This document shows positions 1 through 64,000 of a stretch of 64,000 nucleotides of DNA, one piece after another. This DNA is from a phage. The notes under the pieces were generated by a model. That model had not been told where the DNA came from. It did no database searches and was given only the letters and a program-made list of their open reading frames with translations. How positions within the stretch are numbered: the first letter of the stretch is position 1; the number at the start of each line of letters is the position of its first letter. Location of the stretch: the sequence record PZ445450.1. One strand, written 5' to 3'. Made by a program: the position numbers and the translations under genes.

Positions 1-1
1 C

Positions 2-502
2 AACACCGATAAAACTGATGCTAAAGGTATACCTCCTTACAAGTTCCAAGTGGTTGTGTTTGGTGGTGCAACGGAGGACATTTGCCAAGCGCTTTACCAA
101 ACTATCGCCTGTACGAACAGGACTTATGGTAATATTTTCTACGATGTCACTACATCTGACGGTCAAACTGAAAGAATTTATTATTCCAAGGCAAATACCT
201 ACCGACTGGATGTAAGAATTACCTACTCCGGTGCTGCGCTTTCCACAACCGAAAAAGATGCCATTGTAGAGGCTCTTTTGCAGGTTGTTAACGGACTGGA
301 TGTTGCAGATACGTTGTATAATATCCAATTGGTCGGTGCTGCATCTGCTGCTGTGTCAATAGGCAGATTTAATAGACTGGTAATTCAAGTTAAACCAGTA
401 GGAGCTTCTGATGAAGCTTACACTACAAACGATATTGTTGCGAACATGACCGAGGTGTTTGACCTCGACGAAAGTAATATAACTTTCCAACAAACTATTT
501 AA
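2..502 (+). CDS. Tail/baseplate structural protein, C-terminal part (5' end lies outside window)
   Basis: Frame 2 is open from the window edge to the stop at 500-502; first gene of a co-directional structural block; product inferred from context only. Confidence 0.45.
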   Translation, partial: NTDKTDAKGIPPYKFQVVVFGGATEDICQALYQTIACTNRTYGNIFYDVTTSDGQTERIYYSKANTYRLDVRITYSGAALSTTEKDAIVEALLQVVNGLDVADTLYNIQLVGAASAAVSIGRFNRLVIQVKPVGASDEAYTTNDIVANMTEVFDLDESNITFQQTI

Positions 503-513
503 GGCGGCGAGAT

Positions 514-1200
514 ATGGCAGAGATTAAGTCGGATGTTAACCACATCCACACTCTGCCAGATTTTGTTCAGGGAGGTCTTGACTACCTGCCTGGAGATTTT
601 CTGGCTGAGAAGGTTAATTTAGTCACATTCTTAACCGTGTACCTTAAAAGGTTGGAGGATGTTGATAAGATGCTGGTAGGTTTGGCTGAAGGAAGATTGC
701 TTAACAATGCCAGCGGAAGATACCTTGACGAAGTTGGTAATCAACTTGGTATTCTTAGAAATGGACTTTCAGATGCTGATTTTCGTGCCACACTAATTAT
801 TCAGCAGGCCGCAGCATCAAGGGGCGGGACTCGCGAAGATGTCATCTCTACCTTGCGACAATTGTTCGGAAGAGACAATTTCGATACGTGGAAAGGAGAC
901 AACTTCAGGTTTGACATAAACATTAGAAAAACCTGCTTTGACATACTGCAGTCTATCGACCAGATCTTAGATATGCTACCATTGCCTTGTCATTTGCGTC
1001 TTACAGAATCGCAAGGGCAAGCTTTTGGTTTTGAAGGGGACTCCACAGCTCTTGGCTTCGGATCAGTATGGGAAGAAAACCAGTTCGGAGTTGGGGGGCT
1101 GGCTACTTTGCTGTATGTTCCTGACGTAAGACCTGATTGGGACACCACGACCATTTATTGTGAAAGTATTACAGTAAACGCAACTAGACAGGAGGGTTAA
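514..1200 (+). CDS. Putative small baseplate/tail protein
   Basis: 228-aa ORF packed between structural genes; N-terminal LPDFVQG..YLPGDF motif; function by position. Confidence 0.4.
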   Translation: MAEIKSDVNHIHTLPDFVQGGLDYLPGDFLAEKVNLVTFLTVYLKRLEDVDKMLVGLAEGRLLNNASGRYLDEVGNQLGILRNGLSDADFRATLIIQQAAASRGGTREDVISTLRQLFGRDNFDTWKGDNFRFDINIRKTCFDILQSIDQILDMLPLPCHLRLTESQGQAFGFEGDSTALGFGSVWEENQFGVGGLATLLYVPDVRPDWDTTTIYCESITVNATRQEG

Positions 1201-3272
1201 TGGCAACAGCTGTTTTTAAACCTTACCGTGATTACTCTACAATGGCTGCACAGTTTCATTACCGAACAGTTCAGGATACTGCCGTTCCTGGTAGGGATTA
1301 TAATCATGTTGAGGGCGATGTAACTATCCCAATTGGGGCAACCAGTATTGAGATCCCCGTGGAAATTGTTGACAAATTACCCAACAGGTTGCCAAGAAGC
1401 TTCTTTATGGAGTTTTCATCAAAATCTCAAGGGGTGATGATTGGAACACAAAGGGCGAAATGTACAATAGTTTCAGATGAGAATCTTGACAGGATATCTT
1501 GGGACACTGTTGAGGAGAGAATGTTTCACCCAAGGTATTGGGTTACAACTACTCAGCAGACTGAAAGTACCTGTATTGTTGCAGATAACAACTGTTGTAT
1601 TAACCGTTTAGTGTCAAGAACATATGGAGGTATGGCTGGGTGCATTTGGGAAACAGTTGACAAGTATGACCATTTCGGTATTGGGTTTGATGATCACTAT
1701 GAGATGAGAAACACCAAGCTTTGGTTCAGAATGTCAATAACCAATGCCAGCAACTTCTCCACTCCTGAAAAGATGATTATGACTGTAGACCTTGTTGATG
1801 GCACAATCATCTATGTTCCTTTAGCTCAATATGCTGTCAGCATCTCAGAGGACAAGAATGTTGCAGAAATTCATATTGATTTTGAGGACTGCGTCGGGAT
1901 GGACCAGAACAACAACATGATGGGTGTTGATCCTCGGCAGGTGAGAAGGATTTTAATACCGCTCATGCCTAAAGACTGGGTAAGTAATAGCACAGACCCG
2001 AGAACGGAAAATGTAGAGTGTGAGTTGCGCCTAGATCTGCTCCAGCCAGACACAGGCTGGAAAATGATGCAACTTAACAATATTCAGGTTAAAGAGCACG
2101 ATGTTGGGATCTGCACCGCATATGACGATATGTGGAACGTGTCTCCTTTAAGGGTGTTGAACAATATCAAGCGTCTGGGCTATACCGGAACCATAAACCA
2201 TTATGTTGGTATGAGTCATTATTATGACTACACATGGTCAGGAACCCAATGGTCTATAAACAGAACAGGAGCGCTAAACGCTGCAGCTTATAAATGGCAT
2301 GATGATTTTATGTACAATGCCAAACGACATAACTTCGACGTTATGCAATCTGTAAGTTTTGAGCTTTTCAGCGACGCCTGCCCGTTGGAATGGACCCAAA
2401 GAGACTGGAACGATAACTACGCTAAAACAGGGTATACACCTTGTAGCTACCTCCTGTCTCCAACCATTGAAGAGGGTATGAATTTCCTTACTGCAGTATT
2501 TAAGAATTTTGCATCAGCCGCTATGAGAAACAACCTGCCAGTGATTATGCAGGTTGGTGAACCGTGGTGGTGGTACAATACCGATACTCGTAGACCTTGT
2601 ATTTATGATTACCCTACAAAACAGGCGTTTTATGATGAGACAGGCGAGTATGCATTAGATATTGGGACTATTGACGATCCTAAAACTGGCGGTGTTTACG
2701 ACAAGTATGTAGCATTTTGTCGTGGTAAGCTTGGCGCTCGTATTGCGGCTATTTCAAAGGCAATAAAAGCACACGCTGCATCAGCTCAGATGACAGCTTT
2801 GCTGTTTTTCCCAACCATTATGGAAACCGAGCTTACGCAAAAGCTGAACCTTGCTGACCAATATAAAAAGGAAGCAGGTGCTCTTGATTTCTTCTGCACT
2901 GAGTGCTACGATTGGGTGATGCAGGGAGGTATTGAAAAGGCAAAAGAGTCTGTAAACATACCTATCGTTAAGTTAGGTTGGCAACCGTCTGAAATACAAT
3001 ACCTTGCAGGGTTCGTTCCTAGCAAAGAGCTTGCTCCGGTATATGGCTACGACCCAACTAGGAATTACCAAGAATTTTTATGGAGATGTATTTGCGGAAA
3101 CATGGCAACCATAGAGTATAGATACCCTGAGGTAAAACAGTATGTGTGGGCATACCCGCAAGTAATGTCTGACAGCATCACTGTTACCGCTAGAGATTCT
3201 ACCGTGCTTCATATGGGGCAGGTTGCTCTGAAAGGGTATGTAGAAGATGTTGTCCCGCCAGACTTCTCATAA
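1200..3272 (+). CDS. Putative tail/baseplate structural protein (690 aa)
   Basis: Long ORF, start shares a base with upstream stop (translational coupling), immediately upstream of tail fibre genes. Confidence 0.45.
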   Translation: MATAVFKPYRDYSTMAAQFHYRTVQDTAVPGRDYNHVEGDVTIPIGATSIEIPVEIVDKLPNRLPRSFFMEFSSKSQGVMIGTQRAKCTIVSDENLDRISWDTVEERMFHPRYWVTTTQQTESTCIVADNNCCINRLVSRTYGGMAGCIWETVDKYDHFGIGFDDHYEMRNTKLWFRMSITNASNFSTPEKMIMTVDLVDGTIIYVPLAQYAVSISEDKNVAEIHIDFEDCVGMDQNNNMMGVDPRQVRRILIPLMPKDWVSNSTDPRTENVECELRLDLLQPDTGWKMMQLNNIQVKEHDVGICTAYDDMWNVSPLRVLNNIKRLGYTGTINHYVGMSHYYDYTWSGTQWSINRTGALNAAAYKWHDDFMYNAKRHNFDVMQSVSFELFSDACPLEWTQRDWNDNYAKTGYTPCSYLLSPTIEEGMNFLTAVFKNFASAAMRNNLPVIMQVGEPWWWYNTDTRRPCIYDYPTKQAFYDETGEYALDIGTIDDPKTGGVYDKYVAFCRGKLGARIAAISKAIKAHAASAQMTALLFFPTIMETELTQKLNLADQYKKEAGALDFFCTECYDWVMQGGIEKAKESVNIPIVKLGWQPSEIQYLAGFVPSKELAPVYGYDPTRNYQEFLWRCICGNMATIEYRYPEVKQYVWAYPQVMSDSITVTARDSTVLHMGQVALKGYVEDVVPPDFS

Positions 3273-3284
3273 TCAGGAGATAAA

Positions 3285-4325
3285 ATGTCAAAACCTAGTT
3301 TTCCATTAGAGATTTGGGCAGAGGAGGATCAGGTTCTGCCTAACACCCACAGACAGAACAGGCTACGCCCGATTGATGATTTGTGGAGAAAAGGTTGGGA
3401 TCTTGGTCAAAAGCCCTCATGCGAAGAGCTTAACTATATTTTCAATATGCTCGGGACTTGGGCAAAATACATTGCTGACGAGCAGATTCCCGCTCAAGAA
3501 GGCCGTTATCTGGTACGTGATAATAACTTGAGTGATCTTTTGAACATTCCTGTTGCCCGTAGAAACCTTGGGATTATTACTAAGGAAGAGGCAGACGCCA
3601 GGTATGTAAAAGTTACAGGTGATACAATGACAGGCCCATTGGGTTTGCAACGTATCAACTTTAAAGCTGCCGAGACAGATAAGGCTTGGATAGAGACAAC
3701 TATTGGCCCAGATAAGACAACTCTCGACTTTGGGTTAAGTGATAATTTTGGGTCGTTTGATGATGGTGGCACATCTACAATAGATGCGTTTCGTTGGAGA
3801 TTCCAGCCAACTCAGCCGGATATTAATCCAGAGTTCACTTTGATGTACCTTAACGCGATCACGGCTAACCGTGCGCTGTTGAAAGTGGTAGGCAATGTTG
3901 AAGTTGTCGATAACATGAGGTGCAATAACCTTACTATCAGCAATACAGCAACATTCACCAACTGTAATGTGGCTAGTCAGTTGACGGCTGGGTCAGTATA
4001 TGTTAATGGTGGTGCAAGTTGTGACAGTATGGTTGTAAGAAGCCAGCACTGTGTTGTCGGTAACAGAAATGTGGTGCGCTCCGTGAATGGAGTGACGGCT
4101 AACGGTAACGGTGATGTAACGATCACTATCCCGCAGACAGGTGTGCAAGACATCAGAATCGGTGCAAGACTTGTGGACGGCGTTTCTGAATCTCCAATCC
4201 GCAACGGCTACGTTGTCACAGGCTGGCATTTCGGTGACAAAAAAGAGATGCGTGGTTCAACCTACTGGGCAGGACCTTTACAAAAACTTGTAAATGGTCA
4301 ATGGATCACTGTTAATTATGCATAG
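3285..4325 (+). CDS. Tail fibre protein, paralog A
   Basis: RBS AGGAGA before ATG; N-terminus PLEIWAEEDQV.. and C-terminus LVNGQWITVNYA shared with the 5340-6383 paralog; followed by a Tfa chaperone gene. Confidence 0.65.
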   Translation: MSKPSFPLEIWAEEDQVLPNTHRQNRLRPIDDLWRKGWDLGQKPSCEELNYIFNMLGTWAKYIADEQIPAQEGRYLVRDNNLSDLLNIPVARRNLGIITKEEADARYVKVTGDTMTGPLGLQRINFKAAETDKAWIETTIGPDKTTLDFGLSDNFGSFDDGGTSTIDAFRWRFQPTQPDINPEFTLMYLNAITANRALLKVVGNVEVVDNMRCNNLTISNTATFTNCNVASQLTAGSVYVNGGASCDSMVVRSQHCVVGNRNVVRSVNGVTANGNGDVTITIPQTGVQDIRIGARLVDGVSESPIRNGYVVTGWHFGDKKEMRGSTYWAGPLQKLVNGQWITVNYA

Positions 4326-4339
4326 ATCGGAGGACTAGC

Positions 4340-4924
4340 ATGAAAATACTTCAAGAGTTTAAACTTTACCAACCGGGATCTGGCGAATACCACTCCAACA
4401 AGGAAACCAAGGAGCTGACCCCTCAAGAGGTCGAGGATTACACCGCATACACTGGGTATTTTTTACGTAATGATGATGGTGATTGGTATGTGCAGTCACG
4501 AACATTACGACAAGAAAATCCAGGGTGTATCTTCCTACTTGTTGACGAGAAGGGAATTCTTAAGACATCTACAGAAGAACCTGATGCCTTATGGCCTGCT
4601 CCAGGTCTTCGTGTGGTTATCGCCAAAAAAGAAGAGGTACCAGAAAACATTATGCTTCACCACGACGCTTTGCGTTTAGTTGGTGATGAATTTGTCACAG
4701 ACAATGAATTCTTTGTTCAACAGGCAGAGGGTGTCATAGAGACAGAACTTGCTTGGGCTACTGCTAGAATTGGTGCCTATCAAGACATGATTGACCTTGA
4801 ATATGATCTTACTGATGACCAGAAACGTAACATCAGAGATTTGAAAATGTACAGGGTAAAACTTCTTGAAATAGATACATCTAAAGCCCCTGACATTTTC
4901 TTCCCGGAGCGACCTACCCTCTAA
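4340..4924 (+). CDS. Tail fibre assembly chaperone (Tfa family)
   Basis: C-terminal MYRVKLLEIDTSKAPDIFFPERP matches the conserved Tfa signature (W.KYRV.L..VDTS.APDI.WP); sits directly after a fibre gene; RBS GGAGGA. Confidence 0.7.
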   Translation: MKILQEFKLYQPGSGEYHSNKETKELTPQEVEDYTAYTGYFLRNDDGDWYVQSRTLRQENPGCIFLLVDEKGILKTSTEEPDALWPAPGLRVVIAKKEEVPENIMLHHDALRLVGDEFVTDNEFFVQQAEGVIETELAWATARIGAYQDMIDLEYDLTDDQKRNIRDLKMYRVKLLEIDTSKAPDIFFPERPTL

Positions 4925-4935
4925 GAGGAGGTGTT

Positions 4936-5250
4936 GTGGAGTTGGATTTGGCGGCATTGTACGGTATCTGCATGGGTACCGTTGTCCCGATCTGTGTATG
5001 GGCTTTCAACCAGTGGCACACCAAATGGAAAGGCATTTCCAAGAGGTTGGATGAGCTGGAGAAAGACCTCATCTTAGTGAAAAACAGTATGGTTACAAAA
5101 GATAGACTTGATTCCGTTATCGAGACTCGGTTAAGCAAGCTAGAGGCCGATATTAACGACCTTAAGCAGGATGTCAGGACAGATGTCTCCGGCATCCGAG
5201 CTGATGTACAAAAGATTTTGCACATGCTCGTAGAGCATAGTAAAAGGTAA
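4936..5250 (+). CDS. Membrane-anchored coiled-coil protein, unknown function
   Basis: 104-aa ORF, GTG start after GAGGAGG; N-terminal hydrophobic helix LAALYGICMGTVVPICVWAF then heptad-rich region. Confidence 0.4.
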   Translation: MELDLAALYGICMGTVVPICVWAFNQWHTKWKGISKRLDELEKDLILVKNSMVTKDRLDSVIETRLSKLEADINDLKQDVRTDVSGIRADVQKILHMLVEHSKR

Positions 5251-5259
5251 ACAAAGGTC

Positions 5260-5295
5260 AGAACGGAAAGGACTCCGTTCTTGCATTTTGTTCTC
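5260..5295 (+). terminator. Rho-independent terminator
   Basis: 8-bp stem AGAACGGA/TCCGTTCT with 6-nt loop, followed by TGCATTTTGTTCTC. Confidence 0.6.
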
Positions 5296-5339
5296 TAAAG
5301 TGTTAAAATAGTCCTAAGGAATTTTCTCAGGAGAACGTG

Positions 5340-6383
5340 ATGACTAAACCAGTTATCCCTCTTGATATTTGGGCCAATCAGGATGTTGTGCTTGAAAATA
5401 CGGGAGAGTTGAATAAATCTCAACCAAAAAAAGAAGAGAGATTGAAAGGTTGGGATATGACACAAAGAATGGCATGTGAAGTTGTTAACTTTGAACTTCA
5501 CATGCTTTCTGCGTGGTTGAAGCATTTAACAGAAGATGTTGTCCCAGGATGGGATAATAGATTCTTAAGGGTCACTAATAATCTAGCAGACGTTCCAGAC
5601 AAAGCTGCTGCACGTCAAGTTCTCAATGTATACTCACCTGAAGAAATGGACGATCTATATGTTGACAAGTCTGGAGACATAATGACTCAGACTCAAACTT
5701 TAGGTCTTCAAAGAATCGAGTTTGCATCTGCGTCAACAGACAGTGCGGCAATATATACCACCATAACTCCAGACAAGACGACGATGGATTTCTGGATTAT
5801 GGACAACATCGGTGGTGCTGACGGCACAGACCTTGATGATCCTTCTCACCAAATAGATGGGTTCCGTTGGAGATTTCAACCTTCTGGTGGGCAGCCTGTG
5901 TTTTCAGCTATGAAGCTCAATGCTATAACTGCCAACCGTGCAAGACTGGCTATCCAAGGAAATCTTGAATGCAACGATGCAAAAAGTTCCTCTGCAAATG
6001 CCAATGCGGTCACGATACCAAGAGCCACTGTTAATGGACAACAATCCTGCGGAAGCGCTCAAATAGGTGGAAGAGTTGATTGTAACGATGAAACCGTCAG
6101 GGGCCAATATGCAACAGTTGGTGGAAGAAACGTGGTCCGCAGGGTAAATGGTAACGGCGCAGACAGTAGCGGTAACCTTACTATCCCTATGCCTAGCAGA
6201 GGGGTTGATGATGTAAGGATAGCAAACCGTTTTAAAACCACCTACAGAGAGTCAAGAGTCTACCCTGGACATGTGATGTGCTCTGGTAACTACGCTTATA
6301 AACACCCTTATCAAGGTGATTACTGGACAGGTGCTATCCAAAAACTTGTAAATGGTCAATGGATCACTATATCTTATGCTTAA
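5340..6383 (+). CDS. Tail fibre protein, paralog B
   Basis: ATG at 5340 after AGGAGA (track start 5337 is GTG); N-terminus PLDIWANQD.. and C-terminus LVNGQWITISYA conserved with paralog A, middle divergent. Confidence 0.65.
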   Translation: MTKPVIPLDIWANQDVVLENTGELNKSQPKKEERLKGWDMTQRMACEVVNFELHMLSAWLKHLTEDVVPGWDNRFLRVTNNLADVPDKAAARQVLNVYSPEEMDDLYVDKSGDIMTQTQTLGLQRIEFASASTDSAAIYTTITPDKTTMDFWIMDNIGGADGTDLDDPSHQIDGFRWRFQPSGGQPVFSAMKLNAITANRARLAIQGNLECNDAKSSSANANAVTIPRATVNGQQSCGSAQIGGRVDCNDETVRGQYATVGGRNVVRRVNGNGADSSGNLTIPMPSRGVDDVRIANRFKTTYRESRVYPGHVMCSGNYAYKHPYQGDYWTGAIQKLVNGQWITISYA

Positions 6384-6394
6384 AAAGAGGGTAA

Positions 6395-6661
6395 ATGAAA
6401 CTAACTCAGTTTTTATGGGGACTGGTTGCGGCATCTGATGACCCTACGAAAGTGTCCCAATCTAAGCTATGGTCGAACATAGGCATGGCGGTGATGACTG
6501 GGGTGTTTATTCATATGGGGTATAATGATACGCTTCCTGAATGGTATGCGTGGATATACGCGCCTTCAGTAGCTTGCCCCCAGCTTATTAGCAAATTCAT
6601 CTCGCTCCGGTGGGGTTGCCAGCACCCTGACCACGTTAAAAACGAAGAGCAAAAAGCTTAA
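6395..6661 (+). CDS. Small hydrophobic protein, unknown function
   Basis: 88-aa ORF between fibre genes with hydrophobic segments; possible fibre accessory protein; no motif recognised. Confidence 0.4.
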   Translation: MKLTQFLWGLVAASDDPTKVSQSKLWSNIGMAVMTGVFIHMGYNDTLPEWYAWIYAPSVACPQLISKFISLRWGCQHPDHVKNEEQKA

Positions 6662-6670
6662 GGAGAAATC

Positions 6671-8416
6671 ATGGCGCAAGACATGACAAGCTTTGAGCAG
6701 GCGGTAGATCAAGTAATTGTTGATTCTGAACGTTTGCACCTGATTGTCAACGGTAACGCTGTGGATGAAGTTGTCGTAGAGGATGGGACCACCATCCCTA
6801 CGGTACGAAAAGCCATGCTTGACACCCTTTATTTTAAAACGCCACCGATCCCTTGGGCGTATGGTGCATCCACAACAGTTTTTAACCAGCTGTACGAGTT
6901 TAAAGGGGACACAGGCCCTCAGTGGTGGTACGCTCCCGCAGCATCAAAATCTAACCCGGTTAGAATGCCAGCAGATCCTTCACAATCCCCAAACTGGAGA
7001 TTATATACCGATTCTGCAGTAATGGCAAAATACTACGCAAAACTTAACAGTCCGAGGTTCGAAGGTGACCCGCGAGTACCTACGCCTCCAATGGACGACA
7101 AATCCGAGTCTATAGCAAACACAGAGTTTGTTGTTGACTATGTGGATAGCATATTTGAAGCCATGGAGGGAATGAAAGTTACTGTAGGGTCTTTGGTGGT
7201 AAAAGGTCTTACAGAACTTGCTAACACTATAGTTGGTGGCACACTCACCTTACATGGGCCTGTTAATGGAGCAGATTCTACTGCACGCTTCAGGAACCTA
7301 ATCCTCACGGCAAATACTTCTACACTTACTTTTGCGTGGAGTGATCCTAAGCATGCAGACTGGAGAAGCACAGAGCTGCAACCTCATGAAGTGTCCACCC
7401 ACAGGGTTATAGCTGACACTATAACTTCTGGGAAACCAGTGGCTAATAATAACGATGTGCATTTTGATGGTCTAGGTAATAACTTTTTTGACTACGTGTA
7501 CATTCGTGGTAATGCCATGAAGGCAGCAACCGAACCGACATTGCAGGTAGATGGAACCACCAGGGTTAAGAACCTTGAGGTGACAGGCACTGTTACAGGG
7601 ATAACCTACTCTGTCGATGGCACCATGATTTACCCTAGCTATATTGAAAGCACGGGGGACGCATTAATAAATGGTGATTTAGAAGTTGGCGGATCTGTAG
7701 TTATTCGAGGTACAGCCTCTATCCAAAACATAGCTCTGAATACCCTAAGAGTCAATGAGCGTGCAACTTTTGAAGGGGAAGGGCTTACAGCCAACAAAGG
7801 TGTAATTACCGAGCTGACAACCACTACTTTAACTGCAACAACTGCAAACTCTGAAAACTGCAACGTTACCAGAAACTTGCAGGTAAATGGAGATGTTAGT
7901 TTAAACGCAGCAGGGACGGGCACCACCTACCTTCACAACCTTGAAATATCCGGCACAGTGACTGGGTGGCTGCCAGACTTCTCTAATGTCAACTTTGTTT
8001 GTAATGGCATTAACTCCAGCGGCAAGATAACCACCTCTCAAGAAATTGAGGCGGGTAAAACCATTACTGCCCCTACTTTCCACGCAGGAAAGGTAGATTT
8101 TGATTTAGAGGAGGTTGACGCGTCCAGTGGGACATGGACACCTAACGGGCAGGCCAGTATGTATGTTGTCCACGCGAAAGGGGATTTTACAATAGGACAA
8201 TGGCCTGGTACATCAGCGGAAGATAAACCTTATCCATTCACTGCGGTTATCTATGTCATTCAGGATGCTGTAGGTCACAACGTGACTTTGCACGATAAGT
8301 ATGCTATCCTGTCGGCAACGCCTGTTATTAATAACAAGGCTAATAGTGTTACCTTGCTGCAATTAACATATTGTGGTGTTGGTGATATCGTAGACGTAGT
8401 AATTGCACAACGTTAA
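6671..8416 (+). CDS. Tail fibre protein with conserved phage fibre motif
   Basis: RBS AAGGAGA; contains LNSPRFEGDPRVPTPPMDDKSESIANTEFV, the conserved SP.F.G.P..PT...IANT.FV fibre motif seen in T4/P2/lambda fibres. Confidence 0.7.
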   Translation: MAQDMTSFEQAVDQVIVDSERLHLIVNGNAVDEVVVEDGTTIPTVRKAMLDTLYFKTPPIPWAYGASTTVFNQLYEFKGDTGPQWWYAPAASKSNPVRMPADPSQSPNWRLYTDSAVMAKYYAKLNSPRFEGDPRVPTPPMDDKSESIANTEFVVDYVDSIFEAMEGMKVTVGSLVVKGLTELANTIVGGTLTLHGPVNGADSTARFRNLILTANTSTLTFAWSDPKHADWRSTELQPHEVSTHRVIADTITSGKPVANNNDVHFDGLGNNFFDYVYIRGNAMKAATEPTLQVDGTTRVKNLEVTGTVTGITYSVDGTMIYPSYIESTGDALINGDLEVGGSVVIRGTASIQNIALNTLRVNERATFEGEGLTANKGVITELTTTTLTATTANSENCNVTRNLQVNGDVSLNAAGTGTTYLHNLEISGTVTGWLPDFSNVNFVCNGINSSGKITTSQEIEAGKTITAPTFHAGKVDFDLEEVDASSGTWTPNGQASMYVVHAKGDFTIGQWPGTSAEDKPYPFTAVIYVIQDAVGHNVTLHDKYAILSATPVINNKANSVTLLQLTYCGVGDIVDVVIAQR

Positions 8417-8425
8417 TATATATCT

Positions 8426-8455
8426 AACCGCTCCTGACGGGGCGGTTTTCTTATC
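8426..8455 (+). terminator. Rho-independent terminator
   Basis: Stem AACCGCTCC/GGGGCGGTT with TGAC loop, followed by TTCTTATCT. Confidence 0.55.
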
Positions 8456-8466
8456 TGGAGAACACA

Positions 8467-11400
8467 ATGCTTCCAATCCCTTTGCTAAAACTTGGTCGTC
8501 ATTTCCTCGATAAGAGAGGTGGAATTAAGGAACTTGCTGTTCTGTCATACCCAATAGACAACAGTGATGGTACAAGCAACACAGTATCCTATGTAAATAG
8601 CTTAGCTATACTTTTTGATGATGGTCAACTTAATATCACGGGCTATAACAGGTTCGGAGAGTGCCGCACTGGGGATCTTGACACGATAAACTATCCCAAC
8701 GAGGCTGCCTGGAACGTTGATCATGTGTGGAGAGCAGACCGTGCGTTTGTGATCCGAACTTTTGATAACCAGTTTTTCTACATCGGCTGCACTGCAGGGC
8801 TTATTGGGTCTGATGCTGCAGGCGGTAATGATGTTTGTGTAAGAGAGTGGACACCTCTTCCTGAACAGATCGTTAAAGGATTGCACCTTGACACCCACCC
8901 AGAGCGCCTTATTGAGGTGATGGGTGGTATTAACAACACTGTCTGGGTTATTGCAGAGGCAGAAGGCACTGGCATACTTAACCTGTATGGGTCTGGTAAC
9001 AACACCTACGGATCTTTGCATGTAGATAAAAATCAGCATGCAACCCCTGTAAAGATTGGTGAGACATCGGAAAATCCTGAAACAGGCCCTTGGAAAAACC
9101 CAAGCATCAACTGCGAGGTGCATGACAACTCTGTTATTTTCGGTGGTCCTAGGGGTTTCTGGATTGCTGGATACGACTTTCTGAGAAATAACAGTAGAAA
9201 CGACCTTGTTTGGCCTCCTGTGCAGATCACTCGTAACGATTTGAGGGGCATTCCTGCAGATGAGGAGTGGAAAGGGTTTATGTGTGGTCCTAACGGGGCA
9301 ATAATTGCCACACAGAGGATGCATAGACCCGATGACCAGCAGCTTGTTAACGTATTCTACGGGCAAGACGTTTGGGGAGATGACACATGGCGTTCCTTAA
9401 ATATCACCTACACCCATGAGGTAATAATGGCTCGTGGGTACGGCACAAGTGGCATTTTCTTCAATAATGGCACTAAGCAGTATCGTGGATTCTCTCGCAA
9501 CTTGTGTAATGATATTGGCGCACAATCTGCAAACAATAGCCCTAGGGCCAATTTTATCCACTATCAAGCTCTTGCTACAGCTAAATATGTTGAGCAACGC
9601 CTGCCAGTTAGCTGGACAGAGAGTGTTTATTTCCAAGGCATCCACAGGGAAGGTTTCTTAGGAACCTTTACTGTTGTTAATGGTAAACTTTGGTGGTCAG
9701 GCATCCCAAGGGGGAGTTTTGCAGGCTCTAACAACCTGTTTGGCGGCAGACTTAATAGTCAGGGGTTCACAGAGGTTCCTGAGAATTGGTATAAAAATGT
9801 CCCAGTAGACAGTTGGGGTGTTGATGATATTTTCGACGTTAACGGTGTTAGCAGCGTTAGCAATATTTACATTGGTGACACGGTCAAGATGAAATTGAAG
9901 CCTCAGCCAGAAGGGGCTACGTTCATTATTGACAAGATTGAACTGGTAAATGCTGCAGGCACGGTTGTTACAGATGCAAATTACCAATTCTCCACCAACT
10001 GGAACCACGGCGGGGCCAATGAAGTTGTTGTTACCCAGTATAACAGAAATGTTAACAGACGTGGCCTGTACTCTGTAAAAATAACTTATCATGACAAGCA
10101 TGGCACAGGCAGAACCCATACGACAAGGACTTTGAACTGGAACACCATAGTTCCTGCGTATCCGTCTAACGGCAAGTGGCATACCGTTGGTAGAAACAAG
10201 CAGTTCCATGTTAACGATACTGTATACTTTGGGCTGAATGGTACTCAGCCTGCAGTAGAAGGTGATACATCATATATGGTCCGACTCCACAGAATGGATG
10301 CTGGATCAGTCACTTACGATGTTACCCAAGAGATTTATGATCAGAGAAGAAATACCTACAACAACTTGGTGCAGACACAGGCCGTATGGGAGTTCAACCC
10401 TAACGGCAGAGGTGGTAAAATGTTGCAGGTTAACGAGCAAAACGGAACGTCGTTAACTGTCCACGAACACCCAGACCCTTGGCCTGATCCTGGAAAACCT
10501 CACCCAGGCGCTCGTACGCTGAAAATTGTCAGCCATGATGTAGGATATTTCGGAATACGCTGGGAAGCTACAGTAAGGTATGCCGACGGGACAACAAACA
10601 ACATAGGGATTACACTTGGTGGCACCAGTGAAGATAACTCGCTGAAAATTGCCTACACTCCTAGAGGTATATCTATTGACAATATGGATGTTGTTCGCAA
10701 TGGTTACGGCGATGTGAATGTCAAAGTTACTCTTGGCGAACATCTTGGTGGGGAAAGGATCATCATGTATGCTTTTGATCATGACCCGCGTACCAACGGA
10801 ACTTATGCAAATCAGGCATGGAGTTACCTGATAAATGCACCTGGGCCGAATACTAAAGAGTTCTACTACGGCATGAAGCGAGATGTGTGCAAGAAAACAG
10901 GAACACATGACTGGATTGCTATCTGCGTTAAAGATGAGCGCACAGCTTGGGATGAGCCTGTTAACAGATGGTTCATAGGTATTCCTACCAGAAGTGATAA
11001 GTATGTCGCAGAATATATTGTATGCATGGGCGGTACCAACCTGAACATGTGTTGGAACGAGGATGCAAACAAATACTCTGATTATGACTATATGAGGGAC
11101 TACTCTTGTAATCAGTGGTTTAACCAATCAACAGGATACCCTCCACGTCAGGCGAGAGTAAACCCTGCAATCTTCACAGATACGCAGGTTTTCTTGACAA
11201 AACAGGCCAACGAGGTTCAGACCTTCAAGAATAAATACGATCCTAACAAGTGGTTCTACAACTGTTACGGCGCATTTTTCTGGGGACCTGGTGAGTTACC
11301 TGGTGGAGGATCTTGCTTGAATGAGGCAACTTACGCCAGTGACTACATCATGGGGCAGGTCAAGAAGTATAAGATAATCCCCGGTCCTGAGACTCTGGGC

Positions 11401-14094
11401 AATGCCGTTGACCCTTATATCATCATGACTGCACTGAGATCAAACATGGACGGGACATCCATGTCTATGCAAATTCCGGTAACAAACGGGTACAAACGTG
11501 TTGTGATGATCATTAAGTGCGACTTAATAGGTAAACAAGTTCTTGCAGAAAACGGGACATCCACACATCCTTTTGAGATTGCTCTGCACTATCAGTTTGC
11601 TGACTCGCCTTTTGCAGGTGATAAGGGAATATCTGATACAGATGCACAGCGTTGTAAGAAAGTATTGTTGGGTGCAGGTTGGTGGTGGTATGAGTTTGAT
11701 TTAACAGACAAATTCACCGACACATCTAAAGTTGTAACAGGACTTCGTCTAGACCTTGGCGAGAACATGCACAAAGCTGTTTGTGATGGCACCTATGGTG
11801 ACCCTACAATATACCTAAAATATATTTCTTTTGAGCATCCGGAAGATGTTGTCTATGGTCCAAAACTGAGATTGTTTGGCAGTTGGATTGCAAAAGATAG
11901 GGTAGGCATGGGTAAGAAGGTAAGAGGGTTCTTGGTTGATGCAGGAACAGAAGACATGCTGGTTAATGCAGTATGGCCTGAATTACCTGGGACTCAGTGG
12001 GACAACTCAGCCAAATCTATAAACTGGTTTAACATTCATAGGGCCATGTGGACCACTAACTGCTACTTGTGGAGAGAGCTTAACGATCAGGCCTTTGGAT
12101 TCAGCGATGGTAGAAGGATGGCGATCATTTGCTGGACAACACTGCAAAGATGTTATGACCATGACTATGAGATTGGGGGCAGGGCATGGAAAAATATCAG
12201 GGATAGAATCATAACCAATTTTGCAGACGACAACGGTGGTGGAGCACATAACTTTGGCACAAGCCGACTCATCCATTTGAACGGATCCTCAGCCTACAAG
12301 AAAGAAGGTTACTCTGGGTCTATGATCGAGTGGGGTCTGGTGAAAGATGCTCGCGTATTGATGGGCCAGCAACTTGCTGCCGCAATAGGTCCCAGCGCAG
12401 TGCAGTCGGTTAAACCAGCGTGGTTCGATATTCCATTGTGGTCACCCGGAACACCGGGAACTGCTGCAATCAACCCTACCACTGGGGATCTAGAAATCTC
12501 CTGGGAGGACTTGAAGCAGGTCGGTGGTTGGGACAAAACAGGGTATCAGGTTCAGTGGTGGAGGGCTGATGGATCTTTAGCCGCTGATGAGTTTGTTAAG
12601 GACAATTTCTACACTATGTCCTCTGCAAAAGCACAGCAATTATTTGGTCAGGCAACTCCGTCAACGATCACCATGTCTATGTGCTGTAAAGACAACAGGA
12701 CTGGAGCTTTGGGGCCAAGGGTTGCTAAAGTTTTCTCAGGTATTAAATGGAATCTACCTGTCCAAAGTATTTCATGGAAGCAAATAGGTGATAACAAGCT
12801 GCTGGTTACCCCTGCCTGTCAGTTCAACGCAACTCTTAACGTTGATCCTGCTGTTGCGGCAAACTCAGCTAAAGCTTCTGACTTCTCTGTGTCTAACACT
12901 GCTATGGCAGATGTGAGGAAGATTGACACGCTGAACGCCAGAATTACCTGTAAAAACACTTATGGCACATTCCAGATCATCAACAACTTCACAGATGCTG
13001 ATTCTAAGGTAGTGAGGACAGCAAGCCAGACTTTGAGTTTAGGAACTCTGGCCTATGCGGCCCTGATCACTGAACAGTCGGCAACACTCCAAGGAGGTGG
13101 TGTAGGCAAGTCCATTACAACACCTGTGTGGAAGCCAAATGAGTGGGTTGTGTTTGATTTGACTGTGGACTTCTCCAGCGATAATAACTGGACATGGGTA
13201 AGGAATTGTTTGTCACAGTTGATGGGCGGTCCAAGCTCCGTTAGTGATAGTCACGACTCTACTGACCCGAGTGTGTTCCAGGTAGGTAAAACTCACCCAG
13301 AGACTGGAGAAACGTTGCCTGACAGGAAGTATGCGTTGGTTTGCATCTCTTACGGGAAGGCAGATGTCACCTTCTCAGGGACACACACTTATAACGGAAC
13401 CTACAATTTCTCAAGGAAGTATAGTCTCAAAGCAGGGAACATTATAGACGAGGTTGGTGCACTGTATAATCCTGGCAACGGCATAGGGATTGTGGGTGGT
13501 CAACTGCAGATGCAGGAACCTTCTATTACCCCTTCCAACGTATCTGGGATTAGAAAGACTTGGGAAAGTAGCAATACCAACATTGCAACAGTGGATGCTA
13601 CCACAGGACTGGTAACATTTAAAGCTACTGGGAATGTCACCATAAAGTTTGTAGTTACAGATGATGCAGGCCGCAAAACGTCCTCAACATCATTCACTGT
13701 CAAACAGATGGCACCTCAGTGGTTTATTTGGGAAGGAAATCCTCTTGACGGGGCCTACCCTAGACCTGCAGGAACGTCTAATATGAGGGTCTTTACCGGT
13801 CCGGTAATGAACAATCCGACCACAACCACCAACCCTACATTTTTTGGTGCTTACATACCTGAAATTATTGGCCTACCAAGGAACCAGATACAACTGCTTT
13901 TCGGAGCAGGTGTTGATGGTCTAGCCACTTTTGGGTACAGTGACAACATTGATGCAGCCAGAAGCTCGGGTTGGATTGGATTTAAGTTTCAGTGGAACCC
14001 TGGTGGTAGAACATTAGGTATTGCAAGCATAGGTGTTATGCTACCTGGTAACCAGCAATACCATCTCGAAGCTTATACAAACTTCCCTAGTTAA
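8467..14094 (+). CDS. Giant tail-associated protein (1875 aa) with Ig-like Big_2 domain; putative adhesin/host-specificity protein
   Basis: Uninterrupted 5.6-kb ORF with RBS; near C-terminus SNVSGIRKTWESSNTNIATVDATTGLVTFKATGNVTIKFVVTDDAGRKTSSTSFTV fits the Big_2 pattern. Confidence 0.6.
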   Translation: MLPIPLLKLGRHFLDKRGGIKELAVLSYPIDNSDGTSNTVSYVNSLAILFDDGQLNITGYNRFGECRTGDLDTINYPNEAAWNVDHVWRADRAFVIRTFDNQFFYIGCTAGLIGSDAAGGNDVCVREWTPLPEQIVKGLHLDTHPERLIEVMGGINNTVWVIAEAEGTGILNLYGSGNNTYGSLHVDKNQHATPVKIGETSENPETGPWKNPSINCEVHDNSVIFGGPRGFWIAGYDFLRNNSRNDLVWPPVQITRNDLRGIPADEEWKGFMCGPNGAIIATQRMHRPDDQQLVNVFYGQDVWGDDTWRSLNITYTHEVIMARGYGTSGIFFNNGTKQYRGFSRNLCNDIGAQSANNSPRANFIHYQALATAKYVEQRLPVSWTESVYFQGIHREGFLGTFTVVNGKLWWSGIPRGSFAGSNNLFGGRLNSQGFTEVPENWYKNVPVDSWGVDDIFDVNGVSSVSNIYIGDTVKMKLKPQPEGATFIIDKIELVNAAGTVVTDANYQFSTNWNHGGANEVVVTQYNRNVNRRGLYSVKITYHDKHGTGRTHTTRTLNWNTIVPAYPSNGKWHTVGRNKQFHVNDTVYFGLNGTQPAVEGDTSYMVRLHRMDAGSVTYDVTQEIYDQRRNTYNNLVQTQAVWEFNPNGRGGKMLQVNEQNGTSLTVHEHPDPWPDPGKPHPGARTLKIVSHDVGYFGIRWEATVRYADGTTNNIGITLGGTSEDNSLKIAYTPRGISIDNMDVVRNGYGDVNVKVTLGEHLGGERIIMYAFDHDPRTNGTYANQAWSYLINAPGPNTKEFYYGMKRDVCKKTGTHDWIAICVKDERTAWDEPVNRWFIGIPTRSDKYVAEYIVCMGGTNLNMCWNEDANKYSDYDYMRDYSCNQWFNQSTGYPPRQARVNPAIFTDTQVFLTKQANEVQTFKNKYDPNKWFYNCYGAFFWGPGELPGGGSCLNEATYASDYIMGQVKKYKIIPGPETLGNAVDPYIIMTALRSNMDGTSMSMQIPVTNGYKRVVMIIKCDLIGKQVLAENGTSTHPFEIALHYQFADSPFAGDKGISDTDAQRCKKVLLGAGWWWYEFDLTDKFTDTSKVVTGLRLDLGENMHKAVCDGTYGDPTIYLKYISFEHPEDVVYGPKLRLFGSWIAKDRVGMGKKVRGFLVDAGTEDMLVNAVWPELPGTQWDNSAKSINWFNIHRAMWTTNCYLWRELNDQAFGFSDGRRMAIICWTTLQRCYDHDYEIGGRAWKNIRDRIITNFADDNGGGAHNFGTSRLIHLNGSSAYKKEGYSGSMIEWGLVKDARVLMGQQLAAAIGPSAVQSVKPAWFDIPLWSPGTPGTAAINPTTGDLEISWEDLKQVGGWDKTGYQVQWWRADGSLAADEFVKDNFYTMSSAKAQQLFGQATPSTITMSMCCKDNRTGALGPRVAKVFSGIKWNLPVQSISWKQIGDNKLLVTPACQFNATLNVDPAVAANSAKASDFSVSNTAMADVRKIDTLNARITCKNTYGTFQIINNFTDADSKVVRTASQTLSLGTLAYAALITEQSATLQGGGVGKSITTPVWKPNEWVVFDLTVDFSSDNNWTWVRNCLSQLMGGPSSVSDSHDSTDPSVFQVGKTHPETGETLPDRKYALVCISYGKADVTFSGTHTYNGTYNFSRKYSLKAGNIIDEVGALYNPGNGIGIVGGQLQMQEPSITPSNVSGIRKTWESSNTNIATVDATTGLVTFKATGNVTIKFVVTDDAGRKTSSTSFTVKQMAPQWFIWEGNPLDGAYPRPAGTSNMRVFTGPVMNNPTTTTNPTFFGAYIPEIIGLPRNQIQLLFGAGVDGLATFGYSDNIDAARSSGWIGFKFQWNPGGRTLGIASIGVMLPGNQQYHLEAYTNFPS

Positions 14095-14105
14095 CAGGAG
14101 GAAAA

Positions 14106-14138
14106 TAAAAAAGGGGCCAAACGGCCCCTTTCTTTTTA
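14106..14138. terminator. Bidirectional rho-independent terminator between convergent genes
   Basis: Stem AAGGGGCC/GGCCCCTT with AAAC loop, flanked by A-run upstream and T-run downstream. Confidence 0.75.
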
Positions 14139-14141
14139 TAA

Positions 14142-14342
14142 TTAGTAATATTCCCAACACGACCCATCTTCAGACGGCTGGACACGCTTACCTTCATGAT
14201 CGACATAGGTGTAACCACAGCCTTCACAGATAACAGGTGCCGCGTAACCTTCCTTCCACTGGTCTTCTGTGATCAGTCCTTTCAGATCTCCGCAGTCACG
14301 ACCAAACAACTCTTCAGAACAATCTTTGCAAAAATCAGCCAT
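14142..14342 (-). CDS. Small Cys-rich zinc-ribbon-like protein
   Basis: 66-aa ORF with C..C pairs CKDCSEE and CEGCGY. Confidence 0.45.
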   Translation of the reverse strand: MADFCKDCSEELFGRDCGDLKGLITEDQWKEGYAAPVICEGCGYTYVDHEGKRVQPSEDGSCWEYY

Positions 14343-14345
14343 TTC

Positions 14346-14753
14346 TCAGTCCTCGCATTTAACAAATTTTTCTACAGATCCACCAAGCACAGCTTGCTGT
14401 TTTATGGCGCTTTCTTCATCATAGTGGATAGACTTATGTTCCGTACCCCCAAACTTACCTGTGTGAAAGGTGTGCACCCAAATCTCTTTGGGGAGGGATT
14501 TATTCTCTTTCTCCACCAACTCCCACATACCCCACAAGTGATCTGTGATATCTTTGATGAAATATCCCTCGCCGAGGTTTGTATTCACACTATAAGCTGA
14601 TTCGTGATCTCCACAAATATAACGGAAGGCTGTGTACTCTTTACCTGGTGTGAAGTGAGTATCCATTAGTATAGCTGTTAAAGAATAAGGGTCTCGAAAG
14701 CCCAAGAACTTTAGTTTAACAATTTCGACATTTACATCTGCAAGATTGTTCAT
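14346..14753 (-). CDS. Hypothetical protein
   Basis: Start moved to ATG 14753 (GAGGAG RBS); the track start 14792 would sit on the -10 of the adjacent promoter. Confidence 0.45.
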   Translation of the reverse strand: MNNLADVNVEIVKLKFLGFRDPYSLTAILMDTHFTPGKEYTAFRYICGDHESAYSVNTNLGEGYFIKDITDHLWGMWELVEKENKSLPKEIWVHTFHTGKFGGTEHKSIHYDEESAIKQQAVLGGSVEKFVKCED

Positions 14754-14783
14754 GACGATCTCCTCTGTTTGGTTGGTGAGATA

Positions 14784-14812
14784 ATCATACATAGATCTGA
14801 TGTTGGTGTCAA
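14784..14812 (-). promoter_or_regulatory. Sigma70-like promoter (minus strand)
   Basis: Minus strand reads TTGACA-N17-TATGAT; drives the leftward gene block. Confidence 0.55.
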
Positions 14813-14917
14813 GCTTAATTTTAAACGATTTTGGAGAGGTATTTTGTTCAGGAGGGTAATCACATAAGGTAGGACAATTTATGAAGGCACAGGCCTCGTT
14901 TGAGGCCTTAAAATCGA

Positions 14918-15298
14918 TTATGACACTTTTACGTAGCGCTCTGACAGGGCTGGAAAGCCAAAAGCAGTACCTATACTACCGTACGCTACCCACCATTGAA
15001 GTTCATCGTGACACCATTTTCCGATCAGGAAGGTGCTGGGGTAGCGGGTCAGTATTTTGGCATAAGCTTTAGGGTCTGCATCTTCTGGGATAATGATACT
15101 TGGAACATCTTTGTTATGACCACAGCAGCAGTTTAGAGTTTTCAATCCTGCCGCCCATAGACTCATGATAGGCTTAACCATGCACTTATCAAGGCACACA
15201 CGTTTTTTGCCGTCACGGAGCTTTTTAGGCACATCAACGATAACATTTTGATGCTTGGCACCTTTCACTTTCCAATTATAGGATTTACACTTGCACAT
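14918..15298 (-). CDS. Cys-rich hypothetical protein
   Basis: 126-aa ORF with CKCK and LNCCCGHNKD clusters; GGAG upstream. Confidence 0.45.
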   Translation of the reverse strand: MCKCKSYNWKVKGAKHQNVIVDVPKKLRDGKKRVCLDKCMVKPIMSLWAAGLKTLNCCCGHNKDVPSIIIPEDADPKAYAKILTRYPSTFLIGKWCHDELQWWVAYGSIGTAFGFPALSERYVKVS

Positions 15299-15328
15299 TT
15301 AATCAGTCTCCATCTAGAAAGCAATACT

Positions 15329-15499
15329 TTACTTAAAATCTTTGTCACCTATTACGATTGCACGAATCCACTCATTGTGATGTTCAATGGCGGCAAGGCG
15401 TAACATAATGCAGTGATTGTCATTACTAAACACGGTGCGGTAAGCTTTAGCAGCACCATGATATAACTTCCACATCAGGTAATGATATCTTCGCCTCAT
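15329..15499 (-). CDS. Small hypothetical protein (56 aa, not in ORF track)
   Basis: Hand-translated minus ORF filling the gap; ATG at 15499 preceded by GGAG. Confidence 0.3.
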   Translation of the reverse strand: MRRRYHYLMWKLYHGAAKAYRTVFSNDNHCIMLRLAAIEHHNEWIRAIVIGDKDFK

Positions 15500-15504
15500 G
15501 GCTC

Positions 15505-15975
15505 TTACTCCGGTTCAGGATCTGGGTAATCTTCAATAATAAAAGGCCATCCGTTCCGCTTAGCCTCAGACTTATACTCGATCTCCTTCATTGCAAACTC
15601 TAACTGATTTTTAGCCGGAATACATGCCGGAGAATCATCAATCCAAATATCCGGGTAGATATCAAACTGCGCCAGATAGGCTGCCTTCTGAACACCTCCA
15701 GTATAAAACACACCAACATCAAGCTCCTTGCGCCAATACTCAATGTCTACATTGTCTTGAGTAATGAATCGGAAAGTCACAAGGTAGACTGTCCACCCCT
15801 CCTTCTTCAGATCCCTGATCAGGCGGGAGAAGATGAAAGGGCTCGCATTAAATGTTCCATCAAAGTCAATGGCAATGATGTGTGTGCCGTGGCGTGTCTC
15901 ATATGGATTGCTTGTGGTAAGATTGCTGTAATTAAAAGGGACTTCTTCCCCGCAGTAGCTGTAGTCCATATTCAC
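15505..15975 (-). CDS. HAD-superfamily phosphatase-like protein
   Basis: Motif I IAIDFDGT (DxDGT), motif II YLVT, Lys region KAAY, motif IV IWIDDSP. Confidence 0.55.
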   Translation of the reverse strand: MNMDYSYCGEEVPFNYSNLTTSNPYETRHGTHIIAIDFDGTFNASPFIFSRLIRDLKKEGWTVYLVTFRFITQDNVDIEYWRKELDVGVFYTGGVQKAAYLAQFDIYPDIWIDDSPACIPAKNQLEFAMKEIEYKSEAKRNGWPFIIEDYPDPEPE

Positions 15976-16247
15976 ACCTTCTCGTTGATAAATTTACGGG
16001 CGGTTTGGTGAGTTGTTTCTGCTGTCTTCAGAATAATATTAATTTTATTGTCAAGATCATTCATCTCTGCAGTTAATTCAGGAATCTCCCCGGCATGCAT
16101 AGTGAAATCATACATAGACATGCCCAGAATCTCATTGATGCGGCGGTTGCATTCTGCAGCACGCTGGTTCATTTTCCAAGCTAACACCAAAGCCTCCTGC
16201 GTAGCCTCTAGTGCAAAATCTAATACGTCGGCCTCTTCTTTCGTCAT
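15972..16247 (-). CDS. Hypothetical protein
   Basis: Start moved to internal ATG 16247 with AGGAGA RBS; the track's longer form overlaps the next gene by 236 nt. Confidence 0.45.
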   Translation of the reverse strand: MTKEEADVLDFALEATQEALVLAWKMNQRAAECNRRINEILGMSMYDFTMHAGEIPELTAEMNDLDNKINIILKTAETTHQTARKFINEKV

Positions 16248-16302
16248 CTTTCTCTCCTGTTGTATTGTTGGTAGGTGTATGAATACCTTATAACCCACCT
16301 TT

Positions 16303-16869
16303 TTATTCAAACTGCAATAGTAAGTCCACCACCGCGCTAGGTCTGTCAACAAATTCCCCAGGTCCACATGCCCACAGAGGGTATCCGTCCACATACCGCC
16401 AAATCCAACCTGCAGTGTGGAGTTCGAGCAGGGCAGTACCGTCCTTACTGTCAACCACTCTTTCCCACAGTGTTGGGCAGCGAAGCTTGAGAATCGGATC
16501 ACCTCCCTTATACCCGTCCATGTAGATACCCATTGCAAAGTTCAGCATCATCTTTTTGTGCACTGATCTCTTACTGAGGGTGCTCATCACTTCCTCTTTG
16601 TGAATGTTTGTAAGCTTCTCTTTGGCTACCCGCAGATCGTTGCAACCATTGTTCAGCAGATCTTCCAGACACTTGATCCGGAGGTCGTGAATGTCTTTGT
16701 CGTGTACCGTTGGCACAGGGTCGTAGCGGTATAGCACTGTTGATACAAGGTTGCTCGGGTGTGGGTCTGACAGCAACCCATAACCCCAATACTCTTCTGT
16801 ATCTGAAAGGACAAGACACCCAATGTCTCTGTCAAGCTTTCCTGTGTTGTAAGCCACATTGACCGCCAT
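16303..16869 (-). CDS. Hypothetical protein (188 aa)
   Basis: ORF with GGAG upstream of ATG; no confident motif. Confidence 0.45.
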   Translation of the reverse strand: MAVNVAYNTGKLDRDIGCLVLSDTEEYWGYGLLSDPHPSNLVSTVLYRYDPVPTVHDKDIHDLRIKCLEDLLNNGCNDLRVAKEKLTNIHKEEVMSTLSKRSVHKKMMLNFAMGIYMDGYKGGDPILKLRCPTLWERVVDSKDGTALLELHTAGWIWRYVDGYPLWACGPGEFVDRPSAVVDLLLQFE

Positions 16870-16871
16870 GA

Positions 16872-17117
16872 CTATAGCTCCACTAGCAAAGTGCTTTCAA
16901 AGTGCCGTTCATGCAGACCGTTGTAAGGGACCACTTCCACAACACCATCACGGACATACGGGGCCATCATAGTGGTATAATCTCCAAACGGGTTGGTATT
17001 GTCACTAACCACAACCACCTTCTGCCCTTCCTTGGCAGAGTGCCAAATAGATCTACACTTCATCAGGTGTTCGAGAGCTCCAGGTAAAATTTTGTTACGT
17101 TCTTTACGGGTCTTCAT
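16872..17117 (-). CDS. Hypothetical protein
   Basis: 81-aa ORF tightly packed in leftward operon. Confidence 0.4.
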   Translation of the reverse strand: MKTRKERNKILPGALEHLMKCRSIWHSAKEGQKVVVVSDNTNPFGDYTTMMAPYVRDGVVEVVPYNGLHERHFESTLLVEL

Positions 17118-17563
17118 AACAGATATAGCTCCTTATGAAAGTGGTCTTTTAATTTCTCACTGAGAAACTTCTTGATACCTTCCTCTAAAGTGTTTTCGAT
17201 GTAGTCCAGCTTAACTGCTTCGATGGACATATCATAGATTGCCAGCTCTAAGCTGTCAAGTCCCATCATAGCATGAACCATAAGATTTTCATCTTCAGAT
17301 ACATTCAGGGGACTTCCTATAACATCTGGAGGCAGAATAGTTTCCCAATTATTCTGGGTGGTAGTTCTCCCGCCATCTACTTTACGGCGCAGTTCGAATG
17401 TGTTCTTAGTGTAGAACACTTCATAAGAAACGATACGACTGTCACTCTCATAATAAACGAAGTTCAGGTAGGAGCCTAGCCGCAGTCGGCAAACTTCCAC
17501 CCCAAACCATTGTTTCTTATAAGAATTCAGGCTAATGCTGTCGCATTCACGTTTGCTCAACAC
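17114..17563 (-). CDS. Hypothetical protein
   Basis: 149-aa ORF, 4-nt overlap with downstream gene. Confidence 0.4.
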   Translation of the reverse strand: MLSKRECDSISLNSYKKQWFGVEVCRLRLGSYLNFVYYESDSRIVSYEVFYTKNTFELRRKVDGGRTTTQNNWETILPPDVIGSPLNVSEDENLMVHAMMGLDSLELAIYDMSIEAVKLDYIENTLEEGIKKFLSEKLKDHFHKELYLL

Positions 17564-17579
17564 GGCTATCTCCTTTTTG

Positions 17580-17813
17580 TTAATCTTCGTAAATCAGGAT
17601 TTCTGCTTTAGGTTTTCGTGCTTTCAGGTCCAGCTCTATCCAGTGCACCACAGCTGTTTCAAGAAAAACAGCTTGGATGCATCCGTCCTCAGCGTGCCCC
17701 ACCAACATAACGAGATCTTCACCTTCGTCATCTGCATCACGAACATAAAGAATCTCTCCAGATTCGAAGTCTTTCACAACCTGATTGCTAGATAATTTTC
17801 GAATTTTTGCCAT
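17580..17813 (-). CDS. Hypothetical small protein, possible distant relative of the 87-aa triplet
   Basis: 77-aa ORF adjacent to the tandem triplet. Confidence 0.4.
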   Translation of the reverse strand: MAKIRKLSSNQVVKDFESGEILYVRDADDEGEDLVMLVGHAEDGCIQAVFLETAVVHWIELDLKARKPKAEILIYED

Positions 17814-17814
17814 A

Positions 17815-18078
17815 TCAGAAACCCTCTAAAAAGCTCTTGTAGAAAACAATCTCAGTATCCACACCAGTCACAATCTTGTCGTTCCTGATTTCATCGGTAA
17901 GATAGGTGTCAAAACGCAGAACCTGTGTGGTGTTGTCACACATCCACTCAGCTGTGACCATTGCGAAAATCTTAGCATCTTCATTATCTGGTGTGAATGT
18001 TACCACCTCACCGCACTTAAACTTTTCGATAGGCTGAGTGTTAGCTTTCGGTTCTGCGATAGTGATTTTTGTGGTCAT
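17815..18078 (-). CDS. Small protein, tandem paralog 1 of 3
   Basis: Exactly 264 nt like its two neighbours; shared pattern PGTVV / CGEVV ... ILGE. Confidence 0.5.
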   Translation of the reverse strand: MTTKITIAEPKANTQPIEKFKCGEVVTFTPDNEDAKIFAMVTAEWMCDNTTQVLRFDTYLTDEIRNDKIVTGVDTEIVFYKSFLEGF

Positions 18079-18341
18079 TATTCTCCTCCTTCTTTTGAAT
18101 AGCTTGTCTCTCCAAGGATGGTAATTTTGGTGTCAAGCTCTGTAACTTTCATGTTTGGCGGCAGATCGTACAACTCATTATTTTCTAAATCGAACCCCCA
18201 CACACAATGTTCTCCTGTTTTGACAATCATAACTATGTTTTGAATGCCGTCTCCGTCGCAACTTACCACGGTCCCACACGGAAAACTGTCTGCACGCTTT
18301 TTGTTCTTCACCTTAGAATTGAATACAATGCTGGTAGCCAT
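18078..18341 (-). CDS. Small protein, tandem paralog 2 of 3
   Basis: 264-nt ORF; start/stop overlap with neighbours; conserved CGTVV..IVMIVK..ILGE. Confidence 0.5.
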   Translation of the reverse strand: MATSIVFNSKVKNKKRADSFPCGTVVSCDGDGIQNIVMIVKTGEHCVWGFDLENNELYDLPPNMKVTELDTKITILGETSYSKEGGE

Positions 18342-18604
18342 TATTGTTCCTCCACCATAACTTCGCCAAGAATTTCTATGCAGGCATCCATTTCTGTAAC
18401 AACCAAACTGTGAGGTAGTTCTACAAACACCTTTCTGAACAGATCAAATACCCCAACATATATGTTTGCAGGATGTGATTTTACAACAAGTGCTGTATTC
18501 ACATCCCCAAGTTCATCAACAAACATCACCACAGTGCCTGGAGCTACTGAGGACAGATACTTCTTAGTTTTACGGTTTGATGCAAATTTTAACTCTGTTG
18601 CCAT
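18341..18604 (-). CDS. Small protein, tandem paralog 3 of 3
   Basis: 264-nt ORF; conserved PGTVV..ALVVK..ILGE. Confidence 0.5.
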   Translation of the reverse strand: MATELKFASNRKTKKYLSSVAPGTVVMFVDELGDVNTALVVKSHPANIYVGVFDLFRKVFVELPHSLVVTEMDACIEILGEVMVEEQ

Positions 18605-18619
18605 AAATAACCTCCTCTC

Positions 18620-20080
18620 TTACTTAGCGTACTCGATTAATTCCACAGTTTTCCCAAAGCTCGGGATATAATTTTTATTATACCCTTCAGTTAGGACCCA
18701 TAGAGTATCGTACTTTTTCCACTTGTTGTCAACAGCCTTTTGTTCAAAGTTATGCTCAAAGTATAGGTCGGTCAGGACGATGACATCTTTTGCATTCGGT
18801 ATGTTGGCATCCAGATACTCGAACACGCAAGCAGCTGTTGTGCCCCATGTTGAGTGGACCTCATAGTTGATCATCTCGTCTATGTTGCCGCGAGTGTATA
18901 CTTTAACCTCTCCAACCTCAGTTGACCAACAGAACATTGTAACCTTAAACTCTTTATACAGATTGCACAATCCGGTGATTTCATTGAACATTTTCTTTAA
19001 AGTTCTTTGAGAGATCGAGCCAGAAACGTCTAAAGCTACAACAATATCTATGGTGTTTTCCGGATTACGACCAGGAACAATAACGTGCTGGTTCTTGTTT
19101 ATAGCCCCAACTTTTCGCATTGTGCTGGTCAAAGACCCAGATCGGCGACCAGGTTTTCTGTAGGTCAGTTCAGCCTTTCGTTTAGACAACATGCGTTGCT
19201 TAATGATGTCTATATAGTTGATTACAGGCTTACCCCTGTTCTTGACAAACTCACGCACCGCCTCAGGGCAACGACCTCCGGAAGCTTGCATTGCTGCTTC
19301 CAGCATGTCACCAGAGTCTTGCATGGCCTGATCTTTATCAGATTGGCTGATTACAGGTTGTGGCTGATCATACCCCATAGCCTTTCCGAGATCATCACTG
19401 GTGCCACCGTTCCCACTCATGTGATCATCGGTTTGTCGCTTATCCCCCTGAGAGTTATCACCTTTACCACTCTTACTTTTACCGTTATTCTGATCTCTTT
19501 GCTTATCAAGAACTGCATAGACGTTCTCAGCAATCCATCCATGAAACCTCATGTCGCAGTAGCAGCTGGCTAAGAAACCAAAAGGCTTACCTTTTACGAA
19601 CGTAGTGCTTTTCCCCTTCGGGAAGAAAACACAAGGAGGCTTGCTAAAGTCCACCACAAGGCCTGTGTTGATAACGTGATCACAAGCAATATTGAACAGC
19701 TCTGGCTCAAAGCTTTTACCACGGACTAGGTGATCACAGATAATATGCCCCACCTCATGTGACAGAAGAAAGGCCACCTCTTTCACAGATTTGGGGGAAT
19801 AGAAAACCTCAGCCATTTCAAACTGCTCGTCAGTCAGAGATGCTTTAAGAATTGTTTTGCGCTCATCTGCCAATCCCATAATGAATTCGGGGCTGTAGTA
19901 GATGCGTTTATGGTCGGTTGCCATGGTGGAGCACCATGTGTGGTTTTCTACGAACTGCAACCCTGACAGCAGTGTGCCGTAAAACGGCAGCTTTTCAAGG
20001 AGATACATACGTGCAGCCTGCAACATTCTCAGGGCATCATCTTTTTGTGAGGCAATGATTTCTGAACTTCTGCTATCCAT
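18620..20080 (-). CDS. vWA-domain protein with N-terminal HExxH metallopeptidase-like motif
   Basis: HEVGHIICDH zinc-peptidase motif; C-terminal MIDAS-like VVALDVSGSIS; ATG 20080 with GGAG preferred over track TTG 20101. Confidence 0.65.
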   Translation of the reverse strand: MDSRSSEIIASQKDDALRMLQAARMYLLEKLPFYGTLLSGLQFVENHTWCSTMATDHKRIYYSPEFIMGLADERKTILKASLTDEQFEMAEVFYSPKSVKEVAFLLSHEVGHIICDHLVRGKSFEPELFNIACDHVINTGLVVDFSKPPCVFFPKGKSTTFVKGKPFGFLASCYCDMRFHGWIAENVYAVLDKQRDQNNGKSKSGKGDNSQGDKRQTDDHMSGNGGTSDDLGKAMGYDQPQPVISQSDKDQAMQDSGDMLEAAMQASGGRCPEAVREFVKNRGKPVINYIDIIKQRMLSKRKAELTYRKPGRRSGSLTSTMRKVGAINKNQHVIVPGRNPENTIDIVVALDVSGSISQRTLKKMFNEITGLCNLYKEFKVTMFCWSTEVGEVKVYTRGNIDEMINYEVHSTWGTTAACVFEYLDANIPNAKDVIVLTDLYFEHNFEQKAVDNKWKKYDTLWVLTEGYNKNYIPSFGKTVELIEYAK

Positions 20081-20113
20081 TAAAACTCCAGAAGGGGCCA
20101 ATGGCCCCTGTCA

Positions 20114-21091
20114 TTATTTAACGTGTTTGAAAATACCTGCCAACTCTGTCATTGTCATGCGGGTGGTCTTCATAAGATCTGTCATAGCTTTCTCCATAAT
20201 TGGAGATACTACCATAAAGTTACCTTTGGTGAAACCTTTATTCCAGTCGGTCACTAACAGGGGCTTAAGTCCAGCTCCGAGACGTTCACCAGTTAAAGCA
20301 CAGCATTTGCGAACATACGAACTCTTAAATTGGCTGAACGACAGATCAACTTTCATACCTGCATCGTAGAACGTTTGACAATAGAAAGTGTAAGCCTTAG
20401 CAACCTCAACATCATCAGGCAGTGCAGGAACCTCTTCTGCAATCTCCTCTTCGACCTCCTGAGGCTCTTTTTCCTCTTCAGAGTTCTGTTCTCCAATTTC
20501 TTCTGTCACAGTTTCGTTTACGATGTCTGAAATGTGTTTGTTGGCTGCACGATCAGCCATGAAATTTTTAAAGTCCTGCATTGGTGACATATCTTCTTCC
20601 TCTTCGTCAAAAAGTGCTAGTTTATCTTCTTCTGTCCCATATTGCAAGATGAAGTCTTCAAAAGTATAATCACCTTTCAATTTCTCCATACGCTCTTCGC
20701 TCAGGTGAAGCATCATCTGCTGGACAATTTTTCGATCAGTTTTGTCTTTTATCAATATTGCAGTCTTTTTATCTACCAGACAGTCTTTCAGAGCGTTGCA
20801 CCTCAACCCTACCACACAACAATTGTCAATTGCGTAAGGACCTTCATCATCTATCCGCTCCAGAGATGGGTAGAAAGGATTCCCCAGCCCGTTTTCATCT
20901 GTGTGCATGTCGAAAGGTATAAGGGTATAGTCGCATACCCCCTCTCCTAAAAGTTTTTTACCAAATAGGAGGTATTCTTCCCATGACAGGTTGAACTCTA
21001 TATCTCGTTTCCGTGCATTATTTTGTTTGCGTCTGTATTTTTTGAGCAGGCGCTCTAACTCTTCTGGTGTATAATATTTTTCAAGATTCAT
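20114..21091 (-). CDS. Nuclease-like protein with acidic linker (tentative)
   Basis: ERIDDEGPYAIDNCCVV..CNALK resembles HNH/AP2-type nuclease spacing but lacks the canonical His; central EEEEDM..EEEKEPQEVEEE; start set at ATG 21091. Confidence 0.35.
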   Translation of the reverse strand: MNLEKYYTPEELERLLKKYRRKQNNARKRDIEFNLSWEEYLLFGKKLLGEGVCDYTLIPFDMHTDENGLGNPFYPSLERIDDEGPYAIDNCCVVGLRCNALKDCLVDKKTAILIKDKTDRKIVQQMMLHLSEERMEKLKGDYTFEDFILQYGTEEDKLALFDEEEEDMSPMQDFKNFMADRAANKHISDIVNETVTEEIGEQNSEEEKEPQEVEEEIAEEVPALPDDVEVAKAYTFYCQTFYDAGMKVDLSFSQFKSSYVRKCCALTGERLGAGLKPLLVTDWNKGFTKGNFMVVSPIMEKAMTDLMKTTRMTMTELAGIFKHVK

Positions 21092-21164
21092 GAGTTGTCT
21101 CTCGTGCTCTGTAGGTGAAGAAATCTTATCAAGTGCCTCGACAGATGTCAACCTCAAAAACGTG

Positions 21165-21193
21165 TTGACTTTACTATAAATCTACGATATAGT
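21165..21193 (+). promoter_or_regulatory. Sigma70-like promoter
   Basis: TTGACT-N17-TATAGT in the divergent intergenic region upstream of the rightward block. Confidence 0.6.
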
Positions 21194-21233
21194 GCACCCA
21201 TTCGAAAGAAAACGAACACAGGAGCACTTAATC

Positions 21234-22133
21234 ATGGCAAATCTTAACAGCTTTAGCACTCGGTGGAAACAAGATATCACAACCAATCTCTCAGCAGGTG
21301 ATATCCTTTCTGCAATTTACGAGGCTTTGGATGATAAAGCTACTTCAAGATCGGTTTGTACTAACCCGCTAATTCCTATAGTGATGAAGGTAATTGAGCG
21401 GAGGTTGGTATCCGGGTCTGATAAGTGGACATATTTAGATAATGGAGGGCATACTTACTCCAACGGATATGTTGATATAAAAGTGGAATACGCAGTATCA
21501 TACCGCCGGAGCGGTTCTGTAACTTTCAACTTCTCTGGAGGTTTTCGATCTCTGGCTACTTCACCTTTTGTTTCCTCAGAGGAGAAGTATGAGCTGCCAT
21601 TTCTTTGGATGATGGCTAACGCGACAGGAAAAACCCCCGTTAGCATCCGAGTAAAATACAACTACAACGGATCTAGTAAGATCTATGCCGAAAGTGCCTC
21701 AGCAAGTTTTTATTTTGTGATGGGGGATGGAATCCTCAAACATATAAAGATGTGCGATATGCATGATGTTATAAATGAAGTGACTGATAAGAATGTTCTA
21801 GTGAAAGACCTCAACAATTTTTATACACCCGGAGACTATTACGTCAGCCGTCCACTGTGCATCTTTAATGCCGCACACCCTCTAGGTGAGTATTTGATCG
21901 CCAATAGCGATATTGCCAATAACCGCTTCGAGGTAGCAAGAGTTCAGAATGAGGTATTGACATCTTGCAAGAGCGGTGATAAGTTTACCGAAGAAGAGAT
22001 GGGTGTTTTAGAAATGATGGGATATAAGTGTAGCCTTTGGGTAGATGAGGTGTTTAATGATTGCATCTATGGACAGGATATTTACCCATTAAAGAAGTAT
22101 ACTGATACAAGTTTAATTTATGCGAGGGTTTGA
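21234..22133 (+). CDS. Hypothetical protein (299 aa)
   Basis: ATG 21234 after CAGGAG; first gene of the rightward module. Confidence 0.5.
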   Translation: MANLNSFSTRWKQDITTNLSAGDILSAIYEALDDKATSRSVCTNPLIPIVMKVIERRLVSGSDKWTYLDNGGHTYSNGYVDIKVEYAVSYRRSGSVTFNFSGGFRSLATSPFVSSEEKYELPFLWMMANATGKTPVSIRVKYNYNGSSKIYAESASASFYFVMGDGILKHIKMCDMHDVINEVTDKNVLVKDLNNFYTPGDYYVSRPLCIFNAAHPLGEYLIANSDIANNRFEVARVQNEVLTSCKSGDKFTEEEMGVLEMMGYKCSLWVDEVFNDCIYGQDIYPLKKYTDTSLIYARV

Positions 22134-22408
22134 CTATGATGAAGGCATGTGGTAATGTATATTACGTCGGTGAACATGTTCAGGCAGACAGTGTGTGGAA
22201 ATCTATTAAGTCCACCACTGACGATGCCTTTCTGAGCGGGTTATGCTTTCCCAGCCCAGGGGACACTCTCCCTTACCCTGGAGATTTTGTTGTCAACAAG
22301 ATGGACGGTTATACCGTGTGCCTGATGGTTGAAAAAATCTTTTTAGACACTAGACGCAATCACCGTTTTGTGTTAAAATTTCAAGAATGTAAAATGACAA
22401 TTGCCTAA
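22130..22408 (+). CDS. Hypothetical protein
   Basis: 92-aa ORF overlapping upstream stop. Confidence 0.4.
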   Translation: MTMMKACGNVYYVGEHVQADSVWKSIKSTTDDAFLSGLCFPSPGDTLPYPGDFVVNKMDGYTVCLMVEKIFLDTRRNHRFVLKFQECKMTIA

Positions 22409-22421
22409 GGAGACCTTGCCG

Positions 22422-22778
22422 ATGTCTAAAGTTACTTATCGTGCAGCTATTTACTGCAATGAACACCCAATCAATAATGATGGTCACTGCCTTTTTAAAG
22501 AAAATCAGTTGGGATGTATTGTCCTCCCTGATGAAGGGAAAGGTTATCTGATTGCATTGACAGGGTTTGAACCTGAAGCTCTGGAAGCCAATCTGGACTA
22601 CCTGGTAGAAGAGGGTGCTGCAGACCTGGTTGCCAATGGCCTCTCCATAAGCCTTGACGAAGTGGAGCGCTTCATGGGCAATTACCGTGTAGTGCGTGAG
22701 TTTACTATCGAGGTGGAAACTCCAGAGTGGGGTAGCCATGAAACTAATGCCGAAGAAAAAGAAGAGGAGGTAGAATAA
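22422..22778 (+). CDS. Hypothetical protein with acidic C-terminus
   Basis: ATG 22422 after TAAGGAGA; ends EEKEEEVE. Confidence 0.45.
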   Translation: MSKVTYRAAIYCNEHPINNDGHCLFKENQLGCIVLPDEGKGYLIALTGFEPEALEANLDYLVEEGAADLVANGLSISLDEVERFMGNYRVVREFTIEVETPEWGSHETNAEEKEEEVE

Positions 22779-23035
22779 TGAAAGTGCAGATCTTGACTAA
22801 TGCCGAGAAGATGTTTATTGAAGATACACCTTTTGAAGCTGGTGAGCTACAGTTCATTTATTTTGTTGACTTAGATAAGGTGTTCCCTGCACTGAATCTT
22901 GGTCTGGATGAAGTTCCTCATAAGGTTTTGTGCCAAGTTGTTCGTGCATTAGCGGCAGATGGGGAGTTCCACACCCTTGAAGATGTCCAGACCTACGGGT
23001 ATCTTGAACTACAACGAGAAGAAGAGGTGGACTGA
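22778..23035 (+). CDS. Hypothetical protein
   Basis: 85-aa ORF, start overlaps upstream stop. Confidence 0.4.
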   Translation: MKVQILTNAEKMFIEDTPFEAGELQFIYFVDLDKVFPALNLGLDEVPHKVLCQVVRALAADGEFHTLEDVQTYGYLELQREEEVD

Positions 23036-23037
23036 TA

Positions 23038-23418
23038 ATGGCCCGGTGGAAGACAACAGTTGACCTTCATGATCAGTGGTTAGGACGCATCACTGAAGAC
23101 GGGAAGCTAGTGGAGTGGGACAATAAGCATGTTAGCGAGTTGGCAAGTATTGTGGCTGGCAAGTTACGCTCCAAGTTCCCTGAACAACTGGATCCTGATA
23201 GTTCAAAGTTCGATCCTGAGTTGGAGGATGTTGTATACTACTTCGACACCGTTGATGACTACGACGCGTGGTTTGCAGCACGGGAGCTTTACCCACAAGG
23301 CTCTGCTATGCGTCAGATGGAAGAAGATTATCCTCCGTGTGAGCAATTCAATAGTGCAATGACTTGCCTCTATGATTGGGCAGATAAGAACCTTGTCTGG
23401 ATTCGGACTGCATTTTAG
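23038..23418 (+). CDS. Hypothetical protein
   Basis: 126-aa ORF in tight co-directional array. Confidence 0.4.
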   Translation: MARWKTTVDLHDQWLGRITEDGKLVEWDNKHVSELASIVAGKLRSKFPEQLDPDSSKFDPELEDVVYYFDTVDDYDAWFAARELYPQGSAMRQMEEDYPPCEQFNSAMTCLYDWADKNLVWIRTAF

Positions 23419-23462
23419 TGGGCAGGAATGGCGGCAAGGATGCTGCTTAAGGAGTAGTAGAG

Positions 23463-23732
23463 ATGTTATACCAGCAATATGAACTTCGTGCAGAAAAAGA
23501 GTTAAATTTTGACAAAGATATTCACAGATATTATTATGGGAAAGTTAGAGGGCAAGCAAGAAAGTGTACTCCAACACTCTTTTATGCCAGCAGACGACTA
23601 GCGCCAGAAGAGGCAACAGCAGAAAGGGTTGCGTACAACTGGAGAGTCACGTATGATATTGATAGATCCGATGTAATATCTGTTTTGGAAAACTTTGAAA
23701 ACACTTACACACAAGTAGAGGACTTTTACTAA
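23463..23732 (+). CDS. Hypothetical protein
   Basis: 89-aa ORF; stop overlaps start of the AAA ATPase gene. Confidence 0.4.
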   Translation: MLYQQYELRAEKELNFDKDIHRYYYGKVRGQARKCTPTLFYASRRLAPEEATAERVAYNWRVTYDIDRSDVISVLENFENTYTQVEDFY

Positions 23733-24916
23733 TGTCAAGAAACGTATTCGAAAGTGGTCAAATCACTGTCCGTGAGTTGCCAGCTATTATTCAGTTTGCC
23801 CAACGTCATAGCCGATCTGTCCTAATTTTGGGACCAATGGGTGTAGGTAAAAGCCAGGTGATGAAGCAGATCGCTGATAATATGTTCGGTGAGCGAGATG
23901 ACAACCTTGTTGACGTGCGACTGTCAGATAAAGATCCTGCCGACTTATCTGGGCTACCTATCCCTGTAGAAGCGGATGGAACTACACGTACAGTGTTTGC
24001 AATTCCAGAATTTTGGCCTGCGGATCCTGACTGGAGCGGAATTATCTTTCTGGATGAGCTCACTCATGCAGATAACTACCTGCAAAAGGTTGCAATGCAA
24101 ATTATGCTTGACCACAAGTGCGGTACTTATGCATTCCCTAAGGGGTCTGTTTTTGTGGCTGCTGGTAACCGTTCTACAGATGGTGCGGTTCTTTCGGCGC
24201 TCGAAGCCCCTCTGGCTAACCGTTTTATCATTGTAGAGGTTACAAGCAATGCAGAGGTGTTTATTGAGGACTACGCATTCCTTAATGGGGTGCACTCCTC
24301 TGTAATTGGATATCTGAAAAGAGTTCCATCAGCTATCGATAATTATGAGGCCATGGCTGAGATTAATTGTCCATCTTTTGCCACACCGCGATCTTGGGTT
24401 GCTGCATCTGATATCTTGCACGATTTTGACAGCGGTATTATTTCTGACGCTATGGCCCGTGTTCTTCTGCAAGGTGCTATTGGTCACACTGCAGCGGTAG
24501 AGATCTGGACTTACCACACCAAGAAACGCAACTTACCGGAAATCGGTCGGATTATGGCAGGAGGTTGCAAAGAATACGTAGGTCCTAAACAGCCAGACAT
24601 CTTGTGGATTCTTGGATCTGAAGGTTGCATCGCTATTCGTAATATGATGGAAAATGCAAGTATCTCCGACGAAGATCTTGTTAGCTGTGTGGCAAACTTT
24701 CTCGATTTCCTTTGGGAAAACTTCAAGGACGAGAACCGAGATTTTGTATTTTCAGTCTTTATGGCGATGATGAAACCTAATGCCTTAGGAAATGCCTTGC
24801 TTATCGGTAAAGGTCGTGACAAGATCGTTGCTCAGCTGATCAAAGCATACCCAAACCTGATGAAGATTGTAAAAGAGTTTGGTGAAGAGTTTAGCGCCAT
24901 TTTGGCTAAAGCTTAA
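23732..24916 (+). CDS. AAA+ ATPase (MoxR/CbbQ-like)
   Basis: Walker A GPMGVGKS, Walker B IIFLDEL; about 390 aa typical of MoxR-type ATPases that pair with vWA proteins. Confidence 0.7.
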   Translation: MSRNVFESGQITVRELPAIIQFAQRHSRSVLILGPMGVGKSQVMKQIADNMFGERDDNLVDVRLSDKDPADLSGLPIPVEADGTTRTVFAIPEFWPADPDWSGIIFLDELTHADNYLQKVAMQIMLDHKCGTYAFPKGSVFVAAGNRSTDGAVLSALEAPLANRFIIVEVTSNAEVFIEDYAFLNGVHSSVIGYLKRVPSAIDNYEAMAEINCPSFATPRSWVAASDILHDFDSGIISDAMARVLLQGAIGHTAAVEIWTYHTKKRNLPEIGRIMAGGCKEYVGPKQPDILWILGSEGCIAIRNMMENASISDEDLVSCVANFLDFLWENFKDENRDFVFSVFMAMMKPNALGNALLIGKGRDKIVAQLIKAYPNLMKIVKEFGEEFSAILAKA

Positions 24917-24925
24917 GGAGGTTGT

Positions 24926-25306
24926 ATGGCTAAAGTAGGTAAGCGGGGAAACTACCTGGTGGTATTGACCGAGGAGCCGGAGAAGGAGTACGAATGCAGC
25001 TCCACTTGCGTGATCGATATCCGAGAAAAAGATGTAGATGAAATCTGGTTTAAAATATTGGACGCTTGCGACAGCAGTGATTATTTCTTCATCTATGTCA
25101 ACGATAAGGCTGGGTTCTTCCATGACGACGGAGAGTTGCCGTATGAAATCTATGAACTTGTAGAGGCTTGCCATCGTGGAGATGCGGAGTTGTTTGGCTT
25201 ACGGCTGAAAAGCGGTAAATTCTTCTATCAAGATGAGTGCATGAATCTTCATAACTTTGTAGAGGGAACTTGCAACGATGGAGAGATTTTGGCACACTAC
25301 GATTAA
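24926..25306 (+). CDS. Hypothetical protein
   Basis: 126-aa ORF with AGGAGG RBS. Confidence 0.45.
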   Translation: MAKVGKRGNYLVVLTEEPEKEYECSSTCVIDIREKDVDEIWFKILDACDSSDYFFIYVNDKAGFFHDDGELPYEIYELVEACHRGDAELFGLRLKSGKFFYQDECMNLHNFVEGTCNDGEILAHYD

Positions 25307-25317
25307 TTTCTAAGACC

Positions 25318-25346
25318 TCCCCCGCTTCGGCGGGGATTTTCTATTT
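25318..25346 (+). terminator. Rho-independent terminator
   Basis: Stem CCCCGC/GCGGGG with TTCG tetraloop followed by ATTTTCTATTT. Confidence 0.65.
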
Positions 25347-25355
25347 GGAGTTATT

Positions 25356-25856
25356 GTGAAAATTAAGATCTTTGCTATTATTTTGAGCGCATTTTTATCG
25401 CTGCCTGTTGTTGCAGCACCAAAACAAAAAGTATACCATACTTGCAAGCCATCAGATACTAAGGAAAACATTCTAGCATGCAATATCTACAGGGAAGCTA
25501 GAGGGGATGGCACGATGGGTATGCTGGCATCTGGGTTTGCCACCCTAAACAGGAAATCTCACCCCAAATACCCGGACACCATAAGAAAGATTGTCTACCA
25601 ACCTAACCAGTTTTCGTGGACAAACCACGGCAAAACTTTTAAGGTGACAGAAAAAGATTCATGGGATCACGCTAAAAGTCTTGCAAAGATGCTTCTAAAG
25701 GTCTATAATAACAACCATGTTGCATACATGGCTATGGACATAACAGGTGGAGCAACACACTACCATACAACCAAAGTACGACCGAAATGGGCAAAAAAGA
25801 TGCAGAGGACAGCTCAATTCGGGAGTCATATCTACTACAAGGAGCGCAATAAATGA
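25356..25856 (+). CDS. Secreted cell-wall hydrolase (SleB/Hydrolase_2-like)
   Basis: N-terminal signal peptide MKIKIFAIILSAFLSLPVVAAP; CNIYREARGDG and VYQPNQFSW fit the Hydrolase_2 signature. Confidence 0.6.
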   Translation: MKIKIFAIILSAFLSLPVVAAPKQKVYHTCKPSDTKENILACNIYREARGDGTMGMLASGFATLNRKSHPKYPDTIRKIVYQPNQFSWTNHGKTFKVTEKDSWDHAKSLAKMLLKVYNNNHVAYMAMDITGGATHYHTTKVRPKWAKKMQRTAQFGSHIYYKERNK

Positions 25857-27835
25857 TTGTAAACAGTAATGAAACTAAAGCAGTACTAACCGGAAATATG
25901 GAGGTCACCAGGGGCTCAATTTCTCTGAACAAAGAGACTTTTGGGCTAATCATTAAAGGGATTTACGAAGATAAGGTGCTGGCAAGCTGCCGTGAACCAA
26001 TCTTCAATGCTGTGGACTCCCATGTTGAGTCTGGACGGGGTGATGTACCGATCATCATTCACTCCCCTACAGACCTTGAACCATACTTCTTTGTGCAGGA
26101 CGTTGGATTGGGCATGTCAGAAGAGATGGTCCGCAACACTTTCATGAACCTCGGTGAGTCAACCAAGCGCAACAGCAACGCTCTGGTTGGCAATAAAGGT
26201 GTTGGTTCAAAGGCTCCGTTCAGCATGGTGGACACTTTCGATGTTATCAGTGTGCACAATGGTATTGAAAGCACATATCTATTGTTCTTGGATCAGGGTA
26301 TCCCAAACGTTACCAAGATCCGCGAGCGGAAGACTGAAGAGCACAACGGGGTAAAAGTTCAGTTCCATGTTAAGAAAGAGCATGTCCTGAAATATCGCAC
26401 TGCTATTGCATCGTGCTTACGCTATGCGAAGTTTCCGTTCATCGTCACCGATCCCATGACCAGTAAGATGTTAGAAGGTGACAAGGTTGAGGCACAGTAT
26501 CATTACGAGAAGGATGGCTGGAAAATGACCATCCTGAAAGGTTATACCAGTTCTGATGAGAGCCGTGTTGTGATGGGTAACCAACCTTACCGCTCCAAGT
26601 TCCTGGAGACATTGACCGATTACCCTGCAATCTGCGTGGAAATTCCTATTGGGGATTGCAATATTAACCCTGGGCGTGAATGGACCATAGAGGGCCATGA
26701 CGACGGTGGATTCCAGGATCGCCTGGAGGCATTTGTCAAAGAAGGTATACGTCTTCGCGGGGCAGAAGTTGTTGCAGAACTGGAGACGGCAAAAACCTCC
26801 GCAGAAGCACGTGAAATGATGAAGAATAGTGGAGTGTTCGGACACATCTTCGGCAAGAACTTTATGTGGAACCGTTGGGAAGAAACAGGGCTTGGCGACT
26901 TAGGCGATTGTGAAATTTTCGCTGGAGGCTTAAATAAAGGCCGCATAGGCTATGCTTGTTACGGAAAGTCGGAGTTCTTACGAGGTGTATACCTTGTATT
27001 TAACGACGGAGACGGCAAATATAACCGGAATAAGTGTAACTACTTAAGCGAGATCACCGGACGCAACGTTTTCTATTGCCGGAACACGGATCTGGTGAAA
27101 GAGTTTAAAGAGGCGGCACACCATCCGTTCTTTGCAGATACGGTCAAATTGTTATCGGAGCTTCCACGCCGACCTGCGAAGAAAGGTGAAACCAAAACTC
27201 GTTACGAGCCAGGCTACTGGGTTAAGAAGCTTAGAGAGGATGGCTACTTCCATCGTGAGCGCCTCACGAAGGCAGAGTTCAAGAAGATTAAGCATTGCAT
27301 TCCTTATGAGGGGGATATCCAACGGGGAAGCTGCTGGCTGGGCCAGATGAGTAACATCTACCAGCAAAATTATGACCGTGTGCGTGCTGCACTCCAGATT
27401 CCTGAAGGTGAAGATCTGTACCTGGTATCAGAATCTCGTCTGCTTTGGACTGATCCTGATTGCCAGTATGTTACAGAGAAGAATGTGGAACATTTGTTGA
27501 AAGAGGATGCTTGGAAATTCTTACTGACTCGCGCAGCAAATGAAACTTCATATGACAGCCTGTATAGACAATTAGGGAAAATTATCCCCATGCAGGATTT
27601 TGGAAATTATCGGCCACATTTCCACAAGTGGGAAGGTAACACCGCGTGGAAGCACAGTGAGCTAAATCATCGTGCCAAAATCTTAATCGCCAACCGGGTT
27701 AAGTGCGGGAAGGCCTATATTGCAAGATTGGAAAAGAAATATCCACTTTTGAAGCATGTGGGCTTGAAATATTGGGACACTCCTGCTATGATTGAATACC
27801 GTGAACTGATCGATACAAAGAATAACATCAAATAA
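25853..27835 (+). CDS. rIIA: rIIA-like protein (GHKL ATPase fold)
   Basis: Bergerat-fold boxes DVGLGMSEE and GNKGVGSKAPFS; 660 aa; immediately upstream of an rIIB homolog. Confidence 0.7.
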   Translation: MIVNSNETKAVLTGNMEVTRGSISLNKETFGLIIKGIYEDKVLASCREPIFNAVDSHVESGRGDVPIIIHSPTDLEPYFFVQDVGLGMSEEMVRNTFMNLGESTKRNSNALVGNKGVGSKAPFSMVDTFDVISVHNGIESTYLLFLDQGIPNVTKIRERKTEEHNGVKVQFHVKKEHVLKYRTAIASCLRYAKFPFIVTDPMTSKMLEGDKVEAQYHYEKDGWKMTILKGYTSSDESRVVMGNQPYRSKFLETLTDYPAICVEIPIGDCNINPGREWTIEGHDDGGFQDRLEAFVKEGIRLRGAEVVAELETAKTSAEAREMMKNSGVFGHIFGKNFMWNRWEETGLGDLGDCEIFAGGLNKGRIGYACYGKSEFLRGVYLVFNDGDGKYNRNKCNYLSEITGRNVFYCRNTDLVKEFKEAAHHPFFADTVKLLSELPRRPAKKGETKTRYEPGYWVKKLREDGYFHRERLTKAEFKKIKHCIPYEGDIQRGSCWLGQMSNIYQQNYDRVRAALQIPEGEDLYLVSESRLLWTDPDCQYVTEKNVEHLLKEDAWKFLLTRAANETSYDSLYRQLGKIIPMQDFGNYRPHFHKWEGNTAWKHSELNHRAKILIANRVKCGKAYIARLEKKYPLLKHVGLKYWDTPAMIEYRELIDTKNNIK

Positions 27836-27845
27836 GGAGACCAAG

Positions 27846-29051
27846 ATGATTTTCATCTACGAACATTTCAAAACCCGTAAAGAAGCACGAGACCGCCGTG
27901 CAGAACTTGAGAAGAAGGGTTTCACATGTGCCATTGAGAAAGGCGACACAACCTGGACACTGGCAGTTGGTGCCCCAGAGTTGTTCGATCCTGACCGTGA
28001 CAGCGTCTGCTACACCCGTGAGGATTTTGAAACCCGCGAAGAGGCCCGTTTATTTCGATACGGTCTGGAAGATAACGGTAAGTACGCTATGATCTTAGAT
28101 TTAGGCGAAGGTTCCGTTAAACGTTGGGGCGTGGTATACCCACTGTGTGTTGTTCACGGTGTGGGGTTCACTGGGGTAGCAATCAAGTCAGAAGAACCTT
28201 TAGTAGAAGTCAAAGATCCGGTGCTGGAGGTGGTGAGCAGTGTGTCTCAGCAACAGACTCGAAGCATCGAGCCTTTGGTAGTTATTTGTGGGGAACTCCT
28301 CCAGATCACCTGCAACGAAGGCATTTTTGAAATTCGCCGCAGCGAAAGTGAGGAAGTTTACCAGAAAGTCTTCGACCATATCTCTGTTCAGGAATATGAT
28401 GAGGCAATTGGTGAAATCCTTGTCTGGCTGGAACGCAAGAATGAGTTCACCACACTTGCAGACAACCTGATCATGAAAGATGGCAAGCTCTACTACTACG
28501 GTGTAGAGATGCGATCCACCATTGCAAAGAAAATTGAGAAAGATTATGCAGACGGAACGCTGGATGACCGCTATGTGAAATTCCTCGTTCGCCTGCTACG
28601 CAATCCTTCTGCAAAATCTGTAAACATGCTCTACGATTTTATGCAGGCCAACGATATCCAGATTGCAGAAGATGGTCGAATCATTTGCTACAAAGGGGTT
28701 CAGTTTAACGGCAGCAAGTGGGTGGATTGGCACAGTGGTAAAGTTCCACAATACCAGGGTGCTTTTGTATCCATGCCTCGTAACTTTGTAGAGGATGATC
28801 CGGAAGCTGCGTGCTCCTATGGCTTACACTGCGCCAGCAAAGAGTATGCAAAGAGCTACGGCACTGTAATGACTGTCATGGTTGACCCTGCAGATGTGGT
28901 TAGTGTGCCATACCAACACAATAGCGCCAAGTGCCGTGCATGCCGCTATGAGATTGTGGTAGCTCCGGAAGCACGCAAAGATGGAGACCCTATTGAATAT
29001 GTAGTTGATCGTGACGGTAACACTATCGACATTCTTTACGAGGAGGCGTAA
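27846..29051 (+). CDS. rIIB: rIIB-like protein
   Basis: C-terminal CSYGLHCASKEYAKSYGTV..VDPADVVSVPYQHNSAKCRACRYEIV closely parallels T4 rIIB as recalled from memory; not database-verified. Confidence 0.75.
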   Translation: MIFIYEHFKTRKEARDRRAELEKKGFTCAIEKGDTTWTLAVGAPELFDPDRDSVCYTREDFETREEARLFRYGLEDNGKYAMILDLGEGSVKRWGVVYPLCVVHGVGFTGVAIKSEEPLVEVKDPVLEVVSSVSQQQTRSIEPLVVICGELLQITCNEGIFEIRRSESEEVYQKVFDHISVQEYDEAIGEILVWLERKNEFTTLADNLIMKDGKLYYYGVEMRSTIAKKIEKDYADGTLDDRYVKFLVRLLRNPSAKSVNMLYDFMQANDIQIAEDGRIICYKGVQFNGSKWVDWHSGKVPQYQGAFVSMPRNFVEDDPEAACSYGLHCASKEYAKSYGTVMTVMVDPADVVSVPYQHNSAKCRACRYEIVVAPEARKDGDPIEYVVDRDGNTIDILYEEA

Positions 29052-30421
29052 TGGAAAAAGGGCAGTATGATGTAGGCACAGATGCTGCCCTCGTTGCAAT
29101 CATGAGCGGTGAGAATGTCTTCGTTTCAGGACCTGCAGGTTGTGGGAAGACGTATCTCATCAACATGATCCAGTCGATGTATGGAGACTCTTGCATAACG
29201 GTTGCCCCGACAGGGGTAGCCGCTTTAAACGTTAATGGAGCAACAGCACACCGAACCTTCGATCTTGCAGCAGGTGTGAGCATGGAGTCAGACTGGACCG
29301 CAATAAGGGCAAAAACAGCAAAGCCTTTGAAAAGCAAGGCATTTACCATCCTAATTATCGATGAAATCTCTATGATCCGTGCTGATAAGTTTATAGAGAT
29401 GGATAGGAAACTCCGCTTCCTTCGAAAAAATGACAAACCTTTCGGAGGCATACAGGTCATATTGTTTGGCGATTTTTACCAGGCACCTCCTGTTGTCTCT
29501 TCTATGGAGAAGGAAGCCTACTTCAACTTCTACCATACGGACCTGTGTTGCTATACCGAATCTTGGAAAGAGCTTGACCTCCACAACATAGCCCTAGTAG
29601 ATCAGTTCCGACAGGAGTCTATTCGATTTGCTACAATGCTCAACTGTGTTCGTGAGGGTCGTCGCATAAAAGAGGTTGTAGCAGAACTTAATGCTCGCTG
29701 TTACAAAGGAGGTGTACCAACAGACGCTCTCACAATTTGCGCCACCAACAAACAAGCAGAGGAAGTGAACAGAAGGTTCTATGATGCCATCAACGCCCCA
29801 GAGAAGGTATACACTGGTGAAATGAAGGGTAAGTTTCCCTCCACCCTGCCAGTTGAGCAGGAGATGAAGTTGAAAATTGGCATGAAAGTTATGATAACCG
29901 CCAACGATGTTGACCCGACGCACAAAGTACCTTATTATGTTAACGGAACACGTGCTACAATTGTTAAATTTAAGAACAAGGCGGTGGTGGTAGAGCTTGA
30001 AGATGGAACACAGGTTGACATAGAGCAGAGGTTGTGGGAGAATAACGAGTATAAGCCATCTCAGAGATACAACATTGCAGAAAGGAAGATGGAGAAGTTT
30101 ATAGAGAGGGTAGTGATTGGGTCATACAAGCAACTTCCTCTGAAATCTGGGTACGCCGTAACATCTCATAAAAGTCAAGGACTTACACTAGATTGTTACA
30201 ACCTAGACCTTGGAAAGAACGGAGCTTTCTCTCCTGGGATGACGTATGTCGCTTTGAGTAGAGTTAAGACAATACAAGGAATAAACTTGTTGCGTCCACT
30301 AAGAGAGGTTGACATTATTGTTGACCCGCGAGTCGTAGAGTTTTACAATACAACATTCCCTGACTTAGACAAAATTGTCAGGAAAGATTTTGAAACCAGA
30401 GCAGAAGAGGGGGACGTATGA
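29051..30421 (+). CDS. dda: Dda-like SF1B DNA helicase
   Basis: Walker A GPAGCGKT, motif II IIDEISM, QAPPV, VTSHKSQGLTLD and YVALSRVK; 456 aa. Confidence 0.75.
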   Translation: MEKGQYDVGTDAALVAIMSGENVFVSGPAGCGKTYLINMIQSMYGDSCITVAPTGVAALNVNGATAHRTFDLAAGVSMESDWTAIRAKTAKPLKSKAFTILIIDEISMIRADKFIEMDRKLRFLRKNDKPFGGIQVILFGDFYQAPPVVSSMEKEAYFNFYHTDLCCYTESWKELDLHNIALVDQFRQESIRFATMLNCVREGRRIKEVVAELNARCYKGGVPTDALTICATNKQAEEVNRRFYDAINAPEKVYTGEMKGKFPSTLPVEQEMKLKIGMKVMITANDVDPTHKVPYYVNGTRATIVKFKNKAVVVELEDGTQVDIEQRLWENNEYKPSQRYNIAERKMEKFIERVVIGSYKQLPLKSGYAVTSHKSQGLTLDCYNLDLGKNGAFSPGMTYVALSRVKTIQGINLLRPLREVDIIVDPRVVEFYNTTFPDLDKIVRKDFETRAEEGDV

Positions 30422-30759
30422 GTTTGTGGAGAAATATCGTTAACTACGTGTGCGGCAATCCAACTCCTGAAGAGAAGGATGTTGTGATTCACGATTTTAC
30501 TAAAAGATCTCGTGAAAAAGATCTACTGCTAACAAAGGTGACTGATAAAGATCCTGCAGTAGGGGACTGGGCAGGTTTTGCGTTTACATCGGACAAATAC
30601 ACCTTTAACAAAGGTGACTACCTTGTTGTGGATTTTAACGAAGACATTGAGGGTGCTGAACCTTACTATCAAACCCTTATTGTTGCAGGGTGTGTTGATC
30701 TCTCTGCAGGCATGCACAGTTTGATTCTTTTTGAGCTTGACTCTGAAGACCTTGAGTAG
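30418..30759 (+). CDS. Hypothetical protein
   Basis: 113-aa ORF overlapping helicase stop. Confidence 0.4.
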   Translation: MSLWRNIVNYVCGNPTPEEKDVVIHDFTKRSREKDLLLTKVTDKDPAVGDWAGFAFTSDKYTFNKGDYLVVDFNEDIEGAEPYYQTLIVAGCVDLSAGMHSLILFELDSEDLE

Positions 30760-30819
30760 TAAGATGTGAGTATAAAGGGGAGGCACTCCTCCCCACAAAA
30801 ACTAAGGAAGCACTAAACG

Positions 30820-31122
30820 ATGAAACGTTATAAACCATACACTTTTGAAATCGATTTCGAACTTGACGATATGTTTACTGTGGAAGCTCAGGCAGTTGTC
30901 CAGTTGCCAGACTCGGAGTGCCGTGACTCTGATGTTGACTATTACGGGTTTAGACAAATTACCGATGTGCGTGTTTACCACAACGGTGAAGAGGTGGACT
31001 TCCACCAACTGCCAAACGATATGCGCCACTCAATTTACAAACGTGCAGCCCGTGAACTAGAGTCCTATCTGGATGCAGCGACGACAGCAGCTGCATTTGC
31101 TGAAGAAGTGGGAGGTTTCTGA
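30820..31122 (+). CDS. Hypothetical protein
   Basis: 100-aa ORF after a GC stem-loop near 30775-30792. Confidence 0.4.
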   Translation: MKRYKPYTFEIDFELDDMFTVEAQAVVQLPDSECRDSDVDYYGFRQITDVRVYHNGEEVDFHQLPNDMRHSIYKRAARELESYLDAATTAAAFAEEVGGF

Positions 31123-31517
31123 TGATTACAGGTGTGAAGATTATCCAATACCACTTAACCAAATTGGAAGATGCTGAAAAAGAGCTTGCAGAAGTTCTGA
31201 ATGGTGGATATACTTTGCTATCATGCGCCTGCTCAGACACATACGCTGTGTGGACACTTATCCGGAAGGAAGAGCCTGCGGGGATCTTGGTGCCAAACCC
31301 TAAGATCATTAGTGAGGTGGATGACTACGCTCAGGACGGCCTGCCAGAAGGCTGGGAAGTATGGGAAGGTGGTGAAAACCCTGCACCAGGTAAGTGGGTA
31401 AAATACAAACTGCGTAGTGGCGCACAGTACGCTGACTATTCTGATGACCTGGACTGGAGTCATTCTTCACCAGAATCATCTGCAAGTTCCTATGATATCA
31501 TAGCTTTTAAGGAATAA
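31122..31517 (+). CDS. Hypothetical protein
   Basis: 131-aa ORF; start overlaps upstream stop. Confidence 0.4.
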   Translation: MITGVKIIQYHLTKLEDAEKELAEVLNGGYTLLSCACSDTYAVWTLIRKEEPAGILVPNPKIISEVDDYAQDGLPEGWEVWEGGENPAPGKWVKYKLRSGAQYADYSDDLDWSHSSPESSASSYDIIAFKE

Positions 31518-31529
31518 GGAGAAGGTGGT

Positions 31530-32012
31530 ATGTCAGATTTTATGTGGAAAGTTGGTTATTCCTCCCCTGAAATGTGTAAGGCCTGTTTTGTGAAAATAGG
31601 TCGCGAGGATATCGACAAAGTGATTCTTAAGTTTCGTGATGTGGCTGTAATCGGCAACCGAGTGCTTAAGCACTTAAAGAATCTGAAGCTCACCAAAAAG
31701 AAGTTCTTTGGACTTTTCGAAGAGAAGGTTGATGCTTGGACCCATTGCATTCAGGAAGCTAAATCTCACTACAGTGCTATCATTACCCCAGAACGGGTAG
31801 CCAAGATGGAAGGATTCATAAACAGCACAGAGTTTGAGTGCCTGAAAGCTGCACTTGATAGTTATCCGAAATGCCTCAAGCACTTGGACAAGTATGTAGA
31901 AAAGGATGGGGAAATGTACCTAACCCTGGACGCATATTATGAGATGCAAGAAATTTTAAATTTAGATTTGACATTGGTATCCACCGAGTATACAATAGGT
32001 ATCCGGGTTTAA
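31530..32012 (+). CDS. Hypothetical protein
   Basis: 160-aa ORF with GGAGAAGG RBS. Confidence 0.45.
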   Translation: MSDFMWKVGYSSPEMCKACFVKIGREDIDKVILKFRDVAVIGNRVLKHLKNLKLTKKKFFGLFEEKVDAWTHCIQEAKSHYSAIITPERVAKMEGFINSTEFECLKAALDSYPKCLKHLDKYVEKDGEMYLTLDAYYEMQEILNLDLTLVSTEYTIGIRV

Positions 32013-32018
32013 CACTAG

Positions 32019-32047
32019 GCCCTGCCCGAAAGGGTGGGGCTTTTTGC
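32019..32047 (+). terminator. Rho-independent terminator (one of two identical copies)
   Basis: GCCCTGCCC-GAAA-GGGTGGGGC then TTTTT; identical 23-mer recurs at 42168. Confidence 0.7.
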
Positions 32048-32063
32048 ATTAGGAGACAGCAAA

Positions 32064-32828
32064 TTGAAATTCATCTACAAAGAACACTACCACAAAGGTG
32101 TTGTGTGGAGTCTATTTGACGGGTCTGGTGGTGCAGTTATTGACTGGGCAAAAGCTGGGTACCTGTGCCTGTGCTTTAATGCAGAAGGTGCTGACCACGG
32201 CAGTTATGCAGAGGTGATAACCGATCATCCTAACATTCACTATGTGGATTATTGGATTGACCCATGGTTCCCTCAAGAAACTTTTTGCATGTATCCAGCT
32301 CCAGACTTTATTCTTGCATTTCCTCCGTGCACGCATTTAGCAGTATCCGGAGCTGCACACTTTAAGAAAAAGCTGGCTAAGGACCCACTGATCCAAATTA
32401 ATGCTGTGAAAGATGCTCGGGTTGCGGAAGAGTTGGGAGAGATTTACGATTGCCCGTGGCATGTAGAGAATCCTGTAGGGGTTATGTCCACACTGTGGCG
32501 AAAACCTGATTACCGTTTTCATCCTTCGGATTATGGTGGGTATTTACCGGAGGATGATGTAAACCCCTGGTTTCCTGAATTTATAGCTCCACGTGATGCC
32601 TATCCAAAAATAACTTGCGGCTGGATAGGCAATGGATTTATAATCCCGGCCACAAAACCTGTCCCGCAAATAGTTGACGCGGTTAGCGGGTATTCCATGC
32701 AACACGCCAAGCTGGGTGGAAAGAGTGCAAGAACGAAGATGATCCGAAGCCTCACGCCACGTGGCTGGGCAAAAGCCGTATTCTTAGCAAACGAGCCTGT
32801 AGTAAGGAGCAGAATTAATGGGAAGTAA
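32064..32828 (+). CDS. Compact C5-cytosine DNA methyltransferase-like protein
   Basis: Motif I LFDGSGG, motif IV-like FPPCTHLAVSG (Thr where Gln is usual), motif VI HVENPVG, C-terminal RSLTPRGWAKAV; start tentatively TTG 32064 after AGGAGA. Confidence 0.5.
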   Translation: MKFIYKEHYHKGVVWSLFDGSGGAVIDWAKAGYLCLCFNAEGADHGSYAEVITDHPNIHYVDYWIDPWFPQETFCMYPAPDFILAFPPCTHLAVSGAAHFKKKLAKDPLIQINAVKDARVAEELGEIYDCPWHVENPVGVMSTLWRKPDYRFHPSDYGGYLPEDDVNPWFPEFIAPRDAYPKITCGWIGNGFIIPATKPVPQIVDAVSGYSMQHAKLGGKSARTKMIRSLTPRGWAKAVFLANEPVVRSRINGK

Positions 32829-34896
32829 ATTTATGGCATCTGCATACAACCGTTTCGGTGAGCCAAACCCGAAAGCAACTAAGTATAAAAGTGGGGGAAG
32901 TGTGAAACGAGACTATCGTGATGAAAAAGAGGTTGAAACTGTAGAGACTGTTTTAGAAAATACTAAAATCGTCCCTGTCCCACAACAAAATATCGGTCTG
33001 ATGGCTGCACAATATTTTGGTGTGCGATCAGCATTGTCCCAAGAAGACGGTGTGACAGTTACTGCAACATATTTCCCATATTACGACCGCTACGGAAATC
33101 TGTCCGGTTTCAAAAAGCGTGACTGGACGATTCCTAAAGAGCAAAGAGGCCATTTCTCCGTTGTTGGCATAGTAAAGGCTAACTCTCAGATGTTTGGTCA
33201 AAAGCTGTGTGCATCTTCCAACAACCGTAAGCAGATTAACGTTTGTGAGGGAGAAGGTGATGTTATTGCAGCATGGCAGGCTGCATATCAGATACAAGTA
33301 AAAGGGATTCTCACCAACGCTAAAGCCCCAGCAAAGGTGAAGCAGTGGGCTAAAGAGGTCCAGGACGGGATCGACGCAGTTATCAACGGTGGTGATCTGG
33401 CAGGAAAACCCTGCCTGCCTTTTGTTGGAATTAACTGTGGATGTGCAAACGCAGTAGATACTTTTGCAAACAATGAGAAGTTTATCCGTAGCTATGGAAC
33501 AGTTGTGCTGGCAATGGATAACGATGCAGCTAACGAGGTAGAGAAGCAAAAACACGTCATTAAAGGTGTTGAGGCTACGCACAATATCGCAGCATTTTTG
33601 ATGGCTGATAACGTTTACCACGTAGAGTACCCTGGTGAAGTAAACGATCCTGACGGTGTAAAAGATATCCGTGACATGCTGAAGGCTAAAAAGCTGGAAG
33701 ATATTGTAAACATGTTCCGGCATCCTGTTAAGTATGTACCGGATGCTGTATCGGATTTAGAAGACTTCTCTATCGAATCTTTGCGGAAAAAGACTTCCAA
33801 CGGGGTAGATATCAGCGCAGAGTTCCCAAAACTGCAAAAAATGCTAAAAGGCTTGCACAAAGGGACACTCGTAATGCTTACAGGTCCATCAGGAGGCGGT
33901 AAAACAACTGTAGCTAAAAAACTGGAACACTGTATTGCAAGATACCTAATGGACCCGACATGTCCAAAGGCTGATGATTACGAAGAGGATGATCGTCTAT
34001 GCATGATTCATCTTGAGGAGGACCCAGAGGAAGCAATTAACTCCTTGTATGCAAACCAGTTAGGGTTTGATGTTAAAGAGTTTGTTGAAGATCCTAGCCA
34101 GTTTTTAACTGATCAAGAACACGCAGAGATTCACCAATCATGGGCAAAAGCTGGAAAAATCAAAGTGTTCAAACATTTCGGGTCTATTCCGGTGGACGAG
34201 TTGATTACCAAGCTTAAGCAAATGGTTTGCCTGTACCATTGTCGTTATATTGTGCTGGATCACCTGTCCATGGTAATTTCGGGGCTTAATGTTAAGGATG
34301 AGCGAAAAGAGCTGGACATGGCTATGACCCAACTGGCTGCGTTTTGTAAGCAGTTTAACGTGTTTATCTTGGTGATCGCTCACCTCAAACGTACAGAGAT
34401 TGTGCCTCCTAAAGACAAGGATGGTAACCCGTTACCTTTCTGGTATCCTGTGCGAAAAGAGAATTTGCGAGGATCGGCTGGGCTTGAACAGTTGAGTTGG
34501 GTAGTCATAGGTGTCGAGGCCGAAGAAATGGTGGATCGTTCTCGTGGGCGTGTCCGTTTAGTAGGTCTTAAAAACCGTCCAGCAAAAACATTGGGTATTG
34601 CAGACACTTTGGTTATGGACCCACATACAGGTAAGTTTCATGATGCCAGTAATTGGTACTGGGACAAAGAAATGCAAATGTTTACAGATGGAGAAGGTGG
34701 GGAGGTTGTTTGGAGACCTCAGGCTATGTTTGAGGATCAGGAGCATGCAGTTGTAGAAACACCTATGGGCAAGGTTGTGGCTGATAAGGTTGTAACTCCT
34801 ACTGTTAAGCCTGTTGACACACAAGAAGACCTTCCGTATGATGATCCGTCCTCTGACCCTGTTCCTGGTTTTGAAGACGATGAAACACCTTTTTAA
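32818..34896 (+). CDS. Bifunctional primase-helicase (T7 gp4-like)
   Basis: TOPRIM-like CEGEGD; DnaB-family Walker A LTGPSGGGKTT; 692 aa. Confidence 0.75.
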   Translation: MGSKFMASAYNRFGEPNPKATKYKSGGSVKRDYRDEKEVETVETVLENTKIVPVPQQNIGLMAAQYFGVRSALSQEDGVTVTATYFPYYDRYGNLSGFKKRDWTIPKEQRGHFSVVGIVKANSQMFGQKLCASSNNRKQINVCEGEGDVIAAWQAAYQIQVKGILTNAKAPAKVKQWAKEVQDGIDAVINGGDLAGKPCLPFVGINCGCANAVDTFANNEKFIRSYGTVVLAMDNDAANEVEKQKHVIKGVEATHNIAAFLMADNVYHVEYPGEVNDPDGVKDIRDMLKAKKLEDIVNMFRHPVKYVPDAVSDLEDFSIESLRKKTSNGVDISAEFPKLQKMLKGLHKGTLVMLTGPSGGGKTTVAKKLEHCIARYLMDPTCPKADDYEEDDRLCMIHLEEDPEEAINSLYANQLGFDVKEFVEDPSQFLTDQEHAEIHQSWAKAGKIKVFKHFGSIPVDELITKLKQMVCLYHCRYIVLDHLSMVISGLNVKDERKELDMAMTQLAAFCKQFNVFILVIAHLKRTEIVPPKDKDGNPLPFWYPVRKENLRGSAGLEQLSWVVIGVEAEEMVDRSRGRVRLVGLKNRPAKTLGIADTLVMDPHTGKFHDASNWYWDKEMQMFTDGEGGEVVWRPQAMFEDQEHAVVETPMGKVVADKVVTPTVKPVDTQEDLPYDDPSSDPVPGFEDDETPF

Positions 34897-34911
34897 TGTT
34901 TAACCAAGAGT

Positions 34912-34940
34912 GGGAGGGGTAGTACAACCGCCTCCCCTTT
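34912..34940 (+). terminator. Stem-loop, possible terminator
   Basis: GGGAGG/CCTCCC stem with 13-nt loop then CTTT; weak U-tract. Confidence 0.35.
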
Positions 34941-34954
34941 AAGGAGAACACTTT

Positions 34955-37732
34955 ATGAGTATGTATAGCTTCGATTTTGAGGCCTCTGGGCTTTTGGAAG
35001 ATCCAGACCTTTATTATCACTGCGGCCTGTTTAAAGCGTTGAATAAGAACCGTTTTATGCTGTTCCTTCCTCTGAATGACCGCACACACTACTCCGAGGA
35101 GGATATAGAAAAGGCTAAGAACTTCATTCTGGCAAAGAAAACTCTTTATAAAGATTTTGAAGTTCGCATAGCAGATTTTTCGGAGTTGGAAGGTTGGCTT
35201 ACAGGCAATTCTGACTGGTCACCAACAGCTTTGAACTGCCATAACTGCTACAGTTATGACTTTATGCTAATGGAAAGATTATCCGGTATTCATTTTGATA
35301 TGTTCCGTGATCCTAAATGCATGGGGACTATCAACGACCACCAGGTTAACCTGTTTGATACGTTGGCTATGAGCCGAATCTTGTGGCCTGATCGCCCTTT
35401 ACCAAAAGGTTGTCCGGACGCTGTATTCAACCCGGTTACTAAGAAAATGCAACCTGTTGGTCCTCACGGCCTTATGGCATGGGGCTACGCCCTTGGTAAC
35501 CAGAAAGTTCAAATTGATGACTGGCGCGATCTTCCGCTGTGGAAATATGTGGATCGTGTGTTCGAGGACGTTATCATCCAGGAGTTGCTCTGGAAAGAGT
35601 TGGTAGCGGAATCAAAAGGTGTATTCTACGGCAAATCTGACATGCAGAACTTTATGTATGACCCTGCCAAAGAGAAGCCTAAAGGATTCAAGAAGATTAC
35701 CTGGAAGAATGCATTACGCCGAGGCATGCTGCAGCATTTCCTGATGGAGTTGCAGGCTCGACAGGGTGTGTATTTCGACATAGATGGGGCTATTGCTTTA
35801 CGTGACCGCTGCGATGCGTGGATGAAAGAGATCGCTGATCGTGTTGAACCACAACTTCCTTTAAAAGAGTTATCAATGTCTCAGCGGCCTAAGTTCCCTG
35901 AAAAGCCGTTTAACCAGGATGGGACAATCTCCAATAATGGTTGGAAATGGTTAAAAGACAAGCTTGGCTACCCTGTGGACATGAGTGCTTTAGAATTCAA
36001 AGCTCCTCCTAAGCGAGCATTTACCTCCACAGGAGATGTCAGTAAGATGGGGATAAAATGGTGTGAAGAGATGGGCTGTAAAGACCCTGATAAGATGGCG
36101 GATTTCTTGAGGGGCTATATCAAGGGCACCTCCACACCACAACCTTTACCTAAAGAGCTAATGGATCAGGCAATAAGCGATCTACAGCAGAAGCGAATGC
36201 CTGACTGCAAGATACCTATGAAAATCAGCAATCAGGACGATATTAAGCGATACCTGATCAGTGCTGGTTGGCTTCCGACAATGTGGAGAACTAAGGATGT
36301 AACTAAAGACAGCAAGAAGAAAGCTCTACCTGATGCAGATGTTGATGCACGAGTGTATGCATATATGGACGAGCTTTTAGAGTCAGAGTATTGTGACCTA
36401 ATTATCAACTTCTGGAACAAAACTGATGCTAAGTTCCAGACAACCGTGCACAAGTTCCGAAGCTTTCCTAACTCCGAAAGGATTAAAAAGGAAGTATTCG
36501 GGAAAATACGTAGAAAAGCTAGGGCACTTATTACTTCTCCGCAACTGAAAGATACGTTTGGACACCTATGCCCGAATCTTGAAAAATTGAACGGAGAGAT
36601 GGCTAAAGATATCGTCTTGTGGTTATCATTGCGAAACCGCAGATCGGTCCTTGATCCAATCAAGGAGGATAAGGTTGATACTGGTCTTCTTAATCACCCA
36701 CGTTTGAAGATTGACCATAAGCTTCCTGCTAAAAGTTCTGGATTAACAAACACTTCCCGACAGAAACACAGTATTTGTGCAAACATGCCTAAACCATCTC
36801 CTAAAGTGGTTATGGGTAAAGAGATGCGTAGTCTGTGGGGTGTTCCTCCAGGATACTTTGAGATCGGTATTGACGGGTCCAACTTAGAGCAGCTTATCGG
36901 GGCTTGGGGTGCCTTTGAGTTCGACAACGGCTTGTACTATGATGTTGTAAGTAACGGAGACGCACACCAAAACAATGCTGAGGCATATACAAAAGTAGCA
37001 GGCAAAGAGGTGTCTCGTAACGACGGTAAACCTATCACGTATGGGGTTATGTACGGGGCACAAAAAGATAAAGTTGCAGATATGCTGGATATCTCCCCAG
37101 AGTTGGGGCAAAGGGTGATCGATGCACTTTGGGATGCCAACCCCGGTCTTAAGGGGCGCAAAGAGGATCTGGAGAAATTCTGGGAAGCAACAGGTAAGAA
37201 GTTTATCTACTCTTTTGATGGTCATGCTATCTGGACCCGATCTAAACACTCTTTACTTAATGCATACCAACAAAATGGTGGTGCATCGCTGTGTGACTTA
37301 GTTGGGATACTCATGCACCACCAAATGGTGAAGCGTGGGTGGTACGATGAAGGTGTCCGTCGTATTATTTATTACCATGATGAGTACCAACTTCAGGTCC
37401 CTGACACACCTAAGTATAAGACTGTGTACACCTTCGACACAATTGAAGAATTGGAAGCATTTAAGGCAGAGCAGGAGGCCAAACTTCATGTGTTCGACGG
37501 TCATAAGTACAAAAAGGCACGCAAGGATGAAAACGGAAACGAAGTGGTTGACAGAGACGGAAACACGGTGTACGATCCTATCCTGAACGATGACGGAAAG
37601 CTTGAACTTATCTGGAGCCCTGTGGGTGAAATGGTGGTGCATTGCTTCTGGCAAGCTTCTAAAATGATGGGCGTTCCATTCCAGATCACAGGTGAATACT
37701 TGTGCGGTCGTAACTGGGGTGATTGTCACTAA
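34955..37732 (+). CDS. Family A DNA polymerase (Pol I/T7-type)
   Basis: Motif A-like IDGSNLEQLIGAW, motif B KPITYGVMYGAQ, motif C YYHDEYQL; 925 aa. Confidence 0.75.
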   Translation: MSMYSFDFEASGLLEDPDLYYHCGLFKALNKNRFMLFLPLNDRTHYSEEDIEKAKNFILAKKTLYKDFEVRIADFSELEGWLTGNSDWSPTALNCHNCYSYDFMLMERLSGIHFDMFRDPKCMGTINDHQVNLFDTLAMSRILWPDRPLPKGCPDAVFNPVTKKMQPVGPHGLMAWGYALGNQKVQIDDWRDLPLWKYVDRVFEDVIIQELLWKELVAESKGVFYGKSDMQNFMYDPAKEKPKGFKKITWKNALRRGMLQHFLMELQARQGVYFDIDGAIALRDRCDAWMKEIADRVEPQLPLKELSMSQRPKFPEKPFNQDGTISNNGWKWLKDKLGYPVDMSALEFKAPPKRAFTSTGDVSKMGIKWCEEMGCKDPDKMADFLRGYIKGTSTPQPLPKELMDQAISDLQQKRMPDCKIPMKISNQDDIKRYLISAGWLPTMWRTKDVTKDSKKKALPDADVDARVYAYMDELLESEYCDLIINFWNKTDAKFQTTVHKFRSFPNSERIKKEVFGKIRRKARALITSPQLKDTFGHLCPNLEKLNGEMAKDIVLWLSLRNRRSVLDPIKEDKVDTGLLNHPRLKIDHKLPAKSSGLTNTSRQKHSICANMPKPSPKVVMGKEMRSLWGVPPGYFEIGIDGSNLEQLIGAWGAFEFDNGLYYDVVSNGDAHQNNAEAYTKVAGKEVSRNDGKPITYGVMYGAQKDKVADMLDISPELGQRVIDALWDANPGLKGRKEDLEKFWEATGKKFIYSFDGHAIWTRSKHSLLNAYQQNGGASLCDLVGILMHHQMVKRGWYDEGVRRIIYYHDEYQLQVPDTPKYKTVYTFDTIEELEAFKAEQEAKLHVFDGHKYKKARKDENGNEVVDRDGNTVYDPILNDDGKLELIWSPVGEMVVHCFWQASKMMGVPFQITGEYLCGRNWGDCH

Positions 37733-37781
37733 TGTAAACTATCAGCACAGGGAGGTGCTGTTGAGCAAAGAGGAGACTTTT

Positions 37782-38066
37782 ATGGTAGTAGAGCCAACAA
37801 AAACATTTACATCCATGACCATTCCTGTTATTATGCAGGTGGAGTGTGTTCAGGTATCTCAAGTGTGGCCTGGCACCAAAATCCCAACAGGGCCTGATTT
37901 CTTTCAGGTTGGGAAAGTGTACAATGTCTGGAAGGCACCAGATTGTTACCCTTTCATTAAAGATGACCGTGGGATGCTGTGGTATCTTGGAAATGACTTG
38001 ACACTGCACCTTGGGAATGCTATTATTGCAGTATTCAGACTTAACAAGAAGGAGACCGATCAATGA
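37782..38066 (+). CDS. Small protein, paralog family X (1 of 3)
   Basis: ATG 37782 after AGGAGA; FQVGKVYNVWKAPDCYPFIKDDRGMLWYLGND shares a pattern with the next two ORFs. Confidence 0.45.
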   Translation: MVVEPTKTFTSMTIPVIMQVECVQVSQVWPGTKIPTGPDFFQVGKVYNVWKAPDCYPFIKDDRGMLWYLGNDLTLHLGNAIIAVFRLNKKETDQ

Positions 38067-38290
38067 CGACTTTGGTTAAAGCTACCTTTGTAGAAGAAAA
38101 GATGACAGACCTGTCATTCTTTAAAGAAGGAAAGACCTACGAGGTTTATTACGATAAAGCTCGTGCAAACAAAATGATTAAAGACGAGGAAGGGGTTGCC
38201 TGGTATATCTCTCACCTGGCAAACGGTGAGTATCATATCTACGGAACCACTTTGCTTGCCAAGTTTGTAGTTGTTGAAGAGGACCTATGA
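38063..38290 (+). CDS. Small protein, paralog family X (2 of 3)
   Basis: FKEGKTYEVYYDK..IKDEEGVAWYISHLANG. Confidence 0.45.
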   Translation: MTTLVKATFVEEKMTDLSFFKEGKTYEVYYDKARANKMIKDEEGVAWYISHLANGEYHIYGTTLLAKFVVVEEDL

Positions 38291-38481
38291 AAGTAAAGTA
38301 TCTTGCTGAAGGTATGAATAGGTATTTTACCCTTGGTGAAGAATATTGGCCCTTTACAAACAACGGTGATGTCTACGTGAAAGATAATTTCGGCACGCCG
38401 TGGTTTCTGCACTCTAATGGGCTGGGATACTCCATTTACTGCGGTGCAGTGAACAACACAACTCTTGCAGAGTTCGTTTAG
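38287..38481 (+). CDS. Small protein, paralog family X (3 of 3)
   Basis: FTLGEEYWPF..VKDNFGTPWFLHSNG. Confidence 0.45.
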   Translation: MKVKYLAEGMNRYFTLGEEYWPFTNNGDVYVKDNFGTPWFLHSNGLGYSIYCGAVNNTTLAEFV

Positions 38482-38491
38482 AGGAGGTAGG

Positions 38492-38863
38492 ATGTTAGTA
38501 AAAGGTACCCACACAGTCAAACAACGTATTGAAGTTGAGATTGATGATTGTGAGCTGAAGCATATTTTACGGTCATGCTCCAACGTTTTGCTCCTTAGTA
38601 TTCTCCAGGAGCGAGCGGAGAACGAGTTCTTAAATGCACTGGCAGGCCGCCCTGGTGATTTCTGTGTGCGTAAGCGTGGTGACAACAAGTCATGGCTGTG
38701 GGAGATAGACGCAGAATGGGATTACCATAAAAATGAGGGTATAGATGAACCTATTCGTGAATTGACGGACAACGAGGTTCAGATGTACAATGAAGTTTGT
38801 CAGTGGGCAAAAAGTCAACAAACTTATCTTGATCCTTGGTGGATGATCGAAAATAGTCGTTGA
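38492..38863 (+). CDS. Hypothetical protein
   Basis: ATG 38492 after GAGGAGG; 123 aa. Confidence 0.45.
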   Translation: MLVKGTHTVKQRIEVEIDDCELKHILRSCSNVLLLSILQERAENEFLNALAGRPGDFCVRKRGDNKSWLWEIDAEWDYHKNEGIDEPIRELTDNEVQMYNEVCQWAKSQQTYLDPWWMIENSR

Positions 38864-38888
38864 CAGGAAGTAAGATTAGATATAAGAT
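38860..38888 (+). promoter_or_regulatory. Sigma70-like promoter (weak -10)
   Basis: TTGACA-N17-TAAGAT upstream of 38940 gene. Confidence 0.4.
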
Positions 38889-38939
38889 GCTTCACACAAA
38901 CAGAGCGTTGATTGTTTAACACTTAAGGAGACCGCTAAG

Positions 38940-39194
38940 ATGAAAATTACTCTGAAGCCAGAATGCGTTGAAAATGACCGAGCTTTTAAAGATTGCACAA
39001 TCGGTGCAATTTATGAAGCAGAGTTTTGTGAGAACCCTTTGGTAAAAGCCCTTCTGGAAGAAGGAGCTCCTCTATCACAGGAAGAGCTTGATGAGTTGGA
39101 AAACTCAGCACAGTGCCTTACCTTTAAAGATGATGAAGGAGACTCTGTCTGGTGCACTGTTAATGAAGTAGTTTTTGTAAAACCTGAACATTAA
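38940..39194 (+). CDS. Small protein, paralog family Y (1 of 2)
   Basis: KPECVENDRAFKDCT..KDDEGDSVWCT pattern shared with 39258 gene. Confidence 0.45.
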   Translation: MKITLKPECVENDRAFKDCTIGAIYEAEFCENPLVKALLEEGAPLSQEELDELENSAQCLTFKDDEGDSVWCTVNEVVFVKPEH

Positions 39195-39197
39195 TGC

Positions 39198-39226
39198 TTG
39201 ACAACAGTCATAGGGCTTACTATAAT
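39198..39226 (+). promoter_or_regulatory. Consensus sigma70 promoter
   Basis: Exact TTGACA-N17-TATAAT. Confidence 0.7.
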
Positions 39227-39257
39227 GGCCCTATCAAAACGAAAGGGGACCACAGCA

Positions 39258-39530
39258 ATGACCAAACAATATCAACGAATTAAAGCCAAGGTTAAGCCAG
39301 ACTATCTGGAGAAGGACTCTGCTTTTCGGGACTGCACAGCTGACAAAGTTTACACAGGGGCCGTCCTGTTGAACGATGAACTTGAAGTAGATATTCTGGG
39401 TAAAGAGGCCACTATTAAGGACGACCAAGGCGATTATGTTTGCTGCACCACACGTGAGCTAGAAATCTTAGAATACTTCGGTGAAATCTTCACCTCTCTT
39501 GATGATTACTTAGATGATGAGGAAGCGTGA
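39258..39530 (+). CDS. Small protein, paralog family Y (2 of 2)
   Basis: ATG 39258 downstream of the promoter (track start 39198 lies on the -35); KPDYLEKDSAFRDCT..KDDQGDYVCCT. Confidence 0.45.
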   Translation: MTKQYQRIKAKVKPDYLEKDSAFRDCTADKVYTGAVLLNDELEVDILGKEATIKDDQGDYVCCTTRELEILEYFGEIFTSLDDYLDDEEA

Positions 39531-39919
39531 TGAAAAATATTTGGGATATCGATATCTTTGAAGCCTCTAAGCTTGATGGTGCTGATGGAGTGATTATGGT
39601 GTCTGATGGCAAGGCAACACTAACTTCCGGAGATATCATCTATGCCTTGGACGAGCTGGCGCTTCTGAAATCTACCGGTAACACTTTAGAGGAGCGTCTT
39701 CAAGGCTTCGCCTTCAAAGAAGGCACAAATACCGCCATGATGTGCACCACACGGACAGTTCAAGTTGGTAACGGTGTCTATATGATCATTGCTGTGTGTC
39801 CTAAATTCAGCAACGTCAACAAAGATGATGCTGACGCTGTCAACGATGTGGTTGTTCTCTTCGTGGGTGACGCTATGGCAGATCTGATGAATGCAGGAGA
39901 AGCAGCAAATGAAGACTGA
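39527..39919 (+). CDS. Hypothetical protein
   Basis: 130-aa ORF overlapping upstream stop. Confidence 0.4.
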   Translation: MMKNIWDIDIFEASKLDGADGVIMVSDGKATLTSGDIIYALDELALLKSTGNTLEERLQGFAFKEGTNTAMMCTTRTVQVGNGVYMIIAVCPKFSNVNKDDADAVNDVVVLFVGDAMADLMNAGEAANED

Positions 39920-40211
39920 AAACATCACCCCCGCAGGGTTCTTAAAAGTATACCGTGAACTGCTATATACTACAGAGGACAGTGTTCTAGAGTATCCAGA
40001 ATATCTTTTGCTGTATAAGTATCTGCAGGAGGCTGGTGAAAATCTGCCAGTTAGTGCAGAAGGTGGTCCGAACTGGATATACAGCGCATGGAGAAAGGTT
40101 GACATTCTCCCCGACCCAGGTAAAGATATGGTAGTTTGGCAGCTTATTAACAACATCGGGATTCCAATCTTTGATGAAGCTGTTAAAATCTATTTTGAAC
40201 TTGACGATTAA
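39909..40211 (+). CDS. Hypothetical protein
   Basis: ATG 39909 after AGGAGA; overlaps upstream stop. Confidence 0.4.
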   Translation: MKTENITPAGFLKVYRELLYTTEDSVLEYPEYLLLYKYLQEAGENLPVSAEGGPNWIYSAWRKVDILPDPGKDMVVWQLINNIGIPIFDEAVKIYFELDD

Positions 40212-40228
40212 TATCAGGAGACCTTAAG

Positions 40229-40474
40229 ATGACTGAAGTAGTTGCTCGCGCAGGACAGAAAGTACGTTGTGTTGAAGTAGGTTTTGGTGGCAAAGGGTGT
40301 CAAAACTTGACTCAAGGTAAGGAATACGCTGTTATTTCTGGTGGTGGCGACGAAAGTATTGTGTTCGAGGGCCACATCCTGGATGCTGAAAACTTTGAAA
40401 TCTTTGACGACGATGGGGATCCGATCACCTGCCTGCTGGACGGGAATTGGGGAACTTTCGAAGTGATTGGCTAA
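40229..40474 (+). CDS. Hypothetical small protein
   Basis: 81-aa ORF with AGGAGA RBS. Confidence 0.45.
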   Translation: MTEVVARAGQKVRCVEVGFGGKGCQNLTQGKEYAVISGGGDESIVFEGHILDAENFEIFDDDGDPITCLLDGNWGTFEVIG

Positions 40475-40557
40475 CAAATACCTATTGTAATTTACAGAAG
40501 GAGATGCTAAAATAGTGTCTCCTTCTATGTTGTTCAAATAAAATCGGAGATTCCATA

Positions 40558-40923
40558 ATGGAACAAATGAACGATCAAGCGTCGGTTGCGATGAACGAGC
40601 AAGAACAACCTCAAGAATTTTTCTTAGGGTTAAGTAAAGATCAAGTGTCTCTTTTGCTAGTGCTTTCTTCTTTCATGGGAAGACTTCAGGAGCTCACACA
40701 ACAACCGGAGGCTGAACAATTATTTCAGGCTCTGCGTGAAGAAGAAAAATATCGTCGTTTGGACTATGCCTTAGGTTGGGTAGCTCAACAACGAGATATG
40801 CTGATGGCCCTCTCTGGGACCACAAGTTTTGCAATGGGCCTGTTGGCTCAAGTTCAGGACAAATTAATTCAAGCAGGGTTTGCACACACGGCAAACACTA
40901 ACGAAGAACAAGGAGACAAATAA
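40558..40923 (+). CDS. Hypothetical protein
   Basis: 121-aa ORF; stop overlaps start of SSB-like gene; preceded by stem-loop GAAGGAGA..TCTCCTTC. Confidence 0.45.
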   Translation: MEQMNDQASVAMNEQEQPQEFFLGLSKDQVSLLLVLSSFMGRLQELTQQPEAEQLFQALREEEKYRRLDYALGWVAQQRDMLMALSGTTSFAMGLLAQVQDKLIQAGFAHTANTNEEQGDK

Positions 40924-42152
40924 TGAGCGTTATTCAACAATTCGCTAACCCGATGAATCCGCGTGAAACTGTTTTACTGGCTCACGGCATGATTAAACGC
41001 GTCAGCATCAAGCCTATCAAAGGTGCTGATCCTACAACAGGTATTAAAACCACTGTGTGGCAAGGTAAGAAAATTGAGTCCAGCCACACCATCTCTTTAC
41101 TGATTTCTGAACTGGATTCCTCTGATAACCTGCTTCAAGGTGGTGAAGAAGTCTGGATCAGCATGGGTGATAAACTGCTTAAACCGGGTCATCAAGACTC
41201 TGTCTCTGTTAAGATTGATGACAAGTGGGAAACCGTAACGCCAGGATGGATCGTAAATATCCCTTTGAAGGCAAACGAGCATAACGGTAAGACCTACTAC
41301 AAAGGCTCACTGGCTAAGATGGTTAAGCTGGGCGCAGGAGAGGCTCCAGCAGCGACTCAGCAGCAAAAACAGCAACAAGGTGCACAATCACAAGGCCAGA
41401 AGCAGAAACCTCAGCAGAATGCCAATCAGGACGTTTTACGCATCTATGGTGATGTGACTCAGATTGTTGGCAACGTGGTTACTGTAAATGACCACAAGAT
41501 TGGCGAAGGTGCTATGGTTGTAACTGATGAGCAGCTTAAAGACCTGGTGGTAGGCGGTCGTGTTGCAGCCATTGTGGACAAAGACACCGGAAACATTATC
41601 AGTGGTTTCAAAGCCTACCCACCTAAGGCAGAGAACGGCACTCAAGGCCCTGGTGGCAAGCGTAAATCCTCTTACGACCCTATTGGTGTGGAGACGGGGC
41701 ATAGCATCAATGCGTTGCAGATCATCCTGGATCGTGGGTTTAAGGTAGACGACCCACTAGGCGTGGCTAAAACACTGCACGTAGTCACCATCGAGCTTAA
41801 GAAAGAGTATGCTCAAGCCACCAACCGAACTGAAGATGAAGTAGGTGCCAGTGTCGGTAATGCGGTGTTGAACGCTTGTCGCCGTATTGACAAGAAAACG
41901 AAAGTTGATGATTTTGCAGCGGCAATTACTGCAGAAGCAAAAGATGTTTTGACTAATCTGGCTGAGCCGTTGTACGATTGGATCAAGAACGGTGCTGAGT
42001 CCACTGACCATCAAGAACCTCAAGCTGCCAAACAGGAAGAAGCCGCTCCACAGCAAAACACTGTAGACGCCCCTCCTGTAAATGATGAGGAAGATGACCC
42101 GATGGATCAGAATCCAGCACAGTACGCCTTTGATGATGACATCCCTTTTTAA
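40923..42152 (+). CDS. SSB-like protein with host-type acidic C-terminal tip
   Basis: Ends FDDDIPF, identical to the bacterial SSB C-terminal tip; Gln-rich low-complexity linker QQQKQQQGAQSQGQKQKPQQ; in replication module. Confidence 0.55.
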   Translation: MSVIQQFANPMNPRETVLLAHGMIKRVSIKPIKGADPTTGIKTTVWQGKKIESSHTISLLISELDSSDNLLQGGEEVWISMGDKLLKPGHQDSVSVKIDDKWETVTPGWIVNIPLKANEHNGKTYYKGSLAKMVKLGAGEAPAATQQQKQQQGAQSQGQKQKPQQNANQDVLRIYGDVTQIVGNVVTVNDHKIGEGAMVVTDEQLKDLVVGGRVAAIVDKDTGNIISGFKAYPPKAENGTQGPGGKRKSSYDPIGVETGHSINALQIILDRGFKVDDPLGVAKTLHVVTIELKKEYAQATNRTEDEVGASVGNAVLNACRRIDKKTKVDDFAAAITAEAKDVLTNLAEPLYDWIKNGAESTDHQEPQAAKQEEAAPQQNTVDAPPVNDEEDDPMDQNPAQYAFDDDIPF

Positions 42153-42167
42153 CATCTAGTCAACATG

Positions 42168-42197
42168 GCCCTGCCCGAAAGGGTGGGGCATTTTTGT
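42168..42197 (+). terminator. Rho-independent terminator (second identical copy)
   Basis: Same 23-mer GCCCTGCCC-GAAA-GGGTGGGGC followed by ATTTTTGT. Confidence 0.7.
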
Positions 42198-42214
42198 ATA
42201 AGGAGATCTGAAAA

Positions 42215-42631
42215 ATGACATTAGAAGATATCATTGTTAAGCCTGAGAACTATGACCAATACAACCTGTCAACTCAATCTGTAGACCTTGGATGCGCCAC
42301 GGTCAGTGCGTGGCTGGTTAACGGAAAAGAGTTGGATAAATGCTTGGAAGCCCACATGTCTGTTAACAAGTTCCTGGATGAAAACACTCACTGGCTTGAG
42401 GGTGCAGGCGTATATGCTTCATGGTTGGAGAGTATGGGATTCGACTACCAATCTGAAGAGGGGTGGTGGAGCTATTTAGCTATCTGCCCAGAGACGCTAC
42501 AATGCTTCATGAAATATTCTGAAGATTTGGAGTACCGTGCGGTGGTTGATAGTGCTATTGCCCGTTATAGCCGTAAACCTTTTTCCCACGACATTAAAAC
42601 TGTGGAAGAATTTGTTGAAGTTTTCTGTTGA
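42215..42631 (+). CDS. Hypothetical protein
   Basis: 138-aa ORF with AAGGAGA RBS. Confidence 0.45.
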   Translation: MTLEDIIVKPENYDQYNLSTQSVDLGCATVSAWLVNGKELDKCLEAHMSVNKFLDENTHWLEGAGVYASWLESMGFDYQSEEGWWSYLAICPETLQCFMKYSEDLEYRAVVDSAIARYSRKPFSHDIKTVEEFVEVFC

Positions 42632-42657
42632 CACGGATTGAAAGGTGTGCAATTATA
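42628..42657 (+). promoter_or_regulatory. Sigma70-like promoter
   Basis: TTGACA then AT-rich -10 (AATTATAAC) at 17-19 nt. Confidence 0.45.
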
Positions 42658-42727
42658 ACTTCATAGAACGGGAGGACGTGATGAACGAAGAAAACTGGGA
42701 TGTATAACTAACAGGAGGCCACTGCCC

Positions 42728-42925
42728 ATGATTTATCGAATCCGTGTAAGAGAAGATGCACCAGGCTGTTACTTTGACTGGCGTGGGTGGTGGTTTCTCC
42801 ACCCGATGGATGGACTCACAGATAGAATGCTGGATGCTGCCCTTTATACAGATACCGATATAGAATATAATCTCTATCTGAAGGACGGTATAGATAACGG
42901 TCTATTTGAAGCAATTCCTGTGTAA
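42728..42925 (+). CDS. Hypothetical small protein
   Basis: 65-aa ORF. Confidence 0.4.
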   Translation: MIYRIRVREDAPGCYFDWRGWWFLHPMDGLTDRMLDAALYTDTDIEYNLYLKDGIDNGLFEAIPV

Positions 42926-42993
42926 GAGACTGTGATAGCCATGTTTTATGATCTTCCTGTAGCACCACCACCTGTTGAACCCGGAGAACTAAG

Positions 42994-43419
42994 ATGATCT
43001 ATGAAATGCCAAAACTGATTCGTGACGATGCCCAAAACGCTCACACCATTATTATGGGCAAACGCATGGATATTATTTGTCATAAAGATTTCTGGGAAGG
43101 AAGTTACTTCACAGAGTATTTTGGTAAACTGGACAATGGTCTGCTGATCCAGTTCTACACCGATGCGGAAAACAACATTCACTGGGAGTTCGAAACTGAA
43201 GATATCCATAAACTTTTCACCTTCCTCGGTATTAAGGTTGAGGCCAAGTTTGAAGAAGGTGAGTGCGACGATTGTGGATTCTATGAGGTAACAGATTTCT
43301 ACCTTCCAAGTGGTAAAAATCTCTACTACGAAAGCCACTTCGGCAACTCAAATATGCCACAGGGTTGGGATGAGTTTTTGGAAATTGCAGAAGAGGAGCT
43401 GGAATACCGTGATTATTGA
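42994..43419 (+). CDS. Hypothetical protein, translationally coupled to the macro-like gene
   Basis: 141-aa ORF; stop overlaps downstream start. Confidence 0.45.
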   Translation: MIYEMPKLIRDDAQNAHTIIMGKRMDIICHKDFWEGSYFTEYFGKLDNGLLIQFYTDAENNIHWEFETEDIHKLFTFLGIKVEAKFEEGECDDCGFYEVTDFYLPSGKNLYYESHFGNSNMPQGWDEFLEIAEEELEYRDY

Positions 43420-43867
43420 TACTGTAAAGGGAGATCTAATCTCCATTTTCAAGAAAGGGTCAGGCCACATGATCCACGGTTGTAACTGCTTTCACACAAT
43501 GGGTGCAGGTATAGCGAAAGATATTGCCCGTGAGTTCCCTCAAGCACTGGCAGCCGACAAAGAGACTGCTTATGGTAATCTAGACAAGCTGGGTATGTTT
43601 TCTTGTTGGGAGCATTTTGCCAAGGCCAGGGTCGTATATGGAATCAACCTGTATACCCAGTTCTACCCAGGGCCCAATGCTGAATACTTCTCAATCATGA
43701 AAGGTTTTGAGCGAGTCAACGAGGTATTCAAAGGTATGTCATTGCCGTTCTACATTCCTAAAATCGGATGCGGTATTGGAGGTCTAAAGTGGGAACATGT
43801 AGAAGATGTAATTAATCTTGCAACCACAGATATTGATGTGGTTGTAGTAGAGTACAAAAAGTGTTGA
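43409..43867 (+). CDS. Macro-like domain protein (ADP-ribose binding/processing fold)
   Basis: IHGCNCFHTMGAGIAKDIAREFP and PKIGCGIGG fit the Macro_2/Poa1p-like signature; start proposed at GTG 43409 after GAGGAG (track start would overlap upstream gene by 110 nt). Confidence 0.5.
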   Translation: MIIDTVKGDLISIFKKGSGHMIHGCNCFHTMGAGIAKDIAREFPQALAADKETAYGNLDKLGMFSCWEHFAKARVVYGINLYTQFYPGPNAEYFSIMKGFERVNEVFKGMSLPFYIPKIGCGIGGLKWEHVEDVINLATTDIDVVVVEYKKC

Positions 43868-43892
43868 CGACCATCTTCTGAGGTGATATAGT
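43864..43892 (+). promoter_or_regulatory. Sigma70-like promoter
   Basis: TTGACG-N17-TATAGT. Confidence 0.55.
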
Positions 43893-43921
43893 TTCCACAA
43901 CAACTAAGAGAGGAGAGCACT

Positions 43922-44092
43922 GTGGAGACTAAAATCTTAATTCTTGCTGTGGTAGATACAACCGAAGGAGCTATATTCGAATCTGCAGGAGGGTATTTCT
44001 ACCTACCATACGGAAAAAGAACTTCCGAGCCAAGTAAAGATTCAATCCTCAAAGTGTTCCCGTGTGCTTTCTGGCTGGAGATTTTGGTATAA
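43922..44092 (+). CDS. Small hypothetical protein (56 aa, not in ORF track)
   Basis: GTG start after GAGGAGA, hand-translated, downstream of promoter. Confidence 0.3.
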   Translation: METKILILAVVDTTEGAIFESAGGYFYLPYGKRTSEPSKDSILKVFPCAFWLEILV

Positions 44093-44118
44093 GATTGCAG
44101 ATGATTTGGGAGAGAATT

Positions 44119-44313
44119 ATGAGAAACAAGAAAGAACTTTACTCTGGTGAGTGGATCAACGATCAACAGGTGGGAGAGGTAACCTGCTTCCGATGTTTTA
44201 CCAGGTACAATCTTAAAACTGCACCAAAAAGTGTTCCAAAGACTGATGGTTATTATATAAAAGAACCCCATTGCCCAAAATGTAAATGCCGATTGTACTG
44301 GAGCAATCTGTAA
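44119..44313 (+). CDS. Small zinc-ribbon-like protein
   Basis: CFRCF and CPKCKC pairs; ATG 44119 after GGAG. Confidence 0.4.
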   Translation: MRNKKELYSGEWINDQQVGEVTCFRCFTRYNLKTAPKSVPKTDGYYIKEPHCPKCKCRLYWSNL

Positions 44314-44317
44314 GAGG

Positions 44318-44345
44318 TTGACATCTGAAAACTGCAGTGTATAAT
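44318..44345 (+). promoter_or_regulatory. Sigma70-like promoter
   Basis: TTGACA-N16-TATAAT. Confidence 0.65.
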
Positions 44346-44376
44346 ATACGCATAAACTAACAGAGAGCGATGTATT

Positions 44377-44568
44377 ATGGTAATTTTTAACCGAGATGGT
44401 ATCATAGTTAGACAGCACCCGTTCCTTGAATACTATCAAATTGAGCAATGGTGCTACGGGGATTGCAGTCACTCCTATGGGCAAAGTTGGGGATACCGTA
44501 CAGTTTTTGAATCCACAGACCTTGACAAAGTAAGACAGAAAGTTTTAGAACTTATTAACAACAAGTGA
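44377..44568 (+). CDS. Hypothetical small protein
   Basis: 63-aa ORF downstream of promoter. Confidence 0.4.
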   Translation: MVIFNRDGIIVRQHPFLEYYQIEQWCYGDCSHSYGQSWGYRTVFESTDLDKVRQKVLELINNK

Positions 44569-44575
44569 GTATGAT

Positions 44576-44908
44576 ATGGTAACATTGGAAAGACGTAAAG
44601 CTATCGCCGCCACACTGGCAGACATCTTTTGGGATTGCAACTTAAAAGATACCAGAAATTGTGGCGCATCTGTAGATGTATTATTCTCACGGCCCACCAT
44701 TGTTGCAATGGGAAACCTGTTAAACGTAGTGTACGGAGCATGGGATAAAGAGGGTGGATTTTACATCTGGCAACCTGACTACGGGACCTGGAAAGAGGTA
44801 AGGGGTGCGGATGACTTTGGGCCTGCAGCTGCTAAGATGGATGGCTGGCAAATTTATGTTGGAAACGACATGAAGCTGAAAGGCGAGATTGTTTACTGGT
44901 TACCTTAA
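44576..44908 (+). CDS. Hypothetical protein
   Basis: 110-aa ORF. Confidence 0.4.
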   Translation: MVTLERRKAIAATLADIFWDCNLKDTRNCGASVDVLFSRPTIVAMGNLLNVVYGAWDKEGGFYIWQPDYGTWKEVRGADDFGPAAAKMDGWQIYVGNDMKLKGEIVYWLP

Positions 44909-44928
44909 GAGAATGCAGGAGATAAAGT

Positions 44929-45174
44929 ATGAACAAAGGGTGGACATTTGTAGACGGCGTTAAAAACATGCCTCTAGGGAAGTATATTGTAGCCATGGCA
45001 GATGAGAATGGCAAGGTGGATTTCGGAGTTTGCGAGGTTGTTCTTGCAGGATCTGGTGACTATGCTCACAAAACTGGGATAATTAACGGTCATTTCTACT
45101 TTGATTACAACCCTGTTGTGGCGTATATGGCTATGCCAGAGTTAGAGCTCCCAAAGGAGGGTGCAGATGTTTAA
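44929..45174 (+). CDS. Hypothetical protein
   Basis: 81-aa ORF with GGAG RBS. Confidence 0.4.
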   Translation: MNKGWTFVDGVKNMPLGKYIVAMADENGKVDFGVCEVVLAGSGDYAHKTGIINGHFYFDYNPVVAYMAMPELELPKEGADV

Positions 45175-45364
45175 GCTTAAATCTGCATGGAACATCGCTG
45201 TGGGGGACGAGATCCGCATCCCAGGTGGAAAGACCATTATGAAGATATCACGTATCGAGTATGAAGGTGATCGTGTATTTCATATCTTTGCAGAAGATGG
45301 TCGAGAAATTTATATACAGGCAGGCTCTCACATCTATATCCGTAAGAAAGGGGACGACAAATGA
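45161..45364 (+). CDS. Hypothetical protein
   Basis: 67-aa ORF overlapping neighbours. Confidence 0.4.
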   Translation: MQMFKLKSAWNIAVGDEIRIPGGKTIMKISRIEYEGDRVFHIFAEDGREIYIQAGSHIYIRKKGDDK

Positions 45365-45693
45365 CAGAGATCATCGTTTCAACTGCAGGGTATGTATTCC
45401 TGACAATCATTGCGTTGGCTATTCTGGTGGCGGTGTATGGATTTGTTATCCTGCCTATTCTTGAGACATTTAGTTTGTGTCGGTGTTGGAGAAAAGCTTA
45501 CGGACCACAACCGTGGAAAGACTGGTTCCATTTGGTGCGTATAGCGTTCTCTTATGCCTATGACCACTCTAGCAGTGCATGCGTAACCGGGTACCATGCC
45601 TACAACTGGAACTGGGAAGGGCTGGGGAGATGGACTGTTACAAAAACTATACCCTTACGGTTGTATAAAGGAAAGAACAAACTGGGCACCTGA
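45361..45693 (+). CDS. Small membrane protein
   Basis: Hydrophobic N-terminal helices GYVFLTIIALAILVAVYGFVILPIL. Confidence 0.45.
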   Translation: MTEIIVSTAGYVFLTIIALAILVAVYGFVILPILETFSLCRCWRKAYGPQPWKDWFHLVRIAFSYAYDHSSSACVTGYHAYNWNWEGLGRWTVTKTIPLRLYKGKNKLGT

Positions 45694-46005
45694 TATTTTT
45701 AAGTTATCAGGTTGCTAGAGATCAGGAGGATTTCTAAAATGGATTTCCTCCTTTTGATATTTCACCGGACCAGATATTTTAAAATTCTTAGAAAATCAGA
45801 AAATGGATCGAAAACTAAAATGGATTTTTCAGAGTAGGCGCGACAAGCTGAATCGCTCATCCTATCGTTTGCACCATATTCTAGACCACCATTACAGATT
45901 TCCCGCACATGCTCACATCCTTCTACTAGAACTTCCTCCACTTACCCTTGACTTTTTATGGTAATAGTCTAACCACTATCTTGAGGTTGCGGTACAGCTT
46001 TCCGG

Positions 46006-46170
46006 GTACTCGATCTGTTTTTCGTTTCAAAGATTGAATTTTCTGAAAATTTTTCTCGATAAATTTCTCAGTACTCGATCTGTTTTTCGTTTTCTGAATC
46101 GGATTTTCTGGAAATCGTTCCGGAGCTCGACCTGAAATTTTTGGGGACGAAATCGATTTTTCGTTTTCAG
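46006..46170. repeat. Imperfect direct repeats with about 65-bp period
   Basis: GTACTCGATCTGTTTTTCGTTT at 46006 and 46071, related CGATTTTTCGTTTTC at 46154; AAATGGATTTTT motif recurs in the region. Confidence 0.6.
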
Positions 46171-46242
46171 AAATGGATTTTTAAAATTTCTATATGGGAA
46201 TATTTTATAGGATACTGTTTTATAGGAAATTGTTACGGAGGG

Positions 46243-46260
46243 TAATTAGCATGCTAATTA
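46243..46260. repeat. Perfect 18-bp palindrome
   Basis: TAATTAGCATGCTAATTA; operator-like. Confidence 0.6.
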
Positions 46261-46330
46261 AATTTATTAAATGCGAGGAGTTCTCATTTAGAATTTTGAA
46301 TGATAATCATTCTCGTTTGCAGAATAACGG

Positions 46331-46370
46331 GCAGGCCCGGTGATTGTCTCCCGGCCCCTGTTGCCCCGGC
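46331..46370 (+). repeat. GC-rich element, copy 1
   Basis: Core CCGGTGATTGTCTCCC within GGGCAGGCCCGG..CCGGCCCCTG. Confidence 0.55.
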
Positions 46371-46464
46371 TTGTTATTATAGTATCACACAGGACAAAGA
46401 AAGCAAGGACTTTTTGCATAAATTTTTAAATGATAATGATAACCGTTCTCATTTTATGCAGCGC

Positions 46465-46505
46465 CCATCCCCGGTGGTTGTCTCCCCCGTCACCGGTGCC
46501 TGCCG
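46465..46505 (+). repeat. GC-rich element, copy 2
   Basis: Core CCGGTGGTTGTCTCCC followed by CACCGGTGCCTGCC; reverse complement matches copy at 55694. Confidence 0.55.
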
Positions 46506-46675
46506 TCCTTTCGATAGGTATATTGTGCCACCTGGCGGGGCCGCTGTCAACACTTTTCAAAAAATTTTTCTAACCTGATGCGCTAACCGTTGCAACCTGG
46601 CGGGGCCAGCCTGGCAGGGGGGTGAAAGCTTGCAAACCTGGTAGTAGGGTAAACAATTGAAGAGGAGGTACAAAA

Positions 46676-46849
46676 ATGAAAGGTAATGCTACTCACCTGG
46701 AGAATGTAGCGATTAATGACGCTGAGGCTATCGCCCTGGTTGAAAAGGCTATGGCGGGAGCGTTGGAACATAAAGAAGAGTACGAAAAAATGGTGGTTAA
46801 CCTAGCGGGGGCGGCAGGTGGATTCTATCATAAAAATAATTTAAAATAG
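46676..46849 (+). CDS. Small early protein (57 aa, not in ORF track)
   Basis: ATG after GAGGAGG; hand-translated to TAG 46847-46849. Confidence 0.4.
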   Translation: MKGNATHLENVAINDAEAIALVEKAMAGALEHKEEYEKMVVNLAGAAGGFYHKNNLK

Positions 46850-46852
46850 TCG

Positions 46853-46880
46853 TTGACAACAAGGTTAATCATGGTATTAT
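46853..46880 (+). promoter_or_regulatory. Sigma70-like early promoter
   Basis: TTGACA-N16-TATTAT; the track ORF start at 46853 lies on this promoter. Confidence 0.6.
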
Positions 46881-46930
46881 TACCCTACAAGGTGAACAAC
46901 ACCGCACTAACCAGTAAAGAGGATAAATTT

Positions 46931-47128
46931 ATGAACGCATACGGGATCAAAGTACGTTGCAACACTCGCCAGGTGGTCACCAATCAAGTGATTTGCCGGG
47001 TGGATGTAACCATCAACAACGGGCAAGGCCTTTATAAATTTCGTCGCGGTCATAGCTATACCCTGCAACAGCTTAATCGTTGCGCCCTGACAAAAGGTCA
47101 GATCAACCACTGGTTTAATAAAAAATAA
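46931..47128 (+). CDS. Small early protein
   Basis: ATG 46931 after AAAGAGGA. Confidence 0.45.
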   Translation: MNAYGIKVRCNTRQVVTNQVICRVDVTINNGQGLYKFRRGHSYTLQQLNRCALTKGQINHWFNKK

Positions 47129-47131
47129 ATA

Positions 47132-47160
47132 TTGACATGTAGTCTGAAACAAAATATACT
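47132..47160 (+). promoter_or_regulatory. Sigma70-like early promoter
   Basis: TTGACA-N17-TATACT. Confidence 0.6.
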
Positions 47161-47192
47161 GAAAGCACAAAAGACACTAAGAGGATAAAATC

Positions 47193-47591
47193 ATGAAAAC
47201 CACAACCTTTAATTTTGACAATGCTGACTTCTCTTTTTCTGATGTTAAAAGCTGCCGCCGTGATCGCGGATTCTACAAGGCCTATAATCTGGTTGGCCTG
47301 GACGATGATAATAATTTGCACGAAGTAGCGGAGATCCGGTACTATGCCGCCGCCAGCGGTAACACTCACTACTGTGTATTTTGGATTCACGACAACAAGA
47401 ACAATAAGTACGGTTATACTGGCGGCAAGGCGAGCGGTCACGGTTATGATAAAGCCAACGCTGCACTTGAAAGCGCATTAAGTGCCATGGGAATCACTGC
47501 CGACGGCTGGATCTATGAAGAAGAGTTTTTGGCGGCACTTGCTAACCACCTGGGCTATAAAAAGCACATTGTAACATGTGCCCACGAATAA
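47193..47591 (+). CDS. Early protein, unknown function
   Basis: 132-aa ORF with AAGAGGA RBS. Confidence 0.5.
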   Translation: MKTTTFNFDNADFSFSDVKSCRRDRGFYKAYNLVGLDDDNNLHEVAEIRYYAAASGNTHYCVFWIHDNKNNKYGYTGGKASGHGYDKANAALESALSAMGITADGWIYEEEFLAALANHLGYKKHIVTCAHE

Positions 47592-47599
47592 AAAAATTA

Positions 47600-47627
47600 T
47601 TGACACGCTGCAAAATTCAAGTAAACT
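47600..47627 (+). promoter_or_regulatory. Sigma70-like early promoter
   Basis: TTGACA-N16-TAAACT, then 5' hairpin GGCGGGAATGTTTCCCGCC. Confidence 0.5.
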
Positions 47628-47675
47628 ATACACAAAAGGCGGGAATGTTTCCCGCCAACACAAAGGAAAAAGATC

Positions 47676-48071
47676 ATGAATAAGAACGTACGCCGCATCA
47701 TGAACGAACTGGCAAACGATGAAAAAATTATTGACATGCATTTAGTCAACATTTGCCGCCGTTGTGTAACATATAACAACCGCGCCGCAAAAGCGCGTGA
47801 GATGAACGCAAAAGGCACCTTAAAGCCTTTTCAGGTGGTTGTAAAATCTATAACTAATGCAGCAGGCCAGGCGCATGACCACAACAACGAGAGCACTAAT
47901 ATTGATCCGTCTTACGTAATGAAACGGATCCGGACTTGCAAGAATAAAGAGCAGGTGTATAACGTCATAGATTGGCTGGACTCCCTGGGCGATGTGGTTT
48001 ACAATAGGTTTTCTGCAGCCATCGAGATCCAGCTTGACAGATTGGACGGGAAAGTACTAAAAACTTATTGA
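47676..48071 (+). CDS. Early protein, unknown function
   Basis: 131-aa ORF; leader ..CCAACACAAAGGAAAAAGATC ATG. Confidence 0.5.
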   Translation: MNKNVRRIMNELANDEKIIDMHLVNICRRCVTYNNRAAKAREMNAKGTLKPFQVVVKSITNAAGQAHDHNNESTNIDPSYVMKRIRTCKNKEQVYNVIDWLDSLGDVVYNRFSAAIEIQLDRLDGKVLKTY

Positions 48072-48082
48072 GTTTATTTTTA

Positions 48083-48119
48083 GATGGCCTTGACTCCAGG
48101 GCCATCAATAAAGTAAACT
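48083..48119 (+). repeat. Conserved hairpin-promoter repeat, copy 1
   Basis: GATGGCC-TTGACTCCAG-GGCCATC hairpin holding TTGACT, then AATAAAGTAAACT; near-identical at 48704 and 52448. Confidence 0.6.
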
Positions 48120-48151
48120 AACCACAATTAAGCGGAAAAGGAGGCTTAAAG

Positions 48152-48271
48152 ATGAGCACTACACGCCAGCACACAAAGGTAACTATTATCGTTTGCATCA
48201 TTGGTTACATCCTGGCGCAAATGTTGATGGGTAGCGCCAACGGTGTAGCAAAATTTTTCTTAAACTTTTAA
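48152..48271 (+). CDS. Small hydrophobic peptide (39 aa)
   Basis: RBS AAAAGGAGG; VTIIVCIIGYILAQMLMG. Confidence 0.35.
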   Translation: MSTTRQHTKVTIIVCIIGYILAQMLMGSANGVAKFFLNF

Positions 48272-48299
48272 TTGACAAGCTAACTTAGATCAGTATACT
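48272..48299 (+). promoter_or_regulatory. Sigma70-like early promoter
   Basis: TTGACA-N16-TATACT. Confidence 0.6.
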
Positions 48300-48350
48300 A
48301 AGCACATAGACGGGAAAACTTCCCCAGACACACGAAAGGAGAAAAACACC

Positions 48351-48692
48351 ATGACTACTATGACCGCCGAAGAAAAAGCCCTGCAGATCGCCGCTCTGAA
48401 AAAACAGATCGCAGACCTTGAGAATAAGATCGATAACTTTGAAATCGACGAGGACAAGTACGACGAAAACTATGATGAATGGCTAGACGAGGTTTATGGC
48501 GAAATTATGATCGGAAACATTTCTTTTCTTCCGTCGCGTATCCTCAAGGAGTTAGATCCTATCGCTTACCGCTGCGGATTTAGCGACTACATCGACAGCC
48601 TGGATATTGAGGACGATGAAGAATACCGGGAATTACAGACAGAGTTGGAAGAAGCAAAAGAAGAGCTTGCGGAGCTGGAAGAAAACGAGTAA
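48351..48692 (+). CDS. Highly acidic early protein (113 aa)
   Basis: About one third Asp/Glu with coiled-coil segments; strong promoter and AAAGGAGA RBS. Confidence 0.5.
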   Translation: MTTMTAEEKALQIAALKKQIADLENKIDNFEIDEDKYDENYDEWLDEVYGEIMIGNISFLPSRILKELDPIAYRCGFSDYIDSLDIEDDEEYRELQTELEEAKEELAELEENE

Positions 48693-48703
48693 GATTATTT
48701 TTA

Positions 48704-48740
48704 GATGGCCTTGACTCCAGGGCCATCAATAAAGTAAACT
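48704..48740 (+). repeat. Conserved hairpin-promoter repeat, copy 2
   Basis: Same GATGGCCTTGACTCCAGGGCCATC..AAAGTAAACT element. Confidence 0.6.
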
Positions 48741-48781
48741 TTATACTGTTAACACTGAACTAATGCATAGGAGTTAAAACC

Positions 48782-49027
48782 ATGGCAGCACTAATCACTA
48801 AATATTACGCCCCTACCAACACCAAAAGCGCCCGTATCATGGTAAAAGGCTTCGGACGTAAAAAGGTTTACACCTGGGATTATGCCTTAGACACGGAAGA
48901 CAACTACACCAACGCGATGACAGATTTTATTAATGAGCTGAACACGCGGATCTTGACAAATTATAAAATTACCGATATTGCCTATATAGGGGAAGGCGGG
49001 ATCTGTTTTGTCGGTATCGTCAAATAA
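48782..49027 (+). CDS. Early protein, unknown function
   Basis: 81-aa ORF after repeat copy 2. Confidence 0.45.
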   Translation: MAALITKYYAPTNTKSARIMVKGFGRKKVYTWDYALDTEDNYTNAMTDFINELNTRILTNYKITDIAYIGEGGICFVGIVK

Positions 49028-49103
49028 ACTGTTTTTTCGGTGGTCCTGGTAGCAGGGCCATCTATAAAGATAGTTTATCAATACAATGAAAGGAGAAAGT
49101 AAC

Positions 49104-49451
49104 ATGATCAGTGGGGCAAGTTTTATTATTGGCGCTATTGCTACGGCTTTAATTGTAAACAAGATCCAATCTAAAAACGAAAAAGAGAGCAACGCGCTCA
49201 CAGAATACCCATTTTGGATATTCAACGACAATGAAGACTACATTATCAAGTACAAGAATGAGAAGGGCGACCAGGTAACACCGCGACCGATCCCGGCCTA
49301 CAAGATGCAAGAAACACTATACCGCCTAAAGGCTGGAGGCGCAAAAATCGTAGACTTTTGGGGATATGATTGCAAGGATCAGGAGGTTATAAAACGGCGT
49401 ATCCGGGCTATTCAGGCCAATATTGAAGTTAGCAAGGGGGGGAATATATGA
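49104..49451 (+). CDS. Early protein with N-terminal hydrophobic helix
   Basis: ATG 49104 after AAGGAGAAAG; N-terminus ISGASFIIGAIATALIV. Confidence 0.45.
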   Translation: MISGASFIIGAIATALIVNKIQSKNEKESNALTEYPFWIFNDNEDYIIKYKNEKGDQVTPRPIPAYKMQETLYRLKAGGAKIVDFWGYDCKDQEVIKRRIRAIQANIEVSKGGNI

Positions 49452-49645
49452 AGATTAATTTTGAGAAGATTGTAAAGCGATCTCATGTTTCCGAAGAGCT
49501 GCCGGAACGACGCCAGCGTAACAATAAACTGAATAAGCCAAAAAGATTTGGAAAGATCTGGCGAAATCATTATGATCGTAAATTGCCTGGCCTACTTTTG
49601 GAACGTGAACGACAGGCAGAACGATACCGCCATAAAGACAAATAA
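49448..49645 (+). CDS. Small basic protein
   Basis: 65-aa Lys/Arg-rich ORF overlapping upstream stop. Confidence 0.4.
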   Translation: MKINFEKIVKRSHVSEELPERRQRNNKLNKPKRFGKIWRNHYDRKLPGLLLERERQAERYRHKDK

Positions 49646-49653
49646 CAACCAAC

Positions 49654-49683
49654 GCCCCGCCATTGTGCGGGGCTTTTTATTTC
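49654..49683 (+). terminator. Rho-independent terminator
   Basis: Stem GCCCCGC/GCGGGGC, loop CATTGT, then TTTTTATTTC. Confidence 0.7.
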
Positions 49684-49826
49684 TATCCTACGAATAGCGC
49701 CCCTGGTTGGCCCTGTAAGCGCCAAAAAGGCCCCACCTATGCAATCGCCCCCCTTTAACCTGAAAACATCGCTTAGGGCCGTTTTATGGCGTTAAAAATA
49801 TCATTGACAGTGATTTTATTTAAAGC

Positions 49827-49854
49827 TTGACATCTTAAACAGGTTAGCTATACT
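49827..49854 (+). promoter_or_regulatory. Sigma70-like early promoter
   Basis: TTGACA-N16-TATACT; second TTGACA at 49804. Confidence 0.6.
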
Positions 49855-49886
49855 AACCACATCAAAGAGAGAAAGGAGTAAACGCC

Positions 49887-50147
49887 ATGCGTAAATTAAA
49901 AAATTTTGATAAAGTTGATGTTGTCCTGAATAATTTTTACTACTGCAACAACAAGGCCATTTGGTGGCGTGATAGTTCCACCGATAAAGTCAAGGCGCGC
50001 TTTCTCCAGGGGCACTGGCAAGGCCGCCCAGTGATTAAAATCATGGGGCAATTGGTAGCGTTTAAAAATTGCCGCCGTGTTGATGACGTTGAGGAGATTT
50101 TAAACATTTTGCGCCACAATAATTTAAAAAATAGTGTTGACAAGTAA
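49887..50147 (+). CDS. Early protein, unknown function
   Basis: 86-aa ORF; 3' end overlaps next promoter. Confidence 0.45.
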   Translation: MRKLKNFDKVDVVLNNFYYCNNKAIWWRDSSTDKVKARFLQGHWQGRPVIKIMGQLVAFKNCRRVDDVEEILNILRHNNLKNSVDK

Positions 50148-50164
50148 ATCTCAATAAGTATAAT
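50137..50164 (+). promoter_or_regulatory. Sigma70-like early promoter
   Basis: TTGACA-N16-TATAAT, then 5' hairpin GGCGGGAAAACTTACCGCC. Confidence 0.65.
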
Positions 50165-50221
50165 TAAACACACAGGCGGGAAAACTTACCGCCACTAACA
50201 AAGAAAACAGGAGAAAATATC

Positions 50222-50845
50222 ATGACCACCGTTAACATTACCACAGGTTACAATTTATCTTTCGACGTGCTGACCGACGAACAAAAAGAAAAAGCCATTG
50301 AAATGGTACGCGAAAGAGAAGAACACAGCGGGGATGACTTTTTTGCAGAAAGTGTAATTGAACACTACAAAGAATATATCTTTCCAGAGTACGGCCTTGA
50401 AGATACCGAAGTACATTGGTCCGGCTTTTGGTGCCAGGGTGACGGCGCGTCAATCAGTGCTGAAAACGTGGATTTAGAAAAATTTTTGCGTAAAGTAAAG
50501 GCCCTGACCAAGTTCCGATCAATTCGTCACTTGTTCGGCACAATGCACGATGGCGAGTTATCAGCCAGTGTTGAACGCGACAAGTACAGCCATTACAGCC
50601 ATGAAAACACTGTAAGCGGATACATTGATACCACCTGGCTAGATCTGACCGCCAAACAAGAAAACAAAGTGGAAGACCTGGAAGAGCTGATCACCGAGAC
50701 GGTACGGGAGCTATCCCGCAAGGTTTACGTAGACCTGGAGGAGGCCTATCTAGAACAGTTCACTACCGAAAACCTGATCGGCCTTATTGAGGCCAATGAT
50801 TGGCGGTTTGATGTGGATGAATATGGAGAGATGAGTTTTTCATAA
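50222..50845 (+). CDS. Acidic early protein (207 aa), unknown function
   Basis: ORF with CAGGAGA RBS; Glu/Asp-rich. Confidence 0.5.
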   Translation: MTTVNITTGYNLSFDVLTDEQKEKAIEMVREREEHSGDDFFAESVIEHYKEYIFPEYGLEDTEVHWSGFWCQGDGASISAENVDLEKFLRKVKALTKFRSIRHLFGTMHDGELSASVERDKYSHYSHENTVSGYIDTTWLDLTAKQENKVEDLEELITETVRELSRKVYVDLEEAYLEQFTTENLIGLIEANDWRFDVDEYGEMSFS

Positions 50846-50853
50846 ATAAAGTG

Positions 50854-50881
50854 TTGCAATAATCTAAAAACCTGCTATATT
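50854..50881 (+). promoter_or_regulatory. Sigma70-like early promoter
   Basis: TTGCAA-N16-TATATT, then hairpin GGGGCAAGACGTTTGCCCC. Confidence 0.5.
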
Positions 50882-50934
50882 AAAACTCAAGGGGGCAAGA
50901 CGTTTGCCCCACACAAAACAAAGAGGAAAACATT

Positions 50935-51315
50935 ATGAAAAACACTACTAAAGCTATTGACACCGTTATGTTTAACCTGGTTACCTTTCGCGAGGATATG
51001 AAAGATCTTCCACGTGAAACAGTGTGCGATCACATTGAAAACTATCGCAAACTAATCAAAGAGTTGCCTTTAAAACGTGACCAGTATGCGGCTAACGCTA
51101 TGCTCAACGCCATGATCAAAAAGATGATTCAGTGTGATTTAACCCTGGCCTATGATTATGCAGGTGGTCGTTTTGCAGTATACAATCAGCCCGTGCCTGG
51201 TATGGGCACCACTGAAGAATTGCACGCGCTCAATCTAAAACAAGACGTGTGGGATAGTATGCCCCGCGTGGTGGTGTGGGCAGAAAGCGGAAAGATTTAC
51301 GGCGATAATTTTTAA
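50935..51315 (+). CDS. Early protein, unknown function
   Basis: 126-aa ORF with AAGAGGAAAA RBS. Confidence 0.5.
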   Translation: MKNTTKAIDTVMFNLVTFREDMKDLPRETVCDHIENYRKLIKELPLKRDQYAANAMLNAMIKKMIQCDLTLAYDYAGGRFAVYNQPVPGMGTTEELHALNLKQDVWDSMPRVVVWAESGKIYGDNF

Positions 51316-51324
51316 TCAGGTAAC

Positions 51325-51351
51325 AGGCGGCATATTTGCCGCCTTATTGTT
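51325..51351 (+). terminator. Rho-independent terminator
   Basis: Stem AGGCGGCA/TGCCGCCT, loop TATT, then TATTGTT. Confidence 0.6.
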
Positions 51352-51379
51352 AAACAGAACTGCAAAAGAGGTACATAGA

Positions 51380-51751
51380 ATGGAATTTATTATTTTGGCC
51401 GTATTAGTTGCCTTGTTTAACGCCTGGATCGCTGGCAAGATGGGTAGATCCGCCTTTTTATGGTTTATTATATCTATTTTCCTGGGGGTGGTTGCAACTA
51501 TTGTACTTGTTATCCTTGCAATTGTTGACAAAGGCGATAATAGAAAGGGTAAAGTATTTTCCGACCTGTATGACGCGCAAACATTTGTCAACGCCTATTA
51601 TAGTGATCTTCCAGTCTCCCTACGCTGCAGCCTTGCACAACAGGTTTTCGATGAAGCTAAAACCAGAGATCACGCCCATGAGATTTGTTTAACTGAGGCG
51701 GATCGCCTATTTGAGAGGAATAGAAAATATGTGGGCCAGCCGTTTAAATAA
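51380..51751 (+). CDS. Membrane protein
   Basis: ATG 51380 after AAAGAGG; two hydrophobic helices FIILAVLVALFNAWIAG and LWFIISIFLGVVATIVLVILAIV. Confidence 0.45.
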   Translation: MEFIILAVLVALFNAWIAGKMGRSAFLWFIISIFLGVVATIVLVILAIVDKGDNRKGKVFSDLYDAQTFVNAYYSDLPVSLRCSLAQQVFDEAKTRDHAHEICLTEADRLFERNRKYVGQPFK

Positions 51752-51974
51752 TACCACGTTAATTAATCCCTTTGATGAAGATTTGAAGCCAGCCGCCTGG
51801 CGTGATGGATTCAATAACGAACGCTTTATTTTCAGGCCTGATCTTAAGGAATTTTATAACAATGGATCGAACAACGACAGAGATAATTTTTCTTGTGATG
51901 TGCGTGGTGATGGTACTCCTGGGGGCCATTGTAAACCACGTCACTACTACCAGGATGAAAGGGGGAGACGATGA
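51729..51974 (+). CDS. Hypothetical protein
   Basis: ATG 51729 after GAGGAA; overlaps neighbours. Confidence 0.35.
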   Translation: MWASRLNNTTLINPFDEDLKPAAWRDGFNNERFIFRPDLKEFYNNGSNNDRDNFSCDVRGDGTPGGHCKPRHYYQDERGRR

Positions 51975-52090
51975 CAACCAAGGATAAGCCCCGCACCGAT
52001 AAGGTGCGCCGGGTTATGGTATGGCTTGAGATCATCGCCCTTGAAATATTGTTAGGCGTAGGGATGTATTTTATCGCTGTAAGTAACTGA
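51971..52090 (+). CDS. Small membrane peptide (39 aa, not in ORF track)
   Basis: ATGA overlap with upstream stop; WLEIIALEILLGVGMYFIAV. Confidence 0.3.
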   Translation: MTTKDKPRTDKVRRVMVWLEIIALEILLGVGMYFIAVSN

Positions 52091-52094
52091 TAAC

Positions 52095-52125
52095 GGCCCC
52101 CGATCCCTGGGGGCCTAACTTTTTC
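52095..52125 (+). terminator. Rho-independent terminator
   Basis: Stem GGCCCCC/GGGGGCC, loop GATCCCT, then TAACTTTTTC. Confidence 0.65.
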
Positions 52126-52147
52126 AAAAAATTTTTCTTCCGGGGTG

Positions 52148-52175
52148 TTGCAATCCGGTCCGAAATATGGATAAT
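52148..52175 (+). promoter_or_regulatory. Sigma70-like promoter, TTGCA-type
   Basis: TTGCAA-N16-GATAAT preceded by TG; same ATATGGATAAT box as promoter at 53314. Confidence 0.5.
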
Positions 52176-52234
52176 AATAATAATCAACGGGGAGCTAATC
52201 CCCACCAACACAAAAACCAGAAAGGAGAAACAAA

Positions 52235-52435
52235 ATGAGCAACAATATCCGCGTTATTAACTTCAAAAAAGAAGAAAAAATTGCCGTGCTGATTGACGGT
52301 CAAGAAATCTTCAAGGGCGACTATGAAGATCATCAAACGGCGATTAGTATCACTCGCGTGATTGGTTACCATAATTTTTACCCCCAAGGCGCTGAGGCAG
52401 CTGTTAAACGAATCAAAGAGATTGTAGGCCTGTAA
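52235..52435 (+). CDS. Small early protein
   Basis: 66-aa ORF; leader hairpin GGGGAGCTAATCCCC + CCAACACAAAAACC + AAAGGAGA. Confidence 0.5.
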   Translation: MSNNIRVINFKKEEKIAVLIDGQEIFKGDYEDHQTAISITRVIGYHNFYPQGAEAAVKRIKEIVGL

Positions 52436-52447
52436 AATTTATTTTTA

Positions 52448-52484
52448 GATGGCCTTGACTCCAGGGCCATCAATAAAGTAAATT
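52448..52484 (+). repeat. Conserved hairpin-promoter repeat, copy 3
   Basis: GATGGCCTTGACTCCAGGGCCATC..AAAGTAAATT. Confidence 0.6.
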
Positions 52485-52528
52485 TAAACCCTGTTAAAAT
52501 ACCACGCAGTTAACAAGGAGTGATAGAC

Positions 52529-52828
52529 ATGTTTATCCAGGCTAATAATCTTTATTTCTTTGATGGTCAGATCGTAGACGGCGTGGAAGTAGAGATCACC
52601 GGGTGCCCTGGCGGTCAGGTTATGACTTTTCGGAATAATGCCTTTGATGATTCTCATATCGTTATGAGAATGGAAGTTAGTAAGCTGGACGATAAGAAAA
52701 CACTCATTGATTATTCCGTGAAAGATCATCCAGACTACCACATGATCTATGGCGATTTGTGCATTGTTGACCGTGACAAGGTGAACGGCATTGTGATCGC
52801 TATTGTGAACGATGTTTTCTCAAACTAG
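52529..52828 (+). CDS. Early protein, unknown function
   Basis: ATG 52529 after AAGGAG. Confidence 0.45.
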   Translation: MFIQANNLYFFDGQIVDGVEVEITGCPGGQVMTFRNNAFDDSHIVMRMEVSKLDDKKTLIDYSVKDHPDYHMIYGDLCIVDRDKVNGIVIAIVNDVFSN

Positions 52829-52845
52829 TTTCAGCAGGTTATTTT

Positions 52846-53196
52846 ATGAAAGTAAAACTATATTACCTTAATGAGCTTAACCCCCTTGCCCAGGTCCGCG
52901 CCCTGGCTAATACCTTGATTTGTGAGAAATCTGTATATTGTGTTGAGATTAACGCCATGCGTGAACGTCTCAAAGGTGGTTACTTTGACATCCATGCTGC
53001 AATCAACGGCCTGAATATGGAATTTATCCGCTTACGTAACAGCCGCCAGAGTCTGGCAAGAATGGAACAAGATCCGGCCCACCTTCGTAAGCTGGTTATT
53101 GAAAACCATCTGATGTTCAATGCCGATGGCGATTATTACCATTTTCACCGTAAACGCTGGTACCGTAGCGGCAATATAGGAAATAATGCAAAATAA
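52846..53196 (+). CDS. Early protein, unknown function
   Basis: 116-aa ORF. Confidence 0.45.
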   Translation: MKVKLYYLNELNPLAQVRALANTLICEKSVYCVEINAMRERLKGGYFDIHAAINGLNMEFIRLRNSRQSLARMEQDPAHLRKLVIENHLMFNADGDYYHFHRKRWYRSGNIGNNAK

Positions 53197-53232
53197 GGCC
53201 CCCGGCAGGGCCTACAGCGATATAATCATCTA

Positions 53233-53266
53233 AAGGCTATGCAACCGCATGGCCTTTATTATTTTG
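53233..53266 (+). terminator. Rho-independent terminator
   Basis: 10-bp stem AAGGCTATGC/GCATGGCCTT, loop AACC, then TATTATTTT. Confidence 0.6.
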
Positions 53267-53313
53267 GCGTTACAGCGGCCCCAAGGCGCTTAAAAATTTT
53301 TTTAAAGAAGTGC

Positions 53314-53341
53314 TTGCATCAAGTCCTACAATATGGATAAT
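53314..53341 (+). promoter_or_regulatory. Sigma70-like promoter, TTGCA-type
   Basis: TTGCAT-N16-GATAAT with upstream TG; 5' hairpin GGGGGCGGCCCCC follows. Confidence 0.5.
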
Positions 53342-53397
53342 AGGACGTGTCAGGGGGCGGCCCCCAATCATTAACCGGATAGATAGGAGTTAAAACT

Positions 53398-53682
53398 ATG
53401 GCTATTGTTACCGTTGGCGATGTAGTAGAAATGGAAGCCAAATACTTAAAAGCGGGTATGCATATCCTACGCAACGATCTTGAGCTAGTCCTGACAATGG
53501 TCGACTATAATCCCGGCCAGGATTATCCAAGCATCGACTACTTTTTTGAGTATGTTGATGAAGAGCTAAAAGAAGACGAAGCCTATTGCGGTGAATTTTG
53601 CAACTTCTTTTGCCCTGATGAGGTTGTAAAAGTTATCTATCAACCTGGCGTACCTTTCCCGTTGCACGCCATCAATAAATAA
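53398..53682 (+). CDS. Early protein, unknown function
   Basis: 94-aa ORF with TAGGAG RBS. Confidence 0.5.
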   Translation: MAIVTVGDVVEMEAKYLKAGMHILRNDLELVLTMVDYNPGQDYPSIDYFFEYVDEELKEDEAYCGEFCNFFCPDEVVKVIYQPGVPFPLHAINK

Positions 53683-53744
53683 GCCTAGCGGGGCCGAAAA
53701 GGCCCCTCCTGAAATTATGAAAAAATAAAGAGGGGTAAATCATC

Positions 53745-53981
53745 ATGATTGAACAAATTAAAAGCACTAAACCGAACGTTAACGGCAATGTTTCTCACTT
53801 TATTGGTGATAATGAAAGAGGGACACCGTACGCTGCGGTAACAGTTCAACCGAACGGGGATTATTGGTTTACTGTATACGGATCTTATTCTTTTGGGCGT
53901 CCGGTGCATGATAGAATTTTAAAAGTAGCTAATCCGACCGGGAAGAATATCACAGCAGAAAAATTTTTTGAAAATAGTTGA
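53745..53981 (+). CDS. Early protein, unknown function
   Basis: 78-aa ORF with AGAGGGG RBS. Confidence 0.45.
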   Translation: MIEQIKSTKPNVNGNVSHFIGDNERGTPYAAVTVQPNGDYWFTVYGSYSFGRPVHDRILKVANPTGKNITAEKFFENS

Positions 53982-54008
53982 CATGACCGTATAAGACTGT
54001 AGTATATA
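53978..54008 (+). promoter_or_regulatory. Sigma70-like promoter
   Basis: TTGACA then TATATA at about 19 nt; 5' hairpin GGGGGCAAGCCCC follows. Confidence 0.4.
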
Positions 54009-54053
54009 AATCAAAGGGGGCAAGCCCCACCAACCACAAAGAGGATAAAAATC

Positions 54054-54233
54054 ATGGCTATTATTGCAAAGACCGAGATTGTAGGGTTAGATTCTATTCT
54101 CCTGGCATATGAGGAAGCTATAGAAATGTATGTGGTTTCCTACGGTGAGTATATCCGTGAATATAAATCTGTTGATCTAGCTTTTGAATGTTATATTCGC
54201 CAGGTCAATAAAGCATATGATGATTATCGTTAA
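54054..54233 (+). CDS. Small early protein (59 aa, not in ORF track)
   Basis: ATG after AAGAGGA; hand-translated to TAA 54231-54233. Confidence 0.35.
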   Translation: MAIIAKTEIVGLDSILLAYEEAIEMYVVSYGEYIREYKSVDLAFECYIRQVNKAYDDYR

Positions 54234-54239
54234 AATAGT

Positions 54240-54267
54240 TTGACAACAATTATAAATCGGGTAGAAT
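54240..54267 (+). promoter_or_regulatory. Sigma70-like promoter
   Basis: TTGACA-N16-TAGAAT, then hairpin GCGGCA-ATGA-TGCCGC. Confidence 0.55.
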
Positions 54268-54318
54268 GTATTTCGTAGGGCGGCAATGATGCCGCTCACA
54301 ACTAGAAGAGGGGTCATC

Positions 54319-54513
54319 ATGGCGCTTAAAAAACTAACAAGCAATACTCGTTGGGATGAAATCGACGGGGAAGTTTACATTTTCGCCCGTAAACCAGGGG
54401 ATCAAAAATGGTCAAAGGCTTTTACTTGCCACCCTGCAACAATAGACCTGATAAAAAGGGAAGGTCTACGTGAAGCAGTATCAAGAAGCCTACTGATCCC
54501 TTGTAAAAAATAG
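54319..54513 (+). CDS. Small early protein
   Basis: ATG 54319 after AGAAGAGGGG; track start 54286 lies inside the leader hairpin. Confidence 0.45.
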   Translation: MALKKLTSNTRWDEIDGEVYIFARKPGDQKWSKAFTCHPATIDLIKREGLREAVSRSLLIPCKK

Positions 54514-54594
54514 TTGGACAATACGCGGTTACCTGGTAAAGTGTACGACATAGGGCGGGGCAATAAGGCAACGCCCATTAATGAGGGTGGAATC

Positions 54595-54699
54595 ATGTTA
54601 GAGAAAATTTTCACGGTTGTAGTAGTGGGCCTGGCGTTATCGGTTGGAGTAGTTGCAACTATGGCTAACATGATCCTATCTTCCCACGGTATTGGATAA
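54595..54699 (+). CDS. Small membrane peptide (34 aa)
   Basis: ATG 54595 after GAGGGTGG; FTVVVVGLALSVGVVATMANMIL; the track's 54514 start is probably an artefactual extension. Confidence 0.3.
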   Translation: MLEKIFTVVVVGLALSVGVVATMANMILSSHGIG

Positions 54700-54925
54700 G
54701 GTGAATCAAATGATCACGAATAAAACAGGTAAAACAGAATTTTTACGCGGCTTGCAGATCGGCAAGCCTGAGATCTGGTATTGCACTAAAACACCACGTG
54801 ACGAAATGAAAGACTTCACCGCCACGCTACAACGGGTAAAGATATCCATCACACAGAAAAAGGCCTTGATAGTGGTGGAAGGTGAGATCCCCCAAGCCGT
54901 TGTTATAGTTGAGCGTACAGCATAG
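54692..54925 (+). CDS. Hypothetical protein
   Basis: Track ORF; alternative in-frame ATG at 54710. Confidence 0.4.
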   Translation: MDKVNQMITNKTGKTEFLRGLQIGKPEIWYCTKTPRDEMKDFTATLQRVKISITQKKALIVVEGEIPQAVVIVERTA

Positions 54926-55014
54926 TTTAATCTATACCGTACACCCCATTAACTAACAAAGCATAAACAGGCGGCGGTGACCGCCTTAAACGCAACAGAA
55001 AGAGGATAGACACA

Positions 55015-55299
55015 ATGAAAAAGATGATCGCAGTGGTTGCCCTGGTTGTTGGACTTAATGCGCCTGCAATGGCTAAAGAGCTGGCAAAAGAGGTAGATCT
55101 AACTGATATCCATGCCGTCAATCAAATCGGGGTTACTTATCGCTTATGCCTTGCCGCTAAAACTTTTAAGGACGGCACTACAGAGTACTACGGATTCGAG
55201 GGCGTCCGGTGCGGTGAACTTGCTCGCGACCTTAAAGAAGATCCAGACCTGGAGGATCTGCCGATAACCGTAAACGGGAAAACTTACGTGAACCGTTAA
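55015..55299 (+). CDS. Secreted small protein
   Basis: Signal-peptide-like MKKMIAVVALVVGLNAPAMA; RBS AAAGAGGA. Confidence 0.5.
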   Translation: MKKMIAVVALVVGLNAPAMAKELAKEVDLTDIHAVNQIGVTYRLCLAAKTFKDGTTEYYGFEGVRCGELARDLKEDPDLEDLPITVNGKTYVNR

Positions 55300-55444
55300 C
55301 CATGAGAAAGATAATTATTACCATAGGGATCGTGGCGGCAATGTTGGCGATCTTTCCCCTTATGGTTAGGTATGTGCTGATCAGTGTTGTCCTGGTAGTC
55401 AGCGATCTAATGTTATATATTAACTCATTGTTTTAGGTGGAATA

Positions 55445-55636
55445 ATGACAGCAGAAGAAGTTAAAAAAGTACTGGCAGTACTACGTTACCATAATCATTG
55501 CAAGGTGAAGAATGATCCTGATTATCTCGATTCATCCCTTGAAGAGGATACACTGCAAGCCATAAGCAACATGCAAGAATTGCTTAAGCGTATGACAGAG
55601 AAAAACCGACCGGACTATATAGGCGAAAAAATATAA
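55445..55636 (+). CDS. Small early protein
   Basis: 63-aa ORF. Confidence 0.45.
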   Translation: MTAEEVKKVLAVLRYHNHCKVKNDPDYLDSSLEEDTLQAISNMQELLKRMTEKNRPDYIGEKI

Positions 55637-55650
55637 TCTTTATAAACCAT

Positions 55651-55684
55651 AAAACAGGGCTTGTAATGGTCCTGTTTTTTGTTA
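55651..55684 (+). terminator. Rho-independent terminator
   Basis: Stem AAAACAGG/CCTGTTTT with wobble-extended inner pairs, T-run TTTTTTGTT. Confidence 0.65.
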
Positions 55685-55693
55685 TACTTATTT

Positions 55694-55745
55694 CACGGCA
55701 GGCACCTGGCGACGGGGGGAGACAATCACCGGGGGTGCCTGTCAT
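55694..55745 (-). repeat. GC-rich element, copy 3 (inverted)
   Basis: GGCAGGCACC..GACGGGGGGAGACAATCACCGGGGGTGCCTGTC is the near reverse complement of copy 2. Confidence 0.55.
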
Positions 55746-55765
55746 ATAAAAAACTATAAAAACCG

Positions 55766-55794
55766 TTGACACCTGCCAGGCGGTGGGGTAACAT
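55766..55794 (+). promoter_or_regulatory. Sigma70-like promoter
   Basis: TTGACA-N17-TAACAT. Confidence 0.45.
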
Positions 55795-55848
55795 TTATCT
55801 TGAAGGGGCAAAAGTGCTCACACAACAACCAGAAGAGAGGAAAACGCC

Positions 55849-56121
55849 ATGTTAAGCTGGATTAACCAAGAAGTCGAATCACGTTTTAATACTATTTAGG
55901 ATCTCATCGAAAAAGAGGACGGAACATCAAGCCCTTATCTCAATAATCTTGAATTCCATTTCGTGGAAGCGATGAACGCAGAACATGATCACGAAGGTGG
56001 TGCGGACGAGTTCGCTAAAGGGTATGGCTTCAACAATGCCAACGAAATGATCGAGGCGGTTGTACTCCAGGCTGAGGAAGATTATCAATTAAAAACGCTT
56101 GAATTCTGCCGCCGTAAGTAA
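55849..56121 (+). other. Early ORF interrupted by an in-frame TAG at 55897-55899 (codon 17 of 90)
   Basis: ATG 55849 after AGAAGAGAGGAAAA; frame open on both sides of a single amber codon to TAA 56119-56121; alternative downstream start ATG 55975. Confidence 0.4.
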
Positions 56122-56183
56122 TAAGATAATGACACGGGCCAAAAGGCCCACTAATCAGAACCGCACAAAAAGAGAGAAAGAAA

Positions 56184-56402
56184 ATGGCAACCCGTAAAAT
56201 TAAAGTTGTTTGCATTGAATCAACTGGTAGCGCTTTTGTAGTTGGTCAGAAATATAATGCGGTTTTAATGGGTACGGATTGGAAGGTTAAAGGCCTTGAT
56301 GGTTACGAATACGGCACTACTCGGGGATTGCGTGGTCGAATCGGATACGTGAGTTTTGACAACAAAGAAAAATTTGTTTTCGATATTGTTGTGAGTAAAT
56401 AG
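56184..56402 (+). CDS. Small early protein
   Basis: 72-aa ORF with AAAGAGAGAAAG RBS. Confidence 0.45.
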   Translation: MATRKIKVVCIESTGSAFVVGQKYNAVLMGTDWKVKGLDGYEYGTTRGLRGRIGYVSFDNKEKFVFDIVVSK

Positions 56403-56458
56403 CAATTCATGCTATATTATCAACTAATCAAAACGAACCGCATAAAGAGGAAAACATC

Positions 56459-56722
56459 ATGAAACGTCTTGACCAGCTCAAACTAGTTCAGTACATGGCT
56501 TACAGAATTCTTGAAGTCCAAAAAGGTAGCAAAAAAGAAGTTTGCGAGAAAGCGTACAAGATCTTTACTCGCAAAAAAGACGATTGGATGTTACGCCAGA
56601 CCAAAAAAGCCGATATCTTGGGGTACCTGGAAGAAGAGATCCGGCTTGAAGAACAAGAAGAGATCCGCCGTAGTGAGGCAGATTATCAGGCAGCTTGGGA
56701 AAACTGGATGAGCAACAAATAA
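56459..56722 (+). CDS. Small early protein
   Basis: 87-aa charged ORF with AAAGAGGAAAA RBS. Confidence 0.45.
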   Translation: MKRLDQLKLVQYMAYRILEVQKGSKKEVCEKAYKIFTRKKDDWMLRQTKKADILGYLEEEIRLEEQEEIRRSEADYQAAWENWMSNK

Positions 56723-56788
56723 TACAACAGGTTGCATGGTCAGGGGCGATAAAGCCCCTTGATCACATAAAAATTATGCTATCCCTTG

Positions 56789-56817
56789 TTGACAGGGATC
56801 GGCAGTTTTGCTATATT
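56789..56817 (+). promoter_or_regulatory. Sigma70-like promoter
   Basis: TTGACA-N17-TATATT. Confidence 0.6.
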
Positions 56818-56866
56818 CTTTTTTGAAGGGAAGTTGTAAGAAAATTAACTAAGAGGTAAAAACACC

Positions 56867-57286
56867 ATGAACATTAAATCTGATAATCCGGCATATAGCT
56901 TTGATAACGCTTTTTGTCACGGTCCGGCGGCGAAAGGATTCGAAATCGATGGTAAACTAATTATTGTCAATGTTGACGGGGAAGAGGTTGCAGTATATCC
57001 GGTGGCAGACGTTAAAAGCCGTCTACAATGCCGCATAGATGTTACCGCCTATCAGCTTGATCCGGTCCGGGTAGTTGCCCTGGTCCTGGAAGAAGAAATT
57101 AAAGCAATGCACCACAGCAACAAGTTTATTGGTGACGCTCAAGATAATATGCAGGTATGCCGCTATAAAGTTAATGAAGTGCTTAAAGAGTACGGCTATA
57201 AGGATTTAATGATCAAGCGCGATGAAAAATTCCGCTACCGTAACAACCTGGCAAATCGGATTTTTGAAATATACGAATCATTATAA
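56867..57286 (+). CDS. Early protein, unknown function
   Basis: 139-aa ORF with TAAGAGGTAAAA RBS; last gene of rightward early cluster. Confidence 0.5.
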   Translation: MNIKSDNPAYSFDNAFCHGPAAKGFEIDGKLIIVNVDGEEVAVYPVADVKSRLQCRIDVTAYQLDPVRVVALVLEEEIKAMHHSNKFIGDAQDNMQVCRYKVNEVLKEYGYKDLMIKRDEKFRYRNNLANRIFEIYESL

Positions 57287-57304
57287 TTTCTTAACTGAAT
57301 TATC

Positions 57305-57334
57305 AAGGGGCTTAAAGGCCCCTTTCTTTTTGTC
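57305..57334 (+). terminator. Rho-independent terminator closing the early cluster
   Basis: Stem AAGGGGC/GCCCCTT then TCTTTTTGTC. Confidence 0.75.
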
Positions 57335-58046
57335 TGCTCTTCTCCTACCATAAACGGCCCTACCTGGCAAGTGGAATAATTGACTAGCCATCAATCCCAC
57401 ATACTGTACAAATATACATGGAAAATAACTATTGCATAATCTTTCATTGTGCGGTAGCAGGGCCATTTTTACCCGTTTTCTCTCCCAAAAGTGCACGTAA
57501 TGCCGCTATTGCACAAATTTTAACCTGATGCACATATCCAATATCTTGTCAACAACTAAAAATCTTTATAAGTCATACACTTATACAGCATCGAAAGCGT
57601 GTTCTACGTGAAAAATCGAGTATAACTATAGCCGCCAGATCTCAGAATTCACGTACGCACGCCATTCTATAGCCTGCAAAGTATTTATTCCAACCACAGA
57701 ATAACGGAATAGTCAATACCTGCATAAAATAATTATTCGTGTAAACTGCATAACATAAATCAGCTCAGGTGTCAACATTTTTCGTAAACAGTCCGAAATT
57801 ATCACGATGAGTTATCATAAACAGAGAAATCTTTAGTCGTCTAATGTTTACTGTACATTACTATACTGACTGGAATCATTAGATGACTAAGAAAAAGATA
57901 AGAAATAATTAATAATGTAATTGTTTTATCTGTAACAATAAGGCAACCATGCAAACGAATGTCATGGCGCGACGGAGTCGCGACATAATATAAAAGCAGT
58001 AACCATCACCCCCGTGATAGTTTGTCTGCAATCTATTATTCAGATC

Positions 58047-58118
58047 ATAGTTGCCTTGTATTTAGTTAATCATGACATAACAAGCAAGGCAACTATAGCT
58101 CTGATAATAGTTGCCCTG
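58047..58118. repeat. 12-bp inverted repeat pair plus a direct copy
   Basis: ATAGTTGCCTTG (58047) / CAAGGCAACTAT (58085) with 26-bp spacer; direct variant ATAGTTGCCCTG at 58107. Confidence 0.6.
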
Positions 58119-58247
58119 CTTTTATATTATGTCATAGATTGTTAGCTTGTTAACTGTCAGCCTGTTGGCTGTTAGCTTGTCAATTATTAAATTGCTAATC
58201 TTTATCATGCAAACGAATGTCATGGCTTATCATCTCTGTGTAAACAG

Positions 58248-58302
58248 TTTGGGCGTAAACTATTCAGGCGTAAACAGTCTATGCGTAAACAGTGAGATAT
58301 GG
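58248..58302 (+). repeat. Four tandem 15-bp repeats (iteron-like)
   Basis: Units start 58248, 58263, 58278, 58293, each G(T/C)GTAAAC(A/T)..; dispersed GTAAACAG copies also near 57783, 58587, 59347. Confidence 0.65.
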
Positions 58303-59837
58303 AATAGTAACAGCCGTTATTGTGTCATATTGTGTGACATTGTGTCCGGTGTCTGGTGTCCAGTGTGTCAGACAAGTTTTTCTCCTCTTTGTCAAGTGCT
58401 GCATGAAAAATTTACAAACTGGTATGGTAGCATTTTTGCGGCCCTGTTTACATTCAGTTGTGTATGTATAACCCTTGTTGTGTGGGCGTTTAGACGTCTA
58501 GACGGTTGGAAGTCTGCAGGTCAATATCTAATCTATCGGCTGCTAACTATATCCCACACAAATAGTAAGAAATATAATTGTTATGTGCGTAAACAGTAAC
58601 TCATGTTATCAATCCCTGTATGTATCGCCAGTGGTGCGCATAATGGGTATTATGTTAAATTGCCCGTAATGATAATGGTTCTCACAATGATAGGTATTCT
58701 CATTCATCCACACAAAATAGGTTGCAAATGTTGTGCCACTGTGTGAACGGCCTGGCCTATTAATTTCCCTCACTGCCTCGATATTTGAGAATTGTTATAA
58801 GAATGAGAAGTATTCCCATTTCGTCCGCCTGGCAGCACTCCTGTAGTCCTACAAGGACTCTAGCTGAAAGCTAGACCCTTCGGGCCTCCCTGCAGGTCAG
58901 GTCAAAATCGTGGTAGAATTGGGCTTATTCAGATATTTCTGGCCGACTCTTCAGGTCTGTGTGGGAAAAGCCAACCTCTCCGGCGGGGCAGGGGGAGGTC
59001 AATTAAAAAATTTACGTGGTGTATGAAGCGCTCTTCAGGTAAGGCAGGTATTATGGGATGAAACCCTCTTCAGGCAATGATATTTGTGGGTGTGATATTT
59101 GCTGGAAAGCCAGATATGACGGGACTCCCGGCGGGGATGGGGCAGTACAGACAGGGAAAATATGGGGATGTAGTTGGGTAAATTGATCAGACAGGTAGAG
59201 TATGGAATATGTTACAAGTATGTTAAATATGGAGGGTGAATATCTGTAGGATTTGTGTGTAAAATCAAAGACTTAAGCGGTGTTGTGGTATTTTCTATAA
59301 ATAATTCAAGTTTAATAGGTAATATTTGTCTCTATCCACTCTGTGTGGTAAACAGATTCAGATGATATTGGTTTGCAAGTGTATACATAATATACAAATT
59401 AAAGATACAAGAAACCCCCCTCCCCCTTCGGCTACCATTCACCTTTTCCTCTGACTGGTACTTAAACACTTATTCAGACTCTTCAGGTTATCACCCATAT
59501 ATCATATGGCAGTGACTGGTGTCCTCCGGCCCCTCTTTCGTCACCCGTCCGCTTCGCCATGCTAATGCCATAGCCAAATGTTCGGTTGTTCACCCTGTTC
59601 ACTCAGGTGTATCTCCATACCCCTTCAAACCGAAGAGAACAGAAAACCCGAATTACTCGGTAAAAGAAAAGAGAAGAACTTAATTTTATCATGATAGGCA
59701 AGAATGTCAAGGCATGACTGCTCACTAAACAAGCAAACAGTCATGTGTGGAAGGTAAGTGATTGTGGTGGTAGGAAATTTAGTTGAAAGATGTGTTATAG
59801 GTGCTCCCAGCACTTTAGCCGGGTAGCTAATTGTGTG

Positions 59838-60053
59838 TCAGTCCAGTGGTTCATCACCTACTTCACTGAAATCAATGTTCATGGTCTCCTCCCAACCATC
59901 AATCTCAGCACCAGAGTAGAGATCTTTAGGACTTACTCCCAAAGCCTCAGCAACAGAGTCTATATTTAACACCTCTGGCAGGTATGATTCATCGAATTCA
60001 AGGTAAATCAGGCCACGAGTGTTGTCAGCTCCACCAAATATTTCTATCTTCAT
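59838..60053 (-). CDS. Small acidic protein
   Basis: Start set at ATG 60053 with GAGGAGA RBS; 71 aa. Confidence 0.45.
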   Translation of the reverse strand: MKIEIFGGADNTRGLIYLEFDESYLPEVLNIDSVAEALGVSPKDLYSGAEIDGWEETMNIDFSEVGDEPLD

Positions 60054-60173
60054 GAAATCTCCTCTGGAAATGAGAATGTGAACAGGGTTTATATGTTCCA
60101 ATGCACTGGAATTATGCACGTTTGCCTCTTCAGGCCATGCTTTAGCATGAGGAACCTGTGTGGGCTCGGTGCT

Positions 60174-60386
60174 TCATAGTCTACCACCTCTGAACTCTTC
60201 GTGCTCAGGCATAATAGAGAACCAGATATCTACGATGTCTTCCCACGTTAGGTCATCAGCCTCAGGATCTACCTGGAGCGAAGATGGAGAATCTTCAGAA
60301 TTGAAGTTTTCCTCTTGCACTGGCTCAGTCAAGGGACATATAGTCACTCCTTTGGATGTCTCTTCAGACGCATGTGTGGTAGTCAT
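60174..60386 (-). CDS. Small acidic protein
   Basis: 70-aa Asp/Glu-rich ORF; weak RBS. Confidence 0.35.
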   Translation of the reverse strand: MTTTHASEETSKGVTICPLTEPVQEENFNSEDSPSSLQVDPEADDLTWEDIVDIWFSIMPEHEEFRGGRL

Positions 60387-60689
60387 GTTCCACCCGTGAG
60401 TATTCCGGCAACAGCCGCTATGGAAGTAATGATCATCAGGATCACCACTAAAACTTCAGACAATGTTCTCATTGTGTATTCCATATTCTCCAAACTGTGT
60501 GTGGATACTATCACGGGAGCGGTAATGTGTCAACAGCAACGCCGCGAGGGTTTGGTTAAAATCCGAGCGTATGGTGATTTGGGTCAAAACGGACGTGCGT
60601 TCTCGCTACGCTCGAAAGAGAGGTTTGTTTATAGACCGTCCTTAAACGCTCTGTAACGAGATTATCTGTCCAAGGTATGCAATCGTGCA

Positions 60690-60722
60690 CCAGATAAAGA
60701 AAAGGACGCCATAGAGCGTCCT
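60690..60722 (-). terminator. Rho-independent terminator (minus strand)
   Basis: Stem AGGACGC/GCGTCCT; minus-strand RNA gets a U-tract from the + strand A-run CAGATAAAGAAAAGG. Confidence 0.55.
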
Positions 60723-60752
60723 AGGTGTCTTAAATTTGATATTTTGCTATAC

Positions 60753-61058
60753 CTATGAGGGCTTATCAAGGTTGGAGTAGCTGAAAGGTGTCAAAAGGTG
60801 ATTGTCAAAATCTCTCAAACTGTCCAGATCTTTTTCCTCGTCCTGACACCATCTGTGCCTACATTTATTGTTGTAGTGCATAGAATGCATAGCGTTCTGC
60901 AACTTAACAGGCACAAGTGATTCAGGAGTGGATAGTATTGTTGGGTATGCCAGAACCACCTCAAATAGTGGGAACACATCGAAACTAAAGTCTACCTCTG
61001 CAGAGGTTGATGGCATGTAGGAGTATTTAGCCGCCTTTGTAGACATAATCCACCTCAC
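60753..61058 (-). CDS. Hypothetical protein
   Basis: 101-aa ORF. Confidence 0.45.
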   Translation of the reverse strand: MRWIMSTKAAKYSYMPSTSAEVDFSFDVFPLFEVVLAYPTILSTPESLVPVKLQNAMHSMHYNNKCRHRWCQDEEKDLDSLRDFDNHLLTPFSYSNLDKPS

Positions 61059-61381
61059 ACAGGTTTGATAATACCTTTACCGAATAATTCTTCGTATCTA
61101 ATCTTATCCGGATCCCACTCCTGGATAATTTCGAAGACAATATCCAACCCAGGGATAATCACTTCTCCAGTGTCAAGTTTGGCAAGAACAAAACCAGAAG
61201 GCTGAATGGTTTCCCAGTTGCGACGATTGGAATAGAAGACCTCGAAAATATCACCGACCTTGATCTGTTGATCAAGATGTTCAAGATTCTCTTTCATATA
61301 GATGCAGCGGATTTTTCGTGCAGGCCATAGACCGCCTGCATCACGTTCATTTAGTTCTTTTACAGTAATCGGTATACCCAT
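61055..61381 (-). CDS. Hypothetical protein
   Basis: 108-aa ORF with AAGGAGA RBS. Confidence 0.45.
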   Translation of the reverse strand: MGIPITVKELNERDAGGLWPARKIRCIYMKENLEHLDQQIKVGDIFEVFYSNRRNWETIQPSGFVLAKLDTGEVIIPGLDIVFEIIQEWDPDKIRYEELFGKGIIKPV

Positions 61382-61404
61382 CTCAAATCTCCTTCATGGA
61401 TAGT

Positions 61405-61432
61405 AAAAGAGGGGCTTGGGCCCCTCTTTGTC
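61405..61432. terminator. Stem-loop terminator/attenuator between minus-strand genes
   Basis: Stem AGAGGGG/CCCCTCT flanked by A-run and T-run. Confidence 0.5.
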
Positions 61433-61433
61433 A

Positions 61434-61739
61434 TTATTCTACAGAGCGTTTGAACAGAATGTCTGCCTCAGACATGTGCTCAACCTCTTCTTCGATTTTA
61501 GCTCGACGTTTTTCAGCCTCATAGCGAATATCGAACTCGGTAGCCACCAGAGATTTGATGAATTTAGGAGAATACAGATGATCCTGCTTCTCAACAAGAA
61601 TGATATCCTTGATGGCATCTTTCAGATCTTTAATCTGAAGCTGGAGTTCCACCAGTTCTTCGATTGTTTTGCGAAGGCGATCACGTTCTGCAGTGTCAGA
61701 AGGAAGAGAGGTGAACAGTTCAACTTTAGATTTAGCCAT
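61434..61739 (-). CDS. Coiled-coil protein
   Basis: 101-aa charged heptad-rich ORF. Confidence 0.45.
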   Translation of the reverse strand: MAKSKVELFTSLPSDTAERDRLRKTIEELVELQLQIKDLKDAIKDIILVEKQDHLYSPKFIKSLVATEFDIRYEAEKRRAKIEEEVEHMSEADILFKRSVE

Positions 61740-61767
61740 AGTAGGAGTCTCCTTATGTTGTTTTAAA

Positions 61768-62019
61768 TTAACGTTCTACAAAAATACCATTCAGTTCAAT
61801 AACCAGGAATTTCTGGTCTTCACTATCGTCTCGTGCCAGTACCTCACAGACGTATCGGTCATCCCCATCATCATCGCAGTCAAATACAAGACTGAGGACT
61901 TTATCATGGTAAACCTTCGCCACTACCGCCTCGTAAGTATTGCCGATTGTGAATCCAAGATAATCTCCGATGCATTTGACAACAACATGGTCTCCAGCAT
62001 TTAAGTCAATCTTTGTCAT
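61768..62019 (-). CDS. Small protein
   Basis: Start moved to ATG 62019 with AAGGAG RBS; acidic patch DCDDDGDD. Confidence 0.45.
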   Translation of the reverse strand: MTKIDLNAGDHVVVKCIGDYLGFTIGNTYEAVVAKVYHDKVLSLVFDCDDDGDDRYVCEVLARDDSEDQKFLVIELNGIFVER

Positions 62020-62174
62020 TACTGCGCTCCTTGGGTAATAATACTGTATGTAAAACTTTAACCAGAGATGTGAATAACGCCCCAAAACACACCGATAGCA
62101 CTAAAACAGACAAGGCCATCATTAAAGCTTCAGTAAAATCAGTCACTCCTCACCTCTTGTTAGTCACTATACTG

Positions 62175-62438
62175 TCATTTATCCTTGCCGTCAAGAACTT
62201 TTTTAAATCTTTCAGGGATATCTCCTGTTCTTAGATAGTTCATGACCTCGCAAGGTTCCCACTTGAATTTCTTACAGAGCAGGACGGCTGAGATTGTTTC
62301 ATTGCGAAAAGAAAGGATATTAATATCCCACTCTGAGAACCCCAACTTCCGAAGGGTAGCTATAGAAATCCTCACCGCAACCCAGCAGCAAAAACATGCA
62401 ACAAACGCCACTGCTACAACCCACATCAGGATGTTCAT
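62175..62438 (-). CDS. Small membrane protein
   Basis: N-terminal helix ILMWVVAVAFVACFCCWVAV. Confidence 0.45.
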   Translation of the reverse strand: MNILMWVVAVAFVACFCCWVAVRISIATLRKLGFSEWDINILSFRNETISAVLLCKKFKWEPCEVMNYLRTGDIPERFKKVLDGKDK

Positions 62439-62527
62439 ACAAGCACCTTACTGAAATACAAGACACAGTGTTAAGGTTACTGACCAGCAAATAATTAACA
62501 GAACTGTTGCAACCTTGGCAAGATTTA

Positions 62528-62815
62528 TCATAGTGCCTCTAAGATTTCATATCCATCTGGTCGGAATACAAGCCACTCCGTGGCTCCGTTTGGTCGATAC
62601 GCTTTATACAGAACAACCTGATCTCGGCACATGCACATAGCTACATAGTTTTCATCCACACCTGCAGCCTGCATTGCAGCTTCTTCTCCGGCAACTGCTT
62701 TGCTTACAACCTCCTTGGTAGGCAGGTGTGCGATCAGTTCGTCACCATCATTAACTCCAAAATGGCTGAGCTCCCCATTGGTATCTTTAATCTTAATCTT
62801 AACCAGATCTTTCAT
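62528..62815 (-). CDS. Hypothetical protein
   Basis: 95-aa ORF. Confidence 0.4.
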   Translation of the reverse strand: MKDLVKIKIKDTNGELSHFGVNDGDELIAHLPTKEVVSKAVAGEEAAMQAAGVDENYVAMCMCRDQVVLYKAYRPNGATEWLVFRPDGYEILEAL

Positions 62816-63144
62816 TAGTCTTCCTCCAGGTTCAAAGGCCCTAAGATTTCATATGCCAGATTAGAAGTTACCAGAGGGTCTTCTGCATCTTTAGTATTAT
62901 ACCACCCGTGAATAACCAGAGTCCCACTCTGTTTCATATCCAACTGGAACTGTTCTGCAGTTTCCTCCTCCATCTCTAAGATTTCCATAAGGTATTTGAT
63001 GTTAGGAAGGTATGCAGCTGTTACAGTCCCCTCTACCAGACCTTCAGGCCAACCTACATCTGGATGACAAGTAGGAACCAGGTTGGTCAGCTTAATGGTG
63101 TACGCTTTTTCTGCACGAGCCTTCAGTAACGGGTCAATCTTCAT
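62815..63144 (-). CDS. Hypothetical protein
   Basis: 109-aa ORF, start/stop overlap with neighbours. Confidence 0.4.
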   Translation of the reverse strand: MKIDPLLKARAEKAYTIKLTNLVPTCHPDVGWPEGLVEGTVTAAYLPNIKYLMEILEMEEETAEQFQLDMKQSGTLVIHGWYNTKDAEDPLVTSNLAYEILGPLNLEED

Positions 63145-63494
63145 TATTCGTCCTCCTCTTCGGTGCCTGCTTCCAGTAATAAGTTAAGAATATCTTCTGC
63201 ACAAGGCTCATAGAACTCTTGGCCTTCATTATCGATGATTTTGTAGTCATCTCCACGAATAATCAGGGGATCACTCTCAAAATTATCGAGACCTTTAACA
63301 ACGACAACACGATCGATTGCCATCATTGTAAGAACTTTATCGACATCTTCCTCTGCTACACCATACTGCAGCAGAATGTCCTTGGTAGGAGGAACAGCAT
63401 CCACCACAACACCGTTACCAAAACCTTCCGGCAAGTTAGCTAAAATATCTTCCGGAACCACATTAGTATCAAAACCGGTAATTTCTACTTTCAT
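63144..63494 (-). CDS. Hypothetical acidic protein
   Basis: 116-aa ORF. Confidence 0.4.
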   Translation of the reverse strand: MKVEITGFDTNVVPEDILANLPEGFGNGVVVDAVPPTKDILLQYGVAEEDVDKVLTMMAIDRVVVVKGLDNFESDPLIIRGDDYKIIDNEGQEFYEPCAEDILNLLLEAGTEEEDE

Positions 63495-63755
63495 TTACAG
63501 CACCTCTTCGTCAACTACTTCATAAAAATGGCCTGGGATTGCAATAGCGTTCTCACCTTCACCTACAAACACAGTTCCATCAAGAATCAACATCATAAGA
63601 ATTTCTGTAATATCCTCTTCCGGAACGTTGCCAAAACCTTTAATCAGCTCGTAGGTTGGGAGATTTACCTCTAAGATGTCACCATCTTTAGAACGGAAAT
63701 CAACACCGTCCTGAATCTCTGCCGTTTCAAGGTTTTTCAATTTAATCTTCATCAA
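63495..63755 (-). CDS. Hypothetical protein
   Basis: 86-aa ORF with AGGAGA RBS. Confidence 0.45.
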   Translation of the reverse strand: MMKIKLKNLETAEIQDGVDFRSKDGDILEVNLPTYELIKGFGNVPEEDITEILMMLILDGTVFVGEGENAIAIPGHFYEVVDEEVL

Positions 63756-63784
63756 TCAGTCTCCTGTCTTGTTAAGATGAAGGT

Positions 63785-63813
63785 ATTATTTCACACAGGG
63801 TTGGCGTTGTCAA
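63785..63813 (-). promoter_or_regulatory. Sigma70-like promoter (minus strand) with -35 inside a hairpin loop
   Basis: Minus strand TTGACA-N17-AATAAT; -35 lies in loop of CACACAGG/CCTGTGTG hairpin (63792-63823). Confidence 0.45.
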
Positions 63814-63831
63814 CACCTGTGTGCAAGAAAA

Positions 63832-64000
63832 TTACTGAAACAGTGTGAATAAATTACCTTCCGGTGGGAACTTATCTGCCAAAAACGGTGTTAGCACAGT
63901 AGCCTTCTGAAGATCTGGGGTCCACTCGTTGTTCAGAACATCCCAATAGTACGCAATGTTGCTGTGTGGGTGCCGCATTACGAACTTTTTCCCTTCGTAG
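63832..64000 (-). CDS. Hypothetical protein, C-terminal part (5' end outside window)
   Basis: Minus frame open from window edge to TAA at 63834-63832; hand-translated; not in ORF track. Confidence 0.3.
   Translation of the reverse strand, partial: YEGKKFVMRHPHSNIAYYWDVLNNEWTPDLQKATVLTPFLADKFPPEGNLFTLFQ

What the first reader, a model, noticed from the sequence alone, without database searches (positions are those of the whole stretch)
46331..55745. GC-rich 40-nt element family in inverted orientation bracketing the 9-kb early cluster
Core CCGGTG(A/G)TTGTCTCCC at 46337 and 46471 (+) and its reverse complement at 55717-55732, with extended similarity between copy 2 and copy 3. Inverted repeats flanking a cassette could be recombination sites, boundary elements or paired RNA structures; their GC content contrasts with AT-rich surroundings.
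Basis: seen in the sequence. Interest (0 to 1): 0.6.

Follow-up and report, generated by a model that had tools for sequence, protein, structure and literature searches.

The report
Conserved promoter-leader elements with Fur boxes
The three GC-rich repeats are real, but rather than recombination sites they look like the first ~55 transcribed bases of three early-type promoters in an rV5-like coliphage, part of an undescribed promoter–leader–Fur-box unit kept as an outward-facing pair across at least five phage genera.

Summary
Observation confirmed. The 16-nt core occurs exactly three times, at 46337(+), 46471(+) and 55717(-), against 0.07 expected. A profile search finds no other copy in the 64 kb.

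The interpretation changes. The window is a Vequintavirus (rV5-like). That is the position where most other early promoters of this cluster carry a short GC hairpin before the ribosome-binding site. Across 33 distinct copies from at least five genera, the sense-side promoter scores 8.8/12 against 7.0 for shuffles. Its -10 box usually ends 11 nt before the stem.

Most copies are followed within a few bases by 1-3 Fur boxes. One box shares an exact 18-mer with the E. coli mntH promoter. Genomes keep two units 7-9 kb apart, facing outward. Vequintavirus has a tandem duplicate of one unit.

No relative shows an inversion, and the cluster encodes no recognisable recombinase. One natural isolate has lost half of copy 3. 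RNA structure support is modest.

Most likely these are transcribed 5' leader elements of iron-linked early transcription units. The exact function is unknown. Not in Rfam, and not in the rV5 paper.

The parts
55694..55749 (+). Copy 3 of the element, sense strand: ACGGCAGGCACCTGGCGACGGGGGGAGACAATCACCGGGGGTGCCTGTCATAT. A 10-bp outer stem GGCAGGCACC/GGTGCCTGTC encloses the conserved GGAGACAATCACCGG.
   Evidence: Profile hit E=1.1e-10. Fold -24.6 kcal/mol, z=-4.2. Core at 55717-55732.
55661..55688 (+). Promoter of copy 3: TTGTAA-16-TATACT with an upstream TG (extended -10). It overlaps the 3' half and T-tract of the preceding terminator hairpin. The inferred start is about 55695, so the stem begins about 1-2 nt into the RNA.
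   Evidence: TTTTTTGTTATnCT is invariant across four genera in alignment A2. Same layout in all copy-3-type units.
55651..55678 (+). Intrinsic-terminator-like hairpin ending the upstream gene (AAAACAGGGCTTGTAATGGTCCTGTTTT + TTGTTAT). It forms a terminator/promoter composite with the promoter above.
   Evidence: Annotated as a terminator at the homologous place in phAPEC8.
46319..46368 (-). Copy 1 of the element, sense = minus strand: GCCGGGGCAACAGGGGCCGGGAGACAATCACCGGGCCTGCCCGTTATTCTGCA.
   Evidence: Profile hit E=1.3e-10. Core at 46337-46352. This is the orthologue of the unit conserved at 70-87% identity in distant genera.
46379..46406 (-). Promoter of copy 1 on the minus strand: TTGCTT(46406-46401)-16-TGaTACTAT(-10 at 46384-46379), then aataacaa, then the element. 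In other genera it reads TTGCAA-17-TATATT-atacacat-AGCGGGG.
   Evidence: Read. Orthologous promoters scored (9/12, -10 ending 11 nt before the stem). TTG of the -35 box and the -10 box are conserved in A1.
46456..46506 (-). Copy 2 of the element, sense = minus strand. It is a tandem duplicate of the copy-1 unit (134-nt period), seen only in Vequintavirus records: GGCAGGCACCGGTGACGGGGGAGACAACCACCGGGGATGGGCGCTGC.
   Evidence: Profile hit E=3.5e-5. Repeat families D3/D4. Also present in Gotham, L037 and L064.
46522..46550 (-). Promoter of copy 2 on the minus strand: TTGACA-17-CACAAT with an upstream TG.
   Evidence: 10/12. CATAAT version scores 11/12 in L064.
46299..46317 (.). Fur box 1 (AATGATAATCATTCTCGTT), immediately downstream, in sense, of copy 1.
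   Evidence: 1 mismatch to the published 9-1-9 Fur consensus AATGAgAATcATTctCATT. 15/19 to the E. coli consensus. GATAATCATTCTCGTTTG is identical to the box in the E. coli mntH promoter.
46429..46453 (.). Fur box 2, made of overlapping sites (GATAATGATAACCGTTCTCATT), immediately downstream, in sense, of copy 2.
   Evidence: (16/19 to GATAATGATAATCATTATC).
45999..46194 (.). Three ~65-nt direct repeats, iteron-like (..GTACTCGATCTGTTTTTCGTTT..), in the T-rich non-coding tract that copy-1 and copy-2 transcripts would enter.
   Evidence: family D1. phiTE has ~8 GGGTCTCGATC repeats at the equivalent place.
55766..55794 (+). Next early promoter (TTGACA-17-TAACAT) with its own short leader hairpin. 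It lies downstream of copy 3 and drives the gene starting at 55849.
   Evidence: Listed as P168 in the rV5 paper's Table S4.

Best explanation
Each 'GC-rich 40-nt element' is the initial transcribed region (about +1 to +55) of a host-RNA-polymerase (sigma-70) early-type promoter.

The conserved unit has four parts. (1) A -35/-10 promoter. (2) About 8 nt of spacer. (3) A ~55-nt G-rich leader, closed by a variable outer stem and carrying the near-invariant GGAGACAAWCACCGG..TGCCCGCTATTC. (4) One to three Fur operators, phased 29 bp apart.

The element is an enlarged, sequence-conserved relative of the short 5'-terminal GC hairpins that follow most early promoters of this cluster.

Inferred mechanism, not shown. 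The 5'-terminal stem protects the transcript's 5' end; this is the established effect of 5' stem-loops against RNase E / RppH-dependent decay. The conserved single-stranded stretch, together with the Fur boxes just downstream, makes elongation beyond about +60 depend on Fur occupancy, that is on iron. For copy 3 read-through would enter the last early genes. For copies 1 and 2 it would run as non-coding RNA into the Fur-box, AT-rich and iteron tract.

Shown by computation: repeat family, promoter association and orientation, Fur-box identity, paired outward arrangement across genera, and absence of inversions.
Inferred: that the promoters fire, RNA stabilisation, and a Fur roadblock.
For: Window is rV5-like.

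Promoters lie directly upstream of all three copies in one orientation.

In 33 distinct copies the best sense-side promoter averages 8.85/12, against 6.97 +/- 1.1 for shuffled upstream sequence. The -10 box ends 11 nt before the stem in most. The opposite side scores 7.03, which is chance, and its position varies.

TTTTTTGTTATnCT is invariant before copy-3-type elements in four genera.

Eight other early promoters in 47.6-55.8 kb have the same layout: -10, ~8 nt, short GC hairpin, SD, ATG.

The element-plus-promoter core is conserved at 70-87% identity in genera whose flanks no longer align.

The outer stem pairs in 66-80% of cells against 31-50% in slid registers. Three pairs show A-U/G-C exchange, and the covariation score beats 499/500 shuffles.

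Fur boxes sit at +55 to +60 in most copies, with further boxes 29 nt apart. The consensus equals a published Fur box. There is an 18-nt identity with the mntH promoter box.

Pairs are outward-facing and 7.2-9.3 kb apart in five genera.
Against: No transcript data exist for this phage group, so promoter use and RNA ends are predictions.

RNAalifold finds no consensus structure.

Slid controls +2/+3 come close on covariation.

G.U versus A.C counts are symmetric at 26 vs 24, so pairing does not identify the strand or even RNA rather than DNA.

Copy 1 alone folds no better than shuffles, z=-0.8.

Copies 1 and 2 have no gene downstream on their strand, so a plain mRNA-leader role cannot apply to them.

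Fur operators usually overlap promoters rather than sit at +60.

Copy 3 in Vequintavirus and phAPEC8 lacks Fur boxes.

A natural isolate lacks half of copy 3, so it is not essential.
Confidence: 0.55

Rival explanations
1. Fur-repressed promoters on the first reader's strand. The Fur box lies in the spacer of a + strand promoter (TTGAAT-18-CAGAAT), as in the host mntH promoter. The GC element would then be that transcript's leader or attenuator, feeding iron-regulated transcription into the early cluster, possibly convergent with the sense promoter.
For: The box plus flank resembles the mntH promoter, where the box overlaps -35 and spacer. TTGAATGAnAATCATTCTCATTTGCAGAAT is highly conserved. 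The + direction is the direction of all genes. No good + strand promoter is evident just before the first cluster gene at 46676.
Against: The antisense-side promoter score equals chance (7.03 vs 6.97) and its position wanders. The critical second base of the putative -10 varies: CAGAAT, CTGAAT, CGGAAT, CAAAAC. Copy-3-type units have the same element and Fur boxes, but there this reading would point against the genes. The window's copy 3 has no Fur box at all.
Confidence: 0.15
2. Origin-type priming units. A promoter makes a G-rich RNA that stays hybridised (R-loop) and primes or activates replication in the adjacent AT-rich and iteron DNA. This would resemble the promoter-plus-unwinding-element origins of T4 (oriF/oriG) and the promoter-plus-AT-rich origin of T7. 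Two outward-facing units would give two directional origins.
For: The sense RNA is G-rich with G runs. Copies 1 and 2 have no gene downstream. Instead they are followed by AT-rich Fur boxes, A/T tracts and iteron-like repeats, conserved in kind in phiTE. In unrelated viral contigs the same palindrome sometimes lies beside DnaA-box-like repeats.
Against: No GC-skew switch at 46 or 55.7 kb; the only switch is at ~57-61 kb. Copy 1 itself is barely G-skewed. Copy 3 in this phage is followed by ordinary genes, not iterons. Copy 3 is dispensable in rV5_ev146.
Confidence: 0.12
3. Recombination or inversion sites, or ends of a movable cassette. The inverted copies would be substrates of a recombinase or of homologous recombination that flips or excises the 9-kb cluster.
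For: Inverted orientation around a block of non-essential small genes. One deletion endpoint falls inside copy 3. Related promoter/stem-loop cassettes (PeSLs) of T4-type phages do mediate shuffling.
Against: All relatives examined are collinear. Shared identity is only ~16-45 nt. No recombinase domain in the cluster. The rV5_ev146 junction joins copy 3 to an unrelated site by microhomology, not to another copy. The pair is conserved in place across subfamilies rather than being mobile.
Confidence: 0.04
4. Trans-acting small RNA or antisense pairing. Short RNAs from the units act through the invariant GGAGACAAWCACCGG on a target. For example, copy-3 RNA could pair with + strand read-through transcripts that carry the complement at copies 1 and 2, or with a host mRNA.
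For: A 15-nt stretch is near-invariant while the stems vary. Copies 1 and 2 are non-coding. The complement of the core exists on + strand RNA at 46337 and 46471.
Against: No terminator follows the element in sense. No other complementary site occurs in the window. No Rfam family matches. Host targets were not tested.
Confidence: 0.08

Closest known systems
PeSLs (promoter-early stem-loop cassettes) of T4-type phages (Arbiol et al. 2010, PMC2839356; Comeau et al. 2014, PMC4122927)
   Same: Strong sigma-70-like early promoters are coupled to GC-rich (GGGG..CCCC) stem-loops. They are repeated many times among small non-essential ORFs of a plastic early region. At copy 3 there is a terminator/promoter composite. 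Recombination between similar cassettes gives indels; in rV5_ev146 the deletion 47666->48164 joins two similar leaders.
   Different: A different phage lineage (rV5-like, not T4-like). Here the hairpin lies after the -10 box, in the transcribed leader, and has no T-tract. The three elements are ~55 nt, sequence-conserved across genera, inverted relative to each other, followed by Fur boxes, and two of them have no downstream ORF.
5'-terminal stem-loop mRNA stabilisers (ompA 5' UTR type; established knowledge: Emory, Bouvet and Belasco 1992)
   Same: A stable hairpin begins within a few nucleotides of the predicted 5' end.
   Different: Stabilisers need no specific sequence. This element keeps a 15-nt invariant stretch and a conserved 3' arm, which points to an additional sequence-specific role. 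Stabilisation was not tested.
Fur operators of enterobacterial iron and manganese genes, e.g. the E. coli mntH promoter
   Same: A 19-bp 9-1-9 palindrome fits published consensus sequences. There is an 18-nt identity with the mntH box. Sites occur in phased arrays, as at strongly regulated promoters.
   Different: Located at about +55 to +130 of the inferred transcription unit rather than over -35/-10. Found in a virulent phage, including inside its terminal repeat. Binding was not tested.
HK022 put and lambda nut promoter-proximal antitermination RNAs
   Same: Conserved RNA elements lie just downstream of two divergent early promoters and are therefore mutually inverted. CGCTATTC faintly resembles boxA CGCTCTTA (recalled from memory, not tested).
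   Different: No conserved two-hairpin fold. No known partner protein. The leftward units have no genes to antiterminate into. No Rfam match.

Membership tests
PeSL regulatory cassettes (T4-type phages) | Strong sigma-70-like early promoter in the cassette | tested here: met
   promoters of 8-11/12 directly upstream of all copies.
PeSL regulatory cassettes (T4-type phages) | The stem-loop acts as a transcription terminator (hairpin plus T-run) placed with the promoter | tested here: not met
   The element has no T-run on either strand. Only the separate hairpin at 55651-55678 upstream of copy 3 is terminator-like.
PeSL regulatory cassettes (T4-type phages) | Many direct copies flanking small ORFs, with recombination between them producing indels or mini-circles | tested here: inconclusive
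   The generic short leaders behave this way: deletion 47666->48164 in rV5_ev146. But the three elements are inverted or tandem, and no exchange between them is seen in relatives.
Fur operator (Fur box) | 19-bp palindrome matching the Fur consensus | tested here: met
   (1-3 mismatches; 10 hits vs 0.19 expected). (published consensus AATGAgAATcATTctCATT). (18-nt identity with the mntH promoter box).
Fur operator (Fur box) | Overlaps the -35/-10 region of the regulated promoter | tested here: not met
   Boxes start at +55 to +60 of the supported promoter. A promoter over the boxes on the other strand is no better than chance.
Fur operator (Fur box) | Bound by Fe2+-Fur, with iron-dependent expression | not testable with these tools
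   Needs EMSA or ChIP, and infection of a fur mutant or iron-limited host.
Site-specific invertible segment (Gin/Hin/Cin type) or mobile cassette | Both orientations (or presence and absence) of the bracketed segment among isolates | tested here: not met
   Collinear in at least 11 relatives and in four other genera.
Site-specific invertible segment (Gin/Hin/Cin type) or mobile cassette | A recombinase gene in or next to the segment | tested here: not met
   The 10 largest ORFs have no Pfam recombinase domain, and their PHROGs are all of unknown function. Smaller ORFs were not scanned.
Structured non-coding RNA family (Rfam) / tRNA | Match to a curated covariance model or a tRNA fold | tested here: not met
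   No hit at gathering threshold. Only E>4 noise in permissive scans. ARAGORN finds nothing in the window or at the site annotated tRNA-Met in a Klebsiella phage.
Structured non-coding RNA family (Rfam) / tRNA | Conserved secondary structure with significant covariation | tested here: inconclusive
   The named outer stem is better than slid registers and shuffles. But RNAalifold predicts nothing and G.U is about equal to A.C.
put/nut-type antitermination RNA | Promoter-proximal position downstream of divergent early promoters | tested here: met
put/nut-type antitermination RNA | Conserved two-stem-loop fold (put) or boxA+boxB (nut), acting on downstream terminators | tested here: not met
   No conserved two-hairpin structure. 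Activity is not testable here.

The most novel reading that the evidence does not exclude
rV5/phAPEC8-like virulent phages carry an ancient pair of outward-facing 'promoter - conserved leader RNA - Fur operator array' switches. These delimit the terminal ~12-kb early block, with further Fur boxes inside the terminal repeat. They would let the phage read the host's iron status, or titrate Fur, to gate early transcription or replication. The same host operator recurs in arrays in many unrelated phages, which would make Fur control a widespread and overlooked layer of virulent-phage regulation.
Probability: 0.25. Interest if true: 0.75.

Novelty: new variant of a known kind. Interest (0 to 1): 0.5.

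Why it matters
rV5-like and phAPEC8-like phages are widely used therapy and biocontrol candidates, yet their early regulation is essentially unmapped. This analysis does four things.

1. It replaces a spurious ORF annotation (and, in one relative, spurious tRNA annotations) with a defined regulatory unit.
2. It predicts three testable transcription starts, two of them antisense to the gene array.
3. It links a conserved phage non-coding element to host Fur operators. That suggests infection by these phages may respond to iron availability, a variable that differs sharply between gut, urine, blood and laboratory broth.
4. It gives a concrete model (promoter, leader, then roadblock operator) that simple RNA mapping and fur-mutant infections can confirm or kill.

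Tried and rejected
1. tRNA or degenerate tRNA. A Klebsiella phage record annotates tRNA-Met/Ile at the homologous place, but ARAGORN finds none there or in the window.

2. Known RNA families. Rfam at gathering and permissive thresholds finds nothing.

3. Coding. The 92-aa ORF 46300-46578, annotated in Gotham, starts at the ATG inside the Fur box. It resembles phiTE's counterpart only over the conserved DNA, and it has no Pfam hit.

4. phiTE pseudo-ToxI locus. It lies elsewhere in that genome, at 106.7 kb versus 39.6 kb.

5. Collection scan with the 15-mer core. The hits are dominated by chance matches in unrelated prophage contigs and are uninformative. A 23-nt pattern found only 8 loci.

6. 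De novo consensus folding. No structure was predicted.

7. Strand assignment from G.U versus A.C. The counts are symmetric.

8. GC skew as origin evidence. There is no switch at the elements.

9. A conserved non-coding stretch downstream of copy-3-type units in Seunavirus and Mydovirus is absent from the window.

10. Host origin of the whole region. No E. coli match to the 251-nt region; only the Fur box matches.

11. Literature. Searches for Fur boxes in virulent phages, transcriptomes of this group, or the palindrome in phage context found no description. The rV5 promoter table lacks these promoters.

12. A preQ1-like A-rich tail after copy 3 (UAUAAAAAACUA) is not conserved in other genera and gives no Rfam hit.

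Full report
OBSERVATION. The stated core CCGGTG(A/G)TTGTCTCCC is present exactly at 46337-46352(+), 46471-46486(+) and 55717-55732(-). Even with two mismatches allowed there are no other matches in 64 kb. Chance expectation is 0.07, and 0 of 100 shuffles reach three matches. A profile built from homologues finds these three copies and no others in the window, with E = 1e-10, 1e-10 and 3.5e-5. The copies are 64-72% G+C in a 43.8% G+C window. Copies 2 and 3 share extended similarity.

CONTEXT. The window is an rV5-like phage (Vequintavirus): 98.5% identical to phage Gotham over 1.5 kb, with more than 100 close relatives. Copies 1 and 2 lie in a ~700-nt non-coding tract (45965-46675) inside a long array of small + strand genes. 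Copy 3 lies between a terminator and the next promoter, 9.3 kb downstream. Gotham's 459-bp direct terminal repeat maps to window 58366-58829. So copy 3 is ~3 kb and copies 1 and 2 ~12.4 kb from a physical genome end.

ORIENTATION AND PROMOTERS.
- Copy 3: TTGTAA-16-(TG)TATACT at 55661-55688(+), overlapping the preceding terminator's T-tract.
- Copy 2: TTGACA-17-(TG)CACAAT at 46550-46522(-).
- Copy 1: TTGCTT-16-TGaTACTAT at 46406-46379(-).

The same cluster shows a general rule. At eight ordinary early promoters (47600, 48272, 50137, 50854, 52148, 53978, 54240, 55766) the -10 box is followed by ~8 nt (atacacaa-like), a short GC hairpin, an A/C-rich leader, an SD and an ATG. The three elements occupy exactly that post-promoter position but are longer and richer in G+C.

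I collected 33 distinct copies from the window, GenBank relatives and IMG/VR contigs. The best sense-side promoter averages 8.85/12, against 6.97 +/- 1.1 for shuffled upstream sequence, and the -10 box ends 11 nt before the stem in most copies. On the other side of the element the best 'promoter' scores 7.03, which is chance, at inconsistent distances. Before copy-3-type elements, TTTTTTGTTATnCT is invariant in four genera. The rV5 genome paper lists the promoter after copy 3 (its P168) but none of these three.

THE UNIT IS LARGER THAN 40 NT AND INCLUDES FUR BOXES. In sense, the conserved part is a variable 5' arm and a G-rich stretch, followed by the near-invariant GGAGACAAWCACCGG and then TGCCCGCTATTC. 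Within 2-5 nt comes a 19-bp palindrome, AATGAnAATCATTCTCATT, often in two or three copies spaced 29 bp apart.

This palindrome is letter for letter a published 9-1-9 Fur-box consensus, and it resembles Acinetobacter Fur sites. The two sites next to copies 1 and 2 are the best matches in the window to the classical E. coli consensus. Consensus matches number 10 in the window against 0.19 expected. The box beside copy 1 shares an exact 18-mer (GATAATCATTCTCGTTTG) with the promoter region of E. coli mntH in ~3,900 genomes. From established knowledge, mntH is repressed by Fe-Fur. Copy-3-type units of Seunavirus, Certrevirus and Mydovirus-like phages also carry Fur boxes downstream. The Vequintavirus and phAPEC8 copy 3 have lost them.

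PAIRING ACROSS GENERA. The copy-1-type core is conserved at 70-87% identity in Phapecoctavirus, Mydovirus, Certrevirus and Seunavirus although the flanks no longer align. The same holds for the copy-3-type core. Where one locus holds both, they face outward and are 7.2-7.9 kb apart (L077, L022, L033, L050). In phAPEC8 the distance is ~9.06 kb across the record end, and in the window 9.3 kb. Copy 2 is a Vequintavirus-specific tandem duplicate with a 134-nt period.

NOT RECOMBINATION SITES. The copy-1 and copy-3 regions lie on the same strand in the same order in every relative for which both coordinates were returned. The ten largest ORFs of the bracketed cluster have no Pfam domain of note, and their PHROGs are all of unknown function.

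In the natural isolate rV5_ev146 a 6.1-kb deletion joins 49593 to 55724, inside copy 3. The junction (GCAAAT|CACCGGGCCTGCC) is a microhomology join to an unrelated site, not an exchange between copies. It also shows that the promoter and 5' half of copy 3 are dispensable. A second deletion in that phage (47666->48164) joins two similar generic leaders. This recalls the promoter/stem-loop (PeSL) cassettes of T4-type phages, which mediate modular shuffling.

RNA STRUCTURE. Copy 3 folds strongly (-24.6 kcal/mol, z -4.2), copy 2 moderately (z -2.2), and copy 1 not above background (z -0.8). A closing stem in constant register pairs in 66-80% of cells, against 31-50% when slid. Three pairs exchange A-U and G-C, and the covariation score exceeds 499/500 shuffles with 28 sequences. 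Against this, RNAalifold predicts no consensus, the +2/+3 slid controls come close, and G.U is about equal to A.C, so the pairing does not identify the strand. I conclude that primary sequence is the main conserved feature, with a loosely maintained stem. No Rfam family or tRNA model matches. The ORFs across the tract are not conserved as proteins.

MECHANISM. Best-supported reading (0.55): the elements are the initial transcribed regions of conserved early-type promoters. They are enlarged, sequence-specific versions of the 5' hairpins used throughout the cluster. By established knowledge of 5'-terminal stem-loops, they probably protect the RNA's 5' end. The invariant stretch and the adjacent Fur operators suggest an added regulatory role: Fur-dependent blockage of elongation at about +60, giving either a short leader RNA or read-through. 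For copy 3, read-through enters the last early genes. For copies 1 and 2 it is non-coding and runs into Fur boxes, A/T tracts and iteron-like repeats (45999-46194; phiTE has ~8 GGGTCTCGATC repeats at the same place).

Rivals:
- A Fur-repressed promoter on the other strand (0.15). This is weakened.
- Origin-type priming units (0.12). There is no skew support.
- A trans-acting or antisense small RNA (0.08).
- Recombination or inversion sites (0.04).

Everything about transcription, Fur binding and RNA stability is inference. No transcriptome of this phage group was found.

COMPARISON AND NOVELTY. The closest known systems are PeSL cassettes (same idea of promoter plus GC stem-loop repeated in a plastic early region; different order, lineage and behaviour), generic 5' stabiliser hairpins, host Fur operators, and more remotely put/nut promoter-proximal RNAs. 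The unit fails defining tests of each: no terminator function, operators not over the promoter, and no conserved two-hairpin fold. So it is best called a new variant of known kinds rather than a member. I found no description of it in the rV5 paper or in full-text searches.

VERDICT. The finding is real. The 'invertible or mobile cassette' reading is not supported. What is there is a conserved promoter-leader-Fur-box unit of unknown precise function. The interest is moderate (0.5) and comes mostly from the Fur link and the deep conservation of the outward-facing pair.

Noticed in passing
window 58668-58704 and 58802-58820 (inside 58366-58829): Three more Fur-box-like palindromes lie inside the stretch that corresponds to Gotham's 459-bp direct terminal repeat, so they would be present at both genome ends. 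No GC element accompanies them.
   Followed up: partly
IMG/VR loci L010, L017, L026, L028, L031, L032, L035, L039, L084 and others: The exact palindrome TGAATGAnAATCATTCTC occurs in more than 80 viral contigs. Of 46 distinct loci unrelated to rV5, 18 have at least 2 boxes and 7 have at least 3 boxes within +/-250 nt, often as regular arrays (for example 3 copies at 30-nt spacing in L026). In L010/L084 a box starts 7 nt after a TTGACA-17-TAAAAT promoter. In L017, L019 and L041 it lies near TTATCCACA (DnaA-box-like) repeats. Use of the host Fur operator by phages may be widespread.
   Followed up: partly
window 45999-46194; L004 (phiTE) 190-460: There are three ~65-nt direct repeats containing GTACTCGATCTGTTTTTCGTTT in a T-rich tract. 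phiTE has about eight GGGTCTCGATC repeats at the equivalent position. These are iteron-like and their function is unknown.
   Followed up: partly
window 47600-55800: The early genes share a stereotyped layout: A/T-rich upstream tract, TTGACA-16/17-TATACT, ~8 nt, a 5-8-bp GC hairpin, CACAACAAAGAGGA, then ATG. Three promoters (48090, 48711, 52455) are near-identical over ~55 nt (ttatttttagatggccTTGACTccagggccatcaataaagTAAAYT). These direct repeats could mediate cassette gain or loss.
   Followed up: partly
L212 (rV5_ev146 LR699804.1) versus window 47666/48164 and 49593/55724: This natural isolate has two deletions in the cluster, one of ~0.5 kb between similar leaders and one of 6.1 kb by microhomology ending inside copy 3. 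So most of the bracketed cluster is dispensable.
   Followed up: yes
window 46526-46542, 46591-46607, 46609-46619, 55766-55794: A GC-rich motif ACCTGGCGGGG/CCTGCCAGGCGGTGGGG recurs in or beside promoter spacers near the elements: 24 loose matches against 8.4 expected in the window. The + strand of copy 3 contains a related CACCTGGCGACGGGG. Significance unknown.
   Followed up: no
window 55849-56124: The gene after copy 3 is intact in Gotham (90 aa). In the window it carries an in-frame TAG at codon 17 (Trp in Gotham), with the rest of the frame conserved. This is a recent nonsense change or a sequencing variant.
   Followed up: partly
L001 11501-11788 (Gotham F10B_0202); L003 611-764 (Klebsiella phage K45PH128C2); L006 598-840: Public annotations over the copy-1 unit look spurious. 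'Hypothetical protein' ORFs start at the ATG inside the Fur box, and tRNA-Met/tRNA-Ile calls are not reproduced by ARAGORN.
   Followed up: yes
window 57300-60500 and ~61000: A large stretch has almost no ORFs of 50 aa or more, probably the 'non-coding' box of the rV5 paper. GC skew changes sign at ~61 kb, probably where gene orientation flips.
   Followed up: no
L214 1490-1560 (E. coli mntH promoter) versus window 46296-46330: Similarity to the mntH promoter extends a little beyond the Fur box: CATTCTCGTTTG-GAATAGC in the host versus CATTCTCGTTTGCAGAATAAC in the window, and GAATAGCGGGC in other genera. This raises the possibility that the phage unit's Fur-box end derives from a host promoter.
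   Followed up: partly

What the first reader, a model, noticed from the sequence alone, without database searches (positions are those of the whole stretch)
46853..56870. Stereotyped early expression cassettes: promoter, 5' GC hairpin, CA-rich leader, RBS
At least ten small genes are preceded by near-consensus TTGACA/TATAAT-type promoters, then a short GC hairpin (e.g. GGCGGGAATGTTTCCCGCC, GGGGCAAGACGTTTGCCCC, GGGGAGCTAATCCCC) and a CCAACACAAA-like tract before the RBS. A modular leader of this kind implies coordinated high-level early expression and possibly a shared RNA-level control.
Basis: partly seen in the sequence, partly recalled or inferred. Interest (0 to 1): 0.5.

Follow-up and report, generated by a model that had tools for sequence, protein, structure and literature searches.

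The report
Phage promoter–hairpin–leader gene cassettes
In this rV5-like E. coli phage, many small genes of unknown function each carry the same portable expression unit (strong host-type promoter, GC hairpin at the predicted mRNA 5' end, A/C-rich leader, ribosome site); this resembles the "PeSL" cassettes known from T4-like phages, so it is a real but not unprecedented feature.

Summary
The window is an rV5-like Vequintavirus. Of 14 gene-proximal sigma70-type promoters in 46853-56870, 8 are followed 10-13 nt after the -10 by a stable GC hairpin (background 3.8%, p~1e-8), and 2 more by a weak one. An A58/C27% linker rich in ACA, an SD and an ATG follow. The same architecture fills the small-gene blocks of Phapecoctavirus and Justusliebigvirus phages (up to 13 of 16 promoters).

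The hairpin is selected as a structure. There are 34 sequences in 42 cassettes, the arms covary, 93 of 94 orthologous instances keep a hairpin, and G·U pairs favour the sense strand. No U-tract follows, so these are not canonical terminators, although one public record annotates them as such.

Indels between relatives join hairpin to hairpin or leader to leader.

Best reading: a PeSL-type mobile early-expression cassette. In T4-like RB49 the stem-loop lies inside the promoter. Here it sits at about +4 of the transcript, where it would most plausibly shield the 5' end from RppH/RNase E, while the ACA-rich leader promotes translation. The hairpin and leader functions are inferred, not shown. No shared trans-acting regulator was found.

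The parts
47600..47678 (+). Class I cassette: TTGACA-16-TAAACT, 10 nt, hairpin 47638-47656 (GGCGGGAATGTTTCCCGCC, -13.1 kcal/mol), aacacaaa linker, SD, ATG 47676
   Evidence: z = -4.1
48272..48353 (+). Class I cassette with weak hairpin 48312-48324 (GGGAAAACTTCCC, -4.0), which is invariant in the 9 relatives recovered; ATG 48351
50137..50224 (+). Class I cassette: consensus TTGACA-16-TATAAT, hairpin 50175-50193 (has an A mismatch here; 8 of the 9 readable relatives have C, giving -13.1), ATG 50222
50854..50937 (+). Class I cassette: TTGCAA-16-TATATT, hairpin 50892-50910 (GGGGCAAGACGTTTGCCCC, -11.1), acacaaaacaaa linker, ATG 50935
   Evidence: four hairpin alleles among relatives, including a paired G/C insertion
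52148..52237 (+). Class I cassette: TTGCAA-16-GATAAT, 13 nt, hairpin 52189-52203 (GGGGAGCTAATCCCC, -7.8), accaacacaaaaacc linker, ATG 52235
53314..53400 (+). Class I cassette: TTGCAT-16-GATAAT, 11 nt, hairpin 53353-53365 (GGGGGCGGCCCCC), ATG 53398; at least 6 hairpin alleles in relatives
53978..54056 (+). Class I cassette: TTGACA-16-TAGTAT, hairpin 54016-54028 (GGGGGCAAGCCCC, -6.4), accaaccacaaa linker, ATG 54054
54240..54321 (+). Class I cassette: TTGACA-16-TAGAAT, hairpin 54278-54297 (GGGCGGCAATGATGCCGCTC, -12.9; same family as the Phapecoctavirus consensus), ATG 54319. Also a recombination joint.
54515..54597 (+). Class I cassette: TGGACA-16-TAAAGT, hairpin 54553-54576 (-13.4), ATG 54595. 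Also a recombination joint; the hairpin is replaced by an unrelated one in two relatives.
55766..55851 (+). Class I cassette: TTGACA-17-TAACAT, hairpin 55806-55819 (G·U here, G-C in relatives), acacaacaacc linker, ATG 55849
30737..30822 (+). Class I cassette outside the reported range: TTGACT-17-TAAGAT, 11 nt, hairpin 30777-30794 (-12.6), acaaaaact linker, ATG 30820
46853..46933 (+). Promoter plus A/C-rich leader without a stable hairpin (as also at 47132-47195, 49827-49889 and 56789-56869)
48071..48119 (+). Class II element: 49-nt palindromic repeat that carries TTGACT-18-TAAACT within a long hairpin (-24 kcal/mol, z = -7). Further copies at 48692-48740 and 52436-52484, and a degenerate copy at 49027-49075.
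   Evidence: a 562-nt deletion in relative L011 joins two copies
56136..56186 (+). Hairpin plus A/C leader plus SD with at most a weak promoter (orphan unit). Similar units at 53690-53747 and 54969-55017. The gene downstream of this one is absent in 7 of 10 relatives through a leader-to-leader deletion.
49654..49682 (+). Canonical intrinsic terminator (GC stem plus T-run). Others at 52095-52124, 55651-55687 and 57305-57333. Together they divide the block into four units and contrast with the class I hairpins.

Best explanation
These are PeSL-type modular early-expression cassettes of an rV5-like phage. Each small gene of unknown function carries its own unit:
- an AT-rich upstream tract and a near-consensus sigma70 promoter, used by unmodified host RNA polymerase;
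- a G-run/loop/C-run hairpin beginning about 10 nt after the -10, which is about +4 of the predicted transcript;
- an unstructured, ACA-rich A/C linker, an SD and an ATG.

Inferred mechanism:
1. The promoter gives strong transcription that needs no phage factor.
2. [quoted passage not shown] This would hinder RppH and 5'-end-dependent RNase E attack and so stabilise the message.
3. The G/U-poor, ACA-rich linker keeps the ribosome site open and enhances initiation.
4. Because the unit is repeated, recombination between copies deletes, inserts and swaps genes. That makes the block hyperplastic.

The architecture, the selection on structure and the recombination joints are shown. Timing, transcript 5' ends, mRNA stabilisation and translational enhancement are inferred.
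For: Identity and context. The window matches 284 phage records, and the best matches are Vequintavirus. All ten cargo proteins tested fall in PHROGs of unknown function.

Position. 8 of 14 promoters have a stable hairpin 10-13 nt after the -10, against a 3.8% background (p ~ 1e-8). The modal offset is 10 nt.

Spread.
- tuntematon has about 20 cassettes, VEcB has 11, and a 153-kb IMG/VR contig has 13 of 16 promoters with the hairpin.
- RB49 has 4 of 55 and PVP-SE1 has 3 of 25.

Selection on structure.
- 34 distinct hairpin sequences occur in 42 cassettes. Native dG is -11.5, against -7.8 for chimeric arms.
- In the CM-based alignment, 94.6% of cells are paired, 3 of 8 pairs show changes on both sides (20 cells), and 0 of 500 shuffles reach the observed covariation score.
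- Orthologues keep a hairpin in 93 of 94 instances despite allele turnover, paired G/C insertions and whole-hairpin swaps.

Sense-strand bias. There are 13 G·U pairs on the + strand against 3 on the - strand, and 23 hairpins are more stable on + against 6 on -.

Not terminators. The 9 nt after class I hairpins contain 0-3 T. The four canonical terminators of the same block have 5-8 T.

Leader.
- Composition is A58/C27/G7/T7, and ribosome-site openness is 0.64 against 0.52 in control genes (p = 0.009).
- ACA is enriched about six-fold. ACA motifs are documented translation enhancers (PMC3879156).

5' structure. Secondary structure at the 5' end stabilises E. coli mRNA because RppH and RNase E need single-stranded 5' termini (PMC3997798).

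Recombination. Joints fall hairpin-to-hairpin (54283|54551 with 7 nt overlap; 54287|54551), leader-to-leader (56169-56183|56429-56437 with 11-19 nt overlap, in 7 relatives) and repeat-to-repeat (48119|48681 with 60 nt overlap).

Precedent. PeSLs are described in PMC2839356 and PMC4122927.
Against: - No transcript 5' or 3' ends are available. The +4 position rests on the usual 7-nt distance from -10 to start. An overhang of 4-7 nt is at or beyond the limit for protection, as I recall it from Emory et al. 1992.
- Four promoters in the block lack the hairpin, so it is not obligatory.
- Three to four hairpin-plus-leader units lack a promoter, and the class II element places its hairpin around the -35, upstream of its own start. 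In those cases the hairpin can only act on read-through RNA or at the DNA level. That fits the terminator/attenuator role shown for one RB49/phi1-type PeSL stem-loop.
- Much of the positional constancy could reflect common descent or gene conversion of cassettes rather than function. The spacer GTATCACATAG is itself conserved in Phapecoctavirus.
- The gain in ribosome-site openness is modest.
- The covariation alignment was fitted to the model.
Confidence: 0.55

Rival explanations
1. Insulator or attenuator, as proposed for PeSLs. The hairpin acts on read-through RNA from the upstream gene. It would terminate or attenuate transcription, or form a 3'-protective end, so that each small gene is driven mainly by its own promoter.
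For: One RB49/phi1-type PeSL stem-loop reduced lacZ expression as much as rrnB T1 (PMC2839356). The EdH4 record annotates two of these hairpins as terminators. Orphan hairpins without a promoter, and class II hairpins that lie upstream of their own start, can only act this way.
Against: No U-tract follows: class I hairpins have 0-3 T in the next 9 nt, against 5-8 T for the four canonical terminators the phage uses in the same block. The fixed 10-13 nt offset from the -10 is not needed for a terminator, and RB49 places its stem-loops elsewhere.
Confidence: 0.2
2. Recombination substrate only. The hairpin and leader persist because the cassette spreads as a unit by homologous recombination or mini-circles. 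The stem-loop would have no role in RNA.
For: Breakpoints fall in hairpins, leaders and repeats with 7-60 nt overlaps. A hairpin at 55849 in L011 is identical to that of the 50935 cassette, and whole hairpins are swapped at 54595. Spacer sequence is highly conserved in Phapecoctavirus.
Against: Homologous recombination needs sequence identity, not pairing. Yet the sequences diverge while pairing is kept: 34 sequences in 42 cassettes, compensatory flips such as CG 22 versus GC 11 with no unpaired cells, and paired G/C insertions. G·U pairs are biased to the sense strand.
Confidence: 0.1
3. Common binding site for a phage or host protein that switches the whole gene set off or on together. The site could be an RNA hairpin, or a DNA inverted repeat acting as an operator at +4 to +22.
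For: The position immediately downstream of the start suits a repressor or a translational regulator. The base of the stem (TAGGGCGG...CCGC) is conserved in sequence across many cassettes of three genera.
Against: In the window the arms, stem lengths (4-9 bp) and loops (3-9 nt) differ widely between cassettes. That is hard to reconcile with one sequence-specific protein. No candidate regulator was identified.
Confidence: 0.1
4. The C/A-rich leaders are targets of a GU-rich small RNA (host GcvB or a phage RNA) that silences the set.
For: GcvB acts on C/A-rich, ACA-containing sites upstream of the SD (PMC3879156). The linkers are ACA-rich.
Against: Duplex energy against GcvB R1 is -14.3 for the leaders and -13.7 for random windows. 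The longest contiguous pairing is 7.9 nt against 8.2 nt. No intergenic GU-rich RNA candidate was seen in the window.
Confidence: 0.02

Closest known systems
PeSL (promoter-early stem-loop) cassettes of T4-like phages RB49/phi1, PST/T4 and nt-1/KVP40 (Arbiol et al. 2010, PMC2839356; Comeau et al. 2014, PMC4122927)
   Same: AT-rich upstream tract, near-consensus sigma70 promoter, G-run/loop/C-run stem-loop, then SD and start codon of a small ORFan. The cassettes are clustered in a hyperplastic block and sit at indel and replacement joints between close relatives. RB49 leaders are also A/C-rich: RB49 has cccaacacaaaacaaaaggag and the window has ccccacacaaaacaaagagg. The class II element, with its stem around the -35, matches a described PeSL subclass.
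   Different: A different phage lineage (Vequintavirinae and Stephanstirmvirinae, not Straboviridae). In RB49 the stem-loop usually lies between -35 and -10 or over the -10, and only 4 of 55 RB49 promoters have one 8-14 nt after the -10. Here it is almost always 10-13 nt after the -10, so it is transcribed from its own promoter. Terminator activity and mini-circles were shown for PeSLs and are untested here.
5'-terminal stem-loop mRNA stabilisers (ompA and papA 5' UTRs; from memory, also the stem-loop at the 5' end of the T7 gene 10 leader)
   Same: A simple GC hairpin within a few nucleotides of the mRNA 5' end, where structure matters rather than sequence. It is followed by an open leader and a good SD. 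The rationale, that RppH and RNase E need single-stranded 5' ends, is given in PMC3997798.
   Different: Those are single, experimentally mapped cases. Here 5' ends and half-lives are unknown, and the predicted overhang (about 3-7 nt) may be too long for some cassettes.
ACA / C/A-rich translation enhancers upstream of the SD (Yang, Figueroa-Bossi and Bossi 2014, PMC3879156)
   Same: ACA-rich, G/U-poor tract immediately upstream of the SD. ACA is about six-fold enriched.
   Different: The enhancer effect is not tested here. The known examples are GcvB targets, whereas these leaders show no excess GcvB complementarity.
Rho-independent terminators (how the EdH4 record annotates two of these hairpins)
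   Same: GC-rich stem-loop in an intergenic region.
   Different: No U-tract follows, and the hairpins lie downstream of a promoter at a fixed offset. Canonical terminators with T-runs exist separately in the same block.

Membership tests
PeSL cassette | Near-consensus sigma70-type promoter with an AT-rich upstream tract | tested here: met
   14 promoters scoring 8-12 of 12. The 25 nt upstream of the -35 are 74% AT, against 56% for the window.
PeSL cassette | Stable stem-loop, typically a G-run/loop/C-run, within the cassette | tested here: met
   8 stable and 2 weak class I hairpins, plus class II palindromes.
PeSL cassette | SD and start codon of a small ORF(an) at the 3' end, clustered in a variable (hyperplastic) block | tested here: met
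   All 10 cargo proteins tested fall in PHROGs of unknown function. Gene content differs among the 10 relatives.
PeSL cassette | Indel and replacement junctions between close relatives fall in or next to cassettes | tested here: met
   Hairpin-to-hairpin, leader-to-leader and repeat-to-repeat joints with 7-60 nt overlaps. Cassettes cover 16% of the block. Caveat: only viable rearrangements are seen.
PeSL cassette | Stem-loop terminates or attenuates upstream transcription | not testable with these tools
   By sequence there is no U-tract. This needs Term-seq or a reporter assay.
PeSL cassette | Formation of encapsidated mini-circles by recombination between neighbouring cassettes | not testable with these tools
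   This needs outward-facing PCR on phage DNA.
5'-terminal stem-loop mRNA stabiliser | Hairpin no more than about 2-4 unpaired nt from the true 5' end (criterion recalled from Emory et al. 1992) | tested here: inconclusive
   With a start 7 nt after the -10, the overhang is 4 nt in 6 of 11 cassettes, 5 nt in 3, and 6-7 nt in 2. The start sites are not mapped.
5'-terminal stem-loop mRNA stabiliser | Structure, not sequence, is what is conserved | tested here: met
5'-terminal stem-loop mRNA stabiliser | The hairpin lengthens mRNA half-life in an RppH/RNase E-dependent way | not testable with these tools
   This needs rifampicin chase experiments.
Intrinsic (Rho-independent) terminator | GC stem-loop immediately followed by a U-run | tested here: not met
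   0-3 T in the 9 nt after class I hairpins, against 5-8 T for canonical terminators in the same block. The scan flags these hairpins only on the opposite strand.
Any Rfam RNA family | Covariance-model match | tested here: not met
   Nothing near the gathering score in 45000-59000.
GcvB-targeted C/A-rich site | Above-background complementarity to GcvB R1 | tested here: not met

The most novel reading that the evidence does not exclude
The +4 hairpin could be a self-marking device. The phage encodes a protein with an Srd-like domain (20114-21088, minus strand). If this protein, like T4 Srd, stimulates RNase E against host mRNA, then a 5'-terminal hairpin on every early phage message would exempt phage transcripts from the decay the phage itself provokes. 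That would amount to a structural self/non-self code for mRNA, carried on a mobile cassette so that any newly acquired gene is protected at once.
Probability: 0.15. Interest if true: 0.65.

Novelty: new member of a known kind. Interest (0 to 1): 0.35.

Why it matters
The promoters of rV5 were listed in 2013, but the hairpin and leader that follow them were not described. In at least one public record they are annotated as terminators.

Recognising them as PeSL-type cassettes extends this mechanism of gene shuffling from T4-like phages to two other subfamilies of large coliphages. These phages are widely used in therapy and typing collections. It also explains why the small-gene block differs between otherwise 92-95% identical isolates.

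The fixed +4 position gives a clean natural test of whether 5' hairpins protect phage messages. The compact promoter-hairpin-leader unit (about 80 nt) is directly usable as an expression part.

Tried and rejected
- **Rfam scan of 45000-59000.** No family matched.
- **GcvB control of the C/A leaders.** Neither duplex energies nor longest contiguous pairing exceed random windows. No phage GU-rich RNA candidate was found.
- **Intrinsic terminator reading.** Rejected for class I hairpins because no U-tract follows.
- **Antisense-strand terminator reading.** The scan flags some hairpins on the minus strand. There are no minus-strand genes there, and G·U pairs favour the plus strand.
- **Single DNA operator.** Disfavoured because the arms differ between cassettes.
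- **MAFFT alignment of all 41 cassettes (A1).** It did not keep the 3' arms in register, so it was not used for pair counts. A covariance model built from a 10-sequence seed was used instead.
- **IMG/VR pattern scan.** Only 9 stretches matched, mostly the same phage groups.
- **PVP-SE1 (Seunavirus), first 50 kb.** No such cassette block was found there. The rest of that genome was not examined.
- **Literature searches.** I searched for transcriptomes, or a prior description of these hairpins, in rV5-like and phAPEC8-like phages and found none. The library does not hold most subscription-journal papers.

Full report
**What the window is.** The stretch 46853-56870 matches 284 phage records at 80-96% identity. 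The best matches are Vequintavirus, the rV5-like E. coli myoviruses of about 137 kb. The region is a block of about 30 small plus-strand genes. In a record with annotated ends it lies next to the terminal repeat and is transcribed towards it. All ten of its proteins that I tested fall in PHROG families of unknown function. The rV5 genome paper listed 33 sigma70-type promoters but says nothing about hairpins or leaders downstream of them (PMC3606486). One public record predicts promoters at these sites. Another annotates two of the hairpins as terminators.

**Checking the observation.** For each gene start I took the best promoter and the best hairpin in the leader.
- Fourteen genes have a sigma70-like promoter scoring 8-12 of 12.
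- Eight of these have a hairpin of -6.4 to -13.4 kcal/mol that begins 10-13 nt after the -10, most often exactly 10 nt.
- Two have weaker hairpins, one of which is a stronger G-C version in most of the ten relatives compared and at least as stable in all of them.
- Four have none.
- A hairpin of that strength begins at that offset from a random position in 3.8% of cases, so 8 of 14 gives p of about 1e-8.
- Strong promoters elsewhere in the window lack the hairpin, except for one more cassette at 30737-30822.

The tract between hairpin and SD is 58% A, 27% C, 7% G and 7% T. ACA occurs at 0.116 per nt, against 0.020 in the window. The 25 nt upstream of the -35 are 74% AT.

A 49-nt palindromic repeat, present three times plus one degenerate copy, contains a TTGACT-18-TAAACT promoter inside a -24 kcal/mol hairpin. 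Three to four hairpin-plus-leader units have no convincing promoter.

**Relatives.** The architecture is far more stereotyped in Phapecoctavirus tuntematon. About 20 of about 35 intergenic regions, each 78-97 nt long, read TTGACA-16-TAAGAT/TAAACT, GTATCACATA, GGGCGGCAATGGTGCCGCTC-like hairpin, ACAACAGAAGAGAG, ATG. Justusliebigvirus VEcB has 11 such cassettes. A 153-kb IMG/VR contig has 13 among 16 strong promoters. The first 50 kb of Seunavirus PVP-SE1 shows no such block.

**Selection on structure.**
- Forty-two cassettes from three genera carry 34 different hairpin sequences. Joining the 5' arm of one to the 3' arm of another lowers stability from -11.5 to -7.8 kcal/mol on average.
- A covariance model built from ten copies found 57 matches in the window and 16 other loci. 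All were on the gene strand apart from the terminator-like hairpin near 51325-51344 with its orthologues and one truncated weak match.
- On that alignment 94.6% of cells pair and three of eight pairs change on both sides. One pair is CG in 22 rows and GC in 11 rows, with none unpaired. No shuffle of 500 reaches the observed covariation score, and slid registers collapse. This alignment is fitted to the model and leans towards it.
- Among ten Vequintavirus relatives, 93 of 94 orthologous instances keep a hairpin while the sequence turns over. There are four alleles at 50892, including a paired G...C insertion, and at least six at 53353. A wholly different hairpin sits upstream of the same gene at 54553. 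One hairpin at 55806 has been replaced by a copy of the 50892 hairpin.
- G·U pairs occur 13 times in the sense strand against 3 in the antisense strand. Twenty-three hairpins are more stable in the sense strand, against 6 in the antisense strand. Copies are related, so this is suggestive rather than a strict test.

**What the hairpins are not.**
- They are not followed by a U-run: 0-3 T in the next 9 nt. The four canonical terminators that divide the same block have 5-8 T.
- No Rfam family matches.
- The leaders are no more complementary to the host C/A-targeting sRNA GcvB than random windows are.

**Recombination.** I aligned the block with ten relatives.
- One deletion joins the hairpin at 54278-54297 to the hairpin at 54553-54576, with 7 nt overlap.
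- A replacement is bounded by the same two hairpins.
- A deletion, seen in seven relatives, removes gene 56184 between two homologous leaders, with 11-19 nt overlap.
- A 562-nt deletion joins two copies of the 49-nt repeat, with 60 nt overlap.
- A 361-nt insertion lies between a promoter and its hairpin.
- Another deletion joins two terminator hairpins.

Cassettes cover 16% of the block. Only viable rearrangements are seen, so enrichment in intergenic DNA is expected. The overlaps inside homologous cassette parts are the telling point.

**Comparison with what is known.** Arbiol et al. 2010 and Comeau et al. 2014 described PeSLs in T4-like phages. These are strong sigma70 promoters with an AT-rich upstream tract, a G-run/loop/C-run stem-loop and an SD. 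They lie upstream of ORFans in hyperplastic regions, sit at indel joints and form mini-circles. One stem-loop was shown to reduce downstream lacZ expression like a strong terminator.

I read the RB49 cassettes directly. Their stem-loops lie between -35 and -10 or across the -10, and their leaders are also A/C-rich, one being almost identical to a window leader. With the same scanner, only 4 of 55 strong RB49 promoters have a hairpin 8-14 nt after the -10.

The present cassettes therefore meet every sequence-level criterion for PeSLs. They differ in phage lineage and in placing the stem-loop almost always in the transcribed leader. That position is listed as one of five PeSL subclasses, and the class II palindrome matches the subclass that overlaps the -35.

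**Mechanism.** If transcription starts 7 nt after the -10, the hairpin leaves 4-5 unpaired nucleotides in 9 of 11 cassettes. RppH and the 5' sensor of RNase E need single-stranded 5' ends, which is the accepted reason why 5' secondary structure stabilises E. coli mRNAs (PMC3997798). ACA motifs upstream of the SD are documented translation enhancers (PMC3879156). The ribosome site is predicted to be more open than in control genes, 0.64 against 0.52, p = 0.009.

I therefore favour a unit in which the hairpin shields the 5' end and the leader promotes initiation, with cassette repetition driving gene shuffling. The orphan hairpins and the class II element cannot act at a primary 5' end. They keep the PeSL attenuator or 3'-end role alive as a second, non-exclusive function.

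A speculative link: the window encodes a protein with an Srd-like domain (PHROG 1400 at E = 1.4e-9 and PHROG 4592 at 3e-12, although its best match is an HNH family). T4 Srd stimulates RNase E against host mRNA (Qi et al. 2015, as cited in PMC4980113). That would give a reason to shield phage 5' ends.

**Verdict.** The feature is real, statistically strong and conserved. It is best filed as a new member of the known PeSL kind, with a distinctive and consistent hairpin position. The functional claims (early timing, 5' protection, translational enhancement) remain inferences until transcript ends and half-lives are measured.

Noticed in passing
window 55897-55899: The gene driven by the cassette at 55766 has an in-frame TAG at codon 17, where the two relatives whose translation I compared have TGG (Trp). 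The rest of the 90-codon frame is intact. This is an amber mutation or a recent pseudogene.
   Followed up: partly
window 55697-55743 (+), 46458-46503 (-), core also at 46336-46352 (-): A GC-rich structured element of about 50 nt (ACGGCAGGCACC...GGGGGAGACAAYCACCGGGG...) occurs two to three times in non-coding DNA flanking the gene block. Two copies lie just downstream of promoter-like sites. The + copy folds at -24.6 kcal/mol (z = -3.6) and is conserved in all ten relatives. It could be a small RNA or a DNA site.
   Followed up: partly
window 45999-46194: Three tandem-like copies (spacing 65 and 74 nt) of a 57-nt T-rich repeat lie in a stretch without convincing genes, just upstream of the small-gene block.
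   Followed up: no
window 46554-46571 and 52121-52138: An exact 18-nt repeat, TTTTCAAAAAATTTTTCT, occurs twice. The second copy directly follows the terminator at 52095-52115 and precedes the promoter at 52148.
   Followed up: no
window 20114-21088 (-): A protein at the head of the divergent transcription unit matches an HNH-endonuclease PHROG (3e-110). Its N-terminal part also matches 'Srd anti-sigma factor' and 'decoy of host sigma70' PHROGs (1e-9 to 3e-12). It has no Pfam hit.
   Followed up: partly
window 31968-32045: A strong promoter (TTGACA-17-TACAAT) is followed within about 30 nt by a terminator-like hairpin with a T-run (GGCCCTGCCCGAAAGGGTGGGGCTTTTT), before the next gene. This may be an attenuator arrangement, unlike the cassettes.
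   Followed up: no
search result: Twenty-two records labelled 'Campylobacter phage' (for example C5, C9, A147) match this E. coli Vequintavirus block at 92-96% identity. Mislabelled hosts or contamination seem likely.
   Followed up: no
L015 (RB49), upstream of the gene ending at locus position 3899: An RB49 PeSL leader (taagatactcccaacacaaaacaaaaggagaatactATG) is nearly identical to the window leader at 50906-50937 (ccccacacaaaacaaagaggaaaacattATG). This suggests either exchange of cassette parts between phage families or convergence.
   Followed up: no
L003 (tuntematon) 3700-15000: In Phapecoctavirus the -10 is usually TAAGAT, TAAACT or TAAAGT with a 16-nt spacer, and the SD is an unusual AGAAGAGAG purine run rather than GGAGG. 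The spacer GTATCAC(A/G)TAG before the hairpin is conserved in sequence.
   Followed up: partly

What the first reader, a model, noticed from the sequence alone, without database searches (positions are those of the whole stretch)
48083..52484. Three near-identical hairpin elements embedding a -35 hexamer
GATGGCC-TTGACTCCAG-GGCCATC followed by AATAAAGTAAACT occurs at 48083, 48704 and 52448 (degenerate copy near 49042), always just after a stop codon. A T-run precedes rather than follows the stem, so they are not classical intrinsic terminators; the loop carries TTGACT at promoter spacing to TAAACT, suggesting a combined processing/terminator-promoter module.
Basis: seen in the sequence. Interest (0 to 1): 0.5.

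Follow-up and report, generated by a model that had tools for sequence, protein, structure and literature searches.

The report
T7-style RNA processing hairpins in phage
Four copies of a roughly 50-base RNA hairpin sit between early genes of an rV5-like E. coli phage; they closely resemble the sites where the host enzyme RNase III cuts phage T7 early messages, and they also mark where small gene cassettes are gained, lost and swapped between phages.

Summary
The 24-mer is exact at 48083, 48704 and 52448 (0 expected by chance), with a diverged fourth copy at 49039. All four start at a stop codon.

The hairpin is larger than described:
- a 10-bp upper stem with a tetraloop, so TTG of 'TTGACT' is paired;
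- a 2/3-nt internal loop;
- a 10-13 bp A/U lower stem, whose 3' arm is the supposed -10 'TAAACT'.

Across 82 copies (46 distinct) from rV5-like phages, pairing is kept by compensatory and G.U changes. It works only on the + strand, so the structure acts as RNA.

A covariance model built only from the five T7 early RNase III sites ranks these four elements first in the window (23-29 bits; background at most 16). Their internal loops (UA/AAU, UC/UAU) match those of T7 R1 and R0.3/R1.1.

Best reading: RNase III-type intercistronic processing and 3'-stabilising signals. They are not terminators.

The repeats are also recombination joints. Three relatives lack the 621-bp cassette between copies 1 and 2. 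A phi92-like phage carries the promoter-ORF-hairpin cassette.

An overlapping sigma-70 promoter is possible but unproven. No transcript data exist. This is a new member of known kinds (T7 R-sites, PeSL-like cassettes).

The parts
48071..48119 (+). Hairpin copy 1. Lower stem 48071-48080 / 48110-48119; internal loop UA 48081-82 and AAU 48107-09; upper stem plus tetraloop 48083-48106. Cleavage predicted by T7 analogy between 48109 and 48110. Starts at the last base of the stop codon of ORF 47676-48071.
   Evidence: T7-derived model 28.8 bits, E 1.9e-5
48692..48740 (+). Hairpin copy 2. Upper stem 48704-48727, AAU 48728-30. Predicted cleavage between 48730 and 48731. Follows ORF 48351-48692. One A.A mismatch in the lower stem.
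   Evidence: T7-derived model 23.9 bits, E 5e-4
49024..49078 (+). Diverged fourth-type copy. 13-bp lower stem that includes the TAA stop 49025-27; internal loop UC/UAU; upper stem GGUGGUCCUG-GUAG-CAGGGCCAUC at 49039-49062. Predicted cleavage between 49065 and 49066. No -35-like hexamer.
   Evidence: (dG -28.2); T7-derived model 23.1 bits, E 9e-4
52436..52484 (+). Hairpin copy 3. Upper stem 52448-52471, AAU 52472-74. Predicted cleavage between 52474 and 52475. Follows ORF 52235-52435. The lower-stem G-C pair is replaced by A-U (AATTTA...TAAATT).
   Evidence: T7-derived model 26.2 bits, E 1.1e-4
48120..48740 (+). 621-bp repeat-to-repeat cassette: 39-aa ORF 48152-48271, consensus sigma-70 promoter 48272-48299, 113-aa ORF 48351-48692, and hairpin copy 2. 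It is absent from ECP32, phiWec189 and one IMG/VR contig, each of which keeps a single chimeric hairpin.
48271..48745 (+). 475-bp promoter-ORF113-hairpin unit, found at 92.8% identity in the phi92-like phage KKE7M (Stephanstirmvirinae). Homology begins at the -35 hexamer and ends at the 3' end of the hairpin.
48090..48119 (+). Sigma-70-like hexamers inside the element: TTGACT, 18 nt, TAAACT. The same arrangement is at 48711-48740, and at 52455-52484 with TAAATT. A possible secondary promoter, not demonstrated.
   Evidence: 9 of 12 match; PhagePromoter calls in the Gotham record

Best explanation
The four elements are intercistronic RNA hairpins in the host-RNA-polymerase-transcribed early region of an rV5-like (Vequintavirus) coliphage. 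They most likely work like the RNase III processing signals of the phage T7 early region.

Proposed mechanism:
1. Read-through transcripts from the strong upstream sigma-70 promoters fold into a hairpin of roughly two helical turns, interrupted by an asymmetric 2/3-nt internal loop.
2. Host RNase III cuts once, on the 3' side of that loop. Predicted positions: 48109/10, 48730/31, 49065/66, 52474/75.
3. The upstream message keeps the G+C-rich upper hairpin as a 3' exonuclease barrier. The downstream cistron is released with a new 5' end.

Separately, at the DNA level, the three near-identical 49-bp copies serve as short homologies for recombination. This deletes, inserts and exchanges promoter-ORF-hairpin cassettes within and between phage lineages.

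Shown here: the repeat, the RNA-strand-specific conserved structure, its likeness to T7 sites, and the cassette polymorphisms. Inferred: transcription across the sites, cleavage by RNase III, the cleavage positions, and the stabilising effect.
For: 1. Structure. All four copies fold into lower stem, 2 nt, 10-bp upper stem, tetraloop, 3 nt, lower stem. dG is -21 to -28 kcal/mol and z is -5.5 to -8.

2. Conservation as RNA. 82 copies (46 distinct) come from the window, 15 GenBank rV5-like genomes, KKE7M and rV5-like IMG/VR and metagenome contigs.
- 98.7% of cells are paired, against 93.5% in shuffles (0 of 500 reach the observed value) and 35-55% when the 3' partners are slid.
- Four lower-stem pairs change on both sides (44 cells).
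- Five upper-stem pairs vary only between Watson-Crick and G.U.
- There are 119 G.U cells against 8 A.C cells.
- The + strand is more stable in 45 of 46 copies (mean -24.7 against -16.2 kcal/mol).

3. T7 likeness.
- Folded T7 R0.3, R0.5, R1 and R1.1 share the same layout.
- The main copies have the internal loop 5'UA/3'AAU of T7 R1. The fourth copy has the 5'UC/3'UAU of T7 R0.3 and R1.1.
- Base pairs 2 and 3 from the loop are U-A and U.G, the canonical distal box of R1.1 (PMC1540722).

4. Objective test. A covariance model built only from the five T7 early sites gives the four elements as its top four hits in the 64-kb window.
- The hits are full length, on the + strand only, at 28.8, 26.2, 23.9 and 23.1 bits (E 2e-5 to 9e-4).
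- The next window hit is 15.8 bits (53213-53274).
- The best hit in the other 86 kb of rV5 is 11.5 bits.
- The rV5 and KKE7M copies score 23-27 bits. The rV5 homologue of window site 53213 is the highest other hit, at 20.2 bits.
- The model recovers 8 of 10 annotated T3 RNase III sites at 34-60 bits, and the best unannotated T3 hit is 15.4 bits or less.

5. Context. The copies start at stop codons, are co-oriented with densely packed small early ORFs, and lie downstream of consensus sigma-70 promoters. This is the T7 early-operon situation (PMC3867540). A homologue of T7 gene 1.1 lies about 370 nt downstream of the fourth copy.

6. Recombination. Chimeric single copies with the 621-bp cassette missing occur in ECP32, phiWec189 and an IMG/VR contig. 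Loop variants are shared between copies within a genome. The promoter-ORF-hairpin unit is found in a phage of another subfamily.
Against: - No transcript-end data exist for any rV5-like phage in the searched literature.
- Scores of 23-29 bits are well above background but below true T3 homologues (34-60 bits).
- Proximal-box positions 1 and 3 differ from the R1.1 optimum. The fourth copy has C-G rather than U.G in the distal box and G.U at proximal-box position 2, so it may be a weak substrate or bind without being cut (inference from PMC1540722).
- There are only 3-4 sites per genome, all within 4.4 kb, and none in the rest of rV5 or in a Salmonella relative. This is not a genome-wide processing system.
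- Gotham's copy 1 carries a 5-bp deletion that destroys the upper stem, so that copy is dispensable or the record contains an error.
- A stable 3' hairpin could stabilise mRNA without RNase III.
Confidence: 0.55

Rival explanations
1. PeSL-like composite in which the promoter is the main function. The three near-identical copies are early sigma-70 promoters: AT-rich upstream stretch, TTGACT, 18 bp, TAAACT. They drive the next gene, and the overlapping stem-loop merely attenuates or insulates upstream transcription. This is compatible with the best explanation rather than exclusive of it.
For: - The hexamers are present in all three main copies, and TTGAC is conserved in all but one of the main-site copies sampled. 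Variation falls on the sixth -35 position and beyond.
- PhagePromoter calls copies 2 and 3 in the Gotham record.
- In phi92-like PD114 a hairpin-less homologue reads TTGCAA-16-TAAACT and is followed by the 5'-UTR G+C hairpin typical of this group's promoters.
- PeSL subclasses have the stem-loop overlapping -35 or -10 and show measured promoter activity (PMC2839356).
- T3 promoters lie inside RNase III sites R6.5 and R13.
Against: - A 9 of 12 match with an 18-bp spacer belongs to a class the scan finds at near-chance frequency (53 against 31.3 expected). The phage's evident promoters score 10-12 of 12, have 16-17 bp spacers and carry a downstream G+C hairpin.
- The fourth copy keeps the hairpin but has no -35.
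- -10 position 5 co-varies with the opposite stem arm.
- One lineage has insertions in both unpaired regions. The hairpin stays intact but the spacer becomes 20 bp.
- The rV5 authors' stringent promoter list has none here.
Confidence: 0.3
2. An RNA hairpin with another role. Either it is simply a 3'-exonuclease barrier or an RNase E-protective structure that needs no RNase III, or it is an operator bound by a phage or host RNA-binding protein acting as a translational or stability regulator.
For: The conserved, strand-specific RNA structure sits directly after stop codons. The loop and internal-loop bases are fairly conserved at the three main sites. The surrounding early ORFs all have unknown function.
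Against: This does not explain the specific match to T7 RNase III sites: identical internal loops, the distal box, and the covariance-model retrieval. No candidate binding protein was identified.
Confidence: 0.2
3. A purely DNA-level element: a recombination or mobility site, or a miniature inverted-repeat element, with no function in RNA.
For: Repeat-to-repeat deletion, chimeric copies, sharing of loop variants between copies, and transfer of a cassette ending at the element to another phage subfamily.
Against: - Substitutions preserve pairing through G.U on the transcribed strand only: 119 G.U against 8 A.C cells. The - strand folds about 8 kcal/mol worse.
- All copies are co-oriented with the genes.
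- The diverged fourth copy keeps the structure at only 65% sequence identity, which homologous recombination would not select.
Confidence: 0.05
4. An intrinsic (Rho-independent) transcription terminator or attenuator.
For: A G+C-rich 10-bp stem in an intergenic position at the 3' end of a moron-like cassette. PeSL stem-loops reduced downstream reporter expression (PMC2839356).
Against: The stem is followed by AAUAAAGUAAACU, with no U-tract on either strand. The terminator scan does not list it, although it finds canonical terminators nearby at 49654, 52095, 55651 and 57305. It is not annotated as a terminator in rV5 or in the ARNold-annotated Gotham record.
Confidence: 0.03

Closest known systems
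RNase III processing signals of the T7/T3 early region (R0.3, R0.5, R1, R1.1, R1.3)
   Same: - Intercistronic hairpins in a host-polymerase polycistronic early transcript.
- A 9-10 bp upper stem with a conserved U.G pair and a tetraloop.
- An asymmetric 2/3-nt internal loop with identical sequences: UA/AAU as in R1, UC/UAU as in R0.3 and R1.1.
- A lower stem.
- Several similar copies per genome.
- A model trained on the T7 sites retrieves the elements.
- Promoters overlap or adjoin several T3/T7 sites.
   Different: - The host phage is an unrelated 137-kb myovirus.
- BLAST detects no similarity to T7-group sites.
- The lower stem is longer, regular and almost purely A/U.
- Proximal-box positions 1 and 3 differ.
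- Scores are lower than for T3 homologues.
- Cleavage has not been tested.
- The copies are near-identical and act as recombination joints.
PeSLs (promoter-early stem-loops) of T4-type phages (Arbiol et al. 2010, PMC2839356; Comeau et al. 2014, PMC4122927)
   Same: - Repeated motifs of roughly 50-100 bp that combine sigma-70-like hexamers, an AT-rich upstream stretch and a stem-loop that may overlap -35 or -10.
- They are clustered among small ORFans of the early, plastic region.
- Indels between close relatives have their end points in the repeats.
- Promoter-ORF-stem-loop cassettes are shuffled between phages.
   Different: - The host is not a T4-type phage.
- There are only 3-4 copies instead of dozens.
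- The stem-loop is a long, interrupted T7-R-site-like hairpin rather than a GGGG/CCCC stem.
- The promoter match is weak (9 of 12, 18-bp spacer) and absent from one family member.
- Mini-circles have not been examined.
Morons of lambdoid phages (promoter-gene-terminator units)
   Same: The 475-bp unit shared with KKE7M is an autonomous promoter-ORF-3' hairpin module inserted between resident genes.
   Different: The 3' element has no U-tract and looks like a processing site rather than a terminator. The flanking repeat itself appears to mediate the exchange.

Membership tests
T7-type RNase III processing signal | About two helical turns of dsRNA in a hairpin, interrupted by an asymmetric internal loop that limits cutting to one strand | tested here: met
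   A 10-bp upper stem, a 2/3-nt internal loop and a 10-13 bp lower stem (7 contiguous pairs in copy 2, which has an A.A mismatch) in all four copies. The layout and internal-loop sequences match T7 R1, R0.3 and R1.1.
T7-type RNase III processing signal | Recognised by a sequence-plus-structure profile of accepted members | tested here: met
   The model built from the five T7 early sites gives 23.1-28.8 bits, E 2e-5 to 9e-4, as its top four hits in the window. Background is at most 15.8 bits in the window, 11.5 bits in 86 kb of rV5, and 15.4 bits in T3. It finds 8 of 10 annotated T3 sites at 34-60 bits. E-values are rough because calibration was shortened.
T7-type RNase III processing signal | Distal box (U-A then U.G) and proximal box free of G-C at position 2 (Pertzev and Nicholson 2006) | tested here: inconclusive
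   Main copies: distal box U-A and U.G at base pairs 2-3 from the loop, as in R1.1, and proximal-box position 2 is A-U. Proximal-box position 1 is U-A (optimum G-C) and position 3 is G-C (optimum A-U). Fourth copy: distal-box position 2 is C-G and proximal-box position 2 is G.U. Read from the sequence against PMC1540722.
T7-type RNase III processing signal | Lies within a polycistronic transcript, between cistrons | tested here: met
   Starts at stop codons, 25-44 nt before the next start codon, same strand as all neighbouring ORFs, downstream of consensus promoters and with no terminator in between. Transcription itself is inferred.
T7-type RNase III processing signal | Cleaved by RNase III in vivo and in vitro | not testable with these tools
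   No transcriptome or end-mapping data for Vequintavirus were found.
PeSL (promoter-early stem-loop) | Strong sigma-70 consensus promoter with an AT-rich upstream region | tested here: inconclusive
   TTGACT, 18 bp, TAAACT is 9 of 12, with a T-rich stretch upstream. It is absent from the fourth copy. The spacer is 20 bp in one lineage. A hairpin-less homologue looks like a real promoter.
PeSL (promoter-early stem-loop) | Stable stem-loop adjoining or overlapping the promoter boxes | tested here: met
PeSL (promoter-early stem-loop) | Repeats flank ORFans in a plastic region and bound indels between close relatives | tested here: met
   The 621-bp cassette is missing, leaving a chimeric repeat, in ECP32, phiWec189 and IMG/VR locus L133. 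The cassette is shared with KKE7M. The flanking ORFs have no known function.
PeSL (promoter-early stem-loop) | Element of T4-type phage genomes, present in many copies | tested here: not met
   The host is a Vequintavirus. There are 3-4 copies per genome, all within 4.4 kb.
Intrinsic terminator | G+C-rich hairpin immediately followed by a U-tract | tested here: not met
   The tail is AAUAAAGU on the + strand and UAAAAAUA on the - strand. The copies are not in the terminator scan.

The most novel reading that the evidence does not exclude
The element is a dual-use module. At the RNA level it is an RNase III processing and stabilising signal with a weak sigma-70 promoter nested inside it, as T3 phi6.5 lies inside R6.5. 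At the DNA level it is the portable 3' boundary and recombination joint of promoter-ORF-hairpin cassettes that move between unrelated myovirus subfamilies (Vequintavirinae and Stephanstirmvirinae). On this reading it is an RNase III-based counterpart of T4 PeSLs, possibly derived from T7-group early regions together with the nearby gene 1.1 homologue.
Probability: 0.25. Interest if true: 0.55.

Novelty: new member of a known kind. Interest (0 to 1): 0.42.

Why it matters
- T7-style RNase III punctuation of early messages would not be confined to T7-like podoviruses. It would also occur, as a small repeat family, in a large group of therapeutic and typing coliphages (rV5-like).
- It offers a concrete, testable handle on how these phages set the stability and stoichiometry of a few early proteins of unknown function.
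- The same 49-bp sequence visibly mediates loss, gain and inter-subfamily transfer of small gene cassettes. This extends the PeSL idea of 'regulatory cassette as recombination linker' beyond T4-type phages.
- Practically, annotation pipelines currently label these sites as promoters or leave them blank. Assemblies also break at them.

Tried and rejected
- Rfam (E-value mode, 44-58 kb of the window): no relevant family. There were only two sub-threshold chance hits.
- IMG/VR scan with GATGGCC-N10-GGCCATC: the pattern is a palindrome and returned about 120 unrelated contigs, which were not used. A more specific pattern found only rV5-like contigs in IMG/VR and in metagenomes, and nothing in 185,579 bacterial and archaeal genomes.
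- BLAST of the element against phage genomes found only about 120 rV5-like records.
- Search for further copies with family models: none elsewhere in the window, in the other 86 kb of rV5, or in 22 kb of the early region of Salmonella phage SSBI34.
- Pfam and PHROGs on flanking ORFs: all of unknown function.
- Literature: the rV5 genome paper and its supplements do not list the element. No Vequintavirus transcript-end data and no mention of RNase III were found.
- Rejected readings: intrinsic terminator (no U-tract); a 7-bp stem with a 10-nt loop (the stem is 10 bp with a tetraloop); a DNA cruciform or a minus-strand RNA (G.U asymmetry).

Full report
**What the window is.** The 6 kb around the finding is 94-98% identical to about 120 rV5-like coliphage genomes (Vequintavirus, Vequintavirinae). 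The best match is SophiaRose at 97.6%. The finding lies in the early region. This region is a dense run of small, co-oriented ORFs of unknown function, punctuated by consensus sigma-70 promoters on the + strand. It corresponds to rV5 genes gp189-gp172.

**Checking the observation.**
- The 24-mer GATGGCCTTGACTCCAGGGCCATC is exact at 48083, 48704 and 52448. No other match exists at up to 3 mismatches, and there were none in 100 shuffles.
- The repeat extends to 49 nt at 96-100% identity. A fourth copy at 49027-49075 is 65% identical.
- Each copy starts at or inside a stop codon.
- The tail is AATAAAGTAAACT in copies 1 and 2, and ...TAAATT in copy 3.

**The real anatomy.**
- a lower stem of 10-13 A/U-rich pairs, formed by the 'preceding T-run' and the 'following A-rich tail';
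- a 2-nt (5') and 3-nt (3') internal loop;
- a 10-bp upper stem, GAUGGCCUUG/CAGGGCCAUC, containing one U.G pair;
- a tetraloop, ACUC.

dG is -21 to -28 kcal/mol, with z-scores of -5.5 to -8. The opposite strand folds much worse.

Two consequences follow. TTG of the '-35' is base-paired, so only ACU(C) is loop. The '-10' TAAACT is the 3' arm of the lower stem.

**Is the structure selected, and on which strand?**
- Within the window, the fourth copy keeps every pair despite 35% divergence. Four lower-stem pairs changed on both sides. Copy 3's TAAACT to TAAATT change is matched by AGTTTA to AATTTA.
- I then collected 82 copies (46 distinct). They come from the window, 15 GenBank rV5-like genomes, KKE7M, and rV5-like IMG/VR and metagenome contigs.
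- 98.7% of pair cells are standard pairs. Shuffles give 93.5% (0 of 500 reach the observed value), and sliding the 3' partner gives 35-55%.
- Four pairs carry double changes (44 cells). Five upper-stem pairs vary only between Watson-Crick and G.U.
- There are 119 G.U cells against 8 A.C cells. The + strand is more stable in 45 of 46 distinct copies (mean -24.7 against -16.2 kcal/mol).
- A DNA palindrome or a minus-strand RNA would not show this asymmetry. The structure is selected in the + strand transcript.

**Copy number and distribution.**
- Family covariance models find only these four copies in the 64-kb window.
- They find none in the remaining 86 kb of the rV5 genome, and none in 22 kb of the early region of Salmonella phage SSBI34.
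- BLAST and pattern scans find the element only in rV5-like phages and contigs, and not in bacterial genomes.
- The one exception is described under 'The DNA-level role'.

**Not a terminator.** No U-tract follows the stem on either strand. The consensus scan does not list these sites, although it finds canonical terminators close by. Neither the rV5 record nor the ARNold-annotated Gotham record has a terminator there.

**Likeness to T7 RNase III sites.** I folded the five T7 early processing signals from NC_001604. The cleavage coordinates are my recollection of Dunn and Studier 1983; they fall exactly at the 3' end of the predicted 3-nt internal-loop strand.
- The T7 sites show the same layout: a 9-10 bp upper stem with a U.G pair, a tetraloop, a 2/3-nt internal loop and a lower helix.
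- The internal-loop sequences are identical. The three main copies have 5'UA/3'AAU, as in T7 R1. The fourth copy has 5'UC/3'UAU, as in T7 R0.3 and R1.1.
- Base pairs 2 and 3 from the loop are U-A and U.G in the main copies. This is the canonical distal box and a positive recognition determinant for E. coli RNase III in R1.1.
- Proximal-box position 2 is A-U, so the antideterminant is absent. Positions 1 and 3 differ from the optimum (PMC1540722).

**An objective test.** I built a covariance model from the five T7 sites only and scanned the whole window on both strands without filters.
- Its top four hits are exactly the four elements. They are full length, in register, and on the + strand only, at 28.8, 26.2, 23.9 and 23.1 bits (E 2e-5 to 9e-4). 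The next hit is 15.8 bits.
- Negative control: the other 86 kb of rV5 gives at most 11.5 bits.
- The rV5 and KKE7M copies give 23-27 bits. The rV5 homologue of window site 53213 is the highest other hit, at 20.2 bits. SSBI34 gives nothing.
- Positive control: on T3, whose RefSeq record annotates ten RNase III stem-loops, the model recovers eight at 34-60 bits. Its best unannotated hit is 15.4 bits or less.
- The elements therefore score clearly above background and below true T7-group homologues. That is what a non-homologous or very distant functional analogue should do.

**Known biology that fits.** Nicholson's review states that RNase III cuts five signals in the roughly 7-kb polycistronic T7 early precursor. 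It also states that single-strand cleavage at internal loops leaves 3' hairpins that stabilise the product (PMC3867540). One further link is that ORF 49448-49645, about 370 nt downstream of the fourth copy, is a homologue of T7 gene 1.1 (Pfam PF08200, 43.5 bits; 47% identity over 30 residues). In T7 that gene lies immediately after R1.1.

**The DNA-level role.**
- ECP32, phiWec189 and an IMG/VR contig lack the 621 bp between copies 1 and 2 (39-aa ORF, promoter P192, 113-aa ORF). They keep one copy with the left flank of copy 1 and the right flank of copy 2. This is a precise repeat-to-repeat event.
- Loop variants (ACUC, ACAC, ACUU) are shared between copies within a genome, which suggests conversion.
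- KKE7M is a phi92-like Justusliebigvirus of another subfamily. It carries a 475-bp unit that is 92.8% identical to window 48271-48745: promoter, ORF113 and hairpin. Homology starts at the -35 and ends at the 3' end of the hairpin.
- KKE7M's close relatives have the same flanks and promoter, but a different ORF and no hairpin.
- This is the behaviour described for PeSLs in T4-type phages (PMC2839356, PMC4122927).

**The promoter question.**

In favour:
- TTGACT, 18 bp, TAAACT with a T-rich upstream stretch is present in the three main copies. TTGAC is conserved in all but one of the main-site copies sampled.
- PhagePromoter calls copies 2 and 3 in the Gotham record.
- In PD114 the homologous intergenic sequence lacks the palindrome arms. 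It reads TTGCAA-16-TAAACT and is followed by the 5'-UTR G+C hairpin seen after this phage group's obvious promoters.
- T3 has promoters overlapping or inside RNase III sites: E. coli promoter C with R1, phi6.5 in R6.5, and phi13 in R13.

Against:
- A 9 of 12 match with an 18-bp spacer is a class found at near-chance frequency (53 against 31.3 expected). The evident promoters score 10-12 of 12 with 16-17 bp spacers and a downstream hairpin, which the window copies lack.
- The fourth copy has no -35.
- The -10 co-varies with the stem.
- One lineage has 1-nt insertions in both unpaired regions, which preserve the hairpin and lengthen the spacer to 20 bp.
- The rV5 authors' list has no promoter here.

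I put promoter activity of the three main copies at about 0.3. It is not the conserved property of the family.

**Verdict.**
- The most likely mechanism is an RNase III-type intercistronic processing and 3'-stabilising hairpin (confidence 0.55) that doubles as a recombination joint for cassette exchange. The exchange itself is shown by comparative data.
- Nothing was found in the searched literature describing it.
- It is a new member of known kinds, and of moderate interest.

Noticed in passing
window 53231-53258 (model hit 53213-53274); rV5 locus L122 11212-11273: A 12-bp hairpin, AAAGGCUAUGC-AACC-GCAUGGCCUUU, followed by AUUAUUUUGG. It is the next-best hit of the T7 RNase III-site model (15.8 bits here, 20.2 bits in rV5) and shares UGGCCUUUAU with T7 sites. 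It also looks like a terminator. The loop differs between phages (AACC against GGUU).
   Followed up: partly
window 49448-49645 (+): This 65-aa ORF is a homologue of the T7 gene 1.1 protein (Pfam PF08200, 43.5 bits; 47% identity to T7 gp1.1 over 30 residues). It is a T7-group early gene inside an rV5-like myovirus.
   Followed up: partly
window about 47638-47656, 48310-48325 and 50175-50193, and after the promoters at 53978, 54240 and 54515: Most consensus early promoters are followed, about 10 nt after the -10, by a short G+C hairpin (for example GGCGGGAAUGUUUCCCGCC) in the 5' UTR ahead of the ribosome-binding site. This is a conserved leader structure of unknown role; it might stabilise the 5' end.
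   Followed up: no
window 45999-46194: Three tandem-like direct repeats of about 57 nt (TTTC..GTACTCGATCTGTTTTTCGTTT...), spaced 65 and 74 nt apart, in a stretch without convincing ORFs.
   Followed up: no
window 57948-57968 and 58206-58226; hairpins at 57829-57892 and 58041-58104: An identical 21-mer is repeated 258 bp apart. Long perfect hairpins lie in what seems to be the large non-coding region between the divergent early units (rV5 genes 163 and 164).
   Followed up: no
Public records: Seventeen INPHARED records named 'Campylobacter phage' are up to 97% identical to this rV5-like coliphage region (three were listed, at 97.3%), so they are probably mislabelled or contaminants. Several of these assemblies begin or end exactly at the hairpin repeat (C15 at 2-52; C14 and A147 near the record end), so the repeat breaks assemblies.
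   Followed up: no
L124 (phage Gotham, MT682716) 6387-6448: Copy 1 of the hairpin has a 5-bp deletion (GGGCC) that abolishes the upper stem. This is either a natural knock-out of one site or a sequence error.
   Followed up: no
L164 (phage PD114) about 1300-1400 against L145 (KKE7M) 5921-6393: At one locus, phi92-like phages carry alternative ORFs behind the same promoter. The swap end points lie in the promoter/5' UTR on one side and in the AATAAAGTAAAYT motif on the other. This is a second example of cassette replacement at these motifs.
   Followed up: partly
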